IMG/VR virus record: IMGVR_UViG_3300042373_001362
Location: 64,001 to 128,000 of that record
Reading direction: 5' to 3' (one strand)
Source: a virus
Length of the DNA: 64,000 bases
Every line of letters starts with the position of its first letter. Position 1 is the stretch's first letter. This document shows positions 1 through 64,000 of the stretch, piece by piece. A program made the translations under genes and the position numbers. The notes below the pieces were generated by a model. That model searched no databases and had not been told where the DNA came from. It saw only the letters and a list, made by a program, of their open reading frames with translations.

Positions 1-2
1 CC

Positions 3-3000
3 GAAGCAGCTAAGAGAATAATTGCAGACCCAGATACAGAGTATTCAGCAGATACCGGATGGCCGGTAGATGCAGGAAGACTTCTTGATTTCATCGAAAT
101 TGAGAATCCTCTTGGTGGACGTCCAAGCACTCTTCGTGATAAAGACGACGCACAGCTTATTGCAAGGGTTTTGGGTATACCAGTATCGGATGCTCAGGAC
201 ATGCTTGACGGAAAGCCTGTATACATTGCCAGCTCAACTGCGGCTGACATGTTTGACAACCTTTCAAGAAGCAGAGAGTACACAGCAAGCGTTGGTGGAT
301 TAAACGACGTAGCGAGAGTTTGGGGATTTGATGGCGCTCCAAAGTGGGTGCGTCATAGCGATATTGCTACTCCAGAATTTGACCTCGACGAAAACGACAG
401 AGTTAACTGGTCGCAGGTTAAGTGGGATGGACTTTCGAGGGCTGACTTTGATGCAGCAGTAAGAAGAGGGAATAACCCACCAGAACCCGTATACACATCA
501 CCTGTTGAGTTTTTCAATAGTGATGCAATCGCCAGTAACCCCAAGTGGGACGCTCGTGGTGGCTCATTCAGAAACCCAACTGTGGATGCTGAGTTCACTG
601 CAACACCAAAGAAGGTTGCTAGAGCTGAACAGCTGGAGCCAGAAAGATTTGTTTCTCAGGCAAGAGCCGGAGAAAGGGTTGCACGCGCTGACAAAGATTT
701 CATGGATGAATGGACCAACGGAAGTCATGGAATTGGTGCAGCGCAGCTTATGCAAATGCTTGGATTGGAAAGAGATTCAGAAGGCGACCGCATAAGCAGC
801 CAAGACGTAAGAAAGCTTCTTGATGAAATAAACAAGATTAAAGAAGAAGCTGGAAGCGGACTTGTTCCTGCTGCAAAGAGGGAAGACGGAAAATTTAAAG
901 AATCACTTGAGCTGGACACAAAGAAGTCTCCAATCAATGATGAAATAATGCACGCCCTCATTGTTTCTGGAAGATTCAAGAACATGAAAGAAGCGGTTGC
1001 TTCTCTTGGTGACCCAAGACTTGATTCTCTTGCTGCAGAATATGACTCCCGCATGCTTGTAGATGCAGCATTTATAAGAATCAAAGACCATTTAAACAAG
1101 GTTGGAGCAGCAGACCAAAAGAAGATTCTTTCTAAGGTAATCACTGCCACCCTTGGTCGCAAGACAACACTTGAATCTCGCGTACAGGAAGGCAGAGCAT
1201 CAATCAAGGGTGTAATGAATTCAGACGCAATGATTGGCGATGAAAAGCTTTCCGAAGTAATTGGCATGGTCAACGAGGTTCTTGATGCAAGGGGTCTTGA
1301 GACAATCGACAAGGATGCATTGTTCCCAAGGGACGAGGCAGGCGGATTTGTGAACAACTTGAGTGCTTCGGCTCCAGGCGCAACGAGGCTTGCTTCTGGT
1401 CAGAGGTTTGTAGCCAGAACCGCATCAAGCAGAAGAGCTGATGCCGGAATGGATGCTGCAGCAAGAAGAGCAACAGATAGGCCAACGTTCTCAAGCGGTG
1501 CAAAGCCAGCATTTAGGGACCCAGACGGAAAACTGAACGCCACAAACATGAGAGATGCTGCATCCGAAGCAACAATTCCAGAAGGAACAATGATAAGAAA
1601 AACTCCTGGCCAAAATATAGAAGACTTTGAAAAAGCAGTTAAGACGAGGGCCGAAATAGCAGAAACCCTAAACATAGATACTTCAGCAATAAATGGCTTT
1701 ACTGTCTACGACGTTATAGACGAGCTTAAAAAGGCAGGAATACCTGAAGATACCGCAGAAGACCTTGTCGATAAGCTTGTAGAACTAGATTTCTATATTG
1801 ATGCAATCGAGGAGAGATTCTCTGAAGCCAGAGAAATCATGGATGAAGCTATTGAAGAAGCTGAAGATGCTATGGACAAGATTGCGAAGCTAAGAAAAGA
1901 GCGTGCCGACATTATTAATAGGTACGGCGAAGAAGATGGACAGCCACTGCTTGAGGTTGTTGATGAAAAAATTAGCAGAGCGACAAAAAAGCTTGACGAT
2001 GCCTACCAAAGAGGTATCGGCAATGAGGATGCAAGAATGGGAACTCTCTATTCTCAGGTTGACGAAATTCTGAGCAATAATCGTGGATGGAGAGAGTATT
2101 CGCCATCCCCATGGGGAGATAGTACAAATCAGAACCTTGCTGCTCTTGAATTAGCAATTGCAAAAGCTGGCGGAGTAAAGAAAGCCGTACCAGTTACGGG
2201 AATAGATTTCGGAGTTCCAGAAGGCACAAGGCTTTCTTCAGGAAAAGCAGAAGAGTATTACCAAAACCTCACAAGCCACTTGATAAACATGATTGAAAAA
2301 TCACAAAAAGAAGGCGGTAAGTGGGAAGCACCATGGCATAAGGCTGGAAACCTTCCAAGAAATGCTTCTACAAAGAATATGTATTCGGGTGGAAACATCT
2401 TTGCTCTTATGCTTGCAGCCGAAGAAAAGGGCTTCACAACCTCTCACTGGGGTGGATTCCAGCAGTGGAAGAAGCTTGGAGGAAGCGTAAAGAAGGGTGA
2501 AAAGGCAACCATCATCCTCATGCCAAAGCAGATGTTTGGTGAGGAAATCGACCCAGACACAGGGCAGAAGGTTAGAAAGTCAAAGGGCGTATATTTTACG
2601 ACCGCACATGTTTTCAACCTTGACCAAGTTGAGGGAATTGACCGCGATGAGTTCTTGAAGCTGCCGACAGATGCTCTGACACCAGAGCAGAGAGTCACAA
2701 AGCTTGAAGACGCAATCAAGGAAGTTGGTGCAACAATCAAGACCGGAGATGGAAGTAGGGCCTACTACTCTCCGCGTGAAGACCATGTTGTGATGCCTCC
2801 ATTCGAACTGTTCAAGTCCCCAGAGGGATACTACGGAACACTCGCCCATGAGCTTGTTCACTGGACAGGGCATTCGTCAAGACTTGACAGAAAGAACATG
2901 AACCAGTTTGGTTCTCCTGACTATGCAAGAGAAGAGCTTATTGCTGAATTTGGCTCAGCTTTCCTGTTGGCAATGTTTGGTCTTTCTGCAGAACCAAGAG

Positions 3001-3374
3001 AAGACCATGCCCATTACTTGGCAAACTGGTTGCAGGTTCTTCGCGATGAGCCAAATGCTCTACAGGAAGCAGCAACGAAAGCTCAAGAAGCATCAAAAAT
3101 GCTTATCGACAAGATGAAGGCAGTTCTGGAAGAGATGGGCGAAACCGCATCTACTGCTGAGTCGACGGTAGAAGAAAAGAATGCAAATATTTTTACAGAC
3201 CCGCTTTACGGAATAAAGAATGGACTTGTTGAGTGGAGCAAAAACATTGAGAACGCTCCATATTTCATCAAATCCTTGACAGACCCTGATGAGAAATACG
3301 GAAATGTAAATAGAAGATGGGAAAGAATTGCGGAAGCAGCGCTATTCCTGAACGGAATAAACAACAAAATCTAG
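3..3374 (+). CDS. Large polyvalent (probably virion) protein, 5' partial; C-terminal ArdC-type antirestriction module (ssDNA-binding domain plus zincin-like domain)
   Basis: The frame is open from nt 3. The C-terminal ~300 aa carry ArdC hallmarks: WEAPW..PRN..T..YSGGN, WGGFQQWKKLGGSVKKGEKA, VFNLDQ, AYYSP..D.V.MP, HELVHWTGH.SRLDR, YAREELIAE. The module starts right after an RLSSG motif. Confidence 0.85.
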   Translation, partial: EAAKRIIADPDTEYSADTGWPVDAGRLLDFIEIENPLGGRPSTLRDKDDAQLIARVLGIPVSDAQDMLDGKPVYIASSTAADMFDNLSRSREYTASVGGLNDVARVWGFDGAPKWVRHSDIATPEFDLDENDRVNWSQVKWDGLSRADFDAAVRRGNNPPEPVYTSPVEFFNSDAIASNPKWDARGGSFRNPTVDAEFTATPKKVARAEQLEPERFVSQARAGERVARADKDFMDEWTNGSHGIGAAQLMQMLGLERDSEGDRISSQDVRKLLDEINKIKEEAGSGLVPAAKREDGKFKESLELDTKKSPINDEIMHALIVSGRFKNMKEAVASLGDPRLDSLAAEYDSRMLVDAAFIRIKDHLNKVGAADQKKILSKVITATLGRKTTLESRVQEGRASIKGVMNSDAMIGDEKLSEVIGMVNEVLDARGLETIDKDALFPRDEAGGFVNNLSASAPGATRLASGQRFVARTASSRRADAGMDAAARRATDRPTFSSGAKPAFRDPDGKLNATNMRDAASEATIPEGTMIRKTPGQNIEDFEKAVKTRAEIAETLNIDTSAINGFTVYDVIDELKKAGIPEDTAEDLVDKLVELDFYIDAIEERFSEAREIMDEAIEEAEDAMDKIAKLRKERADIINRYGEEDGQPLLEVVDEKISRATKKLDDAYQRGIGNEDARMGTLYSQVDEILSNNRGWREYSPSPWGDSTNQNLAALELAIAKAGGVKKAVPVTGIDFGVPEGTRLSSGKAEEYYQNLTSHLINMIEKSQKEGGKWEAPWHKAGNLPRNASTKNMYSGGNIFALMLAAEEKGFTTSHWGGFQQWKKLGGSVKKGEKATIILMPKQMFGEEIDPDTGQKVRKSKGVYFTTAHVFNLDQVEGIDRDEFLKLPTDALTPEQRVTKLEDAIKEVGATIKTGDGSRAYYSPREDHVVMPPFELFKSPEGYYGTLAHELVHWTGHSSRLDRKNMNQFGSPDYAREELIAEFGSAFLLAMFGLSAEPREDHAHYLANWLQVLRDEPNALQEAATKAQEASKMLIDKMKAVLEEMGETASTAESTVEEKNANIFTDPLYGIKNGLVEWSKNIENAPYFIKSLTDPDEKYGNVNRRWERIAEAALFLNGINNKI

Positions 3375-3465
3375 GAATAGTAATCAGTACATACACCGCA
3401 ATACTTACTCGAATGATACGTTTAGAGTATAATTTACGGTACTTACCAATTAGGAGTCATCTTTT

Positions 3466-5016
3466 ATGAACGATGAAATGAACATGAGCCTCAGCGTCAC
3501 AGGAGATGGCGAAGTTCTGAAGTGCGCAAAAATGGGCGCTGACGTCTCTGGCTGCGGGTACACGCCTGGTTCAAAGCTTTGTGCCAAATGTGGTGCGATG
3601 CCAACTCAGGTAAAAATCGTTCCCGTTGACGAACCAGAAGACGAGATGGAAGACGAGATGGAAGACGACGACCGTGCAATGCCTGCTCCAAGAATGGGCA
3701 ACAAGCCTGCGCCAGTCGCCATGGAAGACGCTGGCATGGAGCCAGAAGAGCTTGAAGTCGAAGACGAAGAAGACGAAGAGTCCATGGATGAAGAAAAAAC
3801 AGCTTATTACAAGAAGTATGGCTATGACCGCTACGTCAAGAAGTATGGCAAGAAGCCATGGATGATGGACGGAGAAGGTCCTGACGAAGAAGAGGATATG
3901 AGTGACGAAGAAAAGGCTCTCCTCTGGGCTCTCAACAAGAAGCGCAAGGCTCGTGGTCTGACGGCAACCCAAAACGGCATGGACGTAAAGGGTATGGGCG
4001 AAGAGTATTACGAAGAAGAAGACGAAGAAGACGAAGAAGAAATGTCTGAGGACATGCCAGAAGACGACGAAGTCGAAAAAATGGCAATGCTCGAAAGAAT
4101 GCGCAAGAAGCGCATTAAGTCACTGGGCATCACACCAGAGGCTGTAGGTCCTCGCGGCTATCTTTGCGCCATCGAAAGAAAGGCATACCCAGGTGGAGCG
4201 TCTGTTTGTGACGACTGCCCAGGCGGATGTGTTTCAGAAAAGGGACTTCCTGGCTTGCTTCATGTCGAAGGTCTTGCTGAGCAGATGTTTAAGGGAACAG
4301 TTCTTGACTCCGGATACTCAGCAAAAGCAGACATGTACGTCATTGATATCCAAACAAAAACTGGCGCAGTAAACGAAGTCTTCGTTGACGGAACAACTGC
4401 AGAGGTCATGGGTTTCCACAGGCTTGACAACTCCGTATTTGAGCAGAAGTCGGCACAAGACAGCATGCAGATGATTCAGTTCTATGAAGCAGCAGACATT
4501 GCTGTTAAGTCAATTGACGGCCACGTAATTGGTGTTGAGCCAGATTCTTTTGAAGGAATCGATGCATACGCAGTAGAAATTGATGGCTTCGACGGTAAGT
4601 CATATGACGTCTTTGTTTCTCTTGATGGCGAAGTTCTGGGCTACGATAAGTACGAGATGGACGAAGCAGAAGAGATTGAAGCAGAAGCTGCAGAAATTGC
4701 TCTGAAGCGTGCGTTCACTGAAGACCAGCGCACATCGATGGCTAAGGAAGGAACAGCAATGCCAGATGGTTCGTTCCCAATCAAGAACGAATCAGACTTG
4801 CGTAATGCAATCCAGGCCTACGGTCGTGCAAAGGACAAAGAAGCCGCAAAGCGCCACATCATGAAGCGTGCGAAAGAAATGGGCAAAGAGAACCTGATTC
4901 CTTCAAACTGGGTAATGGGTGGCGGAACCGAAAAGAAGAGTGACGTTGTTGACGCAAGTTTGATGGCTTCTCTTATCGAATTCGAGCTTCTTCAAGCCGA
5001 AACAGAAATCAACTAG
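3466..5016 (+). CDS. Acidic head-associated protein with Cys clusters, PepSY-like repeats and a C-terminal AMPDGSFPI...LRNAIQAYGRA domain
   Basis: 516 aa ORF with an SD (AGGAG). The C-terminal motif is typical of small domains fused to phage head/prohead proteins. Confidence 0.6.
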   Translation: MNDEMNMSLSVTGDGEVLKCAKMGADVSGCGYTPGSKLCAKCGAMPTQVKIVPVDEPEDEMEDEMEDDDRAMPAPRMGNKPAPVAMEDAGMEPEELEVEDEEDEESMDEEKTAYYKKYGYDRYVKKYGKKPWMMDGEGPDEEEDMSDEEKALLWALNKKRKARGLTATQNGMDVKGMGEEYYEEEDEEDEEEMSEDMPEDDEVEKMAMLERMRKKRIKSLGITPEAVGPRGYLCAIERKAYPGGASVCDDCPGGCVSEKGLPGLLHVEGLAEQMFKGTVLDSGYSAKADMYVIDIQTKTGAVNEVFVDGTTAEVMGFHRLDNSVFEQKSAQDSMQMIQFYEAADIAVKSIDGHVIGVEPDSFEGIDAYAVEIDGFDGKSYDVFVSLDGEVLGYDKYEMDEAEEIEAEAAEIALKRAFTEDQRTSMAKEGTAMPDGSFPIKNESDLRNAIQAYGRAKDKEAAKRHIMKRAKEMGKENLIPSNWVMGGGTEKKSDVVDASLMASLIEFELLQAETEIN

Positions 5017-5033
5017 AGCAAGGACTACCCGAC

Positions 5034-8000
5034 ATGACGGGTACGTTTAAAACGAAAACAAGATTTTATACCTCTTCGCAATTTGTGACCCCTATTTCAG
5101 GGCGCAAGCATTTCGTTGACTCCGCTATTGATTTCAGGCGAGGCCTTATTGAGAACTCATCAATGGCCGTTCTTAATGCCGATATCGCTGTTAAGGCTGC
5201 AATGGGAGCAGGGCTCTCTTCGTCTTCTGCTTCTGTCGGTCAAAAAGCACAGGGCGGCACATCTCCCGATTCTGACGGCAAAAAGCGCGTCAACAAAGGT
5301 GGCGTTCCTGGAATGGAAGAAGACGCCAACGGCTATAGGTACATGCCTGAAGCAACATGGGGTCCAGATAAGGTCCTAAATCTTTTTCCATCTCAAGAGA
5401 ATAGACAGTCAACAGACAGAACTCCAAACTTTGGATTCATCGACAAGGGTCCAGTCATCACTCCAGAACAATACGTTCAAAAAATGGAGAACGAACCACG
5501 AATCAGGATGTCCAAATACAAAATCAACTCTAGAACTGGTGAGCCTATAGAGGACACTGAAGTTGAATTTGACCGAATGAGATTCGGAAAAACTTTTGAT
5601 ATCAATCCAGATGTATCTGATGAAATATCTGAATCAGTTTCAGAAGAAATACAGGAAAAAAGTTTAGGAAGAAGTCTTAAAGAAAGAATGCCCGGCGGAA
5701 GCCTTATCGGAAGAGCTGCTGCTCGATTTGGCGTAATTATGGATGAACTTGGGAAGATGAGATGTCCTCCAGGAACTCCAGCCGCAAACCAATTTACCGA
5801 CATGACGGGTTCAAACTGTTTTGGCACATCGCCAGGAACGTTGATATCCGAAGCAATAAACCTTGCTCAAAACCTTGTTCCAGAAGACGATTCAAGACGT
5901 TCCTCTCGCCTCACAAGAGGCATTGTGAATCTTATGTTCGACTTAGAAAACGGTTTGTTTGGCAACAACGTCTGGTATCACGCAGACGGAACAAGAATGA
6001 AGCACGGCGAGTGGCGCAAGTTTCGCGAAGCTGGTGGTGTAGCAAAAAATGAACGCTGGATGGTCAATGGTGTTGAGAGAGTACTTGCCGAATTGGACTC
6101 TCAAGATGCACGAATGGAAGACCTTTATAGCAAGCTTGGCATAGACGTAAGCGATGTCAGAAAAGCAACAAACGAAGATGTATTTGAAGCTTTTCAAAAA
6201 CTCAAAGATTCAGGTGTAATTAGAGCTCAGCTTAGGGGTAGGCCATCGGCGGCTCAAGTTGAGGCGATGATGACTGCTCGCTTGCAAAACATGGACGCCC
6301 ACTGGATAGCAAGAAGCGCTGAAGAAAGAAAAATACTACTTGATATCGAGGTTAAGCGGTATAGGGAGCTAGAGAGAGCCCACATGGAGGCTTTTCTAGA
6401 TGAGGTTATTAAAAACCCAGAGCACATGAAAACTATCGGTGACGTCACTTTTAACCCAGCCGGAAGAGACCGCGCATCGTTTGGGATATCTAGGATAGGC
6501 CCAGATGGCAAGCCAGTTGGCTCTATAAATATAGACATACCGATGTCGCTCAAGTTTCAGGACTCAATGTTGCCAAATCTTTCTCCAGATGAGAGGCTAC
6601 GCATTTGGGCCGAAGGTGGACAGTCTGAAGTTTTGAGAGCAATGGCTGTTAAAGATTTCCTTGTTAATTCTAACTCTCATGCTGGACAGATGATAGCGAT
6701 GGTTGATGGTGGTCGTGGCCTTGGTCGACACGACATGAAACACGAAATAGCCCACTCAATCCAAGCCGTTGCGATATTCAACCATATGAAGAGAGAGCTA
6801 GACGCACGTGGCTCGCTCGTTATAGACAATGGAGAAAACAAAGCGCCCACCGTAATAACGGACGTAAGTCAACTTAACTCTGACATGCTTATGGCGTTGA
6901 TGGCTAGAGAAAACTTTATGGGCATTGACCTCAACTCACTAAAAGACCTCAGGTCTAGAGGTGACGTTGTTGCTTTTCTCGCTGGAAAATATATTGACGA
7001 AGTGCAGGCTCAATACGGAGGCATGAGAAGAGCGGCAGAAATAGGTGCAGAATTATGGTCACTCCGCAGTTCTGGTTTAATTTATGGCGATGACGTTGAT
7101 GCGGCTCTTGAATATATGGATGATGTTGCTTCTGGGGCGATTACAATTGATAGGACAGTTTCGGACGAAATTTTAAACAGAAGAGTTTATGAAGAATACC
7201 TCGATGGCTCCCGAAGGATACGCGAAGCCAGGGAGGAATCCGAGAGGCTCGCTGAAGAGGCTGAAGACGGGGAGTTTTTTGACGCGGAAGGAAGGGCGTC
7301 TGCCGAAAGGCTTTCTGCTGCCAGAGAAGCATACGCAGCAGAAAAACGCGCAGAAGTAAAAGAAGTAAAAGAAGCAGCAAAAACAATGTCTGAAGAAGAC
7401 ATGATTGACTTCCTCGCCGATGCGACAGAATCTTCTGATGTTCTGACAGAAATGCTTGATTCAGTAGAAGAAGCAGGTGAGGAACCTGACTGGATGTCTG
7501 TCATGGACAGAGACACTCTAGATGCAATGTCAAAAGCGGTTGTTGATGAATGGGTAAAAAGGTTTACCGTAAGAAGAAGCCCTGAGGCTATGGAAAAGCT
7601 TCAGAAAATGATTGACGACAAGCGTGAATCAAAAGGAACACTTTCTCCAGAAAAGGTTGAAGAGCGAAGATTTAGACAGTTCATGGAAGGTGCTGCTGAG
7701 CGGGCACAAGAAATGGGCCTAGAAGACCTTGTTCAGGCATACTCTGACTGGGAAGAGCTCGCTACTGGAGAAGGCGTTGATGGCGTCGACAGGGCACGCA
7801 GAAAAGAAATGCGTGATATGTACAGGGACGAGTACATAAAGAGAAGAACAGAAGGTCCTGACTCTGTTTCCAAAGAAGACGCACGCAAAGAATTCAACTC
7901 AAAGTTTAAGACACTTCGCAAGCCAAAGACAACGGCTGCTCGCGAAAGAGAAAAAAGAGCAAATCCGAAGAAGTTTAAAACTCATAACGGTAAAGATGGA

Positions 8001-11000
8001 GCACGAACTTTTGCTACCGCAGAAAGAGAAAGACTTCTCGAAGGTGCAACAACAGAAGAAAAAATTGCTCTTGTCGAAATGGGAAGCGGTGAAACTGACG
8101 TAATCAACATGATGAATGGCAGTTCCGAAGGAATGGCATCTGCTAGAGCTATCCAGAGAAGAAACACCAGACTTAAGAAAAATGGAGTTCTTCCTGATGA
8201 ATTAAATCATCATGAGGCGTCAATAGAAGAACAGGTAGAAAACTTCTACATACCACTTCTTGAATTGATGGACAAGTCCTCCCTGTCTCAAACTGTAGAA
8301 ATGCACATCGACAGCAATGATGATGCTATGAAGTACGTGGAAGACCTTCTTAATGGCGGAAGTCCAGAATTCACTGTCGGTATTGGAACCGGAACACTGG
8401 TTACAAGCAATACAGACTTTTCAGACGGCAAAAAGATAGTTATCCGCGTCCCAGAGGGAAGTAGGGCTGTTTTCCCGGACTGGTCTTTTTATTCTGACTC
8501 CGACAACGGTGAGCAGAAAATGATGATTCCACCGTCAAAGTTTCACCTTGTTGAAATTCGGGATGACGGAACAGTCGTTCTTGAGGTTGGAGAACAAAAA
8601 GGAACCGAAGAAGTTCTCAAAGATGCGATAGAGGAGATATCCCCTAGCGCTGGTGACAGTGACTTTGCATACAGAGAAGGCCTCAAGAAGAAGGTTGGCA
8701 GGGTAGTCGACAAGAGAATTGCGGAGCGTCGCAGACAGGGTATGTTTGACCCAGAAAAGCGTTCTCCAGTTGAAGAAGAAAGATTCTCTGCTAGTGCAGA
8801 CAACGCTGCTGCTGCTGCCGGTTTTGAACCAGACCTTCCACCAAGGCCAACCACTCCACCGCCAACAGGCGATTCACCCAACAAGCAGAGAGGAGTGAAA
8901 AGAAGACAGGCTTCAGCTGCGATTGACCGCGTAGTAAATCCAAACAATAGAACTGAAGACTCATGGCAGAAGGAAAGAAGAGCTAGACAAGAGCTGGATG
9001 CAATACACGCATACATAACCGGTGAAGGCGCATATCAAAATAGAACCAATCGAGTCGGTCGTAAAATAGCTCAAATGATGGAAGAAGCCTTCGGCACATC
9101 AAACATAAACGAACTAACCGAAGACCAAAAGTACGACTTAATTGATTTAATTTCTCAAAGATTAGATGCCAAGCTAAGAATAGACAACAACGGCTCTTAT
9201 GACGACAGAAGAAGCTTATCGCAATTCAAAAGCAGAATTCAAGACCACATTGACATTTCAAAAATGCTTGATTCAAATGACTTTAGCGACCCATATGGCA
9301 GCGATGGCTATGACATCGATTGGTCATCAATAGACACAACGCCTGATAGGCCTGAAAGATTCTCTTCCGGAGCCAAATGGGGGCAGATGCCTTCTAGCAA
9401 CGAACAAATAGATGGTCTTCTTGATGCATCAAACAATGATGGATTTAATGAGATTTATGGTTCACCACAAACTCGTGAAGAGCGAATTGCTCAGATGGTT
9501 GAAATGCAATCCGAAGTTCTCACTTCATTGAGAGAAATGATTGACAATGTTCCCGGCTCTGGAGACGAATTAGGACTTGAAGCCTCAAGCATTGACCCAG
9601 TAATCATGGACCTCATCAAGAACTCATCCGACGAAGAGATATATCAGATTATTTCAAAGGCCGCTATGGACTTGCATCAAAGTTTTGACTCACGACCACG
9701 TGTACGAATGAGACAAGATGAGCTTGATAACTTCCTGAAGACTGGAAGATACGGAAGAGAGTCTTCTTTTGATACCGATGCCAATAGATTTTCTTCAGGC
9801 AGGATAAGCAAAGGCATCAGGGCTAGAGCCAAAGATAAAGCAATAGAAATGATTGCTGAAAGAATTGGCAAAGATGAGGACTCACGTGAAATAGCAGAGA
9901 TGGTCCTAGACACTGTTTCTGCTCTTAAGTACGGCCCAGAAGCCGCCCTGACGCGCTTGGCGATAGACCTCGGAAGACGAGGAAGCCGAGATATTGCTGA
10001 AAGAACATTAGAAGAACTTGTTAGTAGAGGGAAACTCACAGACGAGCAAGCGAAATCTATATTGTCAAAAATGGACAGGTTTGCCCCAGACGGTCTTCCA
10101 GAACCAATCAAGAGAGGCGTCGGTTCGGCTGTTCGTGCCGCAGCAGACGCAATCGATACTCCAGAGAACAGAGAAAGACTGGACAGGGCTCGTGAAGCAG
10201 CAGGAGAAGCTGCAGGCAGAGCCAGGGAAGCTGTCGGTGAAGGTGCAAGAAACGTAGCCGAACGAGGTCGTGAGAGACTTAGAAGACTTAGGGAAAGAGA
10301 CGACAGAGGCGAAATTCCATCTTCTCCAGAAGATGTTCCATTTGGCGACTTTGACCCAGCGGATACAATTTTTTCAAGCGGCAGAAGACTCGACAGAAGA
10401 GTTGCTAGCTCGGAAGCTGGCCGTGAAAGAATCATGGATGGGGCAAAGAAGACCAGAACAAGATTCAGCAGCGGAGAGACGCCAGAACTTAAAGAGCCAA
10501 AGAAGCCAAGCAGGCCACGAGAGCCAGATAATGGCCCCATGACTGGAAAGTTCATCGACATCTTCAAGGGTGTTAAGTCATATAAAGAGATGCTCGATAG
10601 ATACAACGAGCAAGAAGTTATCTTCTTTGACTACGAGACAACTGGCTTTGACCCCAAAGTTGAAAGACCCGTTCAAATTGGTGCAGTAAAGATGAAGGGC
10701 GGAAAAGTTGTTGAAAGGTTCAATATCTTCGTAAACCCAGAAAAAGAACTTAGCGATTGGTCAAAAGCAAACCTCGTAGATGCTGACGGTAATCCACTAA
10801 CAAACGATTGGCTAAATAATCAGCCATCAATAGCAGAAGCACACCAACAACTTATTGATTTCTTTGGGCCTGATGCACTTCTTGGTGGACAGTTCACCCC
10901 GTTTGACCTTGGGTTCCTTGAAGAGTCACTCAAGAATGCCGGAATAGAATGGACTCCTGCTGGCGTTATTGACAGCAAGGCGCTTGCAGACGAGCTACTT

Positions 11001-14000
11001 CCAAAGTGGACACCAGAAACCGGCGATGGACCATTTGCTTTGAACGACGACGGCAGTAAATATGCTACTAACAGCCTTGGGCCCCTATCTGAGTACCTTG
11101 GCGTGGACCTCAAGGCATGGCATACGGCAGATGCTGACTCTGAGGCATCTGCAATGATTGTCCAGAAGATTCTTGAGCGTGCGGCCGAAAGAGACGACAC
11201 TCCAAAGCATCTGCTAAAAGTTGAAAACATGCCTGCAATCGTCAACGAGCGTAGAGCAAAGCACAAGTTGGCAATGGATAAGTACTTTGCTGACATGAAG
11301 CAGTACAAGGCAGACATGGAAGCCTATAACGCTTCTAAATCTGACTCAGGAGGCGGAACAAGATTCTCTTCCGGCGGGAAAGCCGACCCCATGGTCATCA
11401 AGACAAATGGTCGATACGGCGACACCAGCGGAAAGAGCGATTTTAGCTCAGATGAGCTAAAGACAATAGACGAAATAACCGAGCGTCTATCCAACTCTGA
11501 TTTGAATCTGGCGTGGTTTTCGTTAGAGAACGAAGACGGAACAGCCACATCTTCGCCATTGATTAACTTTAACGGCAGGCCAATAGCTGTTGTTCGTATT
11601 GGAGAACAGAACATACCGTTTTATAGAAGTACCGGAAGTGGCGGCAAAGACCCAAGCAGGTTTGTTCCAAACAAATGGTATCCATTCTGGGGGTATAACG
11701 CGTCTGGTCAGTGGTTTATAAAAAACGAAGAAATGGAAAACTATTACGGGATACCAGAGCTGGAAGAAATATCTAAACAACTGGACACCCTTACGGATGG
11801 TCTTCCAAAGTTAAAGGCATCAACAGAGTGGCGTAGCGTCGCAAACATAGAGACCGGCCAAATGGATGATGATTTTAGAGGTTTAATAAATGGAACTGCA
11901 TTTAGAAATGCTGACTCGCTTTATAACAGACGTGACATAACAAATCACATTACTGTATCTAAGAAAAAGACGAGAGACGAAATAAAGTTAATGAAGAGAG
12001 ATGCCTTAAAGGCCTCAAGAGATGGCAATACTCCTCCAGGGGTTGATAGGTTCTCTTCTGGAGAAACATATAGAGAACTGGTTAGAACTGAAGGAAGGCC
12101 ATCAGAAAAGCAAAAAGAAGCAATTTCTGATGTTAAGGACATTCTAAGAAATAACGAGTTTGGCATTGCTGACGAGTTTGACGATGAATACGAAGTAGTA
12201 GACAGTCCAAGAAGGGCTGAACTGAAGGCGAAAGTTGCTGAAAAGATTTCAGAAGCTTTCTCTCACGACATAGAAGCAAGAGAAGATGTCGTTGTTACCG
12301 CTAAGAATGGCGAAAAAATAAACCTAGGAAAAGATTTCAAGATTGAAATAAGCGAAATATCTGTAGATGTTGACACTTATGACGAAGAAACTTTAGAAGC
12401 AATCAAAGAGCAACAGTTTTACGATACTCCTACTGGCTCAATGAGCGACTCCCCAAGCACTTTAATATCGATGAAGATATCAATAAAGCCAAAAGACGAG
12501 GAAGCAGCAAAGCGCCTTGAGCAGGCAGGTATCCCGGAGCTTCTATTGCCAGACTATTTTGACGGAACCCCAGGGGCCGACGATGTAAGGGTTGGATTCT
12601 CATCAAGAAACTTAGTAATAAATGGCAACGAAATGCATGCAACGCATGAGTCACTATTCCTCAGGGATGAAGCTCAAGGGAAAGGCATAGGAAGTCTATT
12701 CAACGCTAAGAATGAAGGAGTCTATGAAGAGCTTGGCGTTAGAAGAATCCTCACCAACGGTCAATCCTCTGAACTTGGAGAATCTGAAGGTGGAACACAT
12801 TGGCCAAGAAATGGTTTTACGTGGGCCGGAGAACAGAGCAAACAGGACTTTATTAAGGTTATAGACCGAGCCCTGAAGAGAAGAAAGAGCAAATTCTCTG
12901 AAGAAGAATACGCAAGAATAAGTTCTTTATATAGAAAGAACCCCTCAACTAGGAAGTTCGAAACAGACGCATCAGCAGAAGAGCTTGTCGATTTTGCTTA
13001 TGCAGATGAACTGTTTAAAGAACAGGATGCAAGCTTCATGTTTAAGCGCGACATTGAGCTCGTATCTGCCGGTAGTCCGAGATTCTCTTCAGGTGGAACA
13101 AGGTTCTCTTCTGGGGCGTCTGGAGCAGCAAGAGCTGGAATAAACAGAGATATATATGAAAGAGAAGGGGGCAGACCCTCGGACAAGCTGGAGCCATCAT
13201 CTTTGTTAAGAAAATCATCAGACGGAAAAGACTCTTCTGCTCTAGAAATAAATGGCAAAACATATGACATTAAGTCACTCAAAAACGAAGACGGAAACTT
13301 TTCTGTATTTATAGAAAATGAAGACGGTAAAAAAATTGCTGAGATTGTTTTAAACCAGGAGCCAACATCTTATGCATCTATAGTTTCAATATCATCGGAA
13401 GAAGATGCACAAAAAGCTGGAGCGCTAGAAGGAATTTTAGACTCTTTGTTAATAAATAATCCTGACGCAACGTTTAGGAAAACAGAAAAAACAGCAGAAT
13501 GGTTCAACTACGTAACCAATGGCATGGCTGACTATGGGCTTCAGGGAAGCAGACAGGTTGGTTTCTCCGGAAAGTTCAGCGATGGAGAAAGAGCTACACC
13601 CGATGGCGACTATACGTTAAGTTCGTTTTTAAGATTTAAGCCGAAAAGAAATTCATCTAAAACGCTAAAATCCGATAAAAATTCTTTTTCAGAGTATTCA
13701 TATAAGTGGAACGGGGAAATATTTGATATCGGAGGAGAGTCATTAGTATTTGGCGCACCTGAAGATGCGGAATTTGAAGATAGTTCTATAAAAAAGATAA
13801 ATCTGAATCCATTTGAAATACTGGGTCTTGAGCCAACTTCAGAAGAAGGCAGAGATGCTGCCATGAAATGGATGTCAGCAATACACGGCGCATCAATATC
13901 CATAATATCTGACGGTCAAGAATTTAAACCTAGCACCTATGTTAGTGCTCTTCTTTACGCCTCTTCAAAGGGGGATAAGAAAGCAGCAGAAGAATTAGAC

Positions 14001-15506
14001 GCATTGGCAAAACGTTCAAGTGATTGGCTTGCAAAGCTAAAAGAAAAAGAACAAAAGATTGAAGAAACTGGAAATGCTTTGCCGCTCAATTCTAGGCTTG
14101 TTCACCAAACGTCATACAAGCCAACAATAGATAAAGACGGATATCTAGTCCTTCGACCACTAGAGGACTTTCCACAAAAATCGAACGATGGCTCTGACGT
14201 AACTGTTAACAGAACAACGCTGCATTTAGCAATCAATCACCTTGCAGAAGGTCATATGTTTAGGCAGGAAACACAAGGTAAGTCTTACATTGTAATGATG
14301 CCTCTTGACTCTTTTATGGACCAAAACCCAGATAGCCTCGAAAATCTTTCAATAGTTGACACTGCAGCAACACCCCCACCAGGAGATGGCTTGCGCATGG
14401 CTCCAGGAACATTCAAAGTTATAGAGGTCGATGAGGGCGGGAATGGTCGAAGGATGGTTGAAGATGCTCTCAGAGAAGATGGCGTAGGCGTTCTAGTCGG
14501 TGGTGACAGGTCTTCCGGAACTCCAGGAGCAGATAAAGCAGCCGAAGCTAGGGCGCGGATGCTTGGAGTGTCTAATAACGTTGCGTCTGACCTGCCGTTA
14601 ACAGTGTTTGAAACTATTAACAGGACAAGCATATATGAGCAGTCTCGCTATGCCGATGTTCCTGCAACTACCGAAATTATGCAAACTGCTAGCAAAAATA
14701 CACTCATGAGAATGGCCAACAGAAGAGAAAACGCATGGACAGCATTTGATAAAGAAGTAGTAGCAACAGACTTTTTGTCTAGCGGTGAAGTAAAAGCCCC
14801 AGCAGAACCAAGAACACGGAAGCCAAAGCGAGTAAAGAAGTATAAGGGCTACGACCTTAACGAGCCAGACAATCCGGCTCCTAAGCCGGGAGAATTCCCT
14901 GATGATGTTGTTGAGGCTGCAACAAAACATAGGGCAGAGATTGAAAAGGTAGAAGCGGAAATAACAAAGCTTCTCATTGACTTGGCCGAAAAGAATAAAG
15001 CCCGTATGGAAGGTCTTGATTTTAGGCTTAAAGCTCTGAAGTCACTAATGCGCAAGATAGCTGCAGAAAAAGACAGCGAGCATGGTGGAGACGCAGAAAA
15101 AGCAGCGAAGTCCATGTCTGATGTTGTTAGGTACACGATGTCCTACGGCCCAGAAGATTACGTTGCTGGCGTAAAAGACGTTGTAGCAGAAATGCAGAAA
15201 CTTGGGTATGACCTTAGAATTAAGAACTACTGGAAGGGCGGCGACCCATACCAGGGAATCAACGTTGCCGTAACACACCCCGATGGAACAAAGTTTGAAC
15301 TGCAATTCCATACTCCACAATCTGTGGCTGAGAAAGAAAAAATTCACGTAATGTATGAGGAGTACAGAACATCAAAAGACCCAGGTCAGAGATGGGAGTT
15401 GTACCAGCGGATGGTTGAAATAGCTAACCAAATAGGTGTACCTATTCCACCAGAAGAACTGCTAACTATCGGCCAAGTGAAAGAACAGCCATTCCAGGCG
15501 GAGTAA
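5034..15506 (+). CDS. Giant 3490 aa polyvalent protein: zincin HExxH, degenerate ART-like, DEDDh 3'-5' exonuclease, GNAT-like and C-terminal RelA/SpoT nucleotidyltransferase modules
   Basis: HEIAH at 6741-6755. IVIRVPEGSRAVF..EQKMMIPP (~8440-8540). FFDYETTG...HTADADS (~10620-11140). EAQGKGIG..HWPRNGF (~12670-12820). RLKALKSL.RKI..DVVRYT..KNYW..YQGINV..FELQFHT (~15020-15320). Confidence 0.8.
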   Translation: MTGTFKTKTRFYTSSQFVTPISGRKHFVDSAIDFRRGLIENSSMAVLNADIAVKAAMGAGLSSSSASVGQKAQGGTSPDSDGKKRVNKGGVPGMEEDANGYRYMPEATWGPDKVLNLFPSQENRQSTDRTPNFGFIDKGPVITPEQYVQKMENEPRIRMSKYKINSRTGEPIEDTEVEFDRMRFGKTFDINPDVSDEISESVSEEIQEKSLGRSLKERMPGGSLIGRAAARFGVIMDELGKMRCPPGTPAANQFTDMTGSNCFGTSPGTLISEAINLAQNLVPEDDSRRSSRLTRGIVNLMFDLENGLFGNNVWYHADGTRMKHGEWRKFREAGGVAKNERWMVNGVERVLAELDSQDARMEDLYSKLGIDVSDVRKATNEDVFEAFQKLKDSGVIRAQLRGRPSAAQVEAMMTARLQNMDAHWIARSAEERKILLDIEVKRYRELERAHMEAFLDEVIKNPEHMKTIGDVTFNPAGRDRASFGISRIGPDGKPVGSINIDIPMSLKFQDSMLPNLSPDERLRIWAEGGQSEVLRAMAVKDFLVNSNSHAGQMIAMVDGGRGLGRHDMKHEIAHSIQAVAIFNHMKRELDARGSLVIDNGENKAPTVITDVSQLNSDMLMALMARENFMGIDLNSLKDLRSRGDVVAFLAGKYIDEVQAQYGGMRRAAEIGAELWSLRSSGLIYGDDVDAALEYMDDVASGAITIDRTVSDEILNRRVYEEYLDGSRRIREAREESERLAEEAEDGEFFDAEGRASAERLSAAREAYAAEKRAEVKEVKEAAKTMSEEDMIDFLADATESSDVLTEMLDSVEEAGEEPDWMSVMDRDTLDAMSKAVVDEWVKRFTVRRSPEAMEKLQKMIDDKRESKGTLSPEKVEERRFRQFMEGAAERAQEMGLEDLVQAYSDWEELATGEGVDGVDRARRKEMRDMYRDEYIKRRTEGPDSVSKEDARKEFNSKFKTLRKPKTTAAREREKRANPKKFKTHNGKDGARTFATAERERLLEGATTEEKIALVEMGSGETDVINMMNGSSEGMASARAIQRRNTRLKKNGVLPDELNHHEASIEEQVENFYIPLLELMDKSSLSQTVEMHIDSNDDAMKYVEDLLNGGSPEFTVGIGTGTLVTSNTDFSDGKKIVIRVPEGSRAVFPDWSFYSDSDNGEQKMMIPPSKFHLVEIRDDGTVVLEVGEQKGTEEVLKDAIEEISPSAGDSDFAYREGLKKKVGRVVDKRIAERRRQGMFDPEKRSPVEEERFSASADNAAAAAGFEPDLPPRPTTPPPTGDSPNKQRGVKRRQASAAIDRVVNPNNRTEDSWQKERRARQELDAIHAYITGEGAYQNRTNRVGRKIAQMMEEAFGTSNINELTEDQKYDLIDLISQRLDAKLRIDNNGSYDDRRSLSQFKSRIQDHIDISKMLDSNDFSDPYGSDGYDIDWSSIDTTPDRPERFSSGAKWGQMPSSNEQIDGLLDASNNDGFNEIYGSPQTREERIAQMVEMQSEVLTSLREMIDNVPGSGDELGLEASSIDPVIMDLIKNSSDEEIYQIISKAAMDLHQSFDSRPRVRMRQDELDNFLKTGRYGRESSFDTDANRFSSGRISKGIRARAKDKAIEMIAERIGKDEDSREIAEMVLDTVSALKYGPEAALTRLAIDLGRRGSRDIAERTLEELVSRGKLTDEQAKSILSKMDRFAPDGLPEPIKRGVGSAVRAAADAIDTPENRERLDRAREAAGEAAGRAREAVGEGARNVAERGRERLRRLRERDDRGEIPSSPEDVPFGDFDPADTIFSSGRRLDRRVASSEAGRERIMDGAKKTRTRFSSGETPELKEPKKPSRPREPDNGPMTGKFIDIFKGVKSYKEMLDRYNEQEVIFFDYETTGFDPKVERPVQIGAVKMKGGKVVERFNIFVNPEKELSDWSKANLVDADGNPLTNDWLNNQPSIAEAHQQLIDFFGPDALLGGQFTPFDLGFLEESLKNAGIEWTPAGVIDSKALADELLPKWTPETGDGPFALNDDGSKYATNSLGPLSEYLGVDLKAWHTADADSEASAMIVQKILERAAERDDTPKHLLKVENMPAIVNERRAKHKLAMDKYFADMKQYKADMEAYNASKSDSGGGTRFSSGGKADPMVIKTNGRYGDTSGKSDFSSDELKTIDEITERLSNSDLNLAWFSLENEDGTATSSPLINFNGRPIAVVRIGEQNIPFYRSTGSGGKDPSRFVPNKWYPFWGYNASGQWFIKNEEMENYYGIPELEEISKQLDTLTDGLPKLKASTEWRSVANIETGQMDDDFRGLINGTAFRNADSLYNRRDITNHITVSKKKTRDEIKLMKRDALKASRDGNTPPGVDRFSSGETYRELVRTEGRPSEKQKEAISDVKDILRNNEFGIADEFDDEYEVVDSPRRAELKAKVAEKISEAFSHDIEAREDVVVTAKNGEKINLGKDFKIEISEISVDVDTYDEETLEAIKEQQFYDTPTGSMSDSPSTLISMKISIKPKDEEAAKRLEQAGIPELLLPDYFDGTPGADDVRVGFSSRNLVINGNEMHATHESLFLRDEAQGKGIGSLFNAKNEGVYEELGVRRILTNGQSSELGESEGGTHWPRNGFTWAGEQSKQDFIKVIDRALKRRKSKFSEEEYARISSLYRKNPSTRKFETDASAEELVDFAYADELFKEQDASFMFKRDIELVSAGSPRFSSGGTRFSSGASGAARAGINRDIYEREGGRPSDKLEPSSLLRKSSDGKDSSALEINGKTYDIKSLKNEDGNFSVFIENEDGKKIAEIVLNQEPTSYASIVSISSEEDAQKAGALEGILDSLLINNPDATFRKTEKTAEWFNYVTNGMADYGLQGSRQVGFSGKFSDGERATPDGDYTLSSFLRFKPKRNSSKTLKSDKNSFSEYSYKWNGEIFDIGGESLVFGAPEDAEFEDSSIKKINLNPFEILGLEPTSEEGRDAAMKWMSAIHGASISIISDGQEFKPSTYVSALLYASSKGDKKAAEELDALAKRSSDWLAKLKEKEQKIEETGNALPLNSRLVHQTSYKPTIDKDGYLVLRPLEDFPQKSNDGSDVTVNRTTLHLAINHLAEGHMFRQETQGKSYIVMMPLDSFMDQNPDSLENLSIVDTAATPPPGDGLRMAPGTFKVIEVDEGGNGRRMVEDALREDGVGVLVGGDRSSGTPGADKAAEARARMLGVSNNVASDLPLTVFETINRTSIYEQSRYADVPATTEIMQTASKNTLMRMANRRENAWTAFDKEVVATDFLSSGEVKAPAEPRTRKPKRVKKYKGYDLNEPDNPAPKPGEFPDDVVEAATKHRAEIEKVEAEITKLLIDLAEKNKARMEGLDFRLKALKSLMRKIAAEKDSEHGGDAEKAAKSMSDVVRYTMSYGPEDYVAGVKDVVAEMQKLGYDLRIKNYWKGGDPYQGINVAVTHPDGTKFELQFHTPQSVAEKEKIHVMYEEYRTSKDPGQRWELYQRMVEIANQIGVPIPPEELLTIGQVKEQPFQAE

Positions 15507-15507
15507 A

Positions 15508-15747
15508 ATGAAGAAAAGATTTTTCACAAAAGGTAAGAACACCAAATTATTCGTTCTTTTTATTGACGATGCAAAAAAAGAGATGTACGAGTATGTCTTG
15601 ACAGAGGATGGACTAGAAGAGACATCAGACCTTATGAAAATAATGATTGATGGGTTTCAGGGCATAGAAGAAATAAGCGAACAGAAGGCATCAGAACTTT
15701 ATAAAGACAAAGGCTTTAAAAAAGCCATGAATAGCCTTGGTAAGTAA
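15508..15747 (+). CDS. Small protein directly after the RelA/SpoT module (possible immunity protein)
   Basis: 79 aa, starting 1 nt after the stop of the giant ORF. Function is inferred from position only. Confidence 0.55.
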   Translation: MKKRFFTKGKNTKLFVLFIDDAKKEMYEYVLTEDGLEETSDLMKIMIDGFQGIEEISEQKASELYKDKGFKKAMNSLGK

Positions 15748-15748
15748 A

Positions 15749-16750
15749 ATGAGCGAAGAATCTACAAAAAAGATTGCCGACGTAGCAAGAAGAGCCTATG
15801 AAACACGCATTGGCATACAGCCAGACGTCGACGACTCTGCCAGGCCTGTTAGTGGCTATTTGGTCAATAGGTCACAGGACACAAAAAGAAGAGCAATGGC
15901 AAAACTGGAAAATCCAGAAGGAGCTACTGCCCCGTTTGAGACAGTAGAAGGAGACCCGTCTGGCACCGACGCTATATCTCAGGGAGAAATAGAGATAATT
16001 CTTAAGCCTGGCGTTGCCAAGAAAACCTCCTACACTCGCGGCGATGCTGTGTCTACCGGCGGAAGGGCCGTAGCAATGAACTCCGACGCGCAAGAAGACA
16101 TACTTAATGCGATAATCCACGATGATGGACCAAATGCCAAAAAGACAATGGCCAGGACGATGATTGGTCTTCTAAAATCGTCTCTAGACGAAGATTATAC
16201 AGGGGTTACTTCTCTCCCTGATAATGCAGGAAGACTTACGCCTGTAGACAAAGAAGACCCGTCTGCATCGCAAAGAAAAAATGAGTCGTTTGAAGCAATG
16301 ATTCTAGGTGGGTTTGAAATAGACGATGTTGAGGGTGTTCATTTCCCTTACTCAAAAATCAAACAAATAGCTGAAGATGAAGATATTTCTGACTTCTTCA
16401 ACAACAACTTTGTTATGTCTCGCCTAAAAACTCTCAACAATAACGCTGAACAAGCAAGGGTTTTTTCAACCCTTGAATCAGCGGACAAGATAAGAACGGA
16501 ATCTGTAGTCGCTCTCAAGGAATATAGGGCAGCAAAGCGCATTAAGAAAATGTACGAATCTGGAGGGGTTGGATATGTGAAGATATCTCACCCAAAGGGA
16601 GTCAACATAGAAGACCCAAGGACGTATGACAGAAACGCATCTCCTCTTGACAATGTTGAATCAATACTAAAAGCAAAGATAGCCAAAGAACTGGATTCAG
16701 AAATTCAGAAAATATTTAACAAAAAGCCTGGAATGAAGAAGGAAAAGTAA
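15749..16750 (+). CDS. Hypothetical protein, DUF3626-like C-terminal half
   Basis: R.AYE.RIG..RPVSGYL, ILKPGVAKKTSYTRGD and FEAMILGG...DVEGV resemble DUF3626 motifs. Confidence 0.5.
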   Translation: MSEESTKKIADVARRAYETRIGIQPDVDDSARPVSGYLVNRSQDTKRRAMAKLENPEGATAPFETVEGDPSGTDAISQGEIEIILKPGVAKKTSYTRGDAVSTGGRAVAMNSDAQEDILNAIIHDDGPNAKKTMARTMIGLLKSSLDEDYTGVTSLPDNAGRLTPVDKEDPSASQRKNESFEAMILGGFEIDDVEGVHFPYSKIKQIAEDEDISDFFNNNFVMSRLKTLNNNAEQARVFSTLESADKIRTESVVALKEYRAAKRIKKMYESGGVGYVKISHPKGVNIEDPRTYDRNASPLDNVESILKAKIAKELDSEIQKIFNKKPGMKKEK

Positions 16751-17184
16751 TGGGTGCTGTTCTTGTTGCTACGGCCGGAGATAAAAAAATATATTACGTT
16801 GTCGACTCTAAGGACTCATCAAAAGATGGAGTCATTGAGGATGCAGATGGAAAAACAACTGAAGTCCCATTCTTTTCATACATAGGCAAGACAACCGGAA
16901 TTCGACCAATCAGAAGCACCGAATTCCACAAGTTTTTATGGGATGAGCCGTCTGAAAAAAACAAAAAAAGATGGATGGAAACATTCATACTGAAGGTCGA
17001 GGAGCCAGATAAAAACGAGATGGACGGAGTAGTAGTCCAGGACTCAACTGGCAAGGCTAGAAAAAAGAAAACAAATATTGACAGGAAAGCAAATGCTTTT
17101 ATGAACAATAATCACATTAGCAATTCGTATGGTCTTCAGTTTTCGACTAAAATGATACTATCTGATATTAAGCGCGAAAAATAG
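16750..17184 (+). CDS. Hypothetical protein
   Basis: 144 aa; TAATG translational coupling with the upstream ORF. Confidence 0.65.
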   Translation: MGAVLVATAGDKKIYYVVDSKDSSKDGVIEDADGKTTEVPFFSYIGKTTGIRPIRSTEFHKFLWDEPSEKNKKRWMETFILKVEEPDKNEMDGVVVQDSTGKARKKKTNIDRKANAFMNNNHISNSYGLQFSTKMILSDIKREK

Positions 17185-17195
17185 GCAGGAAAAAG

Positions 17196-17846
17196 ATGTC
17201 AAGAGAATATTGGGAAAAAGCTGCTGGAGAAGGTGTTCTTCCAGACTTCGTCCCTCAGGAAAACGTAACTGGAGACATCCTTAAGGGCCGAGGTCCAAGA
17301 AGAGGAAACCTGGAGCGACTTCTTCGCTACTGGAGACCAATCATGAAGAAGCCAGGTGGTTTTCGTCGCTGCAGGGTAATTCTAGCTAACCACCCAGAAC
17401 TTTTTCCATTGGAGAGAATCTGTGCTTGGTTGCATCACGAAACTACTGGTCTTTGGCCAAACGAGGGCTGCCACCACCCAGGAATGAAAAACTGTCGTGG
17501 AAAACTGAAGAAGATAAACATGTCTGATTCTGACTTCAGAAAAAAACTTAGGAAAATAGGCGCTGCTGGAAAGCCTGGTAAAAAATCAGCCGAACAAGCA
17601 GAAGATTTTGACTACTTCTATAGCCAAATGGACCACCCAAACATGGGTGAGGACAATCCCGTAGTGACGGAAGACGACCTTATGCATGCAATGAAGGTTT
17701 TGGTTGACTTCTGCGAAATGGAAAAGGATTTTGTCAAATTTCTGAGAGATGACGAAAGCTGGGAAATAGAAGGAGAAGATTCCATGGGCAGGACAAAGTC
17801 TGTTCCATTCTCTTCCCTTGAAAGAAAGACCGATTGCTGCGGCTAA
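17196..17846 (+). CDS. Hypothetical head-region protein (LLRYW...GFRRC...CAWLHH..TG.WP motif)
   Basis: 216 aa ORF with an SD, in an operon. Confidence 0.65.
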   Translation: MSREYWEKAAGEGVLPDFVPQENVTGDILKGRGPRRGNLERLLRYWRPIMKKPGGFRRCRVILANHPELFPLERICAWLHHETTGLWPNEGCHHPGMKNCRGKLKKINMSDSDFRKKLRKIGAAGKPGKKSAEQAEDFDYFYSQMDHPNMGEDNPVVTEDDLMHAMKVLVDFCEMEKDFVKFLRDDESWEIEGEDSMGRTKSVPFSSLERKTDCCG

Positions 17847-17850
17847 TAAA

Positions 17851-19854
17851 ATGAATAACGAATCATGCTGTGACGATAGACAAACACATGTGACAAGAGT
17901 GATTCTTGGCGCATCTGTTGAAAGAAGCCGCCCAATGGTGGTTAAGTCTGCTATCGCAAAAACTGGCTTGATTGTTGACTACAAGGCTGCTGCCAACAGA
18001 AGCGGCACAACAAGGAATTTCTCTAAATCTAAAAGCGATGCAACTTCTGGCTATAGAGAAAAGTCGGCAGTGTTAAGCACCCTGACATCGCTGGCCATAC
18101 CTGGAGACATCTCTCCAATCAGGTCACCGATACGTTCAGCGGTGTACAGAACAATTACCCCAGGCAAACCTGGCTTTGGCGGCAGCGTGCCAACGAAGCC
18201 AAACAGGGGCTACAGATGCCCAGAGGGCTATCAGTATGGTGGAAGATTTACCGACTCTAGGCTTTCAACATGCGGAATGAAGTTGTTCGACATTCCTAGC
18301 CCGCTCGGAATGGCTCTTGCTGCTATCAGGCGTTCCGTGAGAAGGCCGAAACTTGATGGCATAACATCTGGTGTTCTTGGTGGTATTGCGCCACCAGGAG
18401 ACCCAACAGTAAGACGAGACCCGAACGTACAGATACCAAAAGTGTCTTCGTTTAATAAAGCTGCCTTCCTTGCTCAGATTAAAGAAATGATTAATGGGCT
18501 AAGTTCTACAAGCTCTCCAGCTGCACGAATGGTCCGTAGAGATGGGTTTGTTCTTCAGCCGGTTGTTCCAGCACGAGTTCTGCGTTCGATACCAGACAAC
18601 AGGGACATGGAGGGGGCCGCTTATTTAACTTCAGTCCTTAATCCTCGTGGATTTGGTAAAGACGAAGTTGGCTTGCTTTCAAATACTGGAGTAAATTCGG
18701 TTACTTTCGTTCTTCCAGGTGGTTCGACGATTTCTTTATCCAAAGCTCGTGACCTAACGGTTGGAGAGAGAAGAAAATTAGGCAAGACAATACGTACTGC
18801 CGAGTCAATGGCAACACCTAAAGACCCAACTGGAAACATGAAATACATTGCTGACCAGATGGGTGATGGTATTGCCTATTCAGAGTCGTTCGTTAACATT
18901 AAGAACCCAAATGAAATAGTCAACGGTAAGCCAAAGTGGATAACTTCTGTATTTTCTGAAGCCAACAGGCCGAAGAAACCAGAAGAATTTTCAGCCAGAG
19001 AAACGGTTAGTAGTTCTGCCATTGGTAAAAAAATAAACTCGCTGGATGCTGCCGTTGAGCACATTCTTGGCGGTGGAAGCCTGTCTCAGATATCTCCAGA
19101 TGTCTTGGCAAAAATCCTTGCTAGTAAAGAATTGGTAAAACTGCAAAAAATCAATAGCAGGCAATCAATGGTTGTCATAAACGGACAACAGTACATTCTT
19201 TACTCTCCTAAATCAGACTATGCGCACCTTGCCGAGAGGTTCGCTTCTGATGTTCAGCAGTATCTAAGTCTTGAATCTCCAGATGTTTTGCTCGTAGGAA
19301 AGCCTTCAGATAAAAGAAAGTATTTAGTTCAGGGCGTTGAGTCTGCTGTTCAGGGAGCAGTATTTAATCCCAACGCAAAAATGTCCGACTTCAAACCAGA
19401 AGACGTTGCAAAAATGATGGTTTCTGATTTCTTGACAGACCAAAGGGTAAGGGATTTGTCGTCAGTGCATGCCCTAACTACGGCAGATGGCGAAATACCG
19501 ATGTTTGCTCAAAACCCAACATCTGGATTGACCGAGTTGAGCAAGATAGAAATTACAAAACGAATGAAAATGTCTATAGCGGAATTCTATAATTCCGGCA
19601 CCCAAATAGACTATTCAGAGTATTACCAAGCTCTAAAGATAGAGCAGCAGCTTGCCTATAGAAGAATGATAGAGCAGCTGATAACGAGAGCTAAAAACTT
19701 TAAGGTTGCAGACATAAGAAGAAGATTGAAGACAGACGGGTTAAGTGCTGGTGAATTAGCTCACCTAGAGATAATCGAGAAAATATACACAGCAAGAATG
19801 AACGTTTTATCTTCAAGCAAAAAAATGCTCACCAACTACCTAAAGGGAATGTGA
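17851..19854 (+). CDS. Hypothetical virion protein with RCPEG..GGRFTD motif and a degenerate HipA/PI3-4-kinase-like C-terminus
   Basis: 667 aa. AERFAS.V...L.LESPDV and MVSDFLTDQRVRD resemble a degenerate kinase scaffold. Confidence 0.55.
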   Translation: MNNESCCDDRQTHVTRVILGASVERSRPMVVKSAIAKTGLIVDYKAAANRSGTTRNFSKSKSDATSGYREKSAVLSTLTSLAIPGDISPIRSPIRSAVYRTITPGKPGFGGSVPTKPNRGYRCPEGYQYGGRFTDSRLSTCGMKLFDIPSPLGMALAAIRRSVRRPKLDGITSGVLGGIAPPGDPTVRRDPNVQIPKVSSFNKAAFLAQIKEMINGLSSTSSPAARMVRRDGFVLQPVVPARVLRSIPDNRDMEGAAYLTSVLNPRGFGKDEVGLLSNTGVNSVTFVLPGGSTISLSKARDLTVGERRKLGKTIRTAESMATPKDPTGNMKYIADQMGDGIAYSESFVNIKNPNEIVNGKPKWITSVFSEANRPKKPEEFSARETVSSSAIGKKINSLDAAVEHILGGGSLSQISPDVLAKILASKELVKLQKINSRQSMVVINGQQYILYSPKSDYAHLAERFASDVQQYLSLESPDVLLVGKPSDKRKYLVQGVESAVQGAVFNPNAKMSDFKPEDVAKMMVSDFLTDQRVRDLSSVHALTTADGEIPMFAQNPTSGLTELSKIEITKRMKMSIAEFYNSGTQIDYSEYYQALKIEQQLAYRRMIEQLITRAKNFKVADIRRRLKTDGLSAGELAHLEIIEKIYTARMNVLSSSKKMLTNYLKGM

Positions 19855-20570
19855 TGCAGTTATTTTCTGTTGTTTATGACCCAAGTACGTCTTCTCCGTT
19901 TGGTCTAGTCGTTGAGGATGCAAGCGGAGAAAGGCATGCCTATGGTCTTTCTGAAGCTGGACGCTATTGGGAAAAATCTGGAAATACTTCTATCCCAGAA
20001 AGAATGATTACAACAGGTTTTGCTCCATATACAAAGTCCGCACAGGAGGCTCTATCTTTGGCAATAACTGGCGATGTCGTGGTATCTCTGTCAGAGATAA
20101 AAGAATATGTCAATCCTGAAATGGTTTACGCGGGAAGAACAATTAGAAAAAATACAAAGCAGCCTTCTGGTAGGACTTTTTCTATATCTAAATCTTATGG
20201 AAAATCAAAAGTTCAAATCGCTGAGTATTTAGCAGAAAAGTTTAAGTCATCCATAAAGCAGGCAACAGTAGTTTATGAAGTCAAATCTGCGAACATAGGC
20301 TTTAGCGAAAAGATAAATACACCTAAAACCGTAAGTTCTGAACCCGGCAAAGTATGGCTGGTTGATAGGGTTGGGTCGTTTCTGGGAAGAAGCGCTTCTC
20401 GTAGAATGGGTGAAAAAATAAACTCTTCTTATAGAGATAGTTACTCTGAAAATAACAGAATAAACAGAAGAGTAAAGTCTCTTATCGGAATTGAAGAAAT
20501 AGACCTAAGCCACTATCCAGTACCTGAAAGAATGAATATTTCTGGCATTGAGAGAACTAGGAGAATCTGA
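19851..20570 (+). CDS. Hypothetical protein
   Basis: 239 aa, overlapping both neighbours. Confidence 0.6.
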   Translation: MMQLFSVVYDPSTSSPFGLVVEDASGERHAYGLSEAGRYWEKSGNTSIPERMITTGFAPYTKSAQEALSLAITGDVVVSLSEIKEYVNPEMVYAGRTIRKNTKQPSGRTFSISKSYGKSKVQIAEYLAEKFKSSIKQATVVYEVKSANIGFSEKINTPKTVSSEPGKVWLVDRVGSFLGRSASRRMGEKINSSYRDSYSENNRINRRVKSLIGIEEIDLSHYPVPERMNISGIERTRRI

Positions 20571-21724
20571 TGACCAAGAAGCAAAGGTTCAGAGCTCCAA
20601 GGTTTGATAAGGCTGATGCCGAAAAGCTTGCAGCATCCATAGGATGTTCAGGAGCCCATCAGGATTCCGAAGGTAAATGGCTCCCCTGTGCATCAGAAGA
20701 AGAAATGCAGCGTCTTTCTAATGAGGCCGAACCAGAAAAAAAACCAGTTGGCTTTTATGACAAAAAAGAAGGAAAGCCAAAAAGAAAAAAGCGTGGGAAA
20801 AGAAAACGCTATGTAAATGATGAATGGGAAAATCTAAGGCAACGCGCACCTCTTGGTTTTGACAGTCTTCCAGGTGGTGGCATTGTGTCTGGAAATAACC
20901 CTCCGATTCCTGCAGTTGGAGAAACTGTTACAGCTTTTGGTGGTGGAACAATTCCTGGTATAACGAATACTGGAATCAAGTCTGCCCTTGGAGCATCTAT
21001 TGGAGAAAGAGCTGGTGGCAGTTCTTCTTCTGGAAGTGCGAGAGACGGTGTTGACAGAGATGGTGACGGAGTAATAAATGACGGCACAGAAGACGAGCGC
21101 CCATCTAAAAAGAAAAAACGAGACGAACGTCCAGTGCCTGGAGATGGAGTTGGTCCGCCAAAACCAAAGAACAGAGACGAAATGCCACCAGGGGGCAATG
21201 CTGGTCCGCCAAAACCCAAAAACAGAGATAGGCGTCCAGTGCCTGGAGATGGAGTTGGTCCGCCAAAACCAAAGAATCCTCGCCGCAGAGACACTCCGAT
21301 AAGGCCAATACCTAATGCTCCGTTGCAGGGTAGAGATACACCTGCGAGGCCAATACCAAATAGCCCAATTGACAGTAATCGCGATGAAGCGGCAAGGCCT
21401 TATAACAAGGGCAAGTCAGAGAGTGTAGAAGACGTCGAGACCAAAGCAAGACAGATGGTTGGTCCTGAGTACGTTAGAGACAATGACCCAGACGTGTTTA
21501 TAGACCCAGAGTCTGCAAGGTTTCGCTCTAGGCAGCTTGGGTGTATAGGAATTTCTAGAAGAATATCTAAAACAGGTAGAGCCGTGTGGATGCCTTGCAC
21601 AAACATGAGCGATTATTCAAGAGTTTCTGGCTCAACATCTCTCGGCAGAAGAGGCCAAAGAAGAGAGATGGAAAACACGGTTAGAACGATTGTGTCAAGA
21701 GAACTTAGAAAAAACAAGAAGTAA
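20570..21724 (+). CDS. Hypothetical protein with two GCxGxx...W(L/M)PC domains and Pro-rich repeats
   Basis: IGCSGAHQ..KWLPC and LGCIGIS..VWMPC; DRDGDGVINDGT; PVPGDGVGPPKPKN repeats. Confidence 0.65.
   Translation: MTKKQRFRAPRFDKADAEKLAASIGCSGAHQDSEGKWLPCASEEEMQRLSNEAEPEKKPVGFYDKKEGKPKRKKRGKRKRYVNDEWENLRQRAPLGFDSLPGGGIVSGNNPPIPAVGETVTAFGGGTIPGITNTGIKSALGASIGERAGGSSSSGSARDGVDRDGDGVINDGTEDERPSKKKKRDERPVPGDGVGPPKPKNRDEMPPGGNAGPPKPKNRDRRPVPGDGVGPPKPKNPRRRDTPIRPIPNAPLQGRDTPARPIPNSPIDSNRDEAARPYNKGKSESVEDVETKARQMVGPEYVRDNDPDVFIDPESARFRSRQLGCIGISRRISKTGRAVWMPCTNMSDYSRVSGSTSLGRRGQRREMENTVRTIVSRELRKNKK
21128..21276 (+). repeat. Three imperfect in-frame direct repeats encoding (RPV/MP)PG(D/G)xxGPPKPKN
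   Basis: CGTCCAGTGCCTGGAGATGGAGTTGGTCCGCCAAAACCAAAGAA occurs twice exactly, with one variant copy between. Confidence 0.85.
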
Positions 21725-21887
21725 CATTTTTATTGTTCGTATAAATATTTACGCACAATAGTTACTAAATATTGTTAGTTCCACTATTGATGGTAAATCT
21801 CTGTTATTTTTGATAGTTAAGGGCTGGGTGCTCACCTAAGTCGCAGTTAACCATCCATTATCAATCTCACAAAGAAGTAGGAAAATC

Positions 21888-23255
21888 ATGTCGGAAGACA
21901 CTTCAAGAATCAAGGAACTGCAGAGCGCACTCCGCGTCAAAATGGCAGACAACAAGGCTATCGCCGATTCATTCAGAATCGAAGATGGCGCTGTGGTCGT
22001 CTCTGCAGAGCAAAAGACTGCGTTCGATAAGAACATGCAGGACATCAAAGAAATCAAGAGCCTCATTGAGGGTCTTGAGACCATGGGCGGCGTAAGCAGC
22101 TGGTCATCTGAGCCACAGGAAACTGTTTCTGGTGCATTTGCAGCAGCACAGAATGACATCAAGCAACTTTCTTCACGCGAAATCAAGAGCATCGGTGAAA
22201 TGTTCCTCGACTCAGCAGAATTCAAGGCACTTAATGGTGGCAAGAATGGCGCAAACATGGCAGCAGCATGGCAGGCAGGCGTTTCGCTTACCGGCTTCAA
22301 CGTCAAGGACGTTTACTCAGCACTTCCAAGCGGCACAATGGGCCGTGGTGCAGACGCAGTATTCGGTTCAATTCAGCGCGATGCGCTGGTAACTCCTCCA
22401 ATGCGCACAAAGCGCGTTCGTGACTTGTTCCCAGTTCGCACCACAACCGCTGCAGTTATCGAATACTTCCGCCAAATCGGTTTCACGACCTTGGCAGCAC
22501 CTGGTGTTACCAACTCCACATATTCGACCAACAACGCTGCAGCTCCAGTTGCAGAGCGTGACGGCGGAGCATTCGGCATCAAGCCACAGTCAGCATTCCA
22601 GTTCGTCGGCGAGCAGTCGCCAGTGCGTACGCTTGCTCACTGGGAAGCTGCACACCGCAATGTTCTCGCAGACGAGCCACAGCTTCGTAGCATCATCGAC
22701 AACGAGTTGATGTACGGTCTTCGCCTCCTTGAAGACTCACAAATCCTCAACGGTGACGGTACCGGCGAAAACTTGCTCGGCGTTTTGAACACACCTGGCA
22801 TCCAGGAGTACGCATGGTCAGACGGCGCTGTATCTCCAGTTCCCGACACCAAGGCTGATGCACTTCGTCGCGCTGCAACTCTCTCGTTCCTCGCATACTA
22901 CGAGCCAACCGGCATCGTGTTGCACCCGAACGATTGGGAAGACATCGAATTGACCAAGGACTCACAAGGTCAGTACCTCATCGCAGTTTCGGTTGCAATG
23001 GGTGGCGAGCCAAAGGTTTGGCGCATGCCAATCGTGGACACTCCTGCAATGCAAGAGGGAACAGCTTTGGTTGGTGCTTTCGGTACCGGCGCTCAGTTGT
23101 ACGACCGCGAGCAAGCAAGCATCCGCATCTCAGAGCAGCACTCGGACTTCTTCGTGCGCAACGCAATTGTCATCTTGGCCGAGCAGCGCCTCGCCCTTGC
23201 TGTCAAGCGCCCAGAAGCATTCGTGACTGTCGACTTTGACGGTGCACCTAGCTGA
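21888..23255 (+). CDS. Major capsid protein, HK97 fold, with N-terminal delta domain
   Basis: RVRDLFPV, KPQS..F, VRTLAHW, D.PQL.S.ID.EL.YGL...ED.QILNGDGTGENL.G, IVLHPNDW..I.L.KD.QG.Y, F.RN.IVILAEQRLALAV.RPEAFV. Strongly optimised codon usage. Confidence 0.95.
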   Translation: MSEDTSRIKELQSALRVKMADNKAIADSFRIEDGAVVVSAEQKTAFDKNMQDIKEIKSLIEGLETMGGVSSWSSEPQETVSGAFAAAQNDIKQLSSREIKSIGEMFLDSAEFKALNGGKNGANMAAAWQAGVSLTGFNVKDVYSALPSGTMGRGADAVFGSIQRDALVTPPMRTKRVRDLFPVRTTTAAVIEYFRQIGFTTLAAPGVTNSTYSTNNAAAPVAERDGGAFGIKPQSAFQFVGEQSPVRTLAHWEAAHRNVLADEPQLRSIIDNELMYGLRLLEDSQILNGDGTGENLLGVLNTPGIQEYAWSDGAVSPVPDTKADALRRAATLSFLAYYEPTGIVLHPNDWEDIELTKDSQGQYLIAVSVAMGGEPKVWRMPIVDTPAMQEGTALVGAFGTGAQLYDREQASIRISEQHSDFFVRNAIVILAEQRLALAVKRPEAFVTVDFDGAPS

Positions 23256-23278
23256 TAGCTAGTTAATAGCAAAGATGT

Positions 23279-23315
23279 AAGCCCCCTGCAGAAATGTGGG
23301 GGGCTTCTTCTATTA
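23279..23315 (+). terminator. Intrinsic terminator after the capsid gene
   Basis: AAGCCCCCTGCA-GAAA-TGTGGGGGGCTT followed by a T-rich tract. Confidence 0.75.
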
Positions 23316-23354
23316 TTGGATGATGTAGAATATAAAAAACAAAAAGGTGCACCA

Positions 23355-24017
23355 ATGAACGAAGAAGAAATATTCGAAAGTCTTTTAAAGATTGAAAAAA
23401 ACATCGTCGTAAAAGATGATTTTTTTGATGTCGAATTTCCTGAGTGGGGTGAAGACTATTCAGATGAAGCGCTATTCGGTGATGGAATCTCTTCCAAGTC
23501 TGCAAAGCTAAAAGACCCCAAGGGTGGACTTACTGCGGCAGGAAGAAAGCACTTCAAGAGAACGCAGGGAGCAAACCTCAAGCCTGGAGTAAAAGGTGCT
23601 GCCGACACTCCCGAGAAGATGAGACGTAAGGGTTCTTTCCTTACCCGCTTCTTTACCAACCCATCTGGCCCAATGGTCGACGAAAAAGGAAGAGCAACGA
23701 GACTGGCTTTATCAGCAGCAGCGTGGGGCGAAAGAGTTCCCAAGAATGCAGAAGATGCAGCAGCACTTGCAGCAAAAGGTCGCAGACTTCTTGAAAGATA
23801 CGAAAATACAAAGAAAAAGAAAAAAGACGCTTTCGATGACGTTAAAACAAAGTCAAAGAAAAAGCCAGCATTCTGGGAGCAGCCTTCACCATCAAAAGGG
23901 AAGACTTCTAAGCTGACAGATTCTCAAAAGAAAAAAGCTAAAGCTCGTGCCAAGGCAGCCGGTCGTCCATATCCAAACCTTGTAGACAATGCATGGGCAG
24001 TTAAGCAGAAGCCATGA
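23355..24017 (+). CDS. Basic conserved phage protein (KDPKGGLTAAGR..F...GANLKP motif, DUF6321-like)
   Basis: Motif recognised; the C-terminus ends in AGRPYPNLVDNAWA. Confidence 0.6.
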   Translation: MNEEEIFESLLKIEKNIVVKDDFFDVEFPEWGEDYSDEALFGDGISSKSAKLKDPKGGLTAAGRKHFKRTQGANLKPGVKGAADTPEKMRRKGSFLTRFFTNPSGPMVDEKGRATRLALSAAAWGERVPKNAEDAAALAAKGRRLLERYENTKKKKKDAFDDVKTKSKKKPAFWEQPSPSKGKTSKLTDSQKKKAKARAKAAGRPYPNLVDNAWAVKQKP

Positions 24018-24424
24018 GTCAGAGATTTTGGTACGGAGCAACTGTCCTAAACGTCGTTGATGGTGACACTATTGACTTAATGATTGACCTTGGATTCAAT
24101 GTTCATCACAAAATCAGGGTGAGACTTTATGGAGTCAACACTCCAGAATCAAGAACAAAAGATTTGAAAGAAAAAGAGCTAGGTCTAAAGGCTAAGGAAT
24201 TTACAAAAGACTGGCTATCTAAGCATCAGTGGGTATACGTAAATACAATTCCCGACAAGAACGATAAGTACGGCCGTGTACTTGCAAAAATATACACAGA
24301 TGAAGAAATAGCGCGCCCAGAAGTAGCTTGCCTCAATGAAGACATTATTGAGTCTGGTTACGCTCGTCAGTACTTTGGCGTTGGCGATAAAACTTGGTCA
24401 GAATTCAAGAAGGAAACAAAATAG
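24014..24424 (+). CDS. Thermonuclease (SNase-like)
   Basis: VVDGDTIDL.IDLGF, RVRLYGVNTPE, DKYGRVLA, LNE..I..GYA. Confidence 0.9.
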   Translation: MSQRFWYGATVLNVVDGDTIDLMIDLGFNVHHKIRVRLYGVNTPESRTKDLKEKELGLKAKEFTKDWLSKHQWVYVNTIPDKNDKYGRVLAKIYTDEEIARPEVACLNEDIIESGYARQYFGVGDKTWSEFKKETK

Positions 24425-24426
24425 CC

Positions 24427-24792
24427 ATGTCTGAAGAAAAATCAATTATAGAACTCCTGATGGCTGGAATGCCTGTAAGAATTGTCAACAGGCCAGAGCC
24501 CCCAAAACACTTTCTTCAACCAGAAGAAAAAGAACTTGCTGAATCTTTAGTAAAGATTGCAGAAAAGTATGGAAAGTTCAACGAGGACGGAAAAGGCATC
24601 TGGGCTGGGTACAAGCCAGCATCCAGTAATCAAAAAGCCAGAATAGGCGTTAAGTGCGAAAACTGTGTCCTATACGCAGGCGGCGGGCAATGCCGCATAA
24701 TCCTTCAGACTGTTGAGCCTGAAGGAAAATGCAGATTTGCAGTTATCCCTGATGGCGTTGTTCAAGTAGCTATGGGTGGCCCGACTACTTAA
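24427..24792 (+). CDS. Hypothetical protein with a HiPIP-like Cys motif
   Basis: KCENCVLY....CRII...VEPEGKCRF. Confidence 0.55.
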   Translation: MSEEKSIIELLMAGMPVRIVNRPEPPKHFLQPEEKELAESLVKIAEKYGKFNEDGKGIWAGYKPASSNQKARIGVKCENCVLYAGGGQCRIILQTVEPEGKCRFAVIPDGVVQVAMGGPTT

Positions 24793-26710
24793 TCGGACAT
24801 GCGCCAGTAGCGCAGTCATCCATGTCCATTTCACCGATTCCCTTTGGAACGTAAAGAGGAACAGTGAAATCAACCTTGCTAAGAAGCTTTTCGTATGCTT
24901 CTTTTGTGATTTCCTCATATGGAGCCAAAGCAAAGTTGTGGTCCGAATGGAGAAGGAAAGATACGGACTTAACTGAGTTGTCGTAATTCTTCTCAAGCCA
25001 TTCTTTAATCAATGGAAGCTCTTCTTTGCGGTAATAGACGGTCACCGAAACAGCATTGTCTGCCCATTCAGTTTGCATCTTCTTTACCCACTCAAGCTGT
25101 TCTACTGCTGTCATGTCTTTTGCGAGAACCGCATTCTCTGGAGACTCACAGGGGAACTCAACCACGTAGCGAGTGTGGTCTTCGCGTCCATCAAGACCCA
25201 TGTCCCATTGAACTTTGTATCCACGCTTACGGCATGCCTCAACCAATGGGTCAGCAGAGCCAAAACGCACTCTACGGATGTAGTGGCGAGCATACGCTGG
25301 GTGAATTCCCGGAGCAATGCCAGGGAGAAGAGACAGGGTTCCAGAAGGCTGGACAGTAGTAAGCCTCACCGACTTAGGGAATGAGTTCTCCTTGGAGTAG
25401 GACTCGTCAAATTCTCTAAGATGCTTGTAAGCCTCATCAAGCCACGAAACTTGCTCTTCAGATGCTTGAAGCACTCCTGTGATTGACTGACCAAGACGAG
25501 CATTCTGACGAACGATTGCCGTGGTCTTCTCGTATGGGTAATTCATTCTGGTGATTTGCTTTTGAACCTTGTACAGAAGCGTGCTGATTTCCTTGAACTG
25601 CTTAAGCGACTCAATGTTCGGAAGGAATATTGTTGCCAAGTTGCAAGACTCGCCATCACCTAGCGCTATTTCTGCGCAAGGGTTAAATCCTTCGATTGAG
25701 TTATCCAGTCGCTTCTCTCCAAGACGGCCAGTGGTACGAGCCAAACGACGATTAAGAAGGCCGTATGGCTCTCCTGAGCCGTCATAGCCCTTCCACAGTT
25801 CGGACATAATCTCATCAAAATGGTCAGCGTAAATACTGTTGTTCGAGTTGGCTCTCCATGCAGGAACATTTCCCGATGCCCAGTTCTTTGCACGAAGGAA
25901 AAGAACGTCATCTGGGTCACCCATTGCTATTTGCGCCGACCGCCTAGACGAGCCGGAAACAACAATGCGACCAATAATGTTACAAATATCCAGAACATCA
26001 ATAGACCTCAATTTCTTTCCTGCGCGGTTCTCCAGAACCTTGCAGATGTCTTCAATACCGTCAACGAGCGCGCCAGGTCCGCTTGCTGTTCCACCAAACG
26101 TCTTGAGTGGTGCTCCAAATTCGCGAATCAAAATTGTGGAGTAAGAGAACGACTTGCCGGTATCAAAGTATGAACGAAGAACACTATGCAACAGGCGACG
26201 CCATCCTTGACGTGAGTCTGGAACAATGATGTCTGCATCGTTGCTGCGTTCGTGAGTGATTGATACACCGGTCTTTACTTTTGGAAGTTCGTGAATCTTG
26301 GAACGCTCTACAGAAAAACCAACGCCTCCACCAAGCATGAGGTAGTCAAACAAAAGCTCAAAGTCCTCAATCTTCTCAATGTTCGTGAAGTAACAGTTAT
26401 TAAGAGAAGTTGCGTTGTACTTTTCTACTAATGGCGTTCCGAGTTGCCATAAAGACCTGCCCGAAAAAGAACAACGCAAGTTAAAACAGTGGTCGAATAA
26501 AGTCTCAGCTTCATCTTTTGTGAACGGTACGCCAATGTCAATAGCACCATTAATAACACGCTGGAGTGTTTCTGCCCACGTCTCATTATCGCCATTCTCT
26601 TTCTGTCTGCTGTATGTACGAAGAAATACTATTTCTCCAAGACCGTTGAATCCCCAAGGGGCTTGTTTCATTGCGTAAGAGTCAACAAATGACTGTTCTA
26701 AGTGGCTCAT
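24785..26710 (-). CDS. nrdJ: Class II (B12-dependent) ribonucleotide reductase
   Basis: RTYSR, SGRSLWQLG, LNNCYF, LMLGGGVGFS, RRSAQ, FNPCAEI.L...ESCNL, TTVQPSGTLSL, C-terminal CATGACPIK. No small-subunit gene nearby. Confidence 0.9.
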   Translation of the reverse strand: MSHLEQSFVDSYAMKQAPWGFNGLGEIVFLRTYSRQKENGDNETWAETLQRVINGAIDIGVPFTKDEAETLFDHCFNLRCSFSGRSLWQLGTPLVEKYNATSLNNCYFTNIEKIEDFELLFDYLMLGGGVGFSVERSKIHELPKVKTGVSITHERSNDADIIVPDSRQGWRRLLHSVLRSYFDTGKSFSYSTILIREFGAPLKTFGGTASGPGALVDGIEDICKVLENRAGKKLRSIDVLDICNIIGRIVVSGSSRRSAQIAMGDPDDVLFLRAKNWASGNVPAWRANSNNSIYADHFDEIMSELWKGYDGSGEPYGLLNRRLARTTGRLGEKRLDNSIEGFNPCAEIALGDGESCNLATIFLPNIESLKQFKEISTLLYKVQKQITRMNYPYEKTTAIVRQNARLGQSITGVLQASEEQVSWLDEAYKHLREFDESYSKENSFPKSVRLTTVQPSGTLSLLPGIAPGIHPAYARHYIRRVRFGSADPLVEACRKRGYKVQWDMGLDGREDHTRYVVEFPCESPENAVLAKDMTAVEQLEWVKKMQTEWADNAVSVTVYYRKEELPLIKEWLEKNYDNSVKSVSFLLHSDHNFALAPYEEITKEAYEKLLSKVDFTVPLYVPKGIGEMDMDDCATGACPIK

Positions 26711-26791
26711 TTTCTTCCTGTTCATTTAGTCACCCATGGTGGTGGGAGTTACTATTGTAACCTACAGGAAAATACTAAAAGGGTCTACTAT

Positions 26792-27133
26792 CTACGGAAG
26801 TTTTGGTCTTTCAACCAAGCCAAGTTTTTCTGCTTCTCTAAACGGAATGTATTTACCTTTTCTGTGCAAAAGAACTTTTGCACGAGTGAAAGGTGTTATT
26901 TGTCTCTCTTCAAAAATGTCTTCTTCAACAAGAATTGTTTGTGTGTCAATGATTGTTTCACTTGAGCCTTGACCAAAAATAACTATTGGTGGACCGGAGT
27001 CTCCAGTGCAGTCCCCAGTTTCATGGCCACAAACAATGCATGGCTTTCTATCTGCTCCAAGAACTGTTACGTCGTTGAAAAGTCTACGAGTGCCGTCCCC
27101 ATTCATGTATGAATTTTCGTAGAACGCGCTCAT
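26792..27133 (-). CDS. Hypothetical protein (CxxC..HxxxxC)
   Basis: TATAAT lies just upstream of the ATG (leaderless). Confidence 0.6.
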   Translation of the reverse strand: MSAFYENSYMNGDGTRRLFNDVTVLGADRKPCIVCGHETGDCTGDSGPPIVIFGQGSSETIIDTQTILVEEDIFEERQITPFTRAKVLLHRKGKYIPFREAEKLGLVERPKLP

Positions 27134-27147
27134 GACCAATTATACCA

Positions 27148-27783
27148 TTAAGGCAGTTCTTGAATGTAAAACCCGTTGCTATCTATCGCATCACGTAATT
27201 CCGTGTAGGCCTCATCTGGGAGCTCTTCGGTAGAGATGGGTTCGGCCAGTGCCTTGCGAAGCATTTTGGGAAAGCTTGAATTTCTCAACACTTTATCTGC
27301 GCTTCCAGGATAGGTTAGAATTTCTCCCCACTCTATTTCATTGTTTTGTAAATATTTATAGGGGACAGCGACAAGGTCGCTTAGCATTTTGTCGCCAACT
27401 ATTGACGCATGGGCTACGGTTATGCACTCCTGGACGTCTTCTTTATTATCGGCATAGGCTTTGGCTAGGTCTAGACCTTTGGTTTTTCGCGAATCGGTGG
27501 AGCAAAAGCCCTCGGCAACCATAGTTATGTCGGTTACCCCCCAGTACCTTCTCAGGGCAGTACACAGATGGCCAGACCTGGTTAGCCTTTCGGCGTGCTC
27601 TAGGTCCATTATGGGCTTCTTCATTTGACAGATTATGACAAGAGTGTCCCTGTCCCATCCCATGAAGTTAAAAGTAAGGTCTTCCCCTACTCCAAACTCC
27701 TTGACAGACATTTTCTTAGCCAATTGAGCAGAAGTTATCGACAGGGCGATTTTGCTAAAATTATTGTCGTAACTTGATTCCAC
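27148..27783 (-). CDS. Hypothetical protein
   Basis: 211 aa ORF. Confidence 0.65.
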   Translation of the reverse strand: MESSYDNNFSKIALSITSAQLAKKMSVKEFGVGEDLTFNFMGWDRDTLVIICQMKKPIMDLEHAERLTRSGHLCTALRRYWGVTDITMVAEGFCSTDSRKTKGLDLAKAYADNKEDVQECITVAHASIVGDKMLSDLVAVPYKYLQNNEIEWGEILTYPGSADKVLRNSSFPKMLRKALAEPISTEELPDEAYTELRDAIDSNGFYIQELP

Positions 27784-27862
27784 AGGGCAATAATAATCAC
27801 AAATTGGTCGTTCCTAGGGGTACTTCCACCGCAGGCCCGCCACATTCGCTATTATGTCCCCT

Positions 27863-28243
27863 ATGGCAACACAAAAGAAAAAGACAACAGCAAAGAAGGC
27901 CCCTGCAAAGAAGGCCGCCCCTAAGAAGAGCACGGCAAAAAAGGCCCCCGCTAAAAAGGCTCCTGCAAAGAAGAGCCCTGCGAAAAAAGCCCCTGCCCCC
28001 AAAACACCTTCTGTTGTCAATGTTACGAGCACAACAACAACCTCCGGTACGCCCGACTTTAAGGTGTCGTTTCAGACTGCACCAATTCATGAGGCGATTG
28101 ACAAGACTGTCGAAAATGCAACAGTCGTAATTAACGACATTGTGGACAGCGTTGAAGAAATGGTGTCTACCCTTGACTCAGCACTTCCGGAGAGCATTAA
28201 GAAGACATCGTTCTTCAAGAGGATTTTCCGTCGTAAGAAGTAG
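27863..28243 (+). CDS. Histone H1-like / PAKK-repeat basic DNA-binding protein
   Basis: KKAPAKK repeats, as in actinobacterial HupB tails. Confidence 0.65.
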   Translation: MATQKKKTTAKKAPAKKAAPKKSTAKKAPAKKAPAKKSPAKKAPAPKTPSVVNVTSTTTTSGTPDFKVSFQTAPIHEAIDKTVENATVVINDIVDSVEEMVSTLDSALPESIKKTSFFKRIFRRKK

Positions 28244-28249
28244 TCATAA

Positions 28250-28657
28250 ATGACTACAGAACACCGCAAGGCCCCAAGAAAAAAAATCATATCTGTAACC
28301 AGAGTTGGTGAATGGGGCAATGTTCGCTATGACCACCTTCTTTCCTGTGGACACATAGAGTCGAGACCAAGAGAAGCTGACACCAAAACGAATACCCTCG
28401 CTTGTGCATGGTGTTTTAAGTCGGTGAATATGGGTAGGGAACTTATGAAGCTCGGTTCATCGACAGTTCTCTATGAAGAGGACTCTTCAAGTTCGGAATC
28501 TCGAATAAACAGCATCAAGGCTTCTATCGCCGCAAAGTTCAATGTTCCACTCGATTCTGTTGATGTAGTTTCAACTGTGGATAACGCTGAATTGAAAATT
28601 CAGTACGCAACGGTATTTCTTTCTTCTATTGACGTTGGTAGGATTACAAACACCTAG
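28250..28657 (+). CDS. Hypothetical protein (LSCGH...CAWC zinc motif)
   Basis: 135 aa, in an operon. Confidence 0.6.
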   Translation: MTTEHRKAPRKKIISVTRVGEWGNVRYDHLLSCGHIESRPREADTKTNTLACAWCFKSVNMGRELMKLGSSTVLYEEDSSSSESRINSIKASIAAKFNVPLDSVDVVSTVDNAELKIQYATVFLSSIDVGRITNT

Positions 28658-28675
28658 CCACTAACGGAGGAATAA

Positions 28676-29035
28676 ATGGCCGACAAGTTCGATGAAGCCC
28701 CACGGGATGGAAACTGCAAAGGCCATGACACAAATATGTGGTTTCCCGTTTTTGGACCTTCGCCCACTAGGGAAGAACGAAAAACAAACGAGAGAAACAC
28801 TGCGCAGGCTTTAATTATCTGTGGTTCTTGCGCAAAGACTGAACACTGTCTAGAGTATTCGCTACGCCACGAGCCCTATGGGATTTGGGGTGGAAAAACA
28901 GAGTTACAGCGTGCAAAACTGAGAGCAATTAGAAGCATAAGGCTCTCGCGCGACGCAAGAATATTTTTTCCAGGGATAGGGACAAGGAATGCCAACGGAG
29001 ACTTCACCGGATGGCGTGAAATGGAAACAGAGTGA
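28676..29035 (+). CDS. whiB: WhiB-family Fe-S transcription factor
   Basis: C..HDT..WFP, A..IC.SC....CLEYSL..E.YGIWGG.TE..R. Confidence 0.9.
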   Translation: MADKFDEAPRDGNCKGHDTNMWFPVFGPSPTREERKTNERNTAQALIICGSCAKTEHCLEYSLRHEPYGIWGGKTELQRAKLRAIRSIRLSRDARIFFPGIGTRNANGDFTGWREMETE

Positions 29036-30798
29036 GTCAACCTAAATATCCACACACCCAAGAATTTCTATCTCGTCTTGTCGGTGTAAGAGACACATCT
29101 GCAGGATGGGAAGCCAGATGTCCATGCAGAGACGACGACAGAAATCCGTCTTTGTCGGTGGCAGAGGACGAAAATGGTACGGTCCTTGTTCACTGTCACA
29201 GAGGTAATGGGTGTGGCGTAGACAAAATATGTTCTTCCGTTGGGCTTAAACCAGCAGACCTCTATCCTGTCAAGATAGAAAAGAAAGAACGCCCACAAGA
29301 AAAGGAAAAGCTCACTCTTGTAAAAGAGTATGACTACCTTGACAAAGATGGGAACCTGCTGTTCCAGAAGCTACGGTACGTGAATCAGTGGGGAGTAAAA
29401 ACCTTTAGACAAAGAAAACCATTGCCAAATGGCGATTGGGCTTACTCGTTGGGCGACACTCCTAAAGTTTTATATAACTTGCCCTACATTGCGCAGGCAA
29501 TAGAAGCGAACGTACCAATCTGGTTGGTCGAGGGTGAAAAAGATGCAGACACACTCATGGATATGGGTATTGTCGCAACTACAGCTCCGGGTGGTGCTGG
29601 TAAATGGCTTGACATAAATACAGAATCACTCGCTGGCGCAACTGTTGAGATTGTTGCCGACAATGATTCAGTGGGTAAAGCCCACGCAATAATGGTTTGT
29701 GACCAGCTTAAAAAGGCTGGATGCACTGCAACCATATTCATAAGCCCTTTTGCAAAAGACGTAACAGACCATATAGAGGCTGGATACTCTCTTGATGAGC
29801 TTGAATACTTTGACCCATCTGACTTCATTGAAGAAGTAAAAGAGACAGATGAAGTAATCGAAAAAGAAAAAGACAAGGGTCAAGAAACTCTTGACAGGCT
29901 CTCAAAGATTCTCGGCAATGATGAGTTAAATACTCTTCAGAAGATAGTCAAGGCATCGACAATCATAAGTTCGTTTTCGCAGGATGAAGCACCAGACCCA
30001 GGTCGCCTTGTTGATTGGGAGACGTTCTTAGCAGAGACAGACGATGATACATACGAATGGATTATCCCTGGCCTTTTGGAAAAGAGCGAAAGAGTAATTG
30101 TTGTTGCAGCGGAAGGCGTTGGAAAGACAATGCTTGCTCGACAAATAGCAATTTGTTCAATGTGGGGAATTCACCCTTTCACATATCAACCAATGGACCA
30201 AGTCAGAACTCTGACAATCGACCTTGAGAACCCTGAAAGAATCATCAGGAGAACGTCCAGAGCAATCGGTAAGGCTGCGGAAAACAGGGCGAAGATGTAT
30301 CGAAAGGTAAGCTCGCCTACGGGCAGTCTCGTTGTCAAGCCAGACGGACTAGACTTACTAAAAGCGTCCGACAGGCTAATCATCGAGGAACATATCGAGA
30401 AGAAAAAGCCTCAGCTTGTAGTCATGGGTCCTCTGTACAAGGCTTTCGTAGACCCAGGTGGAAGAACTTCTGAATCCGTTGCTGTCGAAGTAGCAAAATA
30501 CCTTGACTACATCAGGACAACCTATGGTTGCGCTCTATGGCTTGAGCACCATGCACCGCTTGGTCAGAGTATGTCAACAAGAGACCTGCGTCCATTTGGT
30601 TCCGCAGTTTGGTCTAGGTGGCCAGAATTCGGCGTATCCCTACAGCCAGACTTTACCTCTACCGTTCCCTATGTGTACGATGTGAGACACTTTAGAGGCG
30701 CTCGCGATGAGCGCCATTGGCCTACGAAAATCAAGCGTGGCAAAGAATTCCCGTTTGAGGTGCTTGAATTTGCTAATGTTTCAGGAGAGCATCGATGA
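29032..30798 (+). CDS. Bifunctional DNA primase (Zn finger + TOPRIM) / AAA helicase
   Basis: ARCPC.DD..PSLSV..VHCH..C; LVEGEKDAD; IVADNDSVG; Walker A AAEGVGKT; IDLEN; EHH. Confidence 0.9.
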   Translation: MSQPKYPHTQEFLSRLVGVRDTSAGWEARCPCRDDDRNPSLSVAEDENGTVLVHCHRGNGCGVDKICSSVGLKPADLYPVKIEKKERPQEKEKLTLVKEYDYLDKDGNLLFQKLRYVNQWGVKTFRQRKPLPNGDWAYSLGDTPKVLYNLPYIAQAIEANVPIWLVEGEKDADTLMDMGIVATTAPGGAGKWLDINTESLAGATVEIVADNDSVGKAHAIMVCDQLKKAGCTATIFISPFAKDVTDHIEAGYSLDELEYFDPSDFIEEVKETDEVIEKEKDKGQETLDRLSKILGNDELNTLQKIVKASTIISSFSQDEAPDPGRLVDWETFLAETDDDTYEWIIPGLLEKSERVIVVAAEGVGKTMLARQIAICSMWGIHPFTYQPMDQVRTLTIDLENPERIIRRTSRAIGKAAENRAKMYRKVSSPTGSLVVKPDGLDLLKASDRLIIEEHIEKKKPQLVVMGPLYKAFVDPGGRTSESVAVEVAKYLDYIRTTYGCALWLEHHAPLGQSMSTRDLRPFGSAVWSRWPEFGVSLQPDFTSTVPYVYDVRHFRGARDERHWPTKIKRGKEFPFEVLEFANVSGEHR

Positions 30799-30811
30799 AT
30801 AGGCGCGCTAA

Positions 30812-31459
30812 ATGGCAGATGACAAAGGAAACAAGCCGGTAACCAGGGAGTTCCTGTCGGAAAGAGACGCCCGCATTTTTAAGATGCGTCAAGCTGGAAC
30901 GTCTATACAAGAAATAGCTAGAAGATTTGGCGTTAGTAGTGGTGTTGTCTCTAACGCAATTAAGCGACAACTAGAAAAGCTCAACAAAGAAGCAATGCTT
31001 GCTTACCCTGAGGTTCTCAGGATGGAGCTTGAGCGTTTGGACAACCTCCAGCAGGCGATATGGCCTATGACTCAACATCGCAAGGTCAGAATGGATGACG
31101 GCTCAGAGGTGTCTGTCGAGCCAGACATGAAAGCAATACAACAGGTACTGTCAATCATGGATAGACGCACAAAGCTATTGGGCATGGACCATGTCAATGT
31201 AAATGTGCAAATGGAAGCAAATATGTCCAATGCCGACCCGGTCAAGGTAACGCTTGCTGGAGCAATTACCAATCAAGAGACAGAGAAGTTTGACCCAGAG
31301 TCCGAAGCTAAGAAACTTCTTGAACTTATGGGAGCATCGGGAATATTACCCCCAGACATGATTAAGCAGCTTCTGGGTAACAGAGAAATAATTGATGCAG
31401 AAATAGTCGAAGAAGAAGAAGAGGAAATGACTCTCAGTATTGAGGAGTCAAAAGAATGA
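30812..31459 (+). CDS. HTH protein, terminase small subunit-like
   Basis: MRQAGTSIQEIARRFG HTH; ELERLD.LQ.AIW; AI..VL.IMDRR.KLLG.D. Confidence 0.6.
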   Translation: MADDKGNKPVTREFLSERDARIFKMRQAGTSIQEIARRFGVSSGVVSNAIKRQLEKLNKEAMLAYPEVLRMELERLDNLQQAIWPMTQHRKVRMDDGSEVSVEPDMKAIQQVLSIMDRRTKLLGMDHVNVNVQMEANMSNADPVKVTLAGAITNQETEKFDPESEAKKLLELMGASGILPPDMIKQLLGNREIIDAEIVEEEEEEMTLSIEESKE

Positions 31460-31773
31460 TGGAAAAGAACAAAAAAGCCAGAGAAGCAATTGACAAAGTC
31501 ATGGAAGAAAATAAAGACATATCTATTGCCAACCCTGCAACAGCAAATGGTGAAACTGTTGACAAACAGGTTCTTATTCGTGCATCAGAGGCAGACAGAG
31601 ACAGATGGAAACAGGCTGCAGAAAAAGCCGGAATAACACTTTCTGCATGGATACGAGATTCTTTAAATAAAAGCGCATCTGAAGCCCTGGATTGCCCACA
31701 CCCTCTCAACTTTAGAAGGTTTTACCCATGGGCAGAAATTTGCTTAGCTTGTCACACTAGGTTAAAAGGTTAG
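31456..31773 (+). CDS. Ribbon-helix-helix DNA-binding protein with C-terminal Zn knuckle
   Basis: VLIRAS..DRDRWKQAAEKAGITLSAWIR; CPH...CLAC. Confidence 0.65.
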   Translation: MMEKNKKAREAIDKVMEENKDISIANPATANGETVDKQVLIRASEADRDRWKQAAEKAGITLSAWIRDSLNKSASEALDCPHPLNFRRFYPWAEICLACHTRLKG

Positions 31774-31812
31774 TTTCCCTACCTAGCCCTGTATAAAAGT
31801 AGAATATCTTCT

Positions 31813-32904
31813 ATGGAAAATACACCAGAAGGCAATTCGGGGCGACGAAATAAATGGCCTGACCAGAAGAACTCGGAACGAATAGCTGGTGCCGGGAGGG
31901 TAAAAAGGAAATTCCTCTCTGACAGGGTTGCCCCAAAAAACAAATCTGAGTTTTCTGAGCGGACCCCCATAAAGGCTCTCCCGGTTGAAGAAACCCTAGA
32001 GCTTCCCAAAATGCCTGCGCCTGACCCCAAAAGACTTTTTTCCGAGATGCCTACAGAGCAGATAGTGGAAATGGTTACCCCAGCATCTGCTGAGCAGTAC
32101 TACGAAATGTGGAAAAGGTTTAACAATCTTGAAAACATGACCGACAAATCAGAAAAAAAATTTAAATCTGAGTTTGATAAGTGGATTGCCAAGCCAGAAA
32201 ATGCTGTTGACTTTTCTGACAAAACCGTTGCCAGAGTAAAAGAAATCTTCAAAAAAGTTATAGACGAGTCACCAAAATTTGTTTCCGCTATTCAGAAGTT
32301 CGGTTTCCCAATAATTGTTGCAAAAACAGAAAATGCTGAAAAAGAAATAGTAAAGCAAATGTCTGGGGCCAAAGATGAAGAAGCACGAGAAAACAGCGAA
32401 GTAGCTATCGTCTCGGATGCATTCACTACAAGTATTGCAATACTTCCTTCCGCTATTAAGTCGCTGTACCCAGACGGGGAAATGCTAGAAGAATCATCAC
32501 TCATAAGTAGAGCGTCTATGCCAAAGATGGGTGAACCACTAATCGACTCCTCAGTGAACGGTCAAGTGCGTCATGAATGGTCTCATTATCTTATTTCATC
32601 TACTCTCAATAACTCAGAGAGGCTTTCTGCTACTTCAAGAATGAAGGACAGAAATAATGCAAGACTTTTTGGTATTGCAGAAAAATACATGTCTGATTCG
32701 ACAATGATGCCTCTTTTGGATAAAGAATTCTCTGAGACAAAAACTATGCCTAGAACAATAACAAGATACGCACACTCAAATATGTTTGAGATGTTTGCTG
32801 AAGGGATAAATGCTTACTTGCACCCTGACACAAACTTCGAACGTTTTGTTATAAATTCTGTTCTTAGAAAAGACATACAGTCAGCTCTCGGTGAGGACGA
32901 ATAA
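31813..32904 (+). CDS. Zincin-like metallopeptidase
   Basis: HEWSH plus ITRYAHSNMFEMFAE. Confidence 0.65.
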   Translation: MENTPEGNSGRRNKWPDQKNSERIAGAGRVKRKFLSDRVAPKNKSEFSERTPIKALPVEETLELPKMPAPDPKRLFSEMPTEQIVEMVTPASAEQYYEMWKRFNNLENMTDKSEKKFKSEFDKWIAKPENAVDFSDKTVARVKEIFKKVIDESPKFVSAIQKFGFPIIVAKTENAEKEIVKQMSGAKDEEARENSEVAIVSDAFTTSIAILPSAIKSLYPDGEMLEESSLISRASMPKMGEPLIDSSVNGQVRHEWSHYLISSTLNNSERLSATSRMKDRNNARLFGIAEKYMSDSTMMPLLDKEFSETKTMPRTITRYAHSNMFEMFAEGINAYLHPDTNFERFVINSVLRKDIQSALGEDE

Positions 32905-32906
32905 AA

Positions 32907-33080
32907 ATGAGCGGATACGAAGACGAAGACGACATGCTTCTAGAGCAGTATCAGAGGTATGTTCTTTCCAATCCTGGAATACCGGAAGACTTTGATACTT
33001 GGGTTCAAAGCCAGGGAGAGACACACAGGCGTAAGCCTAAAAAACAGCGCCCTAGAAAATTCACGGACTACGGTGATTAA
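32907..33080 (+). CDS. Small hypothetical protein (57 aa)
   Basis: Translated by hand: MSGYEDEDDMLLEQYQRY...; it fills the gap between its neighbours. Confidence 0.5.
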   Translation: MSGYEDEDDMLLEQYQRYVLSNPGIPEDFDTWVQSQGETHRRKPKKQRPRKFTDYGD

Positions 33081-33081
33081 T

Positions 33082-33276
33082 ATGGCTTTGCCTTTTGATA
33101 CAAAAAATCCAGATTCTGCTCTTGCATCTATAAAGATATCTAACAGCATTTTCTTAAGTCAAAACAATGACTTAATGGATTTAGTTGTAGTTGCAGAACA
33201 CAATGATACGGTAAAAAAGAATCACCAAAAAGTCATTGAAGATTCGGCACAGATAGATTTAGAAGAAGAAGAATAA
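33082..33276 (+). CDS. Small hypothetical protein
   Basis: The ATG follows directly on the upstream stop. Confidence 0.45.
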   Translation: MALPFDTKNPDSALASIKISNSIFLSQNNDLMDLVVVAEHNDTVKKNHQKVIEDSAQIDLEEEE

Positions 33277-33480
33277 TTACTTCTTCATTACTGCTTTCAT
33301 CTCTTTTTCGAGAATCTCTGCATACTCGTCGGAATGACGATGCTGCAAAACAAGCAAAGCCCTGCGACGTGCTTCTTGACGCTTATTGGTCATCTCTTTG
33401 CGTAGCTCGCGTTCCTCATCGCTGAGGCGAGGGCGACCACGAACAAGTCCTTTATTTTTTAGTACATCGTACTCAGACAT
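33277..33480 (-). CDS. Small basic protein with an AT-hook-like RGRPR
   Basis: 67 aa with a strong SD (AGGAG). Confidence 0.65.
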   Translation of the reverse strand: MSEYDVLKNKGLVRGRPRLSDEERELRKEMTNKRQEARRRALLVLQHRHSDEYAEILEKEMKAVMKK

Positions 33481-33605
33481 AAAGTCTCCTTTTTTCTAGG
33501 TTGTTTTTAACCTATACACAAGCTGGTTACATTGCAACACCGGACGTCAAATATTTTCCGTTTTATTGTGGTGGCATTAATTCCCAAGGATGGTAGTGTC
33601 TGGGC

Positions 33606-33806
33606 GTGGAAGAAATAGACCGCTATCTTGCAGAGCTTTCAGAGCTCTATTCTTACGACAATTTCTTTAGGGTTTCAGTAGAAAGCGTCATAGACCGAAT
33701 TCTTGAAATCAGAACATCGCTTCCCAAGCCTCGCGAAATCATTATTGACGGTGACGAGCTATCTAAATACTTTAGAGGGGACAAAGGAGGGGCATCTGAT
33801 GACTAG
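33606..33806 (+). CDS. Hypothetical protein
   Basis: TAGTGT-N6-GTG leaderless start. Confidence 0.55.
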   Translation: MEEIDRYLAELSELYSYDNFFRVSVESVIDRILEIRTSLPKPREIIIDGDELSKYFRGDKGGASDD

Positions 33807-34263
33807 AAAAGAATATGACCTTCCACAAAGAACGTTCGACTTCAAGAAAGACCTTTCTTTTGGGCATCAGGGCGAGGACCTGGTTACTGGTTTTTTAGAT
33901 TCTCTTTCAGCCGGAAGTTTTGAGGTCAAAACTGACAGGTACCGAAATGGAAGAATGATTGTGGAAACCAACCAAAACCCCAAAGCCCTCCGTGACGAAA
34001 ACGGCGAACAGGTATGGGTTCCTAGTGGAATAAACGTTACTACCGCAAAATGGTGGGTTTACGTTTTTGCGCTTGACGGCTCGTTCGTGATGGTTGACAC
34101 CTCTCGACTGAGGCGCTATCTTCGTGCGAACAGAAATAAGTTCAATGAGTCAACAAAAAAATCTCTGGGCGGGGAAGACAACCCTGCTCGTGGGTTCTTG
34201 CTAATGGCCAACGATGTTCAAGATTTACTCATCAACCCTAAATACGATTCGGACACAGAATAA
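33799..34263 (+). CDS. PD-(D/E)xK-like nuclease-fold protein
   Basis: F.KDL.FG..GE, FEVKTDR, IVE, SGI.VT.A.WW. Confidence 0.6.
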   Translation: MTRKEYDLPQRTFDFKKDLSFGHQGEDLVTGFLDSLSAGSFEVKTDRYRNGRMIVETNQNPKALRDENGEQVWVPSGINVTTAKWWVYVFALDGSFVMVDTSRLRRYLRANRNKFNESTKKSLGGEDNPARGFLLMANDVQDLLINPKYDSDTE

Positions 34264-34619
34264 TGGAAATGCCAGACCTACCGCCTTCTGAAAAAAGAAG
34301 CGAAGAGCGTAAGCAGCTGAAATTTTGGATTGAACAGTGTCATCGTTTTGAACAGCGGATTCTTGAACTAAAAGAAGATATCGCAACCCTTGAATCACAA
34401 AAGCTGACTGCTGAGGCCTTGCTCCATCACTGGTTCCCGGAAGTAATGGCATCTAGGTCAGAGTCGTACTTTGCTGCTGGCTGGCTTGTAGACCTAGACA
34501 AGAAACTGCCAGAAATGGACCAAGACATCCACGATGCAGCAATGCTTCTCGGAGAAATTCCAACATACTGGAACAGAGACTCTGAACCAGAATCAGCAGA
34601 ACGCCGAATATATCCGTAA
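34263..34619 (+). CDS. Hypothetical protein
   Basis: 118 aa, translationally coupled. Confidence 0.6.
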   Translation: MEMPDLPPSEKRSEERKQLKFWIEQCHRFEQRILELKEDIATLESQKLTAEALLHHWFPEVMASRSESYFAAGWLVDLDKKLPEMDQDIHDAAMLLGEIPTYWNRDSEPESAERRIYP

Positions 34620-34625
34620 TCACTA

Positions 34626-34698
34626 GGGCTAGTAGCTCAGTGGTTAGAGCGCCATTCTTATAAAATGGTGGTCGCGGGTTCAATTCCCGTCTAGCCCA
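34626..34698 (+). tRNA. tRNA-Ile (anticodon UAU)
   Basis: Acceptor stem GGGCTAG/CTAGCCC, D arm AGCTCAGTGGTTAGAGC, anticodon arm CCATT-CT TAT AA-AATGG, T loop GGTTCAATTCC. No CCA encoded. Confidence 0.9.
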
Positions 34699-34716
34699 CT
34701 AGACAAAATAAAATGT

Positions 34717-35268
34717 ATGAGAAAAGACGAATCGCAACTACGTTTATCAGAAATGCCACAGCCGGTGTATTTGCGCTGGGCCAGAGAACCTGAGCGCAAT
34801 AGTTACGATACAAAAACTTTACTCGACTACGACGGCTATAGATATCTGCATACCTGGCAGGCAGGTTGTTGCGCCATGTGTGGCAATGATAAAGCAAGCA
34901 TGGTTCTTGACCATTGCCACGAGAGTGGACTAGCACGAGGATTTCTTTGCAGCCCGTGCAACACAAAAGAGGGAACTAGTTTCAACGACGTTGAGTGGGA
35001 AATCTACAGAAAGTTTCCACCAACTGTTTTGCTTGACTTGAAGTTTTACTACAACGACTTCGGCAGAGCTCCATACCCTGTGCAGGCCGAGATATCTAAA
35101 GAAAAAGTGGATACAAAGGTCAAGACCTGGGATAACGAATTTTGTTATCAGGTCGTAAAAGAATACTGCAACTACAAGTCGAGCCTTCATTGGATAAATT
35201 CATCCGATATGAGGGAATTAATTAGAAAATCGATAGCATACGTTAGAGAAGCAACTAGAAACGGATAA
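34717..35268 (+). CDS. Endonuclease VII domain protein
   Basis: Q.G.CAMCG....LDHCHESG..RG.LC..CN. Confidence 0.85.
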   Translation: MRKDESQLRLSEMPQPVYLRWAREPERNSYDTKTLLDYDGYRYLHTWQAGCCAMCGNDKASMVLDHCHESGLARGFLCSPCNTKEGTSFNDVEWEIYRKFPPTVLLDLKFYYNDFGRAPYPVQAEISKEKVDTKVKTWDNEFCYQVVKEYCNYKSSLHWINSSDMRELIRKSIAYVREATRNG

Positions 35269-35270
35269 AC

Positions 35271-35468
35271 ATGGAAAACACCGAAACAACAATCGATTTT
35301 ATCGACAACTGTGTAAAGTGCGACAAGTCACTGATTTCAGATGACGGAAAACGTATAGGTGGATTAATGAGAAGCGTCAAGCTTGGTAACGCAACAATTT
35401 ACGGCACCAAATGCTGGGAATGCGTAATGGCTCCCGATTCAGAAATTTGGAAAGAAGAACAGGACTAA
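35271..35468 (+). CDS. Small Zn-finger protein
   Basis: CVKC...CWEC. Confidence 0.55.
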   Translation: MENTETTIDFIDNCVKCDKSLISDDGKRIGGLMRSVKLGNATIYGTKCWECVMAPDSEIWKEEQD

Positions 35469-35478
35469 CATCCAATTC

Positions 35479-35555
35479 GGGCCCTTAGCTCAGTTGGTTA
35501 GAGCGCCGGACTCATAATCCGTTGGTCGTGGGTTCAAGTCCCACAGGGCCCACCA
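35479..35555 (+). tRNA. tRNA with CAU anticodon, probably Ile2 (lysidine type) rather than Met
   Basis: GGGCCCT/AGGGCCC-A-CCA; loop CT CAT AA; paired G1-C72, so not an initiator. The overall sequence resembles bacterial tRNA-Ile2. Confidence 0.85.
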
Positions 35556-35572
35556 TTTACACAAAGGAAAAA

Positions 35573-36217
35573 ATGCCAGAATTAAACGCAAACACACCAC
35601 CAGTGCATTGCTATGTGAGGGGTAACTTCCTAGCAAACCAAAAACATAGCCACGACCTGAAGTTCCCTGTTGTTATCTTCGGAGTTGCATCCATTACAGA
35701 CAGGGCACCAGTTTTCCACTTTCTGATGGAAGATGGCGGAGTTTGGTGGAGAGCTCCAATTAACGCTTTCTGTATGTATGAGGACAGCCCTGTTGTGGAC
35801 ATCCATGACCTAGTAATGTGGAACTGCTTCTCTCCGTACATCACTGTCACCACCTTTGAGCACATGCGTGGCAGGTCAATGACCTATGTGGACCGCCACA
35901 GAGAAGATGTAAACGGCAAGTACATGTTCACTCTCGACTGGCACCATCCGGACAACAACATCATTGACTCAAATTATTCAATAAATTCAGCGAACCACAA
36001 ATGCGGCCATGTAATTGAGCGAACAGACGGCAACTTTGCTATCCAGCCAAACAATCGCGTACATCTCTGGGACCCTTCACACACAACTAAGAAGGGCGTT
36101 CACCTGATTGACCGTGAGGTAAGCGACCACATCTGGGGCGTGGAAGACGGCTCTAAATGGCTGACCTCTGATGATTATGCCTATAACTACGATGTCCAGA
36201 ACATGGAAGAAAAGTAA
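35573..36217 (+). CDS. Conserved hypothetical phage protein (LNANTPP..CYVR; Y.FTLDW; GNFAIQPNNR)
   Basis: 214 aa with an SD. Confidence 0.7.
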   Translation: MPELNANTPPVHCYVRGNFLANQKHSHDLKFPVVIFGVASITDRAPVFHFLMEDGGVWWRAPINAFCMYEDSPVVDIHDLVMWNCFSPYITVTTFEHMRGRSMTYVDRHREDVNGKYMFTLDWHHPDNNIIDSNYSINSANHKCGHVIERTDGNFAIQPNNRVHLWDPSHTTKKGVHLIDREVSDHIWGVEDGSKWLTSDDYAYNYDVQNMEEK

Positions 36218-36223
36218 AAGACA

Positions 36224-36409
36224 ATGGATAAATTTATCTGCATTTCATACCCAAAATCATTGTTTGATGATGACCATGTTGACTACTGCGACATTGTAGA
36301 AATCCAGGACGACCGAACCGGCATCATTTGGGTTCGTGGTGTCGAAAAGGAAAAGGCAATGACTATCGCCAAGGCTCTCAATGACGCAAGCAACAACCCA
36401 AAGGGGTGA
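36224..36409 (+). CDS. Hypothetical protein
   Basis: 61 aa, in an operon. Confidence 0.5.
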   Translation: MDKFICISYPKSLFDDDHVDYCDIVEIQDDRTGIIWVRGVEKEKAMTIAKALNDASNNPKG

Positions 36410-36665
36410 AAATAGGCTCTCTATCGAGCCTGTCATGGCGATGTTCGCCGAAAAGGACCTCTGCGTCAACGACATAGGCGAGGTATGTGGGTTTTCTCGT
36501 AAGACCTACTATCGTCTAGTCCAAAATGGCGTCCCTTTAACCTGGGCCGAGAAGATAGCCCACAGCTTGGGCCTCCACCCAACGGAGATTTGGGGCAGTG
36601 CATACACCATGCTCTGTGCGGCCGAGGACGAATTCTGTGCCCAGGAATCGCCTTCCGCCAATTAA
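36381..36665 (+). CDS. HTH protein (XRE/Ner-like); start uncertain
   Basis: IGEVCGFSRKTYYR...AEKIAHSLGLHPTEIWG. Confidence 0.6.
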   Translation: MTQATTQRGENRLSIEPVMAMFAEKDLCVNDIGEVCGFSRKTYYRLVQNGVPLTWAEKIAHSLGLHPTEIWGSAYTMLCAAEDEFCAQESPSAN

Positions 36666-36853
36666 ACGCCCCACAGGGCTTCCCAGGCCCCAATCCGGGC
36701 CCCCACGCCCCCGCCCGACCGCAACTATCCGGCATCGTTAAGTTGTATTAAAGAATCCAGCGCGCAGCGCTCCGCGAAATTTTTTAGAAAAACCAACAAG
36801 ATGCAAAAAAGCCCGCTAAATTTATCCGAGAAGAACCGAGAAAGTTGAATATT

Positions 36854-37150
36854 ATGACCAACCCTCAACCGTATGTAGCAAAAAACGACGGAGCTACCAT
36901 GCGTCACCGTCAAATGAGCCTCCGTTTGGTTAAATTTATCCACGAATACCGTGAAGAGAATGGATTTCCCCCGTCAGTACGAGAAATCTGTGCAGAAATG
37001 GGCTATAACTCGACAAGCTCCGGCAAAACTCTTCTAGAAAACACGCAAAAGCGTGGATGGATTCAGGTCAACACGAAAATTCCACGAGGAATCAAGATTC
37101 TGGACGAAGGAATGGCCGTGTTGCTGCAAGAAATTCAGGAAACTGAATAA
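36854..37150 (+). CDS. LexA N-terminal DNA-binding-domain protein (no protease domain)
   Basis: FIHEY.EENGFPPSVREIC..MG..STS......L...GWI......RGI.IL. Confidence 0.85.
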   Translation: MTNPQPYVAKNDGATMRHRQMSLRLVKFIHEYREENGFPPSVREICAEMGYNSTSSGKTLLENTQKRGWIQVNTKIPRGIKILDEGMAVLLQEIQETE

Positions 37151-37237
37151 AAAACGCCCCTTTGGATAAATCTATCCGGACAGAATCTCACTTCCGTTAG
37201 ATTTTTAGGGGTACCAGCTCCTGTAAGGTACAGAATT

Positions 37238-37447
37238 ATGACACTACGTGACAATAACCAGTACATGAGAGAGATTGTCGAACGATTTGAGCGTTACGAC
37301 CACCCTAAAGCTCGTGCCTATGTGCAGTACTACAAAGAGAATGGCCATTTCCCGCCCGGAGTGTGGGATGACGTACAGATACTTGACATGCGATTCAACA
37401 TGCAGATTGCAATGGGTGAACGCCCTGAGGATATTGAAGAAGACTAG
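37238..37447 (+). CDS. Hypothetical protein
   Basis: 69 aa. Confidence 0.55.
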   Translation: MTLRDNNQYMREIVERFERYDHPKARAYVQYYKENGHFPPGVWDDVQILDMRFNMQIAMGERPEDIEED

Positions 37448-37589
37448 TCCTTCTGGGGAGTTTGGATAAATCTAGTGGAGATTTTGCGAACTCAAAAATT
37501 TGCGATTTTGACCCCCCCAGCCCGTGACGTCCCCCCGGAAGGTTTCACGGGGCTGCCTAGACCCCTTTCCCCGACCCCATACCCCACTA

Positions 37590-38720
37590 TGTACGGCACA
37601 CGGCATAGCACACACGCAATCACATAGCACATACGCAACGCACACGCAAGCACACAGCACACAGCACACACGCAGTGATACACGCACACGCACACACGCA
37701 CACAATCGCTTATGGGTTGTATGGGTTGTATGGGTTGTACGGGTTACGGGTATCGCACACACACGCACACACGCAGTGTGTATCGCAATCGCACACCACA
37801 CCACATCACACGCAATCGCCCACCACACCACATCACACGCAATCGCACACATACGCAAACGAATACACACACATCACATCACACAGTGACGTCACACGCA
37901 GTGACGCAACACATCATCACATCACATCACATCACAACGCACACATACACATACGCACACACAGTGACACATCACATCATCACGCACGTATCGCATACAC
38001 ACATCACACGCACACACACGCACACGCATAGTGTCATCACATCACATCACATCACATCACATAGTGACGCACACGCAGTGACACACGCACATCACACATC
38101 ACACACACACGGTGACGCACGCACGCACGCACACGCATAGGTACGCATAGGTACACACATAGGTACACACGCATACACACACGCACACGCACATAGGTCG
38201 CTAGGCGTCACGGGTTGCCTTCGGGTTACACACACACATAGGTACATACACATACACACACATAGCGCACGCTATGTCACTCACCTACATAGGCATACAC
38301 CACATCACCCCATAGGCATACACCCCTACCCCCTATGCCCCCTACCTACATAGCCCACATACATACACACCCCTACACATCAGCTACCCCTAGTGAGGTG
38401 AGGCGCAAGGTGCTATGGGTAGCCCTACGGGTATCACACACATACCTAGTACCCACCTAGTACCTACCTAGTACCTACCTACATAGGTACACATACATAC
38501 ATACCTACATACCTGCCTACCTGCCTACCCTATGTACCTACCTGCCTAGTATCCATAGCCCTATCGCCATTAGCCCCATTAGCCCTATCACTATGCCCAT
38601 ACATACCACTGTCGTATCCATACATACACGCTACCCATACACACCCCTACATACCCCATTGCCCAATAGGCGAGGGACACCCCACCTACCCACACCCCAT
38701 ACACATACCCCATACACAAA
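37590..38720. repeat. Non-coding low-complexity CA-rich tract (CACAC/CACAT/CATAC/CCTAC units), including (TATGGGTTG)3
   Basis: Directly visible, with strong C+A skew on the + strand and mostly alternating purine-pyrimidine sequence in its first ~650 nt. Confidence 0.9.
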
Positions 38721-38723
38721 TGC

Positions 38724-38752
38724 TTGACTTTATCCACAAGGGGGATTACTGT
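38724..38752 (+). promoter_or_regulatory. SigA-type promoter TTGACT-N17-TACTGT with a perfect DnaA box (TTATCCACA, 38730-38738) in the spacer
   Basis: Sequence match; the ATG lies 7 nt downstream of the -10. Confidence 0.6.
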
Positions 38753-38759
38753 AAGAGGT

Positions 38760-39050
38760 ATGGAAAACAGCACCACATACAGCACCTACTACAAGAGGCG
38801 CATAGCAGTAGCCAGCATCATCACTATCGTAGTGATGGTACTGTCCTACCTGCTAGGCACAGACATTGACAATGGCTATGACTACACCTGCCCTATGGCG
38901 AGCGTGACAGTAGAGCAAGGCGAGACACTTGCCAGCATCACAGAGAGATACTGTGAAGGTCACACACTCCAAGCAAGTTGGGACATAGCAGAGAAGCGTG
39001 GCACTAGCGCAGTGGACATAGGCGACATCATTCATCTAGGGGGCAAGTGA
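38760..39050 (+). CDS. Membrane-anchored LysM domain protein
   Basis: TM helix followed by VTVEQGETLASI.ERYC...VDIGDIIHL. Confidence 0.75.
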   Translation: MENSTTYSTYYKRRIAVASIITIVVMVLSYLLGTDIDNGYDYTCPMASVTVEQGETLASITERYCEGHTLQASWDIAEKRGTSAVDIGDIIHLGGK

Positions 39051-39150
39051 GGTGAAGCACATCAGCGAACTACTAACAGAGGTCGTGGCAAAACTTGTCG
39101 GTCAAGAGGGGGAGCAGATAGTATTAGAGGAGAGCGACAAGGAGAACGCA

Positions 39151-39369
39151 ATGTCATTAGACGACAACTCACACACACGAACACACGACAAGTTCGCACT
39201 CTGCCCACGTTGTGAAGGCTTTATCCCAAACAACGACACCCCAGGTGCTTACCCAGGTGCTATCTCACGACTAGACAACAAGACAGAAATCTGTTCAGAG
39301 TGTGGAACGATTGAGGCAATGCTTGATTGGCAAGGTGAACTCACTGATTGGCGTAAGCCACAGGAGTAA
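39151..39369 (+). CDS. Small Zn-finger protein (CPRC...GAISRLDNKTEICSECG)
   Basis: SD AAGGAG; a degenerate copy of the TTGTCGG promoter lies at 39095. Confidence 0.65.
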   Translation: MSLDDNSHTRTHDKFALCPRCEGFIPNNDTPGAYPGAISRLDNKTEICSECGTIEAMLDWQGELTDWRKPQE

Positions 39370-39398
39370 AAACATCACGTCACCTGTACTATTCAGGT

Positions 39399-39677
39399 AT
39401 GAATGATGAGCCAAAAGAACTAGCACTCGTAGCCTTCTCAATGGAGGAACTAAACGAACTACGCCGAATACTCAAAGGCCACTGTCGCTCACTCGCAAAC
39501 AGAGAAGCGAGAGGCGACGAAGTCCCGGCAATCAAAGTGGAGCTCGCCAACACAATGCTCCACAATGTAACTGACACGCTGTTAGAGGTTGAGACATACG
39601 ACATCATTGGTGACGCAATGAGAGACGGCACGTTTGAGGAAGTCGTTAGAAGTTGGCAAGGCGACACGGGTGCTTGA
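39399..39677 (+). CDS. Hypothetical protein
   Basis: TACTAT-N6-ATG leaderless start. Confidence 0.6.
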   Translation: MNDEPKELALVAFSMEELNELRRILKGHCRSLANREARGDEVPAIKVELANTMLHNVTDTLLEVETYDIIGDAMRDGTFEEVVRSWQGDTGA

Positions 39678-39709
39678 CGGGTATCCACTACACATAACGC
39701 ATACATAAC

Positions 39710-39750
39710 AAAAGCCCCCTCTCCTGATTGCTCAGTGCGAGGGGGCTTTT
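39710..39750. terminator. Bidirectional intrinsic terminator between convergent genes
   Basis: AAAAGCCCCCTC...GAGGGGGCTTTT. Confidence 0.75.
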
Positions 39751-39793
39751 GTCTAAGAGGGATTGGAATGGAAACGCTCCCCCTTAGTTCTTG

Positions 39794-40243
39794 TTAGAAC
39801 GGCTCGTCATCTGCTCCGACATTAGCGAGTGTGCGCTTTGTGTTGGGGCGTGGGGCATTGGTGCGAGCACCACCCTGACCACCTTCTGAACGCTGACGGC
39901 GAGTTACCTGCTCAATGGCTGAGGTGTTGATAGCGATTTGCTCTGCTACTACCTCAACTGCTGAACGGGTGTTGCCTTCTTTGTCCTCGTAGGTGCGCTG
40001 TTCCAAGCGACCGATTACTACAACGCCAATTCCTTTTTCCAAAGTCTTTGCTGCGTTTTCTGCTGTGTATCGCCAAGCAACAACATTCACGAAAGAAGTC
40101 TTTTCCTGCTTTTCGTTGTTGGCGTCGTACCAAACATAGTTCACTGCTACTGAGAAGCCAAGTCGTGCTTGACCACTCGTTGTAAAGGTGAGTTCGGGGT
40201 CTTGGGTGATGTTCCCAATTACCGTGATTGGACTGTTATTCAT
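39794..40243 (-). CDS. ssb: Single-stranded DNA-binding protein
   Basis: ITVIGNITQDPEL.FT.SG, FSVAVN, F.NVVAW..AEN...L.KG..VVV.GRL.QR.YE, acidic tail DDEPF. Confidence 0.95.
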   Translation of the reverse strand: MNNSPITVIGNITQDPELTFTTSGQARLGFSVAVNYVWYDANNEKQEKTSFVNVVAWRYTAENAAKTLEKGIGVVVIGRLEQRTYEDKEGNTRSAVEVVAEQIAINTSAIEQVTRRQRSEGGQGGARTNAPRPNTKRTLANVGADDEPF

Positions 40244-40385
40244 TTCATCTCCTTGTGGGGCTAGGAGACTTACGATAACAGCTCACTACACCTCACGCAA
40301 CACCGAAACGCCATTTTCTTTTACGACAACATTTTACACAGGGTCGTGGTTGTGATAGCCTCTACGGGTGGGCTAGGGTGACCAA

Positions 40386-40727
40386 ATGACAGACACACCC
40401 AAGACCCCCGAACAGAGCGAAGCCTTCATAGCAGTAGTGACAGCAGTCGGAGACGCTCTCTTTCTGCTCCTCTCTGATGAGACATTCACAGAGGACGAAA
40501 TAGAAAGTTTTAGTGCTGACACCAATGAGGTAGCCATTCTTGCTCTCGGAGCGTTTGACCCACAGGTGATTGACACAGAAACACTCGGTGACGGCTCAAA
40601 GAAGTTCACATTCAGTATGACTATCCCGACTACTGACACTTTTGACACATTCTGGAACCACTACAAAGAAGTCCTCGGAGAGTACCCCACAGATGACGAC
40701 GATGAAGACGACGAAGACGAAGAATAG
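40386..40727 (+). CDS. Acidic hypothetical protein
   Basis: 113 aa. Confidence 0.6.
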   Translation: MTDTPKTPEQSEAFIAVVTAVGDALFLLLSDETFTEDEIESFSADTNEVAILALGAFDPQVIDTETLGDGSKKFTFSMTIPTTDTFDTFWNHYKEVLGEYPTDDDDEDDEDEE

Positions 40728-40836
40728 TCAATAAACACAAGTGTCCTAGACACTAAAACACAGGTGTAAAATAGATACACACCAAACGCCCCCCTACTAA
40801 CAGGGCAGTCCTATCCCCTTATCAAAGGAAAGACCA

Positions 40837-41943
40837 TTGCCAAATAACCAGCGTTACCTACTGCCCTTTCTCATTGCCTCGCTTTTTACGGCGAGCACTG
40901 CCCACGCTCTAAGCGTAGATAAGGGGGTCGGCTCAACAGCTGGTCAAGAGACCACATCAACACTCGTGGTCTTGGCAAAGCCTCTCTCTGCTCCTTCACA
41001 CACAACTCTTGCTTTTGACAAGACCCCCAACGCTCCGGTAGAGTTTTGGGAGAAAATGGCTGTCTGTGAAACCAACAGCAATTGGCAGAACACGGGTCAA
41101 TGGGCAGGTGGACTAGGTATCTACACAAAGGGCGAGTTCCCTCAGTCAAGTATGGGCACTTGGGAACGCTACGGTGGCGAGGAGTTTGCTCCCTCTCCCG
41201 ACAAAGCGACCAAAGAACAGCAAATCATCATTGCTAACCGTATTTCCGTAGAGGGTTGGAAAACCACAGTGACCCGTGACGAAGTGCGAGCAAAGGCTAT
41301 GGGTGTCCCACAGGTCTATGAGTGGCATCAAAAACCCGTTGGGTTCACAGGGTGGGGTTGCTACAAATCCAAATCAACAGGCAAGCACCGAATGGCGAAG
41401 CCTCTGTTGCTCCACTACGACCCAAAGATGGTTCCGATAGTTCAGTACCATTTCAACCAAAGAGGCATCATTGTTCAGGACTTACAGAAACTAATCGGCG
41501 TTACTCCTGACGGTCACTACGGGGTAAAGACAAGAGAAGCACACATTCGTTACCTCAAAGAACACAAACTATCAACACTTGGAGTTGGTGTTCTACCGAC
41601 ATTCCTTAGTGGGAACTATCCAAAAGACAAGACAAAGCGTTGTCCACAGTGGGAGGGTCGCCTTCGTTTTCACGGACTACAACCCGTAGACCGTTTCTCT
41701 TACATAATGTGGAGAGAGAGCCGTTGTCAAGAAAAGATAGTTTCTAAACCAAACTCAAACGGTACAAGAGACTACGGGTTGCTACAAATCAACTCATCTT
41801 GGGTCACAGTAACAAAGAAACTGTGTGGTGGCAAGGATATGAAAGTCCTACTGAACCACAAGTGTAATCTCAAGGTGGCGAAGTATCTACTTGACAACGG
41901 TGGGCTTGGTCATTGGTCTGCTACATCAGGTTCAGACAAGTAA
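40837..41943 (+). CDS. Secreted cell-wall hydrolase: Rpf-like transglycosylase, peptidoglycan-binding domain and SLT/lysozyme-like domain
   Basis: Signal peptide; WEKMAVCETNSNW.NTG...GGL...TW..YGG.EFAP.P..AT.EQQI.IA; LQKLIG..PDG.YG..T; IMWRESRC...DYGLLQIN..W...CNL.VA. Confidence 0.85.
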   Translation: MPNNQRYLLPFLIASLFTASTAHALSVDKGVGSTAGQETTSTLVVLAKPLSAPSHTTLAFDKTPNAPVEFWEKMAVCETNSNWQNTGQWAGGLGIYTKGEFPQSSMGTWERYGGEEFAPSPDKATKEQQIIIANRISVEGWKTTVTRDEVRAKAMGVPQVYEWHQKPVGFTGWGCYKSKSTGKHRMAKPLLLHYDPKMVPIVQYHFNQRGIIVQDLQKLIGVTPDGHYGVKTREAHIRYLKEHKLSTLGVGVLPTFLSGNYPKDKTKRCPQWEGRLRFHGLQPVDRFSYIMWRESRCQEKIVSKPNSNGTRDYGLLQINSSWVTVTKKLCGGKDMKVLLNHKCNLKVAKYLLDNGGLGHWSATSGSDK

Positions 41944-42654
41944 CTACGGAGAGACTTTTCCGTTAGCAATCCAGCTTTCGTAAGTAATTGGCATTTCCTT
42001 AGAAAACAATGTCTCAACAGCGTTTGCGTATTTGCGAATGTCAAGTTGTGCGTTCTCGTCTGTCCTGAGCGAAAGAAAGTTCATCAAAGCACGGGCGTTC
42101 ACTGTCCAATAGAACTGAGTGAACATTCCCATTGGTAGGACAGTTCTCGCCAACTCCTTAGCAACACCAAGAGCCAGCATCTCAGCGTAAGCCTCATAGG
42201 CGTTACTGTTACTCTCAGTAATTATCTCGGTCGTTCTCAGTGCCGTACTCATATCAGCCTGCTTGAACTTGTAAGCCCCGGGCTTACCTGTCTGCTCTCG
42301 CACCTCAGCAAGCTCAGGCACGAACATCTCATTAGGAACCTCTGAGTAGCGAGCCGAGAACTCATTGAAAGAACCAATACGGTGACGAAACCACTCACGG
42401 GCTACAAACACAGGGCACTTGATGTGGAAACGAAAAGCGTTATGCTCAAACGGAGTACCGTGACGCTCTCTCATTAGGAAGTTGATTAGTCCAACTTCTG
42501 CGTCTGTCATCTCGACTTCATCTTCCCTATTGCGAGCAAAACTCACACGGGCTGAGTTCACAACAGAATAATCGTCAGCCATACAGTTGTCAAGCCGAAC
42601 GAATCCGTTACCAATGTTTAGTGTGTTGCTGTCTATGTTGTTCATAGCGAACAT
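41944..42654 (-). CDS. thyX: Flavin-dependent thymidylate synthase
   Basis: ARVSF, H.TPFEH, RHRIGSFNEFSARY, ELARTVLP, NARALMNFLSLR....AQ..IR. Confidence 0.95.
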   Translation of the reverse strand: MFAMNNIDSNTLNIGNGFVRLDNCMADDYSVVNSARVSFARNREDEVEMTDAEVGLINFLMRERHGTPFEHNAFRFHIKCPVFVAREWFRHRIGSFNEFSARYSEVPNEMFVPELAEVREQTGKPGAYKFKQADMSTALRTTEIITESNSNAYEAYAEMLALGVAKELARTVLPMGMFTQFYWTVNARALMNFLSLRTDENAQLDIRKYANAVETLFSKEMPITYESWIANGKVSP

Positions 42655-42663
42655 ACTACTCTG

Positions 42664-42736
<73 letters not shown>

Positions 42737-42908
42737 TTATTTTGTTACGAGCATACTCGCTCTCGGGATAAAGTTTCTCTATCACTGTTGGGACTTTACG
42801 ACACAATCCACAACGCCCCATAGAATGATAAGCACTATGTCTGTGTATCGGCCAGTCTCGACAACAGCGCAAAATAATCAGTTGATTCCAAAACTCATCA
42901 CTCATTAG

Positions 42909-42980
42909 CACCCCCGATAGGAATCGAACCTACGCACATAGTTTAGGAAACTACTGCTCTATCCACTGAGCTACGGGAGT
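42909..42980 (-). tRNA. tRNA-Arg (CCU)
   Basis: Reverse complement ACTCCCGTAGCTCAGTGGATAGAGCAGTAGT-TT CCT AA-ACTAT..GGTTCGATTCC..CGGGGGTG. Confidence 0.9.
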
Positions 42981-42986
42981 TTGACA

Positions 42987-43367
42987 CTACGCCTGCGCTG
43001 CTGCGTCAAGGAACCATTGGTTGTGTGGGCAAATGTTCAAAACTGCGTGTCGCACCATAAATCCGATAAGAGCAACATCTCCACCTTGGGGAACCATTCG
43101 TGCCAAATCACTAAGAGACATTCCTTCGTCAATCGCGTCACAAGCAATTTGACCGAACTCCACAATCCACTTGCGACCGTGAATGTTTACTGCGTCAGGG
43201 AAGCCTTCCATCACTGCGTCAAAGTAACCCTCGACACCACCTCTAGACTCAGGTGCTGTCACGGGTGGGTTTGTTGATTCAGGCGTAGTAGCTTCAACTA
43301 CAACAGTTCTTGTTCCACACCCGACAAGAGTTACGCTTGCGAGTATTACGAGTATTGCTTTTTTCAT
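42987..43367 (-). CDS. Putative lipoprotein (DUF732-like)
   Basis: Lipobox LVGC; GQIACDAID.G...AVLNICP. Confidence 0.65.
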   Translation of the reverse strand: MKKAILVILASVTLVGCGTRTVVVEATTPESTNPPVTAPESRGGVEGYFDAVMEGFPDAVNIHGRKWIVEFGQIACDAIDEGMSLSDLARMVPQGGDVALIGFMVRHAVLNICPHNQWFLDAAAQA

Positions 43368-43399
43368 TTTCTCTCCGTTTGTTAGATACACAAGTATCG

Positions 43400-43472
43400 T
43401 ACCCCTAGCAGGGCTCGAACCTGCGACGCACGGATTAAAAGTCCGACGCTCTACCAACTGAGCTATAGGGGC
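43400..43472 (-). tRNA. tRNA-Lys (UUU)
   Basis: Reverse complement GCCCCTATAGCTCAGTTGGTAGAGCGTCGGA-CT TTT AA-TCCG..GGTTCGAGCCCT..TAGGGGTA. Confidence 0.9.
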
Positions 43473-43681
43473 GTGATTAATCTAGGTAGTAATCGTTTTC
43501 TCTCTTTTTACGCCTTGCGTCTCGAGCGTTTCTTTCTGCGTTCTGAGCAAAGAAAACACCAGCGAAAAAGATAGCTGTCGTCTGTATCAGAAAAATGATT
43601 AATTCAACCATTCCTTAAACCTAACACCTAAAAGCACATAAGTCAAGCATTTACGCAAGCTCGCCTGCTCCCGGGCCCCGT

Positions 43682-43897
43682 TCACTCGTCAAGGTCGTCG
43701 TCTGGCTCAATCCCTATGGCATAGCCAAAGATAGCGTCCCAACGTTCTTCTTCAGTCATTTGTCGTGCCTTCTCTGTAACCGAGTAAAGCCATTGACCGT
43801 CATCTGTTATGCCTGTGACGGTGACGAGCCCGAGCGCAACTAGCGTTTCTAGTTCTCGCTCTATTTCCTTACGGGGGTCATCTTCGTCATAATCCAC
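43682..43897 (-). CDS. Small acidic protein, probable paralog of 61746-61946
   Basis: LVALGLV....DDGQWLY..TEKA..MTEEE. Confidence 0.55.
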   Translation of the reverse strand: MDYDEDDPRKEIERELETLVALGLVTVTGITDDGQWLYSVTEKARQMTEEERWDAIFGYAIGIEPDDDLDE

Positions 43898-43934
43898 AAT
43901 AAACGAATAATACCACCAGCCCGTGGTCGCAAAA

Positions 43935-44804
43935 TCAGCAAGTAATCGTGGTCTTATCAACAACAATGTTGTCCGTGCTAACGAACTCCAAATCTGCGCT
44001 TCTGTCGGTGATGCTCATAAACAATGCGCCGTGATGCTTATTTGACAAGAAAGCAGAGCCCTCTACGGGTGTCCTGACACGACGTAAATCTTTTCCACCA
44101 GTGCCGACAACGAACTGAACAGGCTGTGTGTCAAATCGTTCGTAATGATGGTCGTGTCCACTCAGCAGGACATCAACACCATACTGAGTCATCAGGTCAA
44201 AAGAGTCCTTCATAAACTTGGAAGAACCGTGAACTCCTGACGAGTATCTAGGGTGATGGGCCATCACAACAACACACCTCGATGCGTTCTTTTGTAGTTC
44301 CGACTCGAGCCATAAGTATTGGTCTGAGCCTTTTCCACAATAAACGAACCGACACTCATCATTCGTGTTCATTACCACGGCAACCCAATCGCTGTTGATG
44401 TCGAAAGAGTAATACCCAGGCTTCGGATACTTCACCCACGTCGCATAGTAACCACGAGCCCCGGCTTCTGCGTACTCGTGGTTGCCAGCAACAGGTTTGG
44501 CAATAGGTATCAGGTCAGACCAAATGGGCGCAAAGTTCTCTTGGAAGTTCTTGATTGTATGACTTTGATACTGAATGTCCCCTAGAAGGAACAGGTGGTC
44601 GGGTTGTCTACTACGAACGACAGAAGCAACATCTGCGTCTACGCAAGGATACTTTCCACTGTTTCGCTGTGTTTTTGAGCAGGAAATGTCACCAACAGAA
44701 GCAACAATCACGGGTTCAGGCTTTGTCTCAATGGTTGTTGTAGTCGGGGAGTTGTTTGAGCAGGCGTACAGAAAGACGATAAACGCACTCATAATCTTTT
44801 TCAT
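43935..44804 (-). CDS. Secreted/lipoprotein calcineurin-like metallophosphoesterase
   Basis: VGDI, LGDIQY, AGNHEY, HHPRYS, SGHDHHYER. Confidence 0.9.
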   Translation of the reverse strand: MKKIMSAFIVFLYACSNNSPTTTTIETKPEPVIVASVGDISCSKTQRNSGKYPCVDADVASVVRSRQPDHLFLLGDIQYQSHTIKNFQENFAPIWSDLIPIAKPVAGNHEYAEAGARGYYATWVKYPKPGYYSFDINSDWVAVVMNTNDECRFVYCGKGSDQYLWLESELQKNASRCVVVMAHHPRYSSGVHGSSKFMKDSFDLMTQYGVDVLLSGHDHHYERFDTQPVQFVVGTGGKDLRRVRTPVEGSAFLSNKHHGALFMSITDRSADLEFVSTDNIVVDKTTITC

Positions 44805-44805
44805 C

Positions 44806-45414
44806 TCAGAACCAAGCCTTTTTGATAGTACGAGCAATGTATTTTGCTCTTAGTTTTGACCCAGTGCTACCGTAGTGAACTCCGTCAGGATTTAGCAAGC
44901 CCCTGTTCTTTGTGATAACTTTGTCCCAGTAGATAATAGAAAAACCGTATTTATCCGACTTTTTCTCCAACATTGCGTTCCAGTTACGGGCTGACGGGTT
45001 GTTTTTCTTGCCCTTCCACACTGTCACCCAAGCAACTTTCATTCCTTTGAGTTCCCTCATTACGGAAGCAACACGAGTTCCGACATCTTGATACTTCCAA
45101 GCAGGGCTGTCGTTTGTTCCCAATGCGATTACCCAGCAGGTATTTTGGTCAGACCTTTTCTTCCAATACTTCACAGCCTCTAAGCCAGTGTGCCTATCGT
45201 TAGGCAACTTACTCAACACTGAGCGACTGCCGTGAGCAGAGATAACAGCGTTCGGGTATCCGAGTTTCTTGTATTCCTTTTGTTGGAACTCTCGGGAATG
45301 GACACTGAGCGAGTCTCCAATGTGGACAATGTTTGAGCAACCGTCTGTGGCTCTTGCTTGCTGAGGGATAGCGATAGCAGTGACAATAAGTGCTGAGAGT
45401 AGAAGCTTCTTCAT
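44806..45414 (-). CDS. Secreted SGNH/GDSL hydrolase
   Basis: Signal peptide; IGDSLS, ALGTND, DGVH. Confidence 0.85.
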   Translation of the reverse strand: MKKLLLSALIVTAIAIPQQARATDGCSNIVHIGDSLSVHSREFQQKEYKKLGYPNAVISAHGSRSVLSKLPNDRHTGLEAVKYWKKRSDQNTCWVIALGTNDSPAWKYQDVGTRVASVMRELKGMKVAWVTVWKGKKNNPSARNWNAMLEKKSDKYGFSIIYWDKVITKNRGLLNPDGVHYGSTGSKLRAKYIARTIKKAWF

Positions 45415-45520
45415 TCCGGGCCCCGTTCCTAGTAGATAAGACGGCAGAGCCCTAGTCCGAACACAGGCTCTACCGTCTTGATGTGACAGGCTACTAAGGG
45501 AAGGCTGGTCTGCCAACCCC

Positions 45521-45724
45521 TTAGAAGTTGGCTCGGGGGACTTGTGCGCCACACGCATACTCGGCAACACGACCCCACGGACGGCAGTCACAGTAGACAC
45601 AACGGTCAAACTGAGGGTCAAAGTAGTGAGTGTTGTAGTTTTCCGACTTTTCTGCGTCCGACCCCGAAAAAGGGACAGGGGCATTGACGGTAGTAGGGGC
45701 AAGGATTTCGCTGTTTGTTTCCAT
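45521..45724 (-). CDS. Leaderless microprotein (METNS..., CxxCxC)
   Basis: ATG 36 nt from the TTGTCGG motif at 45760. Confidence 0.75.
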   Translation of the reverse strand: METNSEILAPTTVNAPVPFSGSDAEKSENYNTHYFDPQFDRCVYCDCRPWGRVAEYACGAQVPRANF

Positions 45725-45839
45725 ACCTAAATCTTAGACAAACCCACCCATACCCGACAAGTTTCACTACGGGCAGGTAGTTGGGACTATGATGAGTTCA
45801 GATAAATCTATCCATACGGATAGGAAGGACACACGGAAA

Positions 45840-46865
45840 ATGGCACACGAACTAGAGTTTGACCGTAAGGGCTTGGCGAAAATGGCTTACGCTGACCGAG
45901 AAGTGCCGTGGCACAGGCTAGGAACGCCTATGAAGGGCTTACAGACGGCTGAGGCAATGCTGGCAGCAGCACAGGCTGACTATGACGTAGTTCTTGCCAA
46001 AGTTGCCGTAGTAGACGACGAAGGCAACTTCATCACCAACCCTGACGGGACTCCTGTGCTGGTGGACGACAGCCGTGCCACAGTCCGAGTGAACCCTGAC
46101 GGCTCATTTGACGGATTGTCCACAGTTGGGACAAGGTATGTAGTCCAACAGAACCGTGAGTGCCTTGAGTACGCCCTCGCCATTGTGGGTGCGTCTAAGG
46201 GTGACGCAGTTGTGGACACTTGTGGAGTTCTCCACGGTGGGCGTGAGTTCTTTTCATCTATTGACTTGGGTGGTCTAATCATTGACCCCAAGGGAGTGAA
46301 TGACAAGATTGAGCGTTACCTGCTTGTTCGCAATGGTCACGATGGCAAGACAGCGATTACTTTCGCAAACACAAGCATTCGTGCCGTTTGTAAAAATACC
46401 GTTATCGCTGGAATGAACAATGCTCAACGGGTATTCACGGCTCGCCATACAAGAAATGTGGAAACTGCTCTCGCAGAGGCTCAAAGCATTCTCAACATCT
46501 CAACCGAGTGGGCTAAGTCGTTCAGCGCAACAGCCGAGAAAATGTTGTCAATCCCGATGAGTTTGAGTTCAGCAAGAATGGACACGCTTATCGGTGCTCT
46601 CTATCCCGAAAAGCCCCAAGAAACCGACAGACAAAAGCGCAATAGGGACAACATAACTATGACCATTCGTGCTCTCTATCAGACAGAAAGAAACTCTGCT
46701 GGATACGGAGACAACGGCTGGTCTGCTTACAACGCTGTCGTGGAATACCTTGACCACTACCGAGACGGTGGAGTTACGGAACGGGCGATTGCGTCTATGG
46801 ACGCAAACTCATCAGTCACACACAAGAAGATAAAAGCCCAAGAAGTTATCTTGTCATTCGCTTGA
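45840..46865 (+). CDS. DUF932 / phage-plasmid TIGR03299-like protein
   Basis: PWHRLG, VG.RY..QN, T.G.L.GG..F, YLL..N.HDG, T.IR.VC.NT, RHT, W.AYNAV.EY.DH. Confidence 0.9.
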   Translation: MAHELEFDRKGLAKMAYADREVPWHRLGTPMKGLQTAEAMLAAAQADYDVVLAKVAVVDDEGNFITNPDGTPVLVDDSRATVRVNPDGSFDGLSTVGTRYVVQQNRECLEYALAIVGASKGDAVVDTCGVLHGGREFFSSIDLGGLIIDPKGVNDKIERYLLVRNGHDGKTAITFANTSIRAVCKNTVIAGMNNAQRVFTARHTRNVETALAEAQSILNISTEWAKSFSATAEKMLSIPMSLSSARMDTLIGALYPEKPQETDRQKRNRDNITMTIRALYQTERNSAGYGDNGWSAYNAVVEYLDHYRDGGVTERAIASMDANSSVTHKKIKAQEVILSFA

Positions 46866-46911
46866 CACACCCACGGGTTATCATTGTTGTACGGACTGAA
46901 GGGACGGAACA

Positions 46912-47397
46912 ATGGATTTCTTTGATGAAGAAGACGACGAAACGTTCGCAAGCCCCGAGGAGCTCGCTGTCTGGCTGAGCGAGTTTATGGCTCAAACATC
47001 AGACGCAGAAGTAATGTACCGAAACCACTTCTGTACTATGATTGCTAACCGTGTCTATGACGAGTTCGGACACGAAGGCCTGTGCGAACTGATGATAGCA
47101 ATGGACAAGAAGGCTGGCTGGATTTCGGACATCATCATTGAGAACAATGACCTCGATGAAATACTGTTCAAGAAGTACGGCGTGTATGACCACAACATTG
47201 TCTCAAAAGCTCGCAAAACAGAAGCCGTTCAGGAAATGAACACAAAGATTTGGAAGTTACGCCGTAAGTACGCCAAAGCAATAGTGGACGAGCTGATGGT
47301 AGCCCCGTCTGACCCCACCCCGATTGACCCACTGCTAGAAGAACAAGAGACGCAAAAGCCCACCGACAGCGACAACGGTGGGACTTCTACGGAGTAG
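46912..47397 (+). CDS. Hypothetical protein
   Basis: 161 aa. Confidence 0.65.
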   Translation: MDFFDEEDDETFASPEELAVWLSEFMAQTSDAEVMYRNHFCTMIANRVYDEFGHEGLCELMIAMDKKAGWISDIIIENNDLDEILFKKYGVYDHNIVSKARKTEAVQEMNTKIWKLRRKYAKAIVDELMVAPSDPTPIDPLLEEQETQKPTDSDNGGTSTE

Positions 47398-47442
47398 ACA
47401 ACGGGGGGCGTTGCCTGCTCAGATTTGTGAGGTTGCGACTAT

Positions 47443-47676
47443 TTAGTAGTCGTCATCATCACCCCAGCCGATACCAGCAAGGGCGTTAGCGTCAGCCCAG
47501 CCGTCAGTTTCGTACGGCTCCGTACTGTCATCACGGACAACGCAGTCGCAGTCATCTTCACATTCGCAGTCTTGCTCCCACTCACAAGCACCCTCGTGCT
47601 CAAACTCCAAGTCGCAATTTACGCAATACGACATAATGTAGGGGGCAGTTTCGGCAATTTCGCTGTTCATTTCCAT
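47443..47676 (-). CDS. Leaderless acidic Cys-rich microprotein
   Basis: ATG 36 nt from the motif at 47712. Confidence 0.75.
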   Translation of the reverse strand: MEMNSEIAETAPYIMSYCVNCDLEFEHEGACEWEQDCECEDDCDCVVRDDSTEPYETDGWADANALAGIGWGDDDDY

Positions 47677-47716
47677 ACACACAGATTAGCAAGACCCACC
47701 CCAGCCCGACAAGTTT

Positions 47717-49627
47717 CTACATTCCCATCAGGTCAAACAGCAGTTGTGCTGTATCTACATCATCTACGGGTGAACCACCGTCTACAGCCCTATTGACCAC
47801 GCTTCTCTTGCGTTCTATGAGGGAATAGATTTCCTCATCTATCGTGCCGTCTGTGAGTAGATAGGTAGCCACCACGCTTCCCTTCTGCCCTAATCTGTGG
47901 CATCGTGAGTATGTTTGGTCTACATCAGCAGGCGTCCACGGTAGTTCCACGAATAAGACATCTTGCGCCGATGTCAGCGTGTGACCCGTCTTGGCTGCCT
48001 GAATGGACAGCACGATAACCGGGGCTTCCTCTACCGGCAGCGTTTGGAACTTCTTCTTCTGTTCCTCTACTTCCTCAACGCTCATTCCACCCTGAATGCG
48101 TAGGTTGCCGAACTTCATTGCTAACTCATCAACAATGTCTCTGTGATGGGCAGCGATTACAACTTTCTTTCCATCTTCTATTCGCTGCTTTACCCATTCT
48201 TCTACTACGGGCATCTTTGCTCTTGCTGACAACCTTCGCAGCACAGACAAGCGAACTAAATGTTCGTTGCTTTCTGCTTTGATGCGAGCAACAACGGCAG
48301 CAGACCCTACGGGTTCTCCAAGTTCTCTCGCTATTTCCTTTGCTCTGTCAATGAGATACTGAATAATGTCTACTTCTGCTTTTTTGTATTCTTTCATCGC
48401 AGCAGCACTTCCCTCAACCAATACGGGGCTGTGGATGACAGGGGGCAGTTCCGATAGCACTTGGTCTTTTGTTCTCCTGATGTAGCAAACACCACGAAGC
48501 CGTTCGTTTAGTTCGTCAAGGTGTGAATGTCCACTGATGTTCCATTGACCGAAGCTGTCCTGAAAAGCGTTACAGTAACGCCGATAAAAGCCCCACAAAC
48601 CACCGAATTCTTTTAGTTTCCCAAGAATGTCGAGTTGTGATGCGTACTCTGACGGGCGATTAGTAACGGGTGTTCCTGTTAGACAAAGAACAATTCCGTC
48701 TTTTGGTGCGCTTTTAGCAATCTTTTGTGCGCTTTTGGTTCTCTGTGCTGTAACAGTTTTACAGTAATGGCTTTCGTCAAATACATAGGAACGATGTTTA
48801 GACAACTCTTTTTCCCATTTGGTAATGTTGCTGTATCCAACGACAACGACATCATAAGTTCCACTTTCGGGGAATTCTTTTCTGTTCGTTACAACCGAAA
48901 CTCTCCGACTAGGAAGCCAACGGGCGTATTCAGCTTGCCAATTGAGAACAAGAGAAGGTGGGCAAACAACGACTGCTGGGTAACTATCCATAACATACTC
49001 AACGGTGGCAATGGCTTGGAGAGTTTTGCCTAGACCCATTTCATCAGCAATAAAAGTTCTGCGAGCATTGGAAGCGTAAGCAACGCCTGCCCTCTGATAA
49101 GGAAGAAGTTCTGCCGTTAGTGACGGAATAGAAATCTCAGCATCTACTGAGCGAGAAGCCTCAATGAGAGCATTTAGATTATTTGTGACATTCTCTGAAC
49201 ACGACCTTAGTTCATCGGACACCTCAATGTCAAAGTATTCAGCCCACCTGATGACATCATTCGCCGATGTCAACGGGGCCCTCCACGCCTTCTTGGTTGC
49301 GTTCCAAGTGATAGACGGTATTTTCTTGACGCTGTTGATGACTACCTTCTCATACGGGAATGTAATAAAAATCCAATCGCCTTCTAGCCAAATGGAATTG
49401 ACAGCTTTCCTAACCGGTGGGGTGATTAGCAGTATCTCTGTATCAACCTCTATGTCGTGCTTTATTGCGAAAGCTCTTGCTTCGGACATAGAGGTAACCG
49501 GAACTCTCCATACCTTTGAGACCTTGTCCCATTTAGCCCCTGCGATTTTTTTGACCTCATCAACTTGGTCTTTGTCGTAGGGAAAATCGAGAATTATTTG
49601 GTCGTCTACAAGTCTTGCCGTGCTCAT
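47717..49627 (-). CDS. SNF2-family helicase with two N-terminal HARP-like domains (SMARCAL1-like)
   Basis: F.Y....V...K.I....W....K.W twice; LLPYQ, IADEMGLGKT, DESH, LTGTP..N, RRTK..VL.ELP, ELPWTP....Q...RCHRLGQ. Confidence 0.9.
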   Translation of the reverse strand: MSTARLVDDQIILDFPYDKDQVDEVKKIAGAKWDKVSKVWRVPVTSMSEARAFAIKHDIEVDTEILLITPPVRKAVNSIWLEGDWIFITFPYEKVVINSVKKIPSITWNATKKAWRAPLTSANDVIRWAEYFDIEVSDELRSCSENVTNNLNALIEASRSVDAEISIPSLTAELLPYQRAGVAYASNARRTFIADEMGLGKTLQAIATVEYVMDSYPAVVVCPPSLVLNWQAEYARWLPSRRVSVVTNRKEFPESGTYDVVVVGYSNITKWEKELSKHRSYVFDESHYCKTVTAQRTKSAQKIAKSAPKDGIVLCLTGTPVTNRPSEYASQLDILGKLKEFGGLWGFYRRYCNAFQDSFGQWNISGHSHLDELNERLRGVCYIRRTKDQVLSELPPVIHSPVLVEGSAAAMKEYKKAEVDIIQYLIDRAKEIARELGEPVGSAAVVARIKAESNEHLVRLSVLRRLSARAKMPVVEEWVKQRIEDGKKVVIAAHHRDIVDELAMKFGNLRIQGGMSVEEVEEQKKKFQTLPVEEAPVIVLSIQAAKTGHTLTSAQDVLFVELPWTPADVDQTYSRCHRLGQKGSVVATYLLTDGTIDEEIYSLIERKRSVVNRAVDGGSPVDDVDTAQLLFDLMGM

Positions 49628-49663
49628 TGCTATTATTCTACTCTCTGAAACAAAGGAGAGCGA

Positions 49664-49912
49664 ATGCCCTTAGAACAAGAACCAACGGTAGAAAGTCTCA
49701 GCAAGAGAATTGACGAGCTCGAGCAAATCGTCAAGCAACTCAAGACAACTATCGAGAGAATGGAAAGCTCTACAAAGAAGCTTCCGGTAATTCCACAAAT
49801 TTCTATTCCCGGCTCACTTGGTGACAACACTCTGTCTATTGGCAAAAGACAAGCGACACTCCACGAGAACGAGCAACGCCTAGCGTGGGAACGAGCAACC
49901 GGGGCTCAGTAG
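49664..49912 (+). CDS. Coiled-coil hypothetical protein
   Basis: 82 aa, SD AAGGAG. Confidence 0.55.
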   Translation: MPLEQEPTVESLSKRIDELEQIVKQLKTTIERMESSTKKLPVIPQISIPGSLGDNTLSIGKRQATLHENEQRLAWERATGAQ

Positions 49913-49983
49913 AAAGTAGAGTGCCACAGAACTAGGGGAACAGCGACGAAAACCCTAGCCCTGTGGCAGACCGAACTCTATCA

Positions 49984-50499
49984 TTAGCAGATAGAGAAAC
50001 CCCCACACTCTGAGAGAAACTCAGCAAACTGCGAGACATTCTCAACATTGAACGGATAGTGCGAAGCCCACGATTCTTTTGTGCCCACTCCGTCACAAGC
50101 GTTACACCAACCGTGTGTGCGACCTGTAAGAATCTGAACCTCTACCGATAGTTCACGCTCAGGATGTCCAGACTCAATGCCTAGTGCGTCTCTGCGTATT
50201 CCAGTCGCTTCACACAAAGCGCAATCCTCACGGGGAAGGTTTGCTATGTATTCGTAGTAAGACTGCTGATGAGCAAGAGCCCCACCATTTTCTATTTCCT
50301 CACGGAGAATGTTTGCCAACTCCAATGAGCCTTCCTCATCTAGTCCTTCTCCGTCATTGGTATGACCACTCACTTCACTACATAGGTGAGGTGCGACTAT
50401 TTCGCAATAATCCCACAGTGGTCGCCACCACCAAACATTGTTACGAAAATACTCACCCTTCTCGCTTGAAGGATTCTGTCCGTAAACATCCATACCCAT
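49984..50499 (-). CDS. Conserved phage protein with a DnaJ-like CxxCxxTG zinc finger
   Basis: MGMDVYG, GEYFRNNVWWWRPLW, CALCEATG, CNACDGVG, F..FL..CGGF.I. Driven by the motif at 50564 through a short leader. Confidence 0.75.
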   Translation of the reverse strand: MGMDVYGQNPSSEKGEYFRNNVWWWRPLWDYCEIVAPHLCSEVSGHTNDGEGLDEEGSLELANILREEIENGGALAHQQSYYEYIANLPREDCALCEATGIRRDALGIESGHPERELSVEVQILTGRTHGWCNACDGVGTKESWASHYPFNVENVSQFAEFLSECGGFSIC

Positions 50500-50653
50500 A
50501 GTCGCTTTTCCTCTCGGCTCGCTTGTTTCTCTCAACATTATCTCAACCCACCCTCAACCGACAAATCTTTATCTGTGAGGCGGGGCTCACAGATAAAGAA
50601 GCACTCAGTGTCGGGGGGTGACACTGAGTGCTTACTGGAGAGAATTGCTGGGG

Positions 50654-50806
50654 CTAAACGCCCTTGGCGATGAGCAGGTCTATCAAGACGACGAGACGCT
50701 GGGCGTCCATCTCGCTCTTTGTGATTCTGCCACGCTTGAGCTGGTCGTCCAACTTCTCCAACTGGAGAAGGGCTTGTTCTATTGGGGATGTCGCTGTTGT
50801 TTCCAT
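50654..50806 (-). CDS. Leaderless 50 aa SHOCT-like microprotein (not in the ORF track)
   Basis: METTATSPIEQALLQLEKLDDQLKRGRITKSEMDAQRLVVLIDLLIAKGV; ATG at motif+36. Confidence 0.75.
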   Translation of the reverse strand: METTATSPIEQALLQLEKLDDQLKRGRITKSEMDAQRLVVLIDLLIAKGV

Positions 50807-50842
50807 AAGAACAGCCTAGCATCACCCACCCCAGGCCGACAA

Positions 50843-50858
50843 TGTTTCACGTGAAACA
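50843..50858. promoter_or_regulatory. parS: parS centromere-like site
   Basis: Perfect TGTTTCACGTGAAACA. Confidence 0.85.
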
Positions 50859-50924
50859 TTTTGCCCGACAAGAGCCCCGATGGCTAACTTGTCGGGCAAG
50901 GGTGGGTCGGAGTAAGGTGGAGGT

Positions 50925-51089
50925 ATGAACACGGCACCAGAAAAACTGACCAACCACCAAATGCTCAACAAGATTGAGGAAGTGATGAACTCCTTCGAGC
51001 ATCGCCAAGACTGGAGCGACACGGACAGGAAGGTCTTCCTCAGCCTCCACGAGGCTTGGAAGGCACTCGCTGAAGCAGTCGCCCTCTAG
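50925..51089 (+). CDS. Leaderless 54 aa microprotein (not in the ORF track)
   Basis: MNTAPEKLTNHQMLNKIEEVM...; ATG at motif+36. Confidence 0.75.
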   Translation: MNTAPEKLTNHQMLNKIEEVMNSFEHRQDWSDTDRKVFLSLHEAWKALAEAVAL

Positions 51090-51201
51090 GAAGTGAACGC
51101 CCCTCCAGTGGGGGCGTTCTTTCTACGCAAGCCCCGTTTGCGTAGAAAGAACGCTTGTGGCTGATTTGTCGGCTAAGGGTGGGTCGGTGTAAGGTTTGGG
51201 T

Positions 51202-51510
51202 ATGGAAACAACAGCGACAACAAAAGCAGCAATCATCGCAGAGTGGTACGACAACCGCTTCGGTGCGGAAGTGTTCGGAGCACTCATCAACATTCTCCGT
51301 CTCGCAGGAGCAACGGAGTTCACAATCCCAACCGCTTGGCTTGACTTTCAGCCCAACGGTCGGGAAGGCGAGATTGCTTTCCGCTTCGCCCACACGCTCT
51401 CTTGGGAGAACGGTGAGACAGCACCAGTCATCAAGGCTCTCCGTGAAGTAGCCCGTATCAAGTCGGTGGATTGGGACACAGACGCTCCGAGAGATTGGGA
51501 CTACGACTAG
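51202..51510 (+). CDS. Leaderless hypothetical protein (METTAT...)
   Basis: ATG at motif+36. Confidence 0.8.
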   Translation: METTATTKAAIIAEWYDNRFGAEVFGALINILRLAGATEFTIPTAWLDFQPNGREGEIAFRFAHTLSWENGETAPVIKALREVARIKSVDWDTDAPRDWDYD

Positions 51511-51553
51511 TCCCAACTTGTCGGCTAAGGGTGGGGTGAACTAAGGTATGGGT

Positions 51554-51751
51554 ATGACATCAACAGCGAAATGGATTAGCGAACTCCCAACAGTAGAGGA
51601 GTGCGACAAGGAGATTGCTCGCCTCTCTTACTGGCTGGAAACAAAGCGATACGAGATGAGCGCACGAGAGGCAGTTGCCCTCGCTGACCGTATTCGGACT
51701 TGGGAGAAAAAGCGCATTTGGGCGAGACGCTACGGAAAGTGTGACTACTGA
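51554..51751 (+). CDS. Leaderless hypothetical protein
   Basis: ATG at motif+36. Confidence 0.75.
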   Translation: MTSTAKWISELPTVEECDKEIARLSYWLETKRYEMSAREAVALADRIRTWEKKRIWARRYGKCDY

Positions 51752-51927
51752 TGAAGAAGTACAGCGCAACAATCTCTCTGTTCATTGACGAGTTTGAGGC
51801 AGAGGACAGAGAGAGTGCTAGGGCGATTGTCGGCAAATACATTGACCACCTCATTGACATTTGTGAGGTCAATGAGGGCGAACTCACTTGGGGTGGGGTA
51901 GACGAGTCAATAGAAGAAGAACAGTAA
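51751..51927 (+). CDS. 58 aa acidic microprotein
   Basis: TGATG coupling; MKKYSATISLFIDEFEAEDRE... Confidence 0.6.
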   Translation: MKKYSATISLFIDEFEAEDRESARAIVGKYIDHLIDICEVNEGELTWGGVDESIEEEQ

Positions 51928-51943
51928 GAGAGACGGGGCTCTC

Positions 51944-52090
51944 TTACTTCTTTTTCTTTATCGTGTAGCCGTTTGCTTTGAGGTCTTTGACTATCCGTTC
52001 TGGAATGCCACCCCAAATGGGGATACCAGAAGAGGCCAGTGAGCGAGCGATAATGTCAAGCTTTTTCTTACGGTGGAGTTGTCTGAACAT
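51944..52090 (-). CDS. 48 aa basic microprotein
   Basis: MFRQLHRKKKLDIIARSLASSGIPIWGGIPERIVKDLKANGYTIKKKK. Confidence 0.5.
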   Translation of the reverse strand: MFRQLHRKKKLDIIARSLASSGIPIWGGIPERIVKDLKANGYTIKKKK

Positions 52091-52145
52091 TCTGAAAGCA
52101 TACAACGATTTGTCGGCCTGGGGTGGGGTGGACTAAGATTTAGGT

Positions 52146-52325
52146 ATGGACAGCGACAAAGACCTGATGGAACTACTGGAACAGATAGAGAAGATTATGC
52201 GCCCACTGGCCGAGTGCTGTGGGAAAATCCCACAAGGCGTATGGTTAGAGCGCACCTACTGCGTTTACTGCGAGATGAGTGCCGAGTGGTGCCAGTGTGA
52301 TGTGTCCGACTTCTGCGACTGCTAG
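52146..52325 (+). CDS. Leaderless 59 aa Cys-rich microprotein (not in the ORF track)
   Basis: MDSDKDLMELLEQ...ECCG...YCVYC...WCQC...FCDC; ATG at motif+36. Confidence 0.75.
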   Translation: MDSDKDLMELLEQIEKIMRPLAECCGKIPQGVWLERTYCVYCEMSAEWCQCDVSDFCDC

Positions 52326-52427
52326 CAATCGGCCAGACATCTGACGGCCTTGCTACGCAGGCACGAGGCCGGGGCTACGTGCCTGCGTGATTTGTCGGTC
52401 GAGGGTGGGTCGGAGTAATGTGTGTGT

Positions 52428-52745
52428 ATGGAAACAAACAGCACATACCCAACACCCGAAGCCCAAGCAGTAGCCGAAGGCACAACCGTTCACGAGAGTG
52501 GAGCAATCTCTCTCGACAACCCAGCAAGCATTGAGCACTTGCGTTTCGTGAGCGCAATCAGCGCACTCTCACTCGAAGCAAAGACGGGAATGAAAATGAC
52601 CCGAGTCCCAATGACACGCTTTTGCCGTGAGAACTACGGAACAACGAAGCGCACCCTGAAGGGTTGCTTGCGTGAGATGCTCGACCTCTACAAAGAGGTG
52701 TACGGGCGTGAGAGCGAGTTTGAGAAGTCCTACAGCCAACTGTAG
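52428..52745 (+). CDS. Leaderless hypothetical protein
   Basis: ATG at motif+36. Confidence 0.8.
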   Translation: METNSTYPTPEAQAVAEGTTVHESGAISLDNPASIEHLRFVSAISALSLEAKTGMKMTRVPMTRFCRENYGTTKRTLKGCLREMLDLYKEVYGRESEFEKSYSQL

Positions 52746-52846
52746 AACTCTCGACCACAGGAACGGCAGCCTGTGGTCGACAAACCCCCTGAGCCCCGGC
52801 TATTGGGGGTTTGTCGGTTTGGGGTGGGTACTGATAAAGTGGAATC

Positions 52847-53086
52847 GTGAACAGCAAGCCAAACTCAATTTTTGACATTTTCGTAGACGGTTGCGAATGC
52901 GACAACTGCCAAGAGAAAGTGTCAAAGCCAGACCTATTCGCCAACATCATCACGGTCAATGGAAAAAGCTCCATTCAGGTGTTCAACAGCGATTACAAGC
53001 ATTTAGAAGCAGTCAAGTACTCAAGCATCTTTGATGCTATGGCAGTCATTAGAGAGAACGGTCTAACGCTCCTAGCGTCAATCTGA
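52847..53086 (+). CDS. Leaderless hypothetical protein (CECDNC)
   Basis: GTG at motif+36. Confidence 0.75.
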   Translation: MNSKPNSIFDIFVDGCECDNCQEKVSKPDLFANIITVNGKSSIQVFNSDYKHLEAVKYSSIFDAMAVIRENGLTLLASI

Positions 53087-53298
53087 TGACATACAACGAG
53101 TTTCTATTCCACTTCATCAAGAGCCTCCCCAATGACGGAGAGACGCGCATTGGACAGCACTACTTCAACACGCTCAACGAAGTACGGCCAGAAATAGCCA
53201 AGAGAATCAGAGCGATGAAGATTGACCCGTTCTATTTGAACTCAGTCCCCGAAGAAACGGAAAAGGTGGTACGGGGCTTATGGGAGCAGAAGCTGTGA
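53086..53298 (+). CDS. Conserved small phage protein (R.GQ.YFN.L...RP.IA......DPFY)
   Basis: TGATG coupling. Confidence 0.7.
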   Translation: MTYNEFLFHFIKSLPNDGETRIGQHYFNTLNEVRPEIAKRIRAMKIDPFYLNSVPEETEKVVRGLWEQKL

Positions 53299-53336
53299 AC
53301 TTGTCGGTTTGGGGTGGGGTGAACTAATCTGTGTGT

Positions 53337-53465
53337 ATGGACAGCGATTACCAAAACGAATACCAAGACCATTGCGAAGACCTCGCAAACTCTTTCCTCT
53401 GTGACACGGCAGAACCAAAAGAACAGCCCGATTACGGAGACATTGAGAGCGATGGAGTTTTCTAA
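53337..53465 (+). CDS. Leaderless 42 aa acidic microprotein
   Basis: MDSDYQNEYQDHCEDLANSF...; ATG at motif+36. Confidence 0.7.
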   Translation: MDSDYQNEYQDHCEDLANSFLCDTAEPKEQPDYGDIESDGVF

Positions 53466-53818
53466 TGGGAGTATTTGAGCAAGCACAAGAAGAGATGTGG
53501 AGAAACGCCGTGAGCGTTCGCATCTCACCGATTGACCTTCCCGATGAACCAATGAGCGAATGGATGTGGGATGTTGAGATTGTCGTTCCAAATAATCAGT
53601 GGGAGAACTCTGATGAAGATGGGAACTTCACGATTGAGCAATGTGGCATTGACTCTTTTCATTCGCTTGAGTCAGCTTTTGAGTGGGCGTACAAGTGGCT
53701 CAAGGGTCGTGGCTATGATGTCTCCAACATTGAACTTTCATTGACCTCAATGGTGGGCAGTGGGATTACTCACAACAACGATTTACAAAAAGTTATGGAA
53801 GCGAGAACAAATGCTTGA
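53465..53818 (+). CDS. Acidic hypothetical protein
   Basis: TAATG coupling. Confidence 0.65.
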   Translation: MGVFEQAQEEMWRNAVSVRISPIDLPDEPMSEWMWDVEIVVPNNQWENSDEDGNFTIEQCGIDSFHSLESAFEWAYKWLKGRGYDVSNIELSLTSMVGSGITHNNDLQKVMEARTNA

Positions 53819-54191
53819 GGCATTGCCAAAGGAATGTAGTGAGTGCGGGGCTCACTACCCATCACACCAGCAAGAAGGTCGCTTTATTGACTACGGGTGG
53901 TCTTTCAACTACCTCACTCTCGGTCACTACGGAGGATTTACCGATTGCGTTCCCGACAGGGGAGATGATTGGGATGATGAGAAATACATTGTCCACCTTT
54001 GCCACGATTGCTGTCTGAAACTAATACGGGCATTGCCTAGTGTCTTTAGAAAAGCTCTCGGTGACTTAGGTTGTCATCCAGGCAATGTCGGACAGCCAGC
54101 GTGCTGTGAGTATGCGTGGACAACAGACAATTCAGGCTTTCACTACAGAGGGTCGGCTGATGGCTCTTGGACTTTGGTTGGTAAGGACTGA
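53811..54191 (+). CDS. Zn-finger hypothetical protein (CSEC...LCHDC)
   Basis: Overlaps the upstream stop codon. Confidence 0.65.
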   Translation: MLEALPKECSECGAHYPSHQQEGRFIDYGWSFNYLTLGHYGGFTDCVPDRGDDWDDEKYIVHLCHDCCLKLIRALPSVFRKALGDLGCHPGNVGQPACCEYAWTTDNSGFHYRGSADGSWTLVGKD

Positions 54192-54506
54192 TGTACCATT
54201 GAGTACATGAGTGAAGAGCAACAGCCAAAAGAACAGCCACAAAAAGCTGAGAAAAAAGTTACCGAGGTGAACATCACCAAGCCCCGTCCCGGGAAGCTAA
54301 GGACAACAGTTATTCGGAAGGTTTGTTGCCGTCGCGGAAGATAAGCCACTGTCCGTAGCAAGAGTTGAGAACAGCGCACAAAATAAGAATTATCGCTAAT
54401 ACTGTCCCTACAAAGAAAGACATGTAAGCGATAACAAGACTCAATCCAATGTGAAGCAACCCCTTCATGACGGGGTCTTCAGGAATCCATCTATCAATAA
54501 CTGAAA

Positions 54507-54746
54507 TCAGCTTTTCCAATGGTTTCTCCACTGACTAGGTGAATGACCTTCCTCAGCCTCTGCTTTATCTTCCGGAGATTCATAAAGACGAATGGCGTGG
54601 ATACATGGGTCTCCACCTTCTTCCCACATTTCTTCTTCTGCTTTTGTCTGTGGCAATCCGTCATGGGTTTCGCAAAGAGGTGGTGAACACCAACCTTGTT
54701 GCATGCCATAGGTAATCCATTCGTCAAAGTTGTTTATCTCGGCCAT
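54507..54746 (-). CDS. Conserved small actinophage-type protein (W..YG...GW..P..C.THDG.P)
   Basis: 79 aa. Confidence 0.65.
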   Translation of the reverse strand: MAEINNFDEWITYGMQQGWCSPPLCETHDGLPQTKAEEEMWEEGGDPCIHAIRLYESPEDKAEAEEGHSPSQWRNHWKS

Positions 54747-54755
54747 GTCTAATCC

Positions 54756-54962
54756 TTAGAAAAGTGTTGGGTCATTGTCTACGCCGTCTTTGACGCAGTA
54801 CTCATGAATGTATCGGAAATCTTCTGTAATTATTGAATGGACGCTTCTGCCTTTTCCCTTCAACCAAACCGTAGCTTGCCGGACGACAGTGCTCGAGTTT
54901 CTATCTAAGGGATGGCCACACTTCTCACAATAATAAAGCGATGGCATTTTCATGGTTCGCAT
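54756..54962 (-). CDS. Small Zn-finger protein (CEKC...HEYC)
   Basis: 68 aa. Confidence 0.55.
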   Translation of the reverse strand: MRTMKMPSLYYCEKCGHPLDRNSSTVVRQATVWLKGKGRSVHSIITEDFRYIHEYCVKDGVDNDPTLF

Positions 54963-55088
54963 CTTATAGGAATAGCCCCGCTATTCCTACACACAGGGAG
55001 AAGGGCGAAACTTGTCGGCTAAGGGTGGGGTCTTGCTAAACTGGCAAAGCCGAAAGGCACACAGCGAAAAACAGCGAAAGGAAAAGCA

Positions 55089-55442
55089 GTGGCACTTACA
55101 GCACAGGAACTTGCGAAGCTCCCGATTTGGGAAGCAGAAGCGTTCGGGCGTTGGCTCGCAGGCGAAGCGTTTGATGACGGTTCTGACGATTATTACGATT
55201 CTTCCGAGGGAGAACTTTACGCCGAGTTCGTCTCATCTTGGGTTTCGGGTGGAGGTCTTTACTCTGACGCCTCTCGGGCGTGGAATTCAGGTATCGCTCA
55301 CCGTAACGGTTACGCTTCAGCTCCCGAGGGAGATTACGAGGAACGCCCTGATTGGCTTCCTCGTTACGGCACCCCTGAATGGGAAGCTTACGAGCTTGCG
55401 ATGGACGCACGAGATTACATGGAAGAAATGCGAGGTTATTAG
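55089..55442 (+). CDS. Very acidic hypothetical protein
   Basis: Downstream of the motif at 55012, with a short leader and SD. Confidence 0.7.
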   Translation: MALTAQELAKLPIWEAEAFGRWLAGEAFDDGSDDYYDSSEGELYAEFVSSWVSGGGLYSDASRAWNSGIAHRNGYASAPEGDYEERPDWLPRYGTPEWEAYELAMDARDYMEEMRGY

Positions 55443-55443
55443 G

Positions 55444-55626
55444 ATGCGAGCGATTCACAACACACCAATTCCCGACGAGCAAGAGTTCCCTATCCCCGAC
55501 GATTGCGTTTGCGACGGTGACGAGCTTTGCGAAGCTTGTCAGCGTGTCATCGCCGACGACCTGCGTCAGCAGGAGGAAGAGGAGGCGGGGCTCCTCTTGT
55601 ACTTGTCGGTTGAGGGTGGGGACTAA
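55444..55626 (+). CDS. Acidic Cys-rich microprotein whose 3' end reads through the next hairpin and promoter
   Basis: MRAIHNTP...DCVCDGDELCEAC... Confidence 0.55.
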   Translation: MRAIHNTPIPDEQEFPIPDDCVCDGDELCEACQRVIADDLRQQEEEEAGLLLYLSVEGGD

Positions 55627-55638
55627 TAAAATTAGGTC

Positions 55639-55842
55639 ATGCTGATAACGACATATTGCAAAAACGAAAAGTGCGCTGAATTTGAGAACGACTTTGACGA
55701 CCAAGAAGTTGATTTAGACGGCGATTACACACTCAAGGATTGGGTTGAGTACGAATGGGATTGCCCAGAGTGTGGAGAGACCAGCACCCACTATGAGCAA
55801 GCGAAAGACCTGCATCATGGTTATTGGTCAGATGACTACTAA
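55639..55842 (+). CDS. Leaderless acidic Zn-ribbon microprotein
   Basis: ATG at motif+36; CKNEKC...WDCPECG. Confidence 0.75.
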   Translation: MLITTYCKNEKCAEFENDFDDQEVDLDGDYTLKDWVEYEWDCPECGETSTHYEQAKDLHHGYWSDDY

Positions 55843-55904
55843 CCGATAACGCAATGCTTGTTGCGCTATCTAAAGGTATAGACGGGGCTATACCTTTAGA
55901 TAGA

Positions 55905-56216
55905 TTATCGCAGAGCTTCTTTTCCTTCTTCAGTGATTTCGCAAACCTGCATCGCCGAACCGGCCGAAGAAGGTCGAGTTTCACCGGTAGGAACAATCAA
56001 GCCGTTAGCACGAAGTTCTGAGCACCTCTTCCAATAGCAACACTTTGGCTTCGAAGCAAGTCCAGTGGCTATGCCAGCTTCCTCATCAGTTAGACCACCG
56101 TGTAAATATTCAGCAAGTAACAGCATCGCTTGTGAGCGTTTACGAGGCTTGACATCTTCAGCACCCATCGCCGAAGTGGCCGGGTCTGCACTACGAAACA
56201 TTGGTAAGTCGTTCAT
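55905..56216 (-). CDS. Winged-helix protein (R..DP.TS...GLTDEE...KRCSELR..GLI..TG.TR)
   Basis: Motif common in actinophage small HTH proteins. Confidence 0.7.
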   Translation of the reverse strand: MNDLPMFRSADPATSAMGAEDVKPRKRSQAMLLLAEYLHGGLTDEEAGIATGLASKPKCCYWKRCSELRANGLIVPTGETRPSSAGSAMQVCEITEEGKEALR

Positions 56217-56480
56217 AAGTTTCCTTCTATTTGTTTTCAAGTCTAAACATTATGCCAAGCGTTTGAACATCTGTCAATCTCACCACTACGGGAGCCCCGC
56301 CCCCGTAGTGGTGAGATTTGTCGGCTAGGGGTGGGTCGTGATAAGTTGTTTACAGACAAGGAAGTAAGCCAAGTCGGTGGGGAAGCCTAGAAAGCACCAC
56401 ATTGTTGAAGCCGAGAGGTGGAGATGTGAATGACGGTGTAGCCCACATAAAAACCACCCAATAACAGCGAAAGAGAAAAA

Positions 56481-56597
56481 ATGGGATACGACTACGATTA
56501 CGACTGGGACGACCGAGACGAACTCGCAGGTCATCACGCCGCAGGCGCAGCCGAGGCACGAGCTGAGGACGAGCTGGACTGGGAAGAGGAGGAATAA
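56481..56597 (+). CDS. 38 aa highly acidic micropeptide
   Basis: MGYDYDYDWDDRDELAGHHAAGAAEARAEDELDWEEEE. Confidence 0.55.
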   Translation: MGYDYDYDWDDRDELAGHHAAGAAEARAEDELDWEEEE

Positions 56598-56716
56598 CCA
56601 GTCCCCTACGGGCGTAGCCCCGGCTTACCCCGTAGGGGTGATTTGTCGGTTAGGGGTTGTCTTTGCGAGAATGTAGGAGTGAACTCCATTGGGGGGTTCA
56701 GGAAGGAACAGCGATT

Positions 56717-56980
56717 ATGTGTCAATGTGAAGACCGACCCTGTTGTGGTCACCCAGCAGAGGAACTTGCTGATGCTCGTTATTGGGCAGAGCGTGAGTAT
56801 TACGGCGATGATTATGACCGTGATTACGACGAATACGACGGAAGCGACGAACGCTGTGAGGGCTGTGGGGGAACATTTGATGACCCTGAAGACGACGAAG
56901 CGTGTCTCTGTCGTGGCACCGATGGCTCTTGGGGGCGTGAAGACTCTGCTCTTGAGTCGTCCATTTTCGGAGATTGCTAG
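56717..56980 (+). CDS. Highly acidic Cys-rich microprotein (CEDRPCCGH)
   Basis: SD AGGAAGG, downstream of the motif at 56643. Confidence 0.7.
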   Translation: MCQCEDRPCCGHPAEELADARYWAEREYYGDDYDRDYDEYDGSDERCEGCGGTFDDPEDDEACLCRGTDGSWGREDSALESSIFGDC

Positions 56981-57194
56981 ATAGGCTCTAGACAGTTGTA
57001 GGGGGTGGGTGTCCTGGATATTCGCCCACCCCCTAACAACCTCTCACCATTTGCGGTGGGGCGATGCGGTCTTTGGGGCAACCACATAGTCAAGACCCTA
57101 ACAGCAGCGGGGCTGCTGTAGTGAAAGAATCCGAGCTGATAAATAATTCTGATTAGTTCTGACATTGTTTGACGCAAGGTCACTTCTATTAGGT

Positions 57195-57494
57195 ATGACG
57201 GCACTTATCCCTTCACCATCTGCTTACCATTCCAAGTCCCCTGATGAGTGGACACCACGAGACCTCTTTGAGCGTGAGGTGGATTGGTATTGTCAAGGCC
57301 ATAGCCGTGTTCGCTACCGTTCTAAGGAATGGATTGAGTTCACAGAACGCTTTGTACCGTATTGTGAAGATTGGAACGGCTGTTGGGTTGCTGAGGAAGC
57401 GTGGCGTGAGTTCACGCTCTATCTAACTCTCCCTGAAGGCGAGTACTACCCTGATGAATACCCTGAGGGGTGGCACTTCAGACGAGGCTATTAG
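57195..57494 (+). CDS. Trp/Tyr-rich hypothetical protein
   Basis: 99 aa. Confidence 0.6.
   Translation: MTALIPSPSAYHSKSPDEWTPRDLFEREVDWYCQGHSRVRYRSKEWIEFTERFVPYCEDWNGCWVAEEAWREFTLYLTLPEGEYYPDEYPEGWHFRRGY

Positions 57495-64000: not shown

Follow-up and report, generated by a model that had tools for sequence, protein, structure and literature searches.

A lineage-specific pentapeptide marks module junctions in two giant phage proteins and is a candidate protease cleavage site

Results

Two giant proteins of an uncultured tailed phage are punctuated by the pentapeptide x[FL]SSG, which probably signals the junctions between their modules, most likely as a site of endoproteolytic cleavage by a phage peptidase acting in trans. 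Three features obtained from sequence comparison and structure prediction lead to this reading: the motif lies in predicted linkers, it coincides with the boundaries at which modules are exchanged, and it changes in step across the proteins of each lineage. The window is the 64,000-nucleotide stretch that was analysed, and the features discussed below are listed in Table 1.

Organization of the giant proteins

Protein A enters the window from the left, the first ATG of its frame lying 8.5 kb upstream. The chain begins with an S78 prohead protease; a conserved unit of about 600 aa comes next, then about 15 motif-delimited modules, among them a UvrD-like helicase, ArdC-N and an MPTase. The portal gene is located directly upstream of A (phrog_2662, 4.7e-60) and the capsid protein gene downstream, an order kept in 10 relatives. 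The first 20 kb had no megablast match among cultured phages.

Table 1 Features of the giant proteins and neighbouring genes, in window coordinates.
Feature	Position	Strand	Remarks
Giant protein A, C-terminal 1,123 codons	3..3374	+	Whole frame: genome 55471-67374, 3,967 codons
RLASG, degenerate junction copy in A	1386..1400	+	Sequence context
TFSSG junction in A	1485..1499	+	Motif scan
RLSSG junction in A	2229..2243	+	7 residues N-terminal to ArdC-N
ArdC-N ssDNA-binding anti-restriction domain in A	2253..2615	+	PF08401, 5.8e-26, above curated cut-off
MPTase-PolyVal zincin-like metallopeptidase in A	2700..3077	+	PF18818, 4.7e-44, above curated cut-off
Acidic conserved 516-aa protein between A and B	3466..5016	+	Motif-free; found in 10/10 relatives examined
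Giant protein B, 3,490 aa	5034..15506	+	Conserved N-terminal unit of ~1,250 aa, then 9-10 motif-delimited modules
Zincin-like domain in the conserved unit of B (residues ~380-700)	6171..7142	+	HEIAH at 6741-6755
RFSAS, degenerate junction in B	8781..8795	+	Where the conserved unit of B ends
RFSSG junction in B	9357..9371	+	pLDDT <50, modelled coil; homology block with L122/L124 begins
RFSSG junction in B	9786..9800	+	Coil, pLDDT <50
IFSSG junction in B	10368..10382	+	31 residues ahead of next site; coil, pLDDT <50
RFSSG junction in B	10461..10475	+	Directly N-terminal of exonuclease module
DEDDh exonuclease in B	10620..11156	+	RNase_T PF00929, 8.6e-18; pLDDT >90
RFSSG junction in B	11361..11375	+	5 residues past last exonuclease helix; close-relative homology stops
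RFSSG junction in B	12048..12062	+	
Tandem RFSSG-GT-RFSSG in B	13080..13115	+	Two motifs 7 residues apart
FLSSG junction in B	14772..14786	+	Exact start of last L122/L124 homology block
C-terminal module of B, weak RelA/SpoT-like nucleotidyltransferase	14790..15503	+	PHROG 2859, 6.4e-39
p337, stand-alone gene in this phage	15737..16750	+	
LSSR in major capsid protein (gene 21888-23255)	22167..22178	+	Possible extra site, not the full motif

No Pfam envelope in A or B contains a motif. A reading of this DNA made earlier from the letters alone (the sequence-only reading) held that the motifs bracket recognizable modules, and this stands where it can be tested: RNase_T (B 1863-2041) falls between the sites at 1811 and 2111, and ArdC-N begins 7 residues after its RLSSG. 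The modules it named were recovered to differing degrees. Its GNAT modules were not confirmed, no module of B giving a Pfam GNAT match even at E<=1. Its RelA/SpoT assignment is retained as a weak likeness, with a Pfam match (E 0.0026, 18.5 bits) that lies below the cut-off of 27 and a weak lead from the ESM Atlas.

Frequency and coding of the motif

Proteins A and B together carry 24 x[FL]SSG sites (15 in A, 9 in B), and 14 of these are exact RFSSG, against 0.012 expected by composition (log10 P = -37.7); FSSG as such occurs 18 times against 0.18 expected. Each copy listed in the sequence-only reading, in both ORF 3-3374 and ORF 5034-15506, was recovered at its coordinate. In the rest of the 148-kb genome the motif frequency is close to chance, with the exception of two sites in the tape-measure protein, near residues 42 and 747. 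Some sites form close pairs, with spacings of 7 and 19 residues.

No two of the 24 coding 15-mers have the same DNA, and their serines use both TCN and AGY codons; information at the third codon positions is only 0.2-0.9 bit, and the DNA on either side has none. The motif is under selection at the protein level, as had been argued earlier from its varied codons. The companion proposal that it acts as a module-shuffling joint finds no support at the DNA level, as the sites are not conserved in nucleotide sequence, and a DNA-level repeat or recombination site is rejected on the same data. A literature search on the RFSSG, GLSSG and LSSG motifs found no paper describing a junction code. The motif may resemble GGSSG, at which the Tal proteins of lactococci are processed, but the argument here does not use this likeness.

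Junctions in predicted linkers

The residues flanking the motif have a hydrophobic fraction of 0.16-0.18, compared with 0.27 in the background (p ~5e-5). In the AlphaFold model of B, all six tested sites are situated in or at coil of pLDDT<50, in agreement with the earlier expectation of disordered interdomain linkers, and the well-modelled exonuclease domain (pLDDT>90) is bracketed by motifs within about 5-20 residues on the model. The models thereby support a position of the motif in predicted flexible linkers.

Module exchange at the junctions

In protein A, 9 of the 15 sites lie no more than 3 aa from the end of a homology block (binomial p ~1e-6), and a block common to the loci of 24 relatives begins at RLSSG 2229. 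In protein B, the blocks 1441-2114 and 3248-3487 are shared with the loci L122 and L124; their ends fall on motifs, and the intervening cassettes are different. The exonuclease module is found in more than 80 giant proteins and has the motif of its own lineage on both sides in many of them, including nearly all of the motif-bearing ones. As the earlier reading had asked of homologs, the modules thus break at the motif in each of these three comparisons, which indicates that the motif delimits swappable cassettes. Swaps probably respect the motif because junctions that lose it are non-functional. The first junction past the conserved unit of A, aligned across lineages, is too variable to establish positional homology.

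The same boundary can also appear as a gene boundary. The p337 gene stands alone in this phage and in three relatives (G005, G010 and G015); in two others (G002 and G003) it follows xFSSG immediately, as the module with which B ends. By this comparison the motif occupies the position of a gene boundary in sibling genomes.

These findings bear on the possibility that the motif is never cut and instead serves as a docking peptide for the capsid interior, the portal, a chaperone or the anchors, spreading out or ordering the giant chains during assembly, in a manner similar to encapsulin cargo-loading peptides. Short, repeated, linker-embedded and lineage-specific elements are typical of binding motifs, and the capsid has the HK97 fold, to whose shell interior the cargo-loading peptides of encapsulins dock. 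Those peptides are terminal, whereas the motif here is internal, repeated and present in the tape measure as well. A docking role is unlikely, given that sibling genomes encode the p337 module as a gene of its own, that the tandem sites and the tape-measure sites are hard to reconcile with capsid docking, and that a helicase, an exonuclease, ArdC and an alarmone-synthetase-like enzyme are improbable as one working 400-kDa chain.

Lineage variants of the motif

The motif takes different forms by lineage, including GLSSG, KLSSG, PLGSRS, GLASST, SGL[RS]S, GGMRS.R, SGKM and others, and all sites within one genome share one variant across several of its proteins. Relatives whose capsid proteins are 82-95% identical already differ at the position before the hydrophobic residue, which is R, K or G. 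Motif sites are also present in extensions of the head-module proteins p384 and p239. In the tape measure, the N-terminal site is positionally conserved and reads GLASS in the GLASST lineage, and that of G001 lacks the motif there. From these alignments the motif co-varies by lineage across unlinked proteins, the tape measure included, with shared ancestry confounding all of the co-variation. That several head proteins and the tape measure change together points to a reader acting in trans.

That reader might belong to the host, a protease or modifying enzyme acting after injection, so that the variants would mirror different hosts. Related phages do carry different variants, and since the tape measure and the head cargo both enter the host, a host reader would explain the sites in both; yet flanking positions differ even between the close relatives above, and the phage encodes three peptidase-like domains beside the substrates, which makes this quite improbable. 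A motif that has no reader, being a passive remnant of a linker or a scar of recombination copied along with cassettes, would fit the exchange of cassettes at the motif and the short spacers between adjacent sites, which resemble the remains of lost modules, but is very improbable in view of the unconserved site DNA, the single variant common to all sites of a genome, and the retention of the motif at a conserved, lineage-changing position in the non-modular tape measure.

The conserved zincin-like unit of protein B

The reader of the proposed cleavage site is tentatively sought in the conserved HExxH zincin-like unit of B. The HEIAH at 6741, pointed out in the sequence-only reading as a possible zincin, proves to be part of a conserved HExxHxxQ...E signature in a predicted zincin-like fold. 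The HExxH is kept in 11/11 lineages and the Q three residues on in 10/11, at an overall identity of 18-46%; a Glu about 95 residues downstream is invariant in 13 aligned sequences and is the putative third zinc ligand beyond HExxH. The putative active-site residues include His570 and Glu571 of B. The AF2 model of the unit (mean pLDDT 70.7) is largely helical, with three strands ahead of the HExxH helix, and its best VIA-align match is the catalytic domain of anthrax lethal factor, at a moderate level (Z 10.5, rmsd 4.0, 183 residues). Neither Foldseek against the PDB, phmmer/hmmsearch against PDB sequences nor Pfam returned a match for the unit, and no homologue came up among cultured phages by tblastn.

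This unit is favoured by a narrow margin: none of the 11 lineages compared lacks it, and its rate of divergence matches that of the motif. At P1' a zincin usually prefers a hydrophobic residue, and the listed lineage motifs have in common a hydrophobic L, F or M, in keeping with a zincin reader. We know of no phage zincin that processes a polyprotein at many sites.

The S78 prohead protease of protein A

Another version of the cleavage reading, which we regard as doubtful but only slightly less likely, assigns the motif to the S78 protease inside the procapsid and leaves the zincin-like unit with another role. The prohead protease itself forms the N-terminus of A, where Peptidase_S78 (PF04586) matches residues 28-171 (1.1e-10, 42.3 bits against a cut-off of 21); the positions of WGH, SIGY and PVLHGAN, which we take to be the S78 catalytic motifs, are invariant in a 15-sequence alignment, and Ser130 and His66 are the putative active-site residues. 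Its cargo is part of the same chain, the genes stand in the interval from the portal to the capsid gene, and the sites in p384 and p239 are in head-module proteins. The capsid protein offers a possible further site: LSSR stands 4 residues ahead of the conserved SIGEMF at the start of the HK97-like N-arm. All LSSG-type lineages have QLSSR just ahead of this arm, and the GL.S lineage has GLGSS. Proteases of the assemblin fold follow a P3-x-P1 rule, which the hydrophobic-x-Ser core of the motif recalls. A site of this kind is the AXE of SPN3US (PMC10052503).

Against an S78 reader, the protease is near-invariant (72-91% identical in its domain) across lineages with radically different motifs. The cutting rules of known prohead proteases are, to our knowledge, constant over far larger distances. 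The SIGE.F junction of the capsid is itself constant across lineages, and also kept in the Gordonia phage Chidiebere, and no motif was found at it in four lineages (G001, G004, G008 and G020). The [ST]-G-x-M class of motifs is at odds with hydrophobic-x-Ser. Nor are the sites of the tape measure in the head; this protein is assembled outside the procapsid.

Other phage peptidases

It is very unlikely that MPTase-PolyVal or another phage peptidase is the reader. MPTase-PolyVal is a movable module whose position within A varies, and it is missing in the relative G004, a 91% complete genome with about 30 motif sites; it is dispensable, since so motif-rich a relative lacks it, and its standing as an obligatory cutter is weakened. 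The second peptidase proposed from the letters, ORF 31813, gives a weak, sub-cut-off match to Peptidase_Mx (E 0.0018) and is located outside the head module. S78 or zincin units occur in only 9 of 150 library matches, which is uninformative on the reader.

Discussion

Under the cleavage reading, independently folding cargo modules would be appended to conserved anchor proteins of the head module, which are here A with its S78 protease unit and B with its zincin-like unit, and elsewhere homologues of p239 and p384. A phage-encoded peptidase would cut at the motif in trans, its specificity drifting between lineages, so that a single gene would yield many separate proteins. The released pieces would then presumably be packaged in the head and injected. 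Any module flanked by the site of its lineage could in this way plug in behind any of several anchors, enter the capsid and be freed. It is plausible, if short of probable, that a large group of uncultured phages of about 150 kb, with roughly 600 related contigs, uses such a junction code, with a fast-evolving peptidase and its site co-evolving as a pair, plug-in modules carried into the capsid and released as single proteins, and a tape measure processed by the same enzyme.

The proteins are of the polyvalent kind described by Iyer et al. 2017, who expected zincin-like or assemblin-like peptidases to process such proteins (PMC5512222). They are likewise giant and multidomain, combine anti-host and DNA-processing domains, and share the hallmark domains ArdC-N and MPTase-PolyVal; several unrelated domains are joined in each (Peptidase_S78, UvrD helicase, ArdC-N and MPTase-PolyVal in A, RNase_T and other modules in B), within a virion or late gene context between portal and capsid protein. 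The assemblin-like peptidases of that set are stated there to be always C-terminal, in contrast to the N-terminal S78 here. The text of that paper makes no mention of linkers, and no defined junction or cleavage motif was found in it; what is new is one lineage-specific pentapeptide at every module boundary, co-varying across proteins and present also in the tape measure.

Processing of head cargo at short sites is established in other phages. The prohead protease of SPN3US cuts head cargo at a short AXE motif (PMC10052503), and in T4 (gp21, acting on IPI-III/Alt), phiKZ (gp175) and SPN3US (gp245) one head protease likewise serves many internal proteins through a short consensus (PMC10052503, PMC5694885). 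A prohead protease is present here too, in the form of Peptidase_S78, although it is of the S78/HK97 type and thus of a different family, and the reader here may not be the head protease. In those phages each cargo has its own gene with an N-terminal propeptide, whereas here ORFs of 3,490 and 3,967 codons carry internal repeated sites and 10-25 modules per ORF; the motif of those phages is constant over wide distances, and the one here differs between close relatives. Their cargo is delivered to the host, as that of the present phage presumably would be.

The logic is also like that of the picornavirus 3C and potyvirus NIa polyproteins, in which one ORF carries an in-chain protease and short virus-specific junction sites. 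There is no homology, the phage being a dsDNA tailed phage and the polyprotein carriers RNA viruses; their products are core replication proteins, those here accessory swappable modules, with cleavage here predicted from sequence. If the junction code is real, dsDNA tailed phages would have an RNA-virus-type polyprotein strategy, used as a platform on which injected anti-host enzymes are carried as cassettes.

Should cutting take place at the motif, phage ORFs as large as 3,000-7,000 codons would encode, instead of single proteins, operon-like strings of at least a dozen separate, probably injected enzymes. Such genes could be annotated as split at the motif, with exact termini predicted, and many modules of obscure function would become individually testable. 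The cassette-wise exchange of counter-defence modules among these phages would be explained, and the processing of polyvalent proteins, predicted in 2017 without sites, would gain a definite site that can be mutated, along with three candidate enzymes. Orthogonal cleavage systems could also be drawn from such protease and site pairs, given their differences between close relatives.

The nearest cultured relatives are Gordonia myophages of the genus Chidieberevirus, whose major capsid protein shares 48% identity across 99% of the length and whose S78 protease domain is about 39% identical. Their protease has an acidic tail and is of ordinary size, 452 aa; it is encoded directly upstream of the capsid gene, and no giant ORF is annotated within the 18.6-kb stretch around it. 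They likewise possess a tail module of sheath, tube and chaperone, and the capsid N-arm starts at a conserved [ST][IL]GEMF.

A pentapeptide motif punctuates the two giant proteins

The giant proteins A and B are punctuated by the junction pentapeptide x[FL]SSG, mostly RFSSG, which lies between their modules. The motifs listed in a sequence-only reading of this DNA, RLASG included, are all found where it placed them, and the observation is confirmed and stronger than was visible to that reading: A, with its part outside the window included, holds 15 x[FL]SSG sites and B holds 9. Exact RFSSG occurs 14 times, against 0.012 expected from the composition of the pooled head-region proteins (log10 P = -37.7), and in the rest of the genome the tetrapeptide stays near the chance rate, except for two sites in the tape measure. 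The coding 15-mers are distinct at all 24 sites, serine is encoded by both TCN and AGY codons, and the motif DNA carries 0.2-0.9 bit of information at third codon positions and none in its flanks; it is thus the peptide that is under selection, as had been proposed. With 24 of 24 coding 15-mers differing and flanking DNA devoid of information, a DNA-level recombination site is unsupported.

Polyprotein processing at the motif is proposed as the best explanation and appears fairly probable, with the putative cutting, packaging and injection all forming part of this reading. Iyer et al. predicted peptidase processing of polyvalent proteins (PMC5512222); in the text of that paper, no mention of linkers and no defined site is found, and a literature search returned no paper with the motif.

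Two pairs of motifs stand in tandem, one in B with the sites 7 residues apart and one in A (sites 2765/2784) with the sites 19 residues apart, while other neighbouring sites are separated by spacers of 31-53 residues. Tandem or short-spaced sites may be double sites or leftovers of lost modules. A near-motif, GLSSS, lies near the B N-terminus and, together with RFSAS (8781), brackets the conserved N-terminal unit of B.

Positions of the features discussed (window coordinates unless marked genome)
Feature	Position	Strand	Description
A	genome 55471-67374		3,967-codon frame; starts 8.5 kb upstream of the window; window ORF 3-3374 is its tail
S78 prohead protease	A residues 28-171		PF04586, 1.1e-10
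Tandem motifs in A	genome 63763/63820
p516	3466-5016		between A and B
B	5034-15506		3,490 aa
GLSSS near-motif	5211-5225		B residues 60-64
Zincin-like unit	6171-7142		B residues 380-703; HEIAH at 6741
Tandem motifs in B	13080-13115
p337	15737-16750
p239	19851-20570
p384	20570-21724
ORF 31813-32904	31813-32904		363 aa; among replication genes
Tape-measure-position protein	genome 33792-38903 (L003:3792-8903)	minus	1,703 aa; after sheath, tube, chaperone

Motifs lie in linkers and bound exchanged modules

The Pfam envelopes of S78, UvrD/UvrD_C, ArdC-N, MPTase-PolyVal and RNase_T contain none of the motif sites. Hydrophobic residues make up 16-18% of the 12 positions on either side of a site, against a background of 27% (p ~5e-5 in each protein). 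In an AlphaFold2 model covering B 1420-2359 and based on a 45-row alignment, the exonuclease is predicted with pLDDT >90 from model residues ~401 to 685. All six modelled motifs (model residues 23-27, 166-170, 360-364, 391-395, 691-695 and 920-924) overlap or abut segments with pLDDT <50, five of them being clearly coil; 34% of all model residues fall below this value, giving a rough chance estimate of 0.002 for six of six. The model thus bears out the expected linker placement, strongly only around the exonuclease, modules without deep alignments being modelled poorly.

A protease-domain scan of viral contigs retrieves 584 related stretches. On BLAST comparison of A with the fetched relatives, coverage steps at motifs, and 9 of the 15 A sites lie at most 3 residues from the end of a homology block (binomial p ~1e-6). 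The B blocks common to the related loci L122 and L124 (1441-2114 and 3248-3487) each have both ends on motifs; the 1,134 residues between them make up three modules here, for which the other two loci have one or two unrelated ones. The suspected swapping of modules among homologues is seen at the motifs of both proteins. When B 1420-2359 is searched against 1.8 billion representative proteins, the exonuclease module appears in >80 proteins of 1,500-7,000 aa; its position varies, and in many of them a short motif stands on either side of it. Other library proteins of 4,000-7,000 aa (P0025, P0026, P0027, P0033, P0034, P0057 and others) hold the same module with no punctuating motif, placing it between conserved flanks, 'PPKGDKPALHRP' before and 'AAAWNCGG' after, in what looks like a different, non-modular architecture.

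The protein p337 is encoded by its own gene here and in the related genomes G005, G010 and G015, and forms the last module of B in G002 and G003, 10-15 residues after KFSSG or VFSSG. This equivalence of gene and module provides the best indirect evidence that modules would act as separate proteins. Fusion of p337 as the C-terminal domain of B is seen in G001, G002, G003 and G008. In G001, B consists of the N-terminal unit and p337 alone, without cargo, which suggests that a single ancestral protein had these two conserved domains and that the cargo arrays were inserted between them.

Motif variants differ by lineage

Searching ten related genomes de novo for enriched words yields R[FL]SSG in the studied phage and G005, KLSSG in G002, [RK]LSSG in G003, GLSSG in G010 and G015, (P)LGSRS in G001, GL[A]S[SR]T in G004, SGL[RS]S in G018, GGMRS.R in G020 and RGM.S in G008, with further variants ([LIV][ST]G.M[SAT], FASR, GSKS) in the wider library. 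One variant per genome marks several proteins, A and B among them, all such co-variation across proteins being confounded by common descent. In G004, G008, G018 and G020, the homologues of p239 and p384 also carry the motif, in long extensions of their C-termini.

Here p384 consists of two DUF3721 repeats ('WMPC') with three proline-rich repeats (GDGVGPPKPKN) between them; its homologues in those four genomes reach 564-879 aa, their C-terminal extensions bearing the motif of their own lineage. The p239 protein is weakly homologous (E 1e-5) to residues 1-217 of a 2,207-aa G004 protein located after the portal and bearing ~10 junction motifs, thereby providing a third 'anchor' for cargo arrays.

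The tape measure of the studied phage contains two sites: KLSSG at residue 42 and, ahead of a glycine-rich run, RFSSG at 747. At the same N-terminal position lie RLSSG in G005, KFSSG in G003, RFSSG in G002 and GLASSS in G004, the GLASST lineage, with a second site, GLASST, at 669; in G001, no motif is present at this site. Because the tape measure lacks a cassette architecture, the sites in it favour a reader that acts in trans, with a specificity that would differ by lineage, and speak against the motif being a passive scar.

Candidate proteases for the motif

The HEIAH proposed earlier as a zincin is a real signature: at identities of 18-46%, all 11 lineages retain HExxH and 10 of them the Q that follows it, and a Glu ~95 residues downstream is invariant. 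The AF2 model of this zincin-like unit (mean pLDDT 70.7) shows three strands, then the HExxH-bearing helix, and the top match in a full structural scan is the anthrax lethal factor catalytic domain (Z 10.5, rmsd 4.0, 183 residues). Foldseek, Pfam and PDB sequence searches give no match, and tblastn finds no homologue in cultured phages. Each of the 11 lineages compared has the unit, and its sequence changes at the pace of the motif. A hydrophobic residue at P1' is the usual preference of zincins, and what the listed lineage motifs have in common is a hydrophobic L/F/M residue.

The other reader to be weighed is the prohead protease, also suggested earlier and now located within A as S78. Its WGH, SIGY and PVLHGAN positions, which we take to be the catalytic motifs, are invariant in a 15-sequence alignment. 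Head proteins of T4 and phiKZ are processed similarly to those of phage SPN3US. In SPN3US, cleavage by gp245 follows AXE in both head and ejection proteins (PMC10052503). This phage precedent speaks for S78; against S78 stands the 72-91% identity of its domain between lineages with quite different motifs. In every lineage of the LSSG type, the capsid protein has QL[ST]SR ahead of SIGEMF; in G018 it has GLGSS, and in G001, G004, G008 and G020 nothing motif-like is present at its junction. As evidence for S78 this junction is ambiguous. The constant part, [ST][IL]GEMF, is kept as far as Gordonia phage Chidiebere and presumably matches the site of HK97 maturation, Lys103/Ser104. Between S78 and the zincin-like unit the balance is nearly even, leaning slightly towards the latter as reader of the lineage-specific junctions; S78 would then perform ordinary capsid maturation.

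The third peptidase-like domain, MPTase-PolyVal at the A C-terminus, acts like a movable module and is missing from G004. The further peptidase proposed, ORF 31813-32904, does match Peptidase_Mx, weakly and below threshold (E 0.0018), and lies outside the head module. Regarding the cargo, a RelA/SpoT match is present below threshold, and the GNAT modules are unconfirmed.

Genome setting

The IMG/VR phage record spans 148,355 bp with direct terminal repeats, and the window covers its bases 64001-128000. The portal gene (phrog_2662, 4.7e-60) adjoins A on the upstream side, and B is followed 3', in this order, by p337, three small or medium ORFs, p239, p384 and an HK97-type major capsid protein (Phage_capsid, 1.5e-41) with an N-terminal extension of ~160 aa. 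Elsewhere, the minus strand encodes sheath, tube, tail chaperone and the protein in the tape-measure position, a set that identifies a contractile-tailed phage. Among cultured phages, the closest are Gordonia myophages of the genus Chidieberevirus, with a capsid protein 48% identical and a protease domain ~39% identical to those here. In these Gordonia phages the protease is an ordinary protein of 452 aa, whereas in the studied phage S78 is part of giant A. The p516 protein between A and B, strongly acidic (EDEE-rich) with Cys-rich ends, is kept in every relative examined; as gp34, the Gordonia phage protease, has an acidic tail that looks alike in composition, p516 may be a scaffold.
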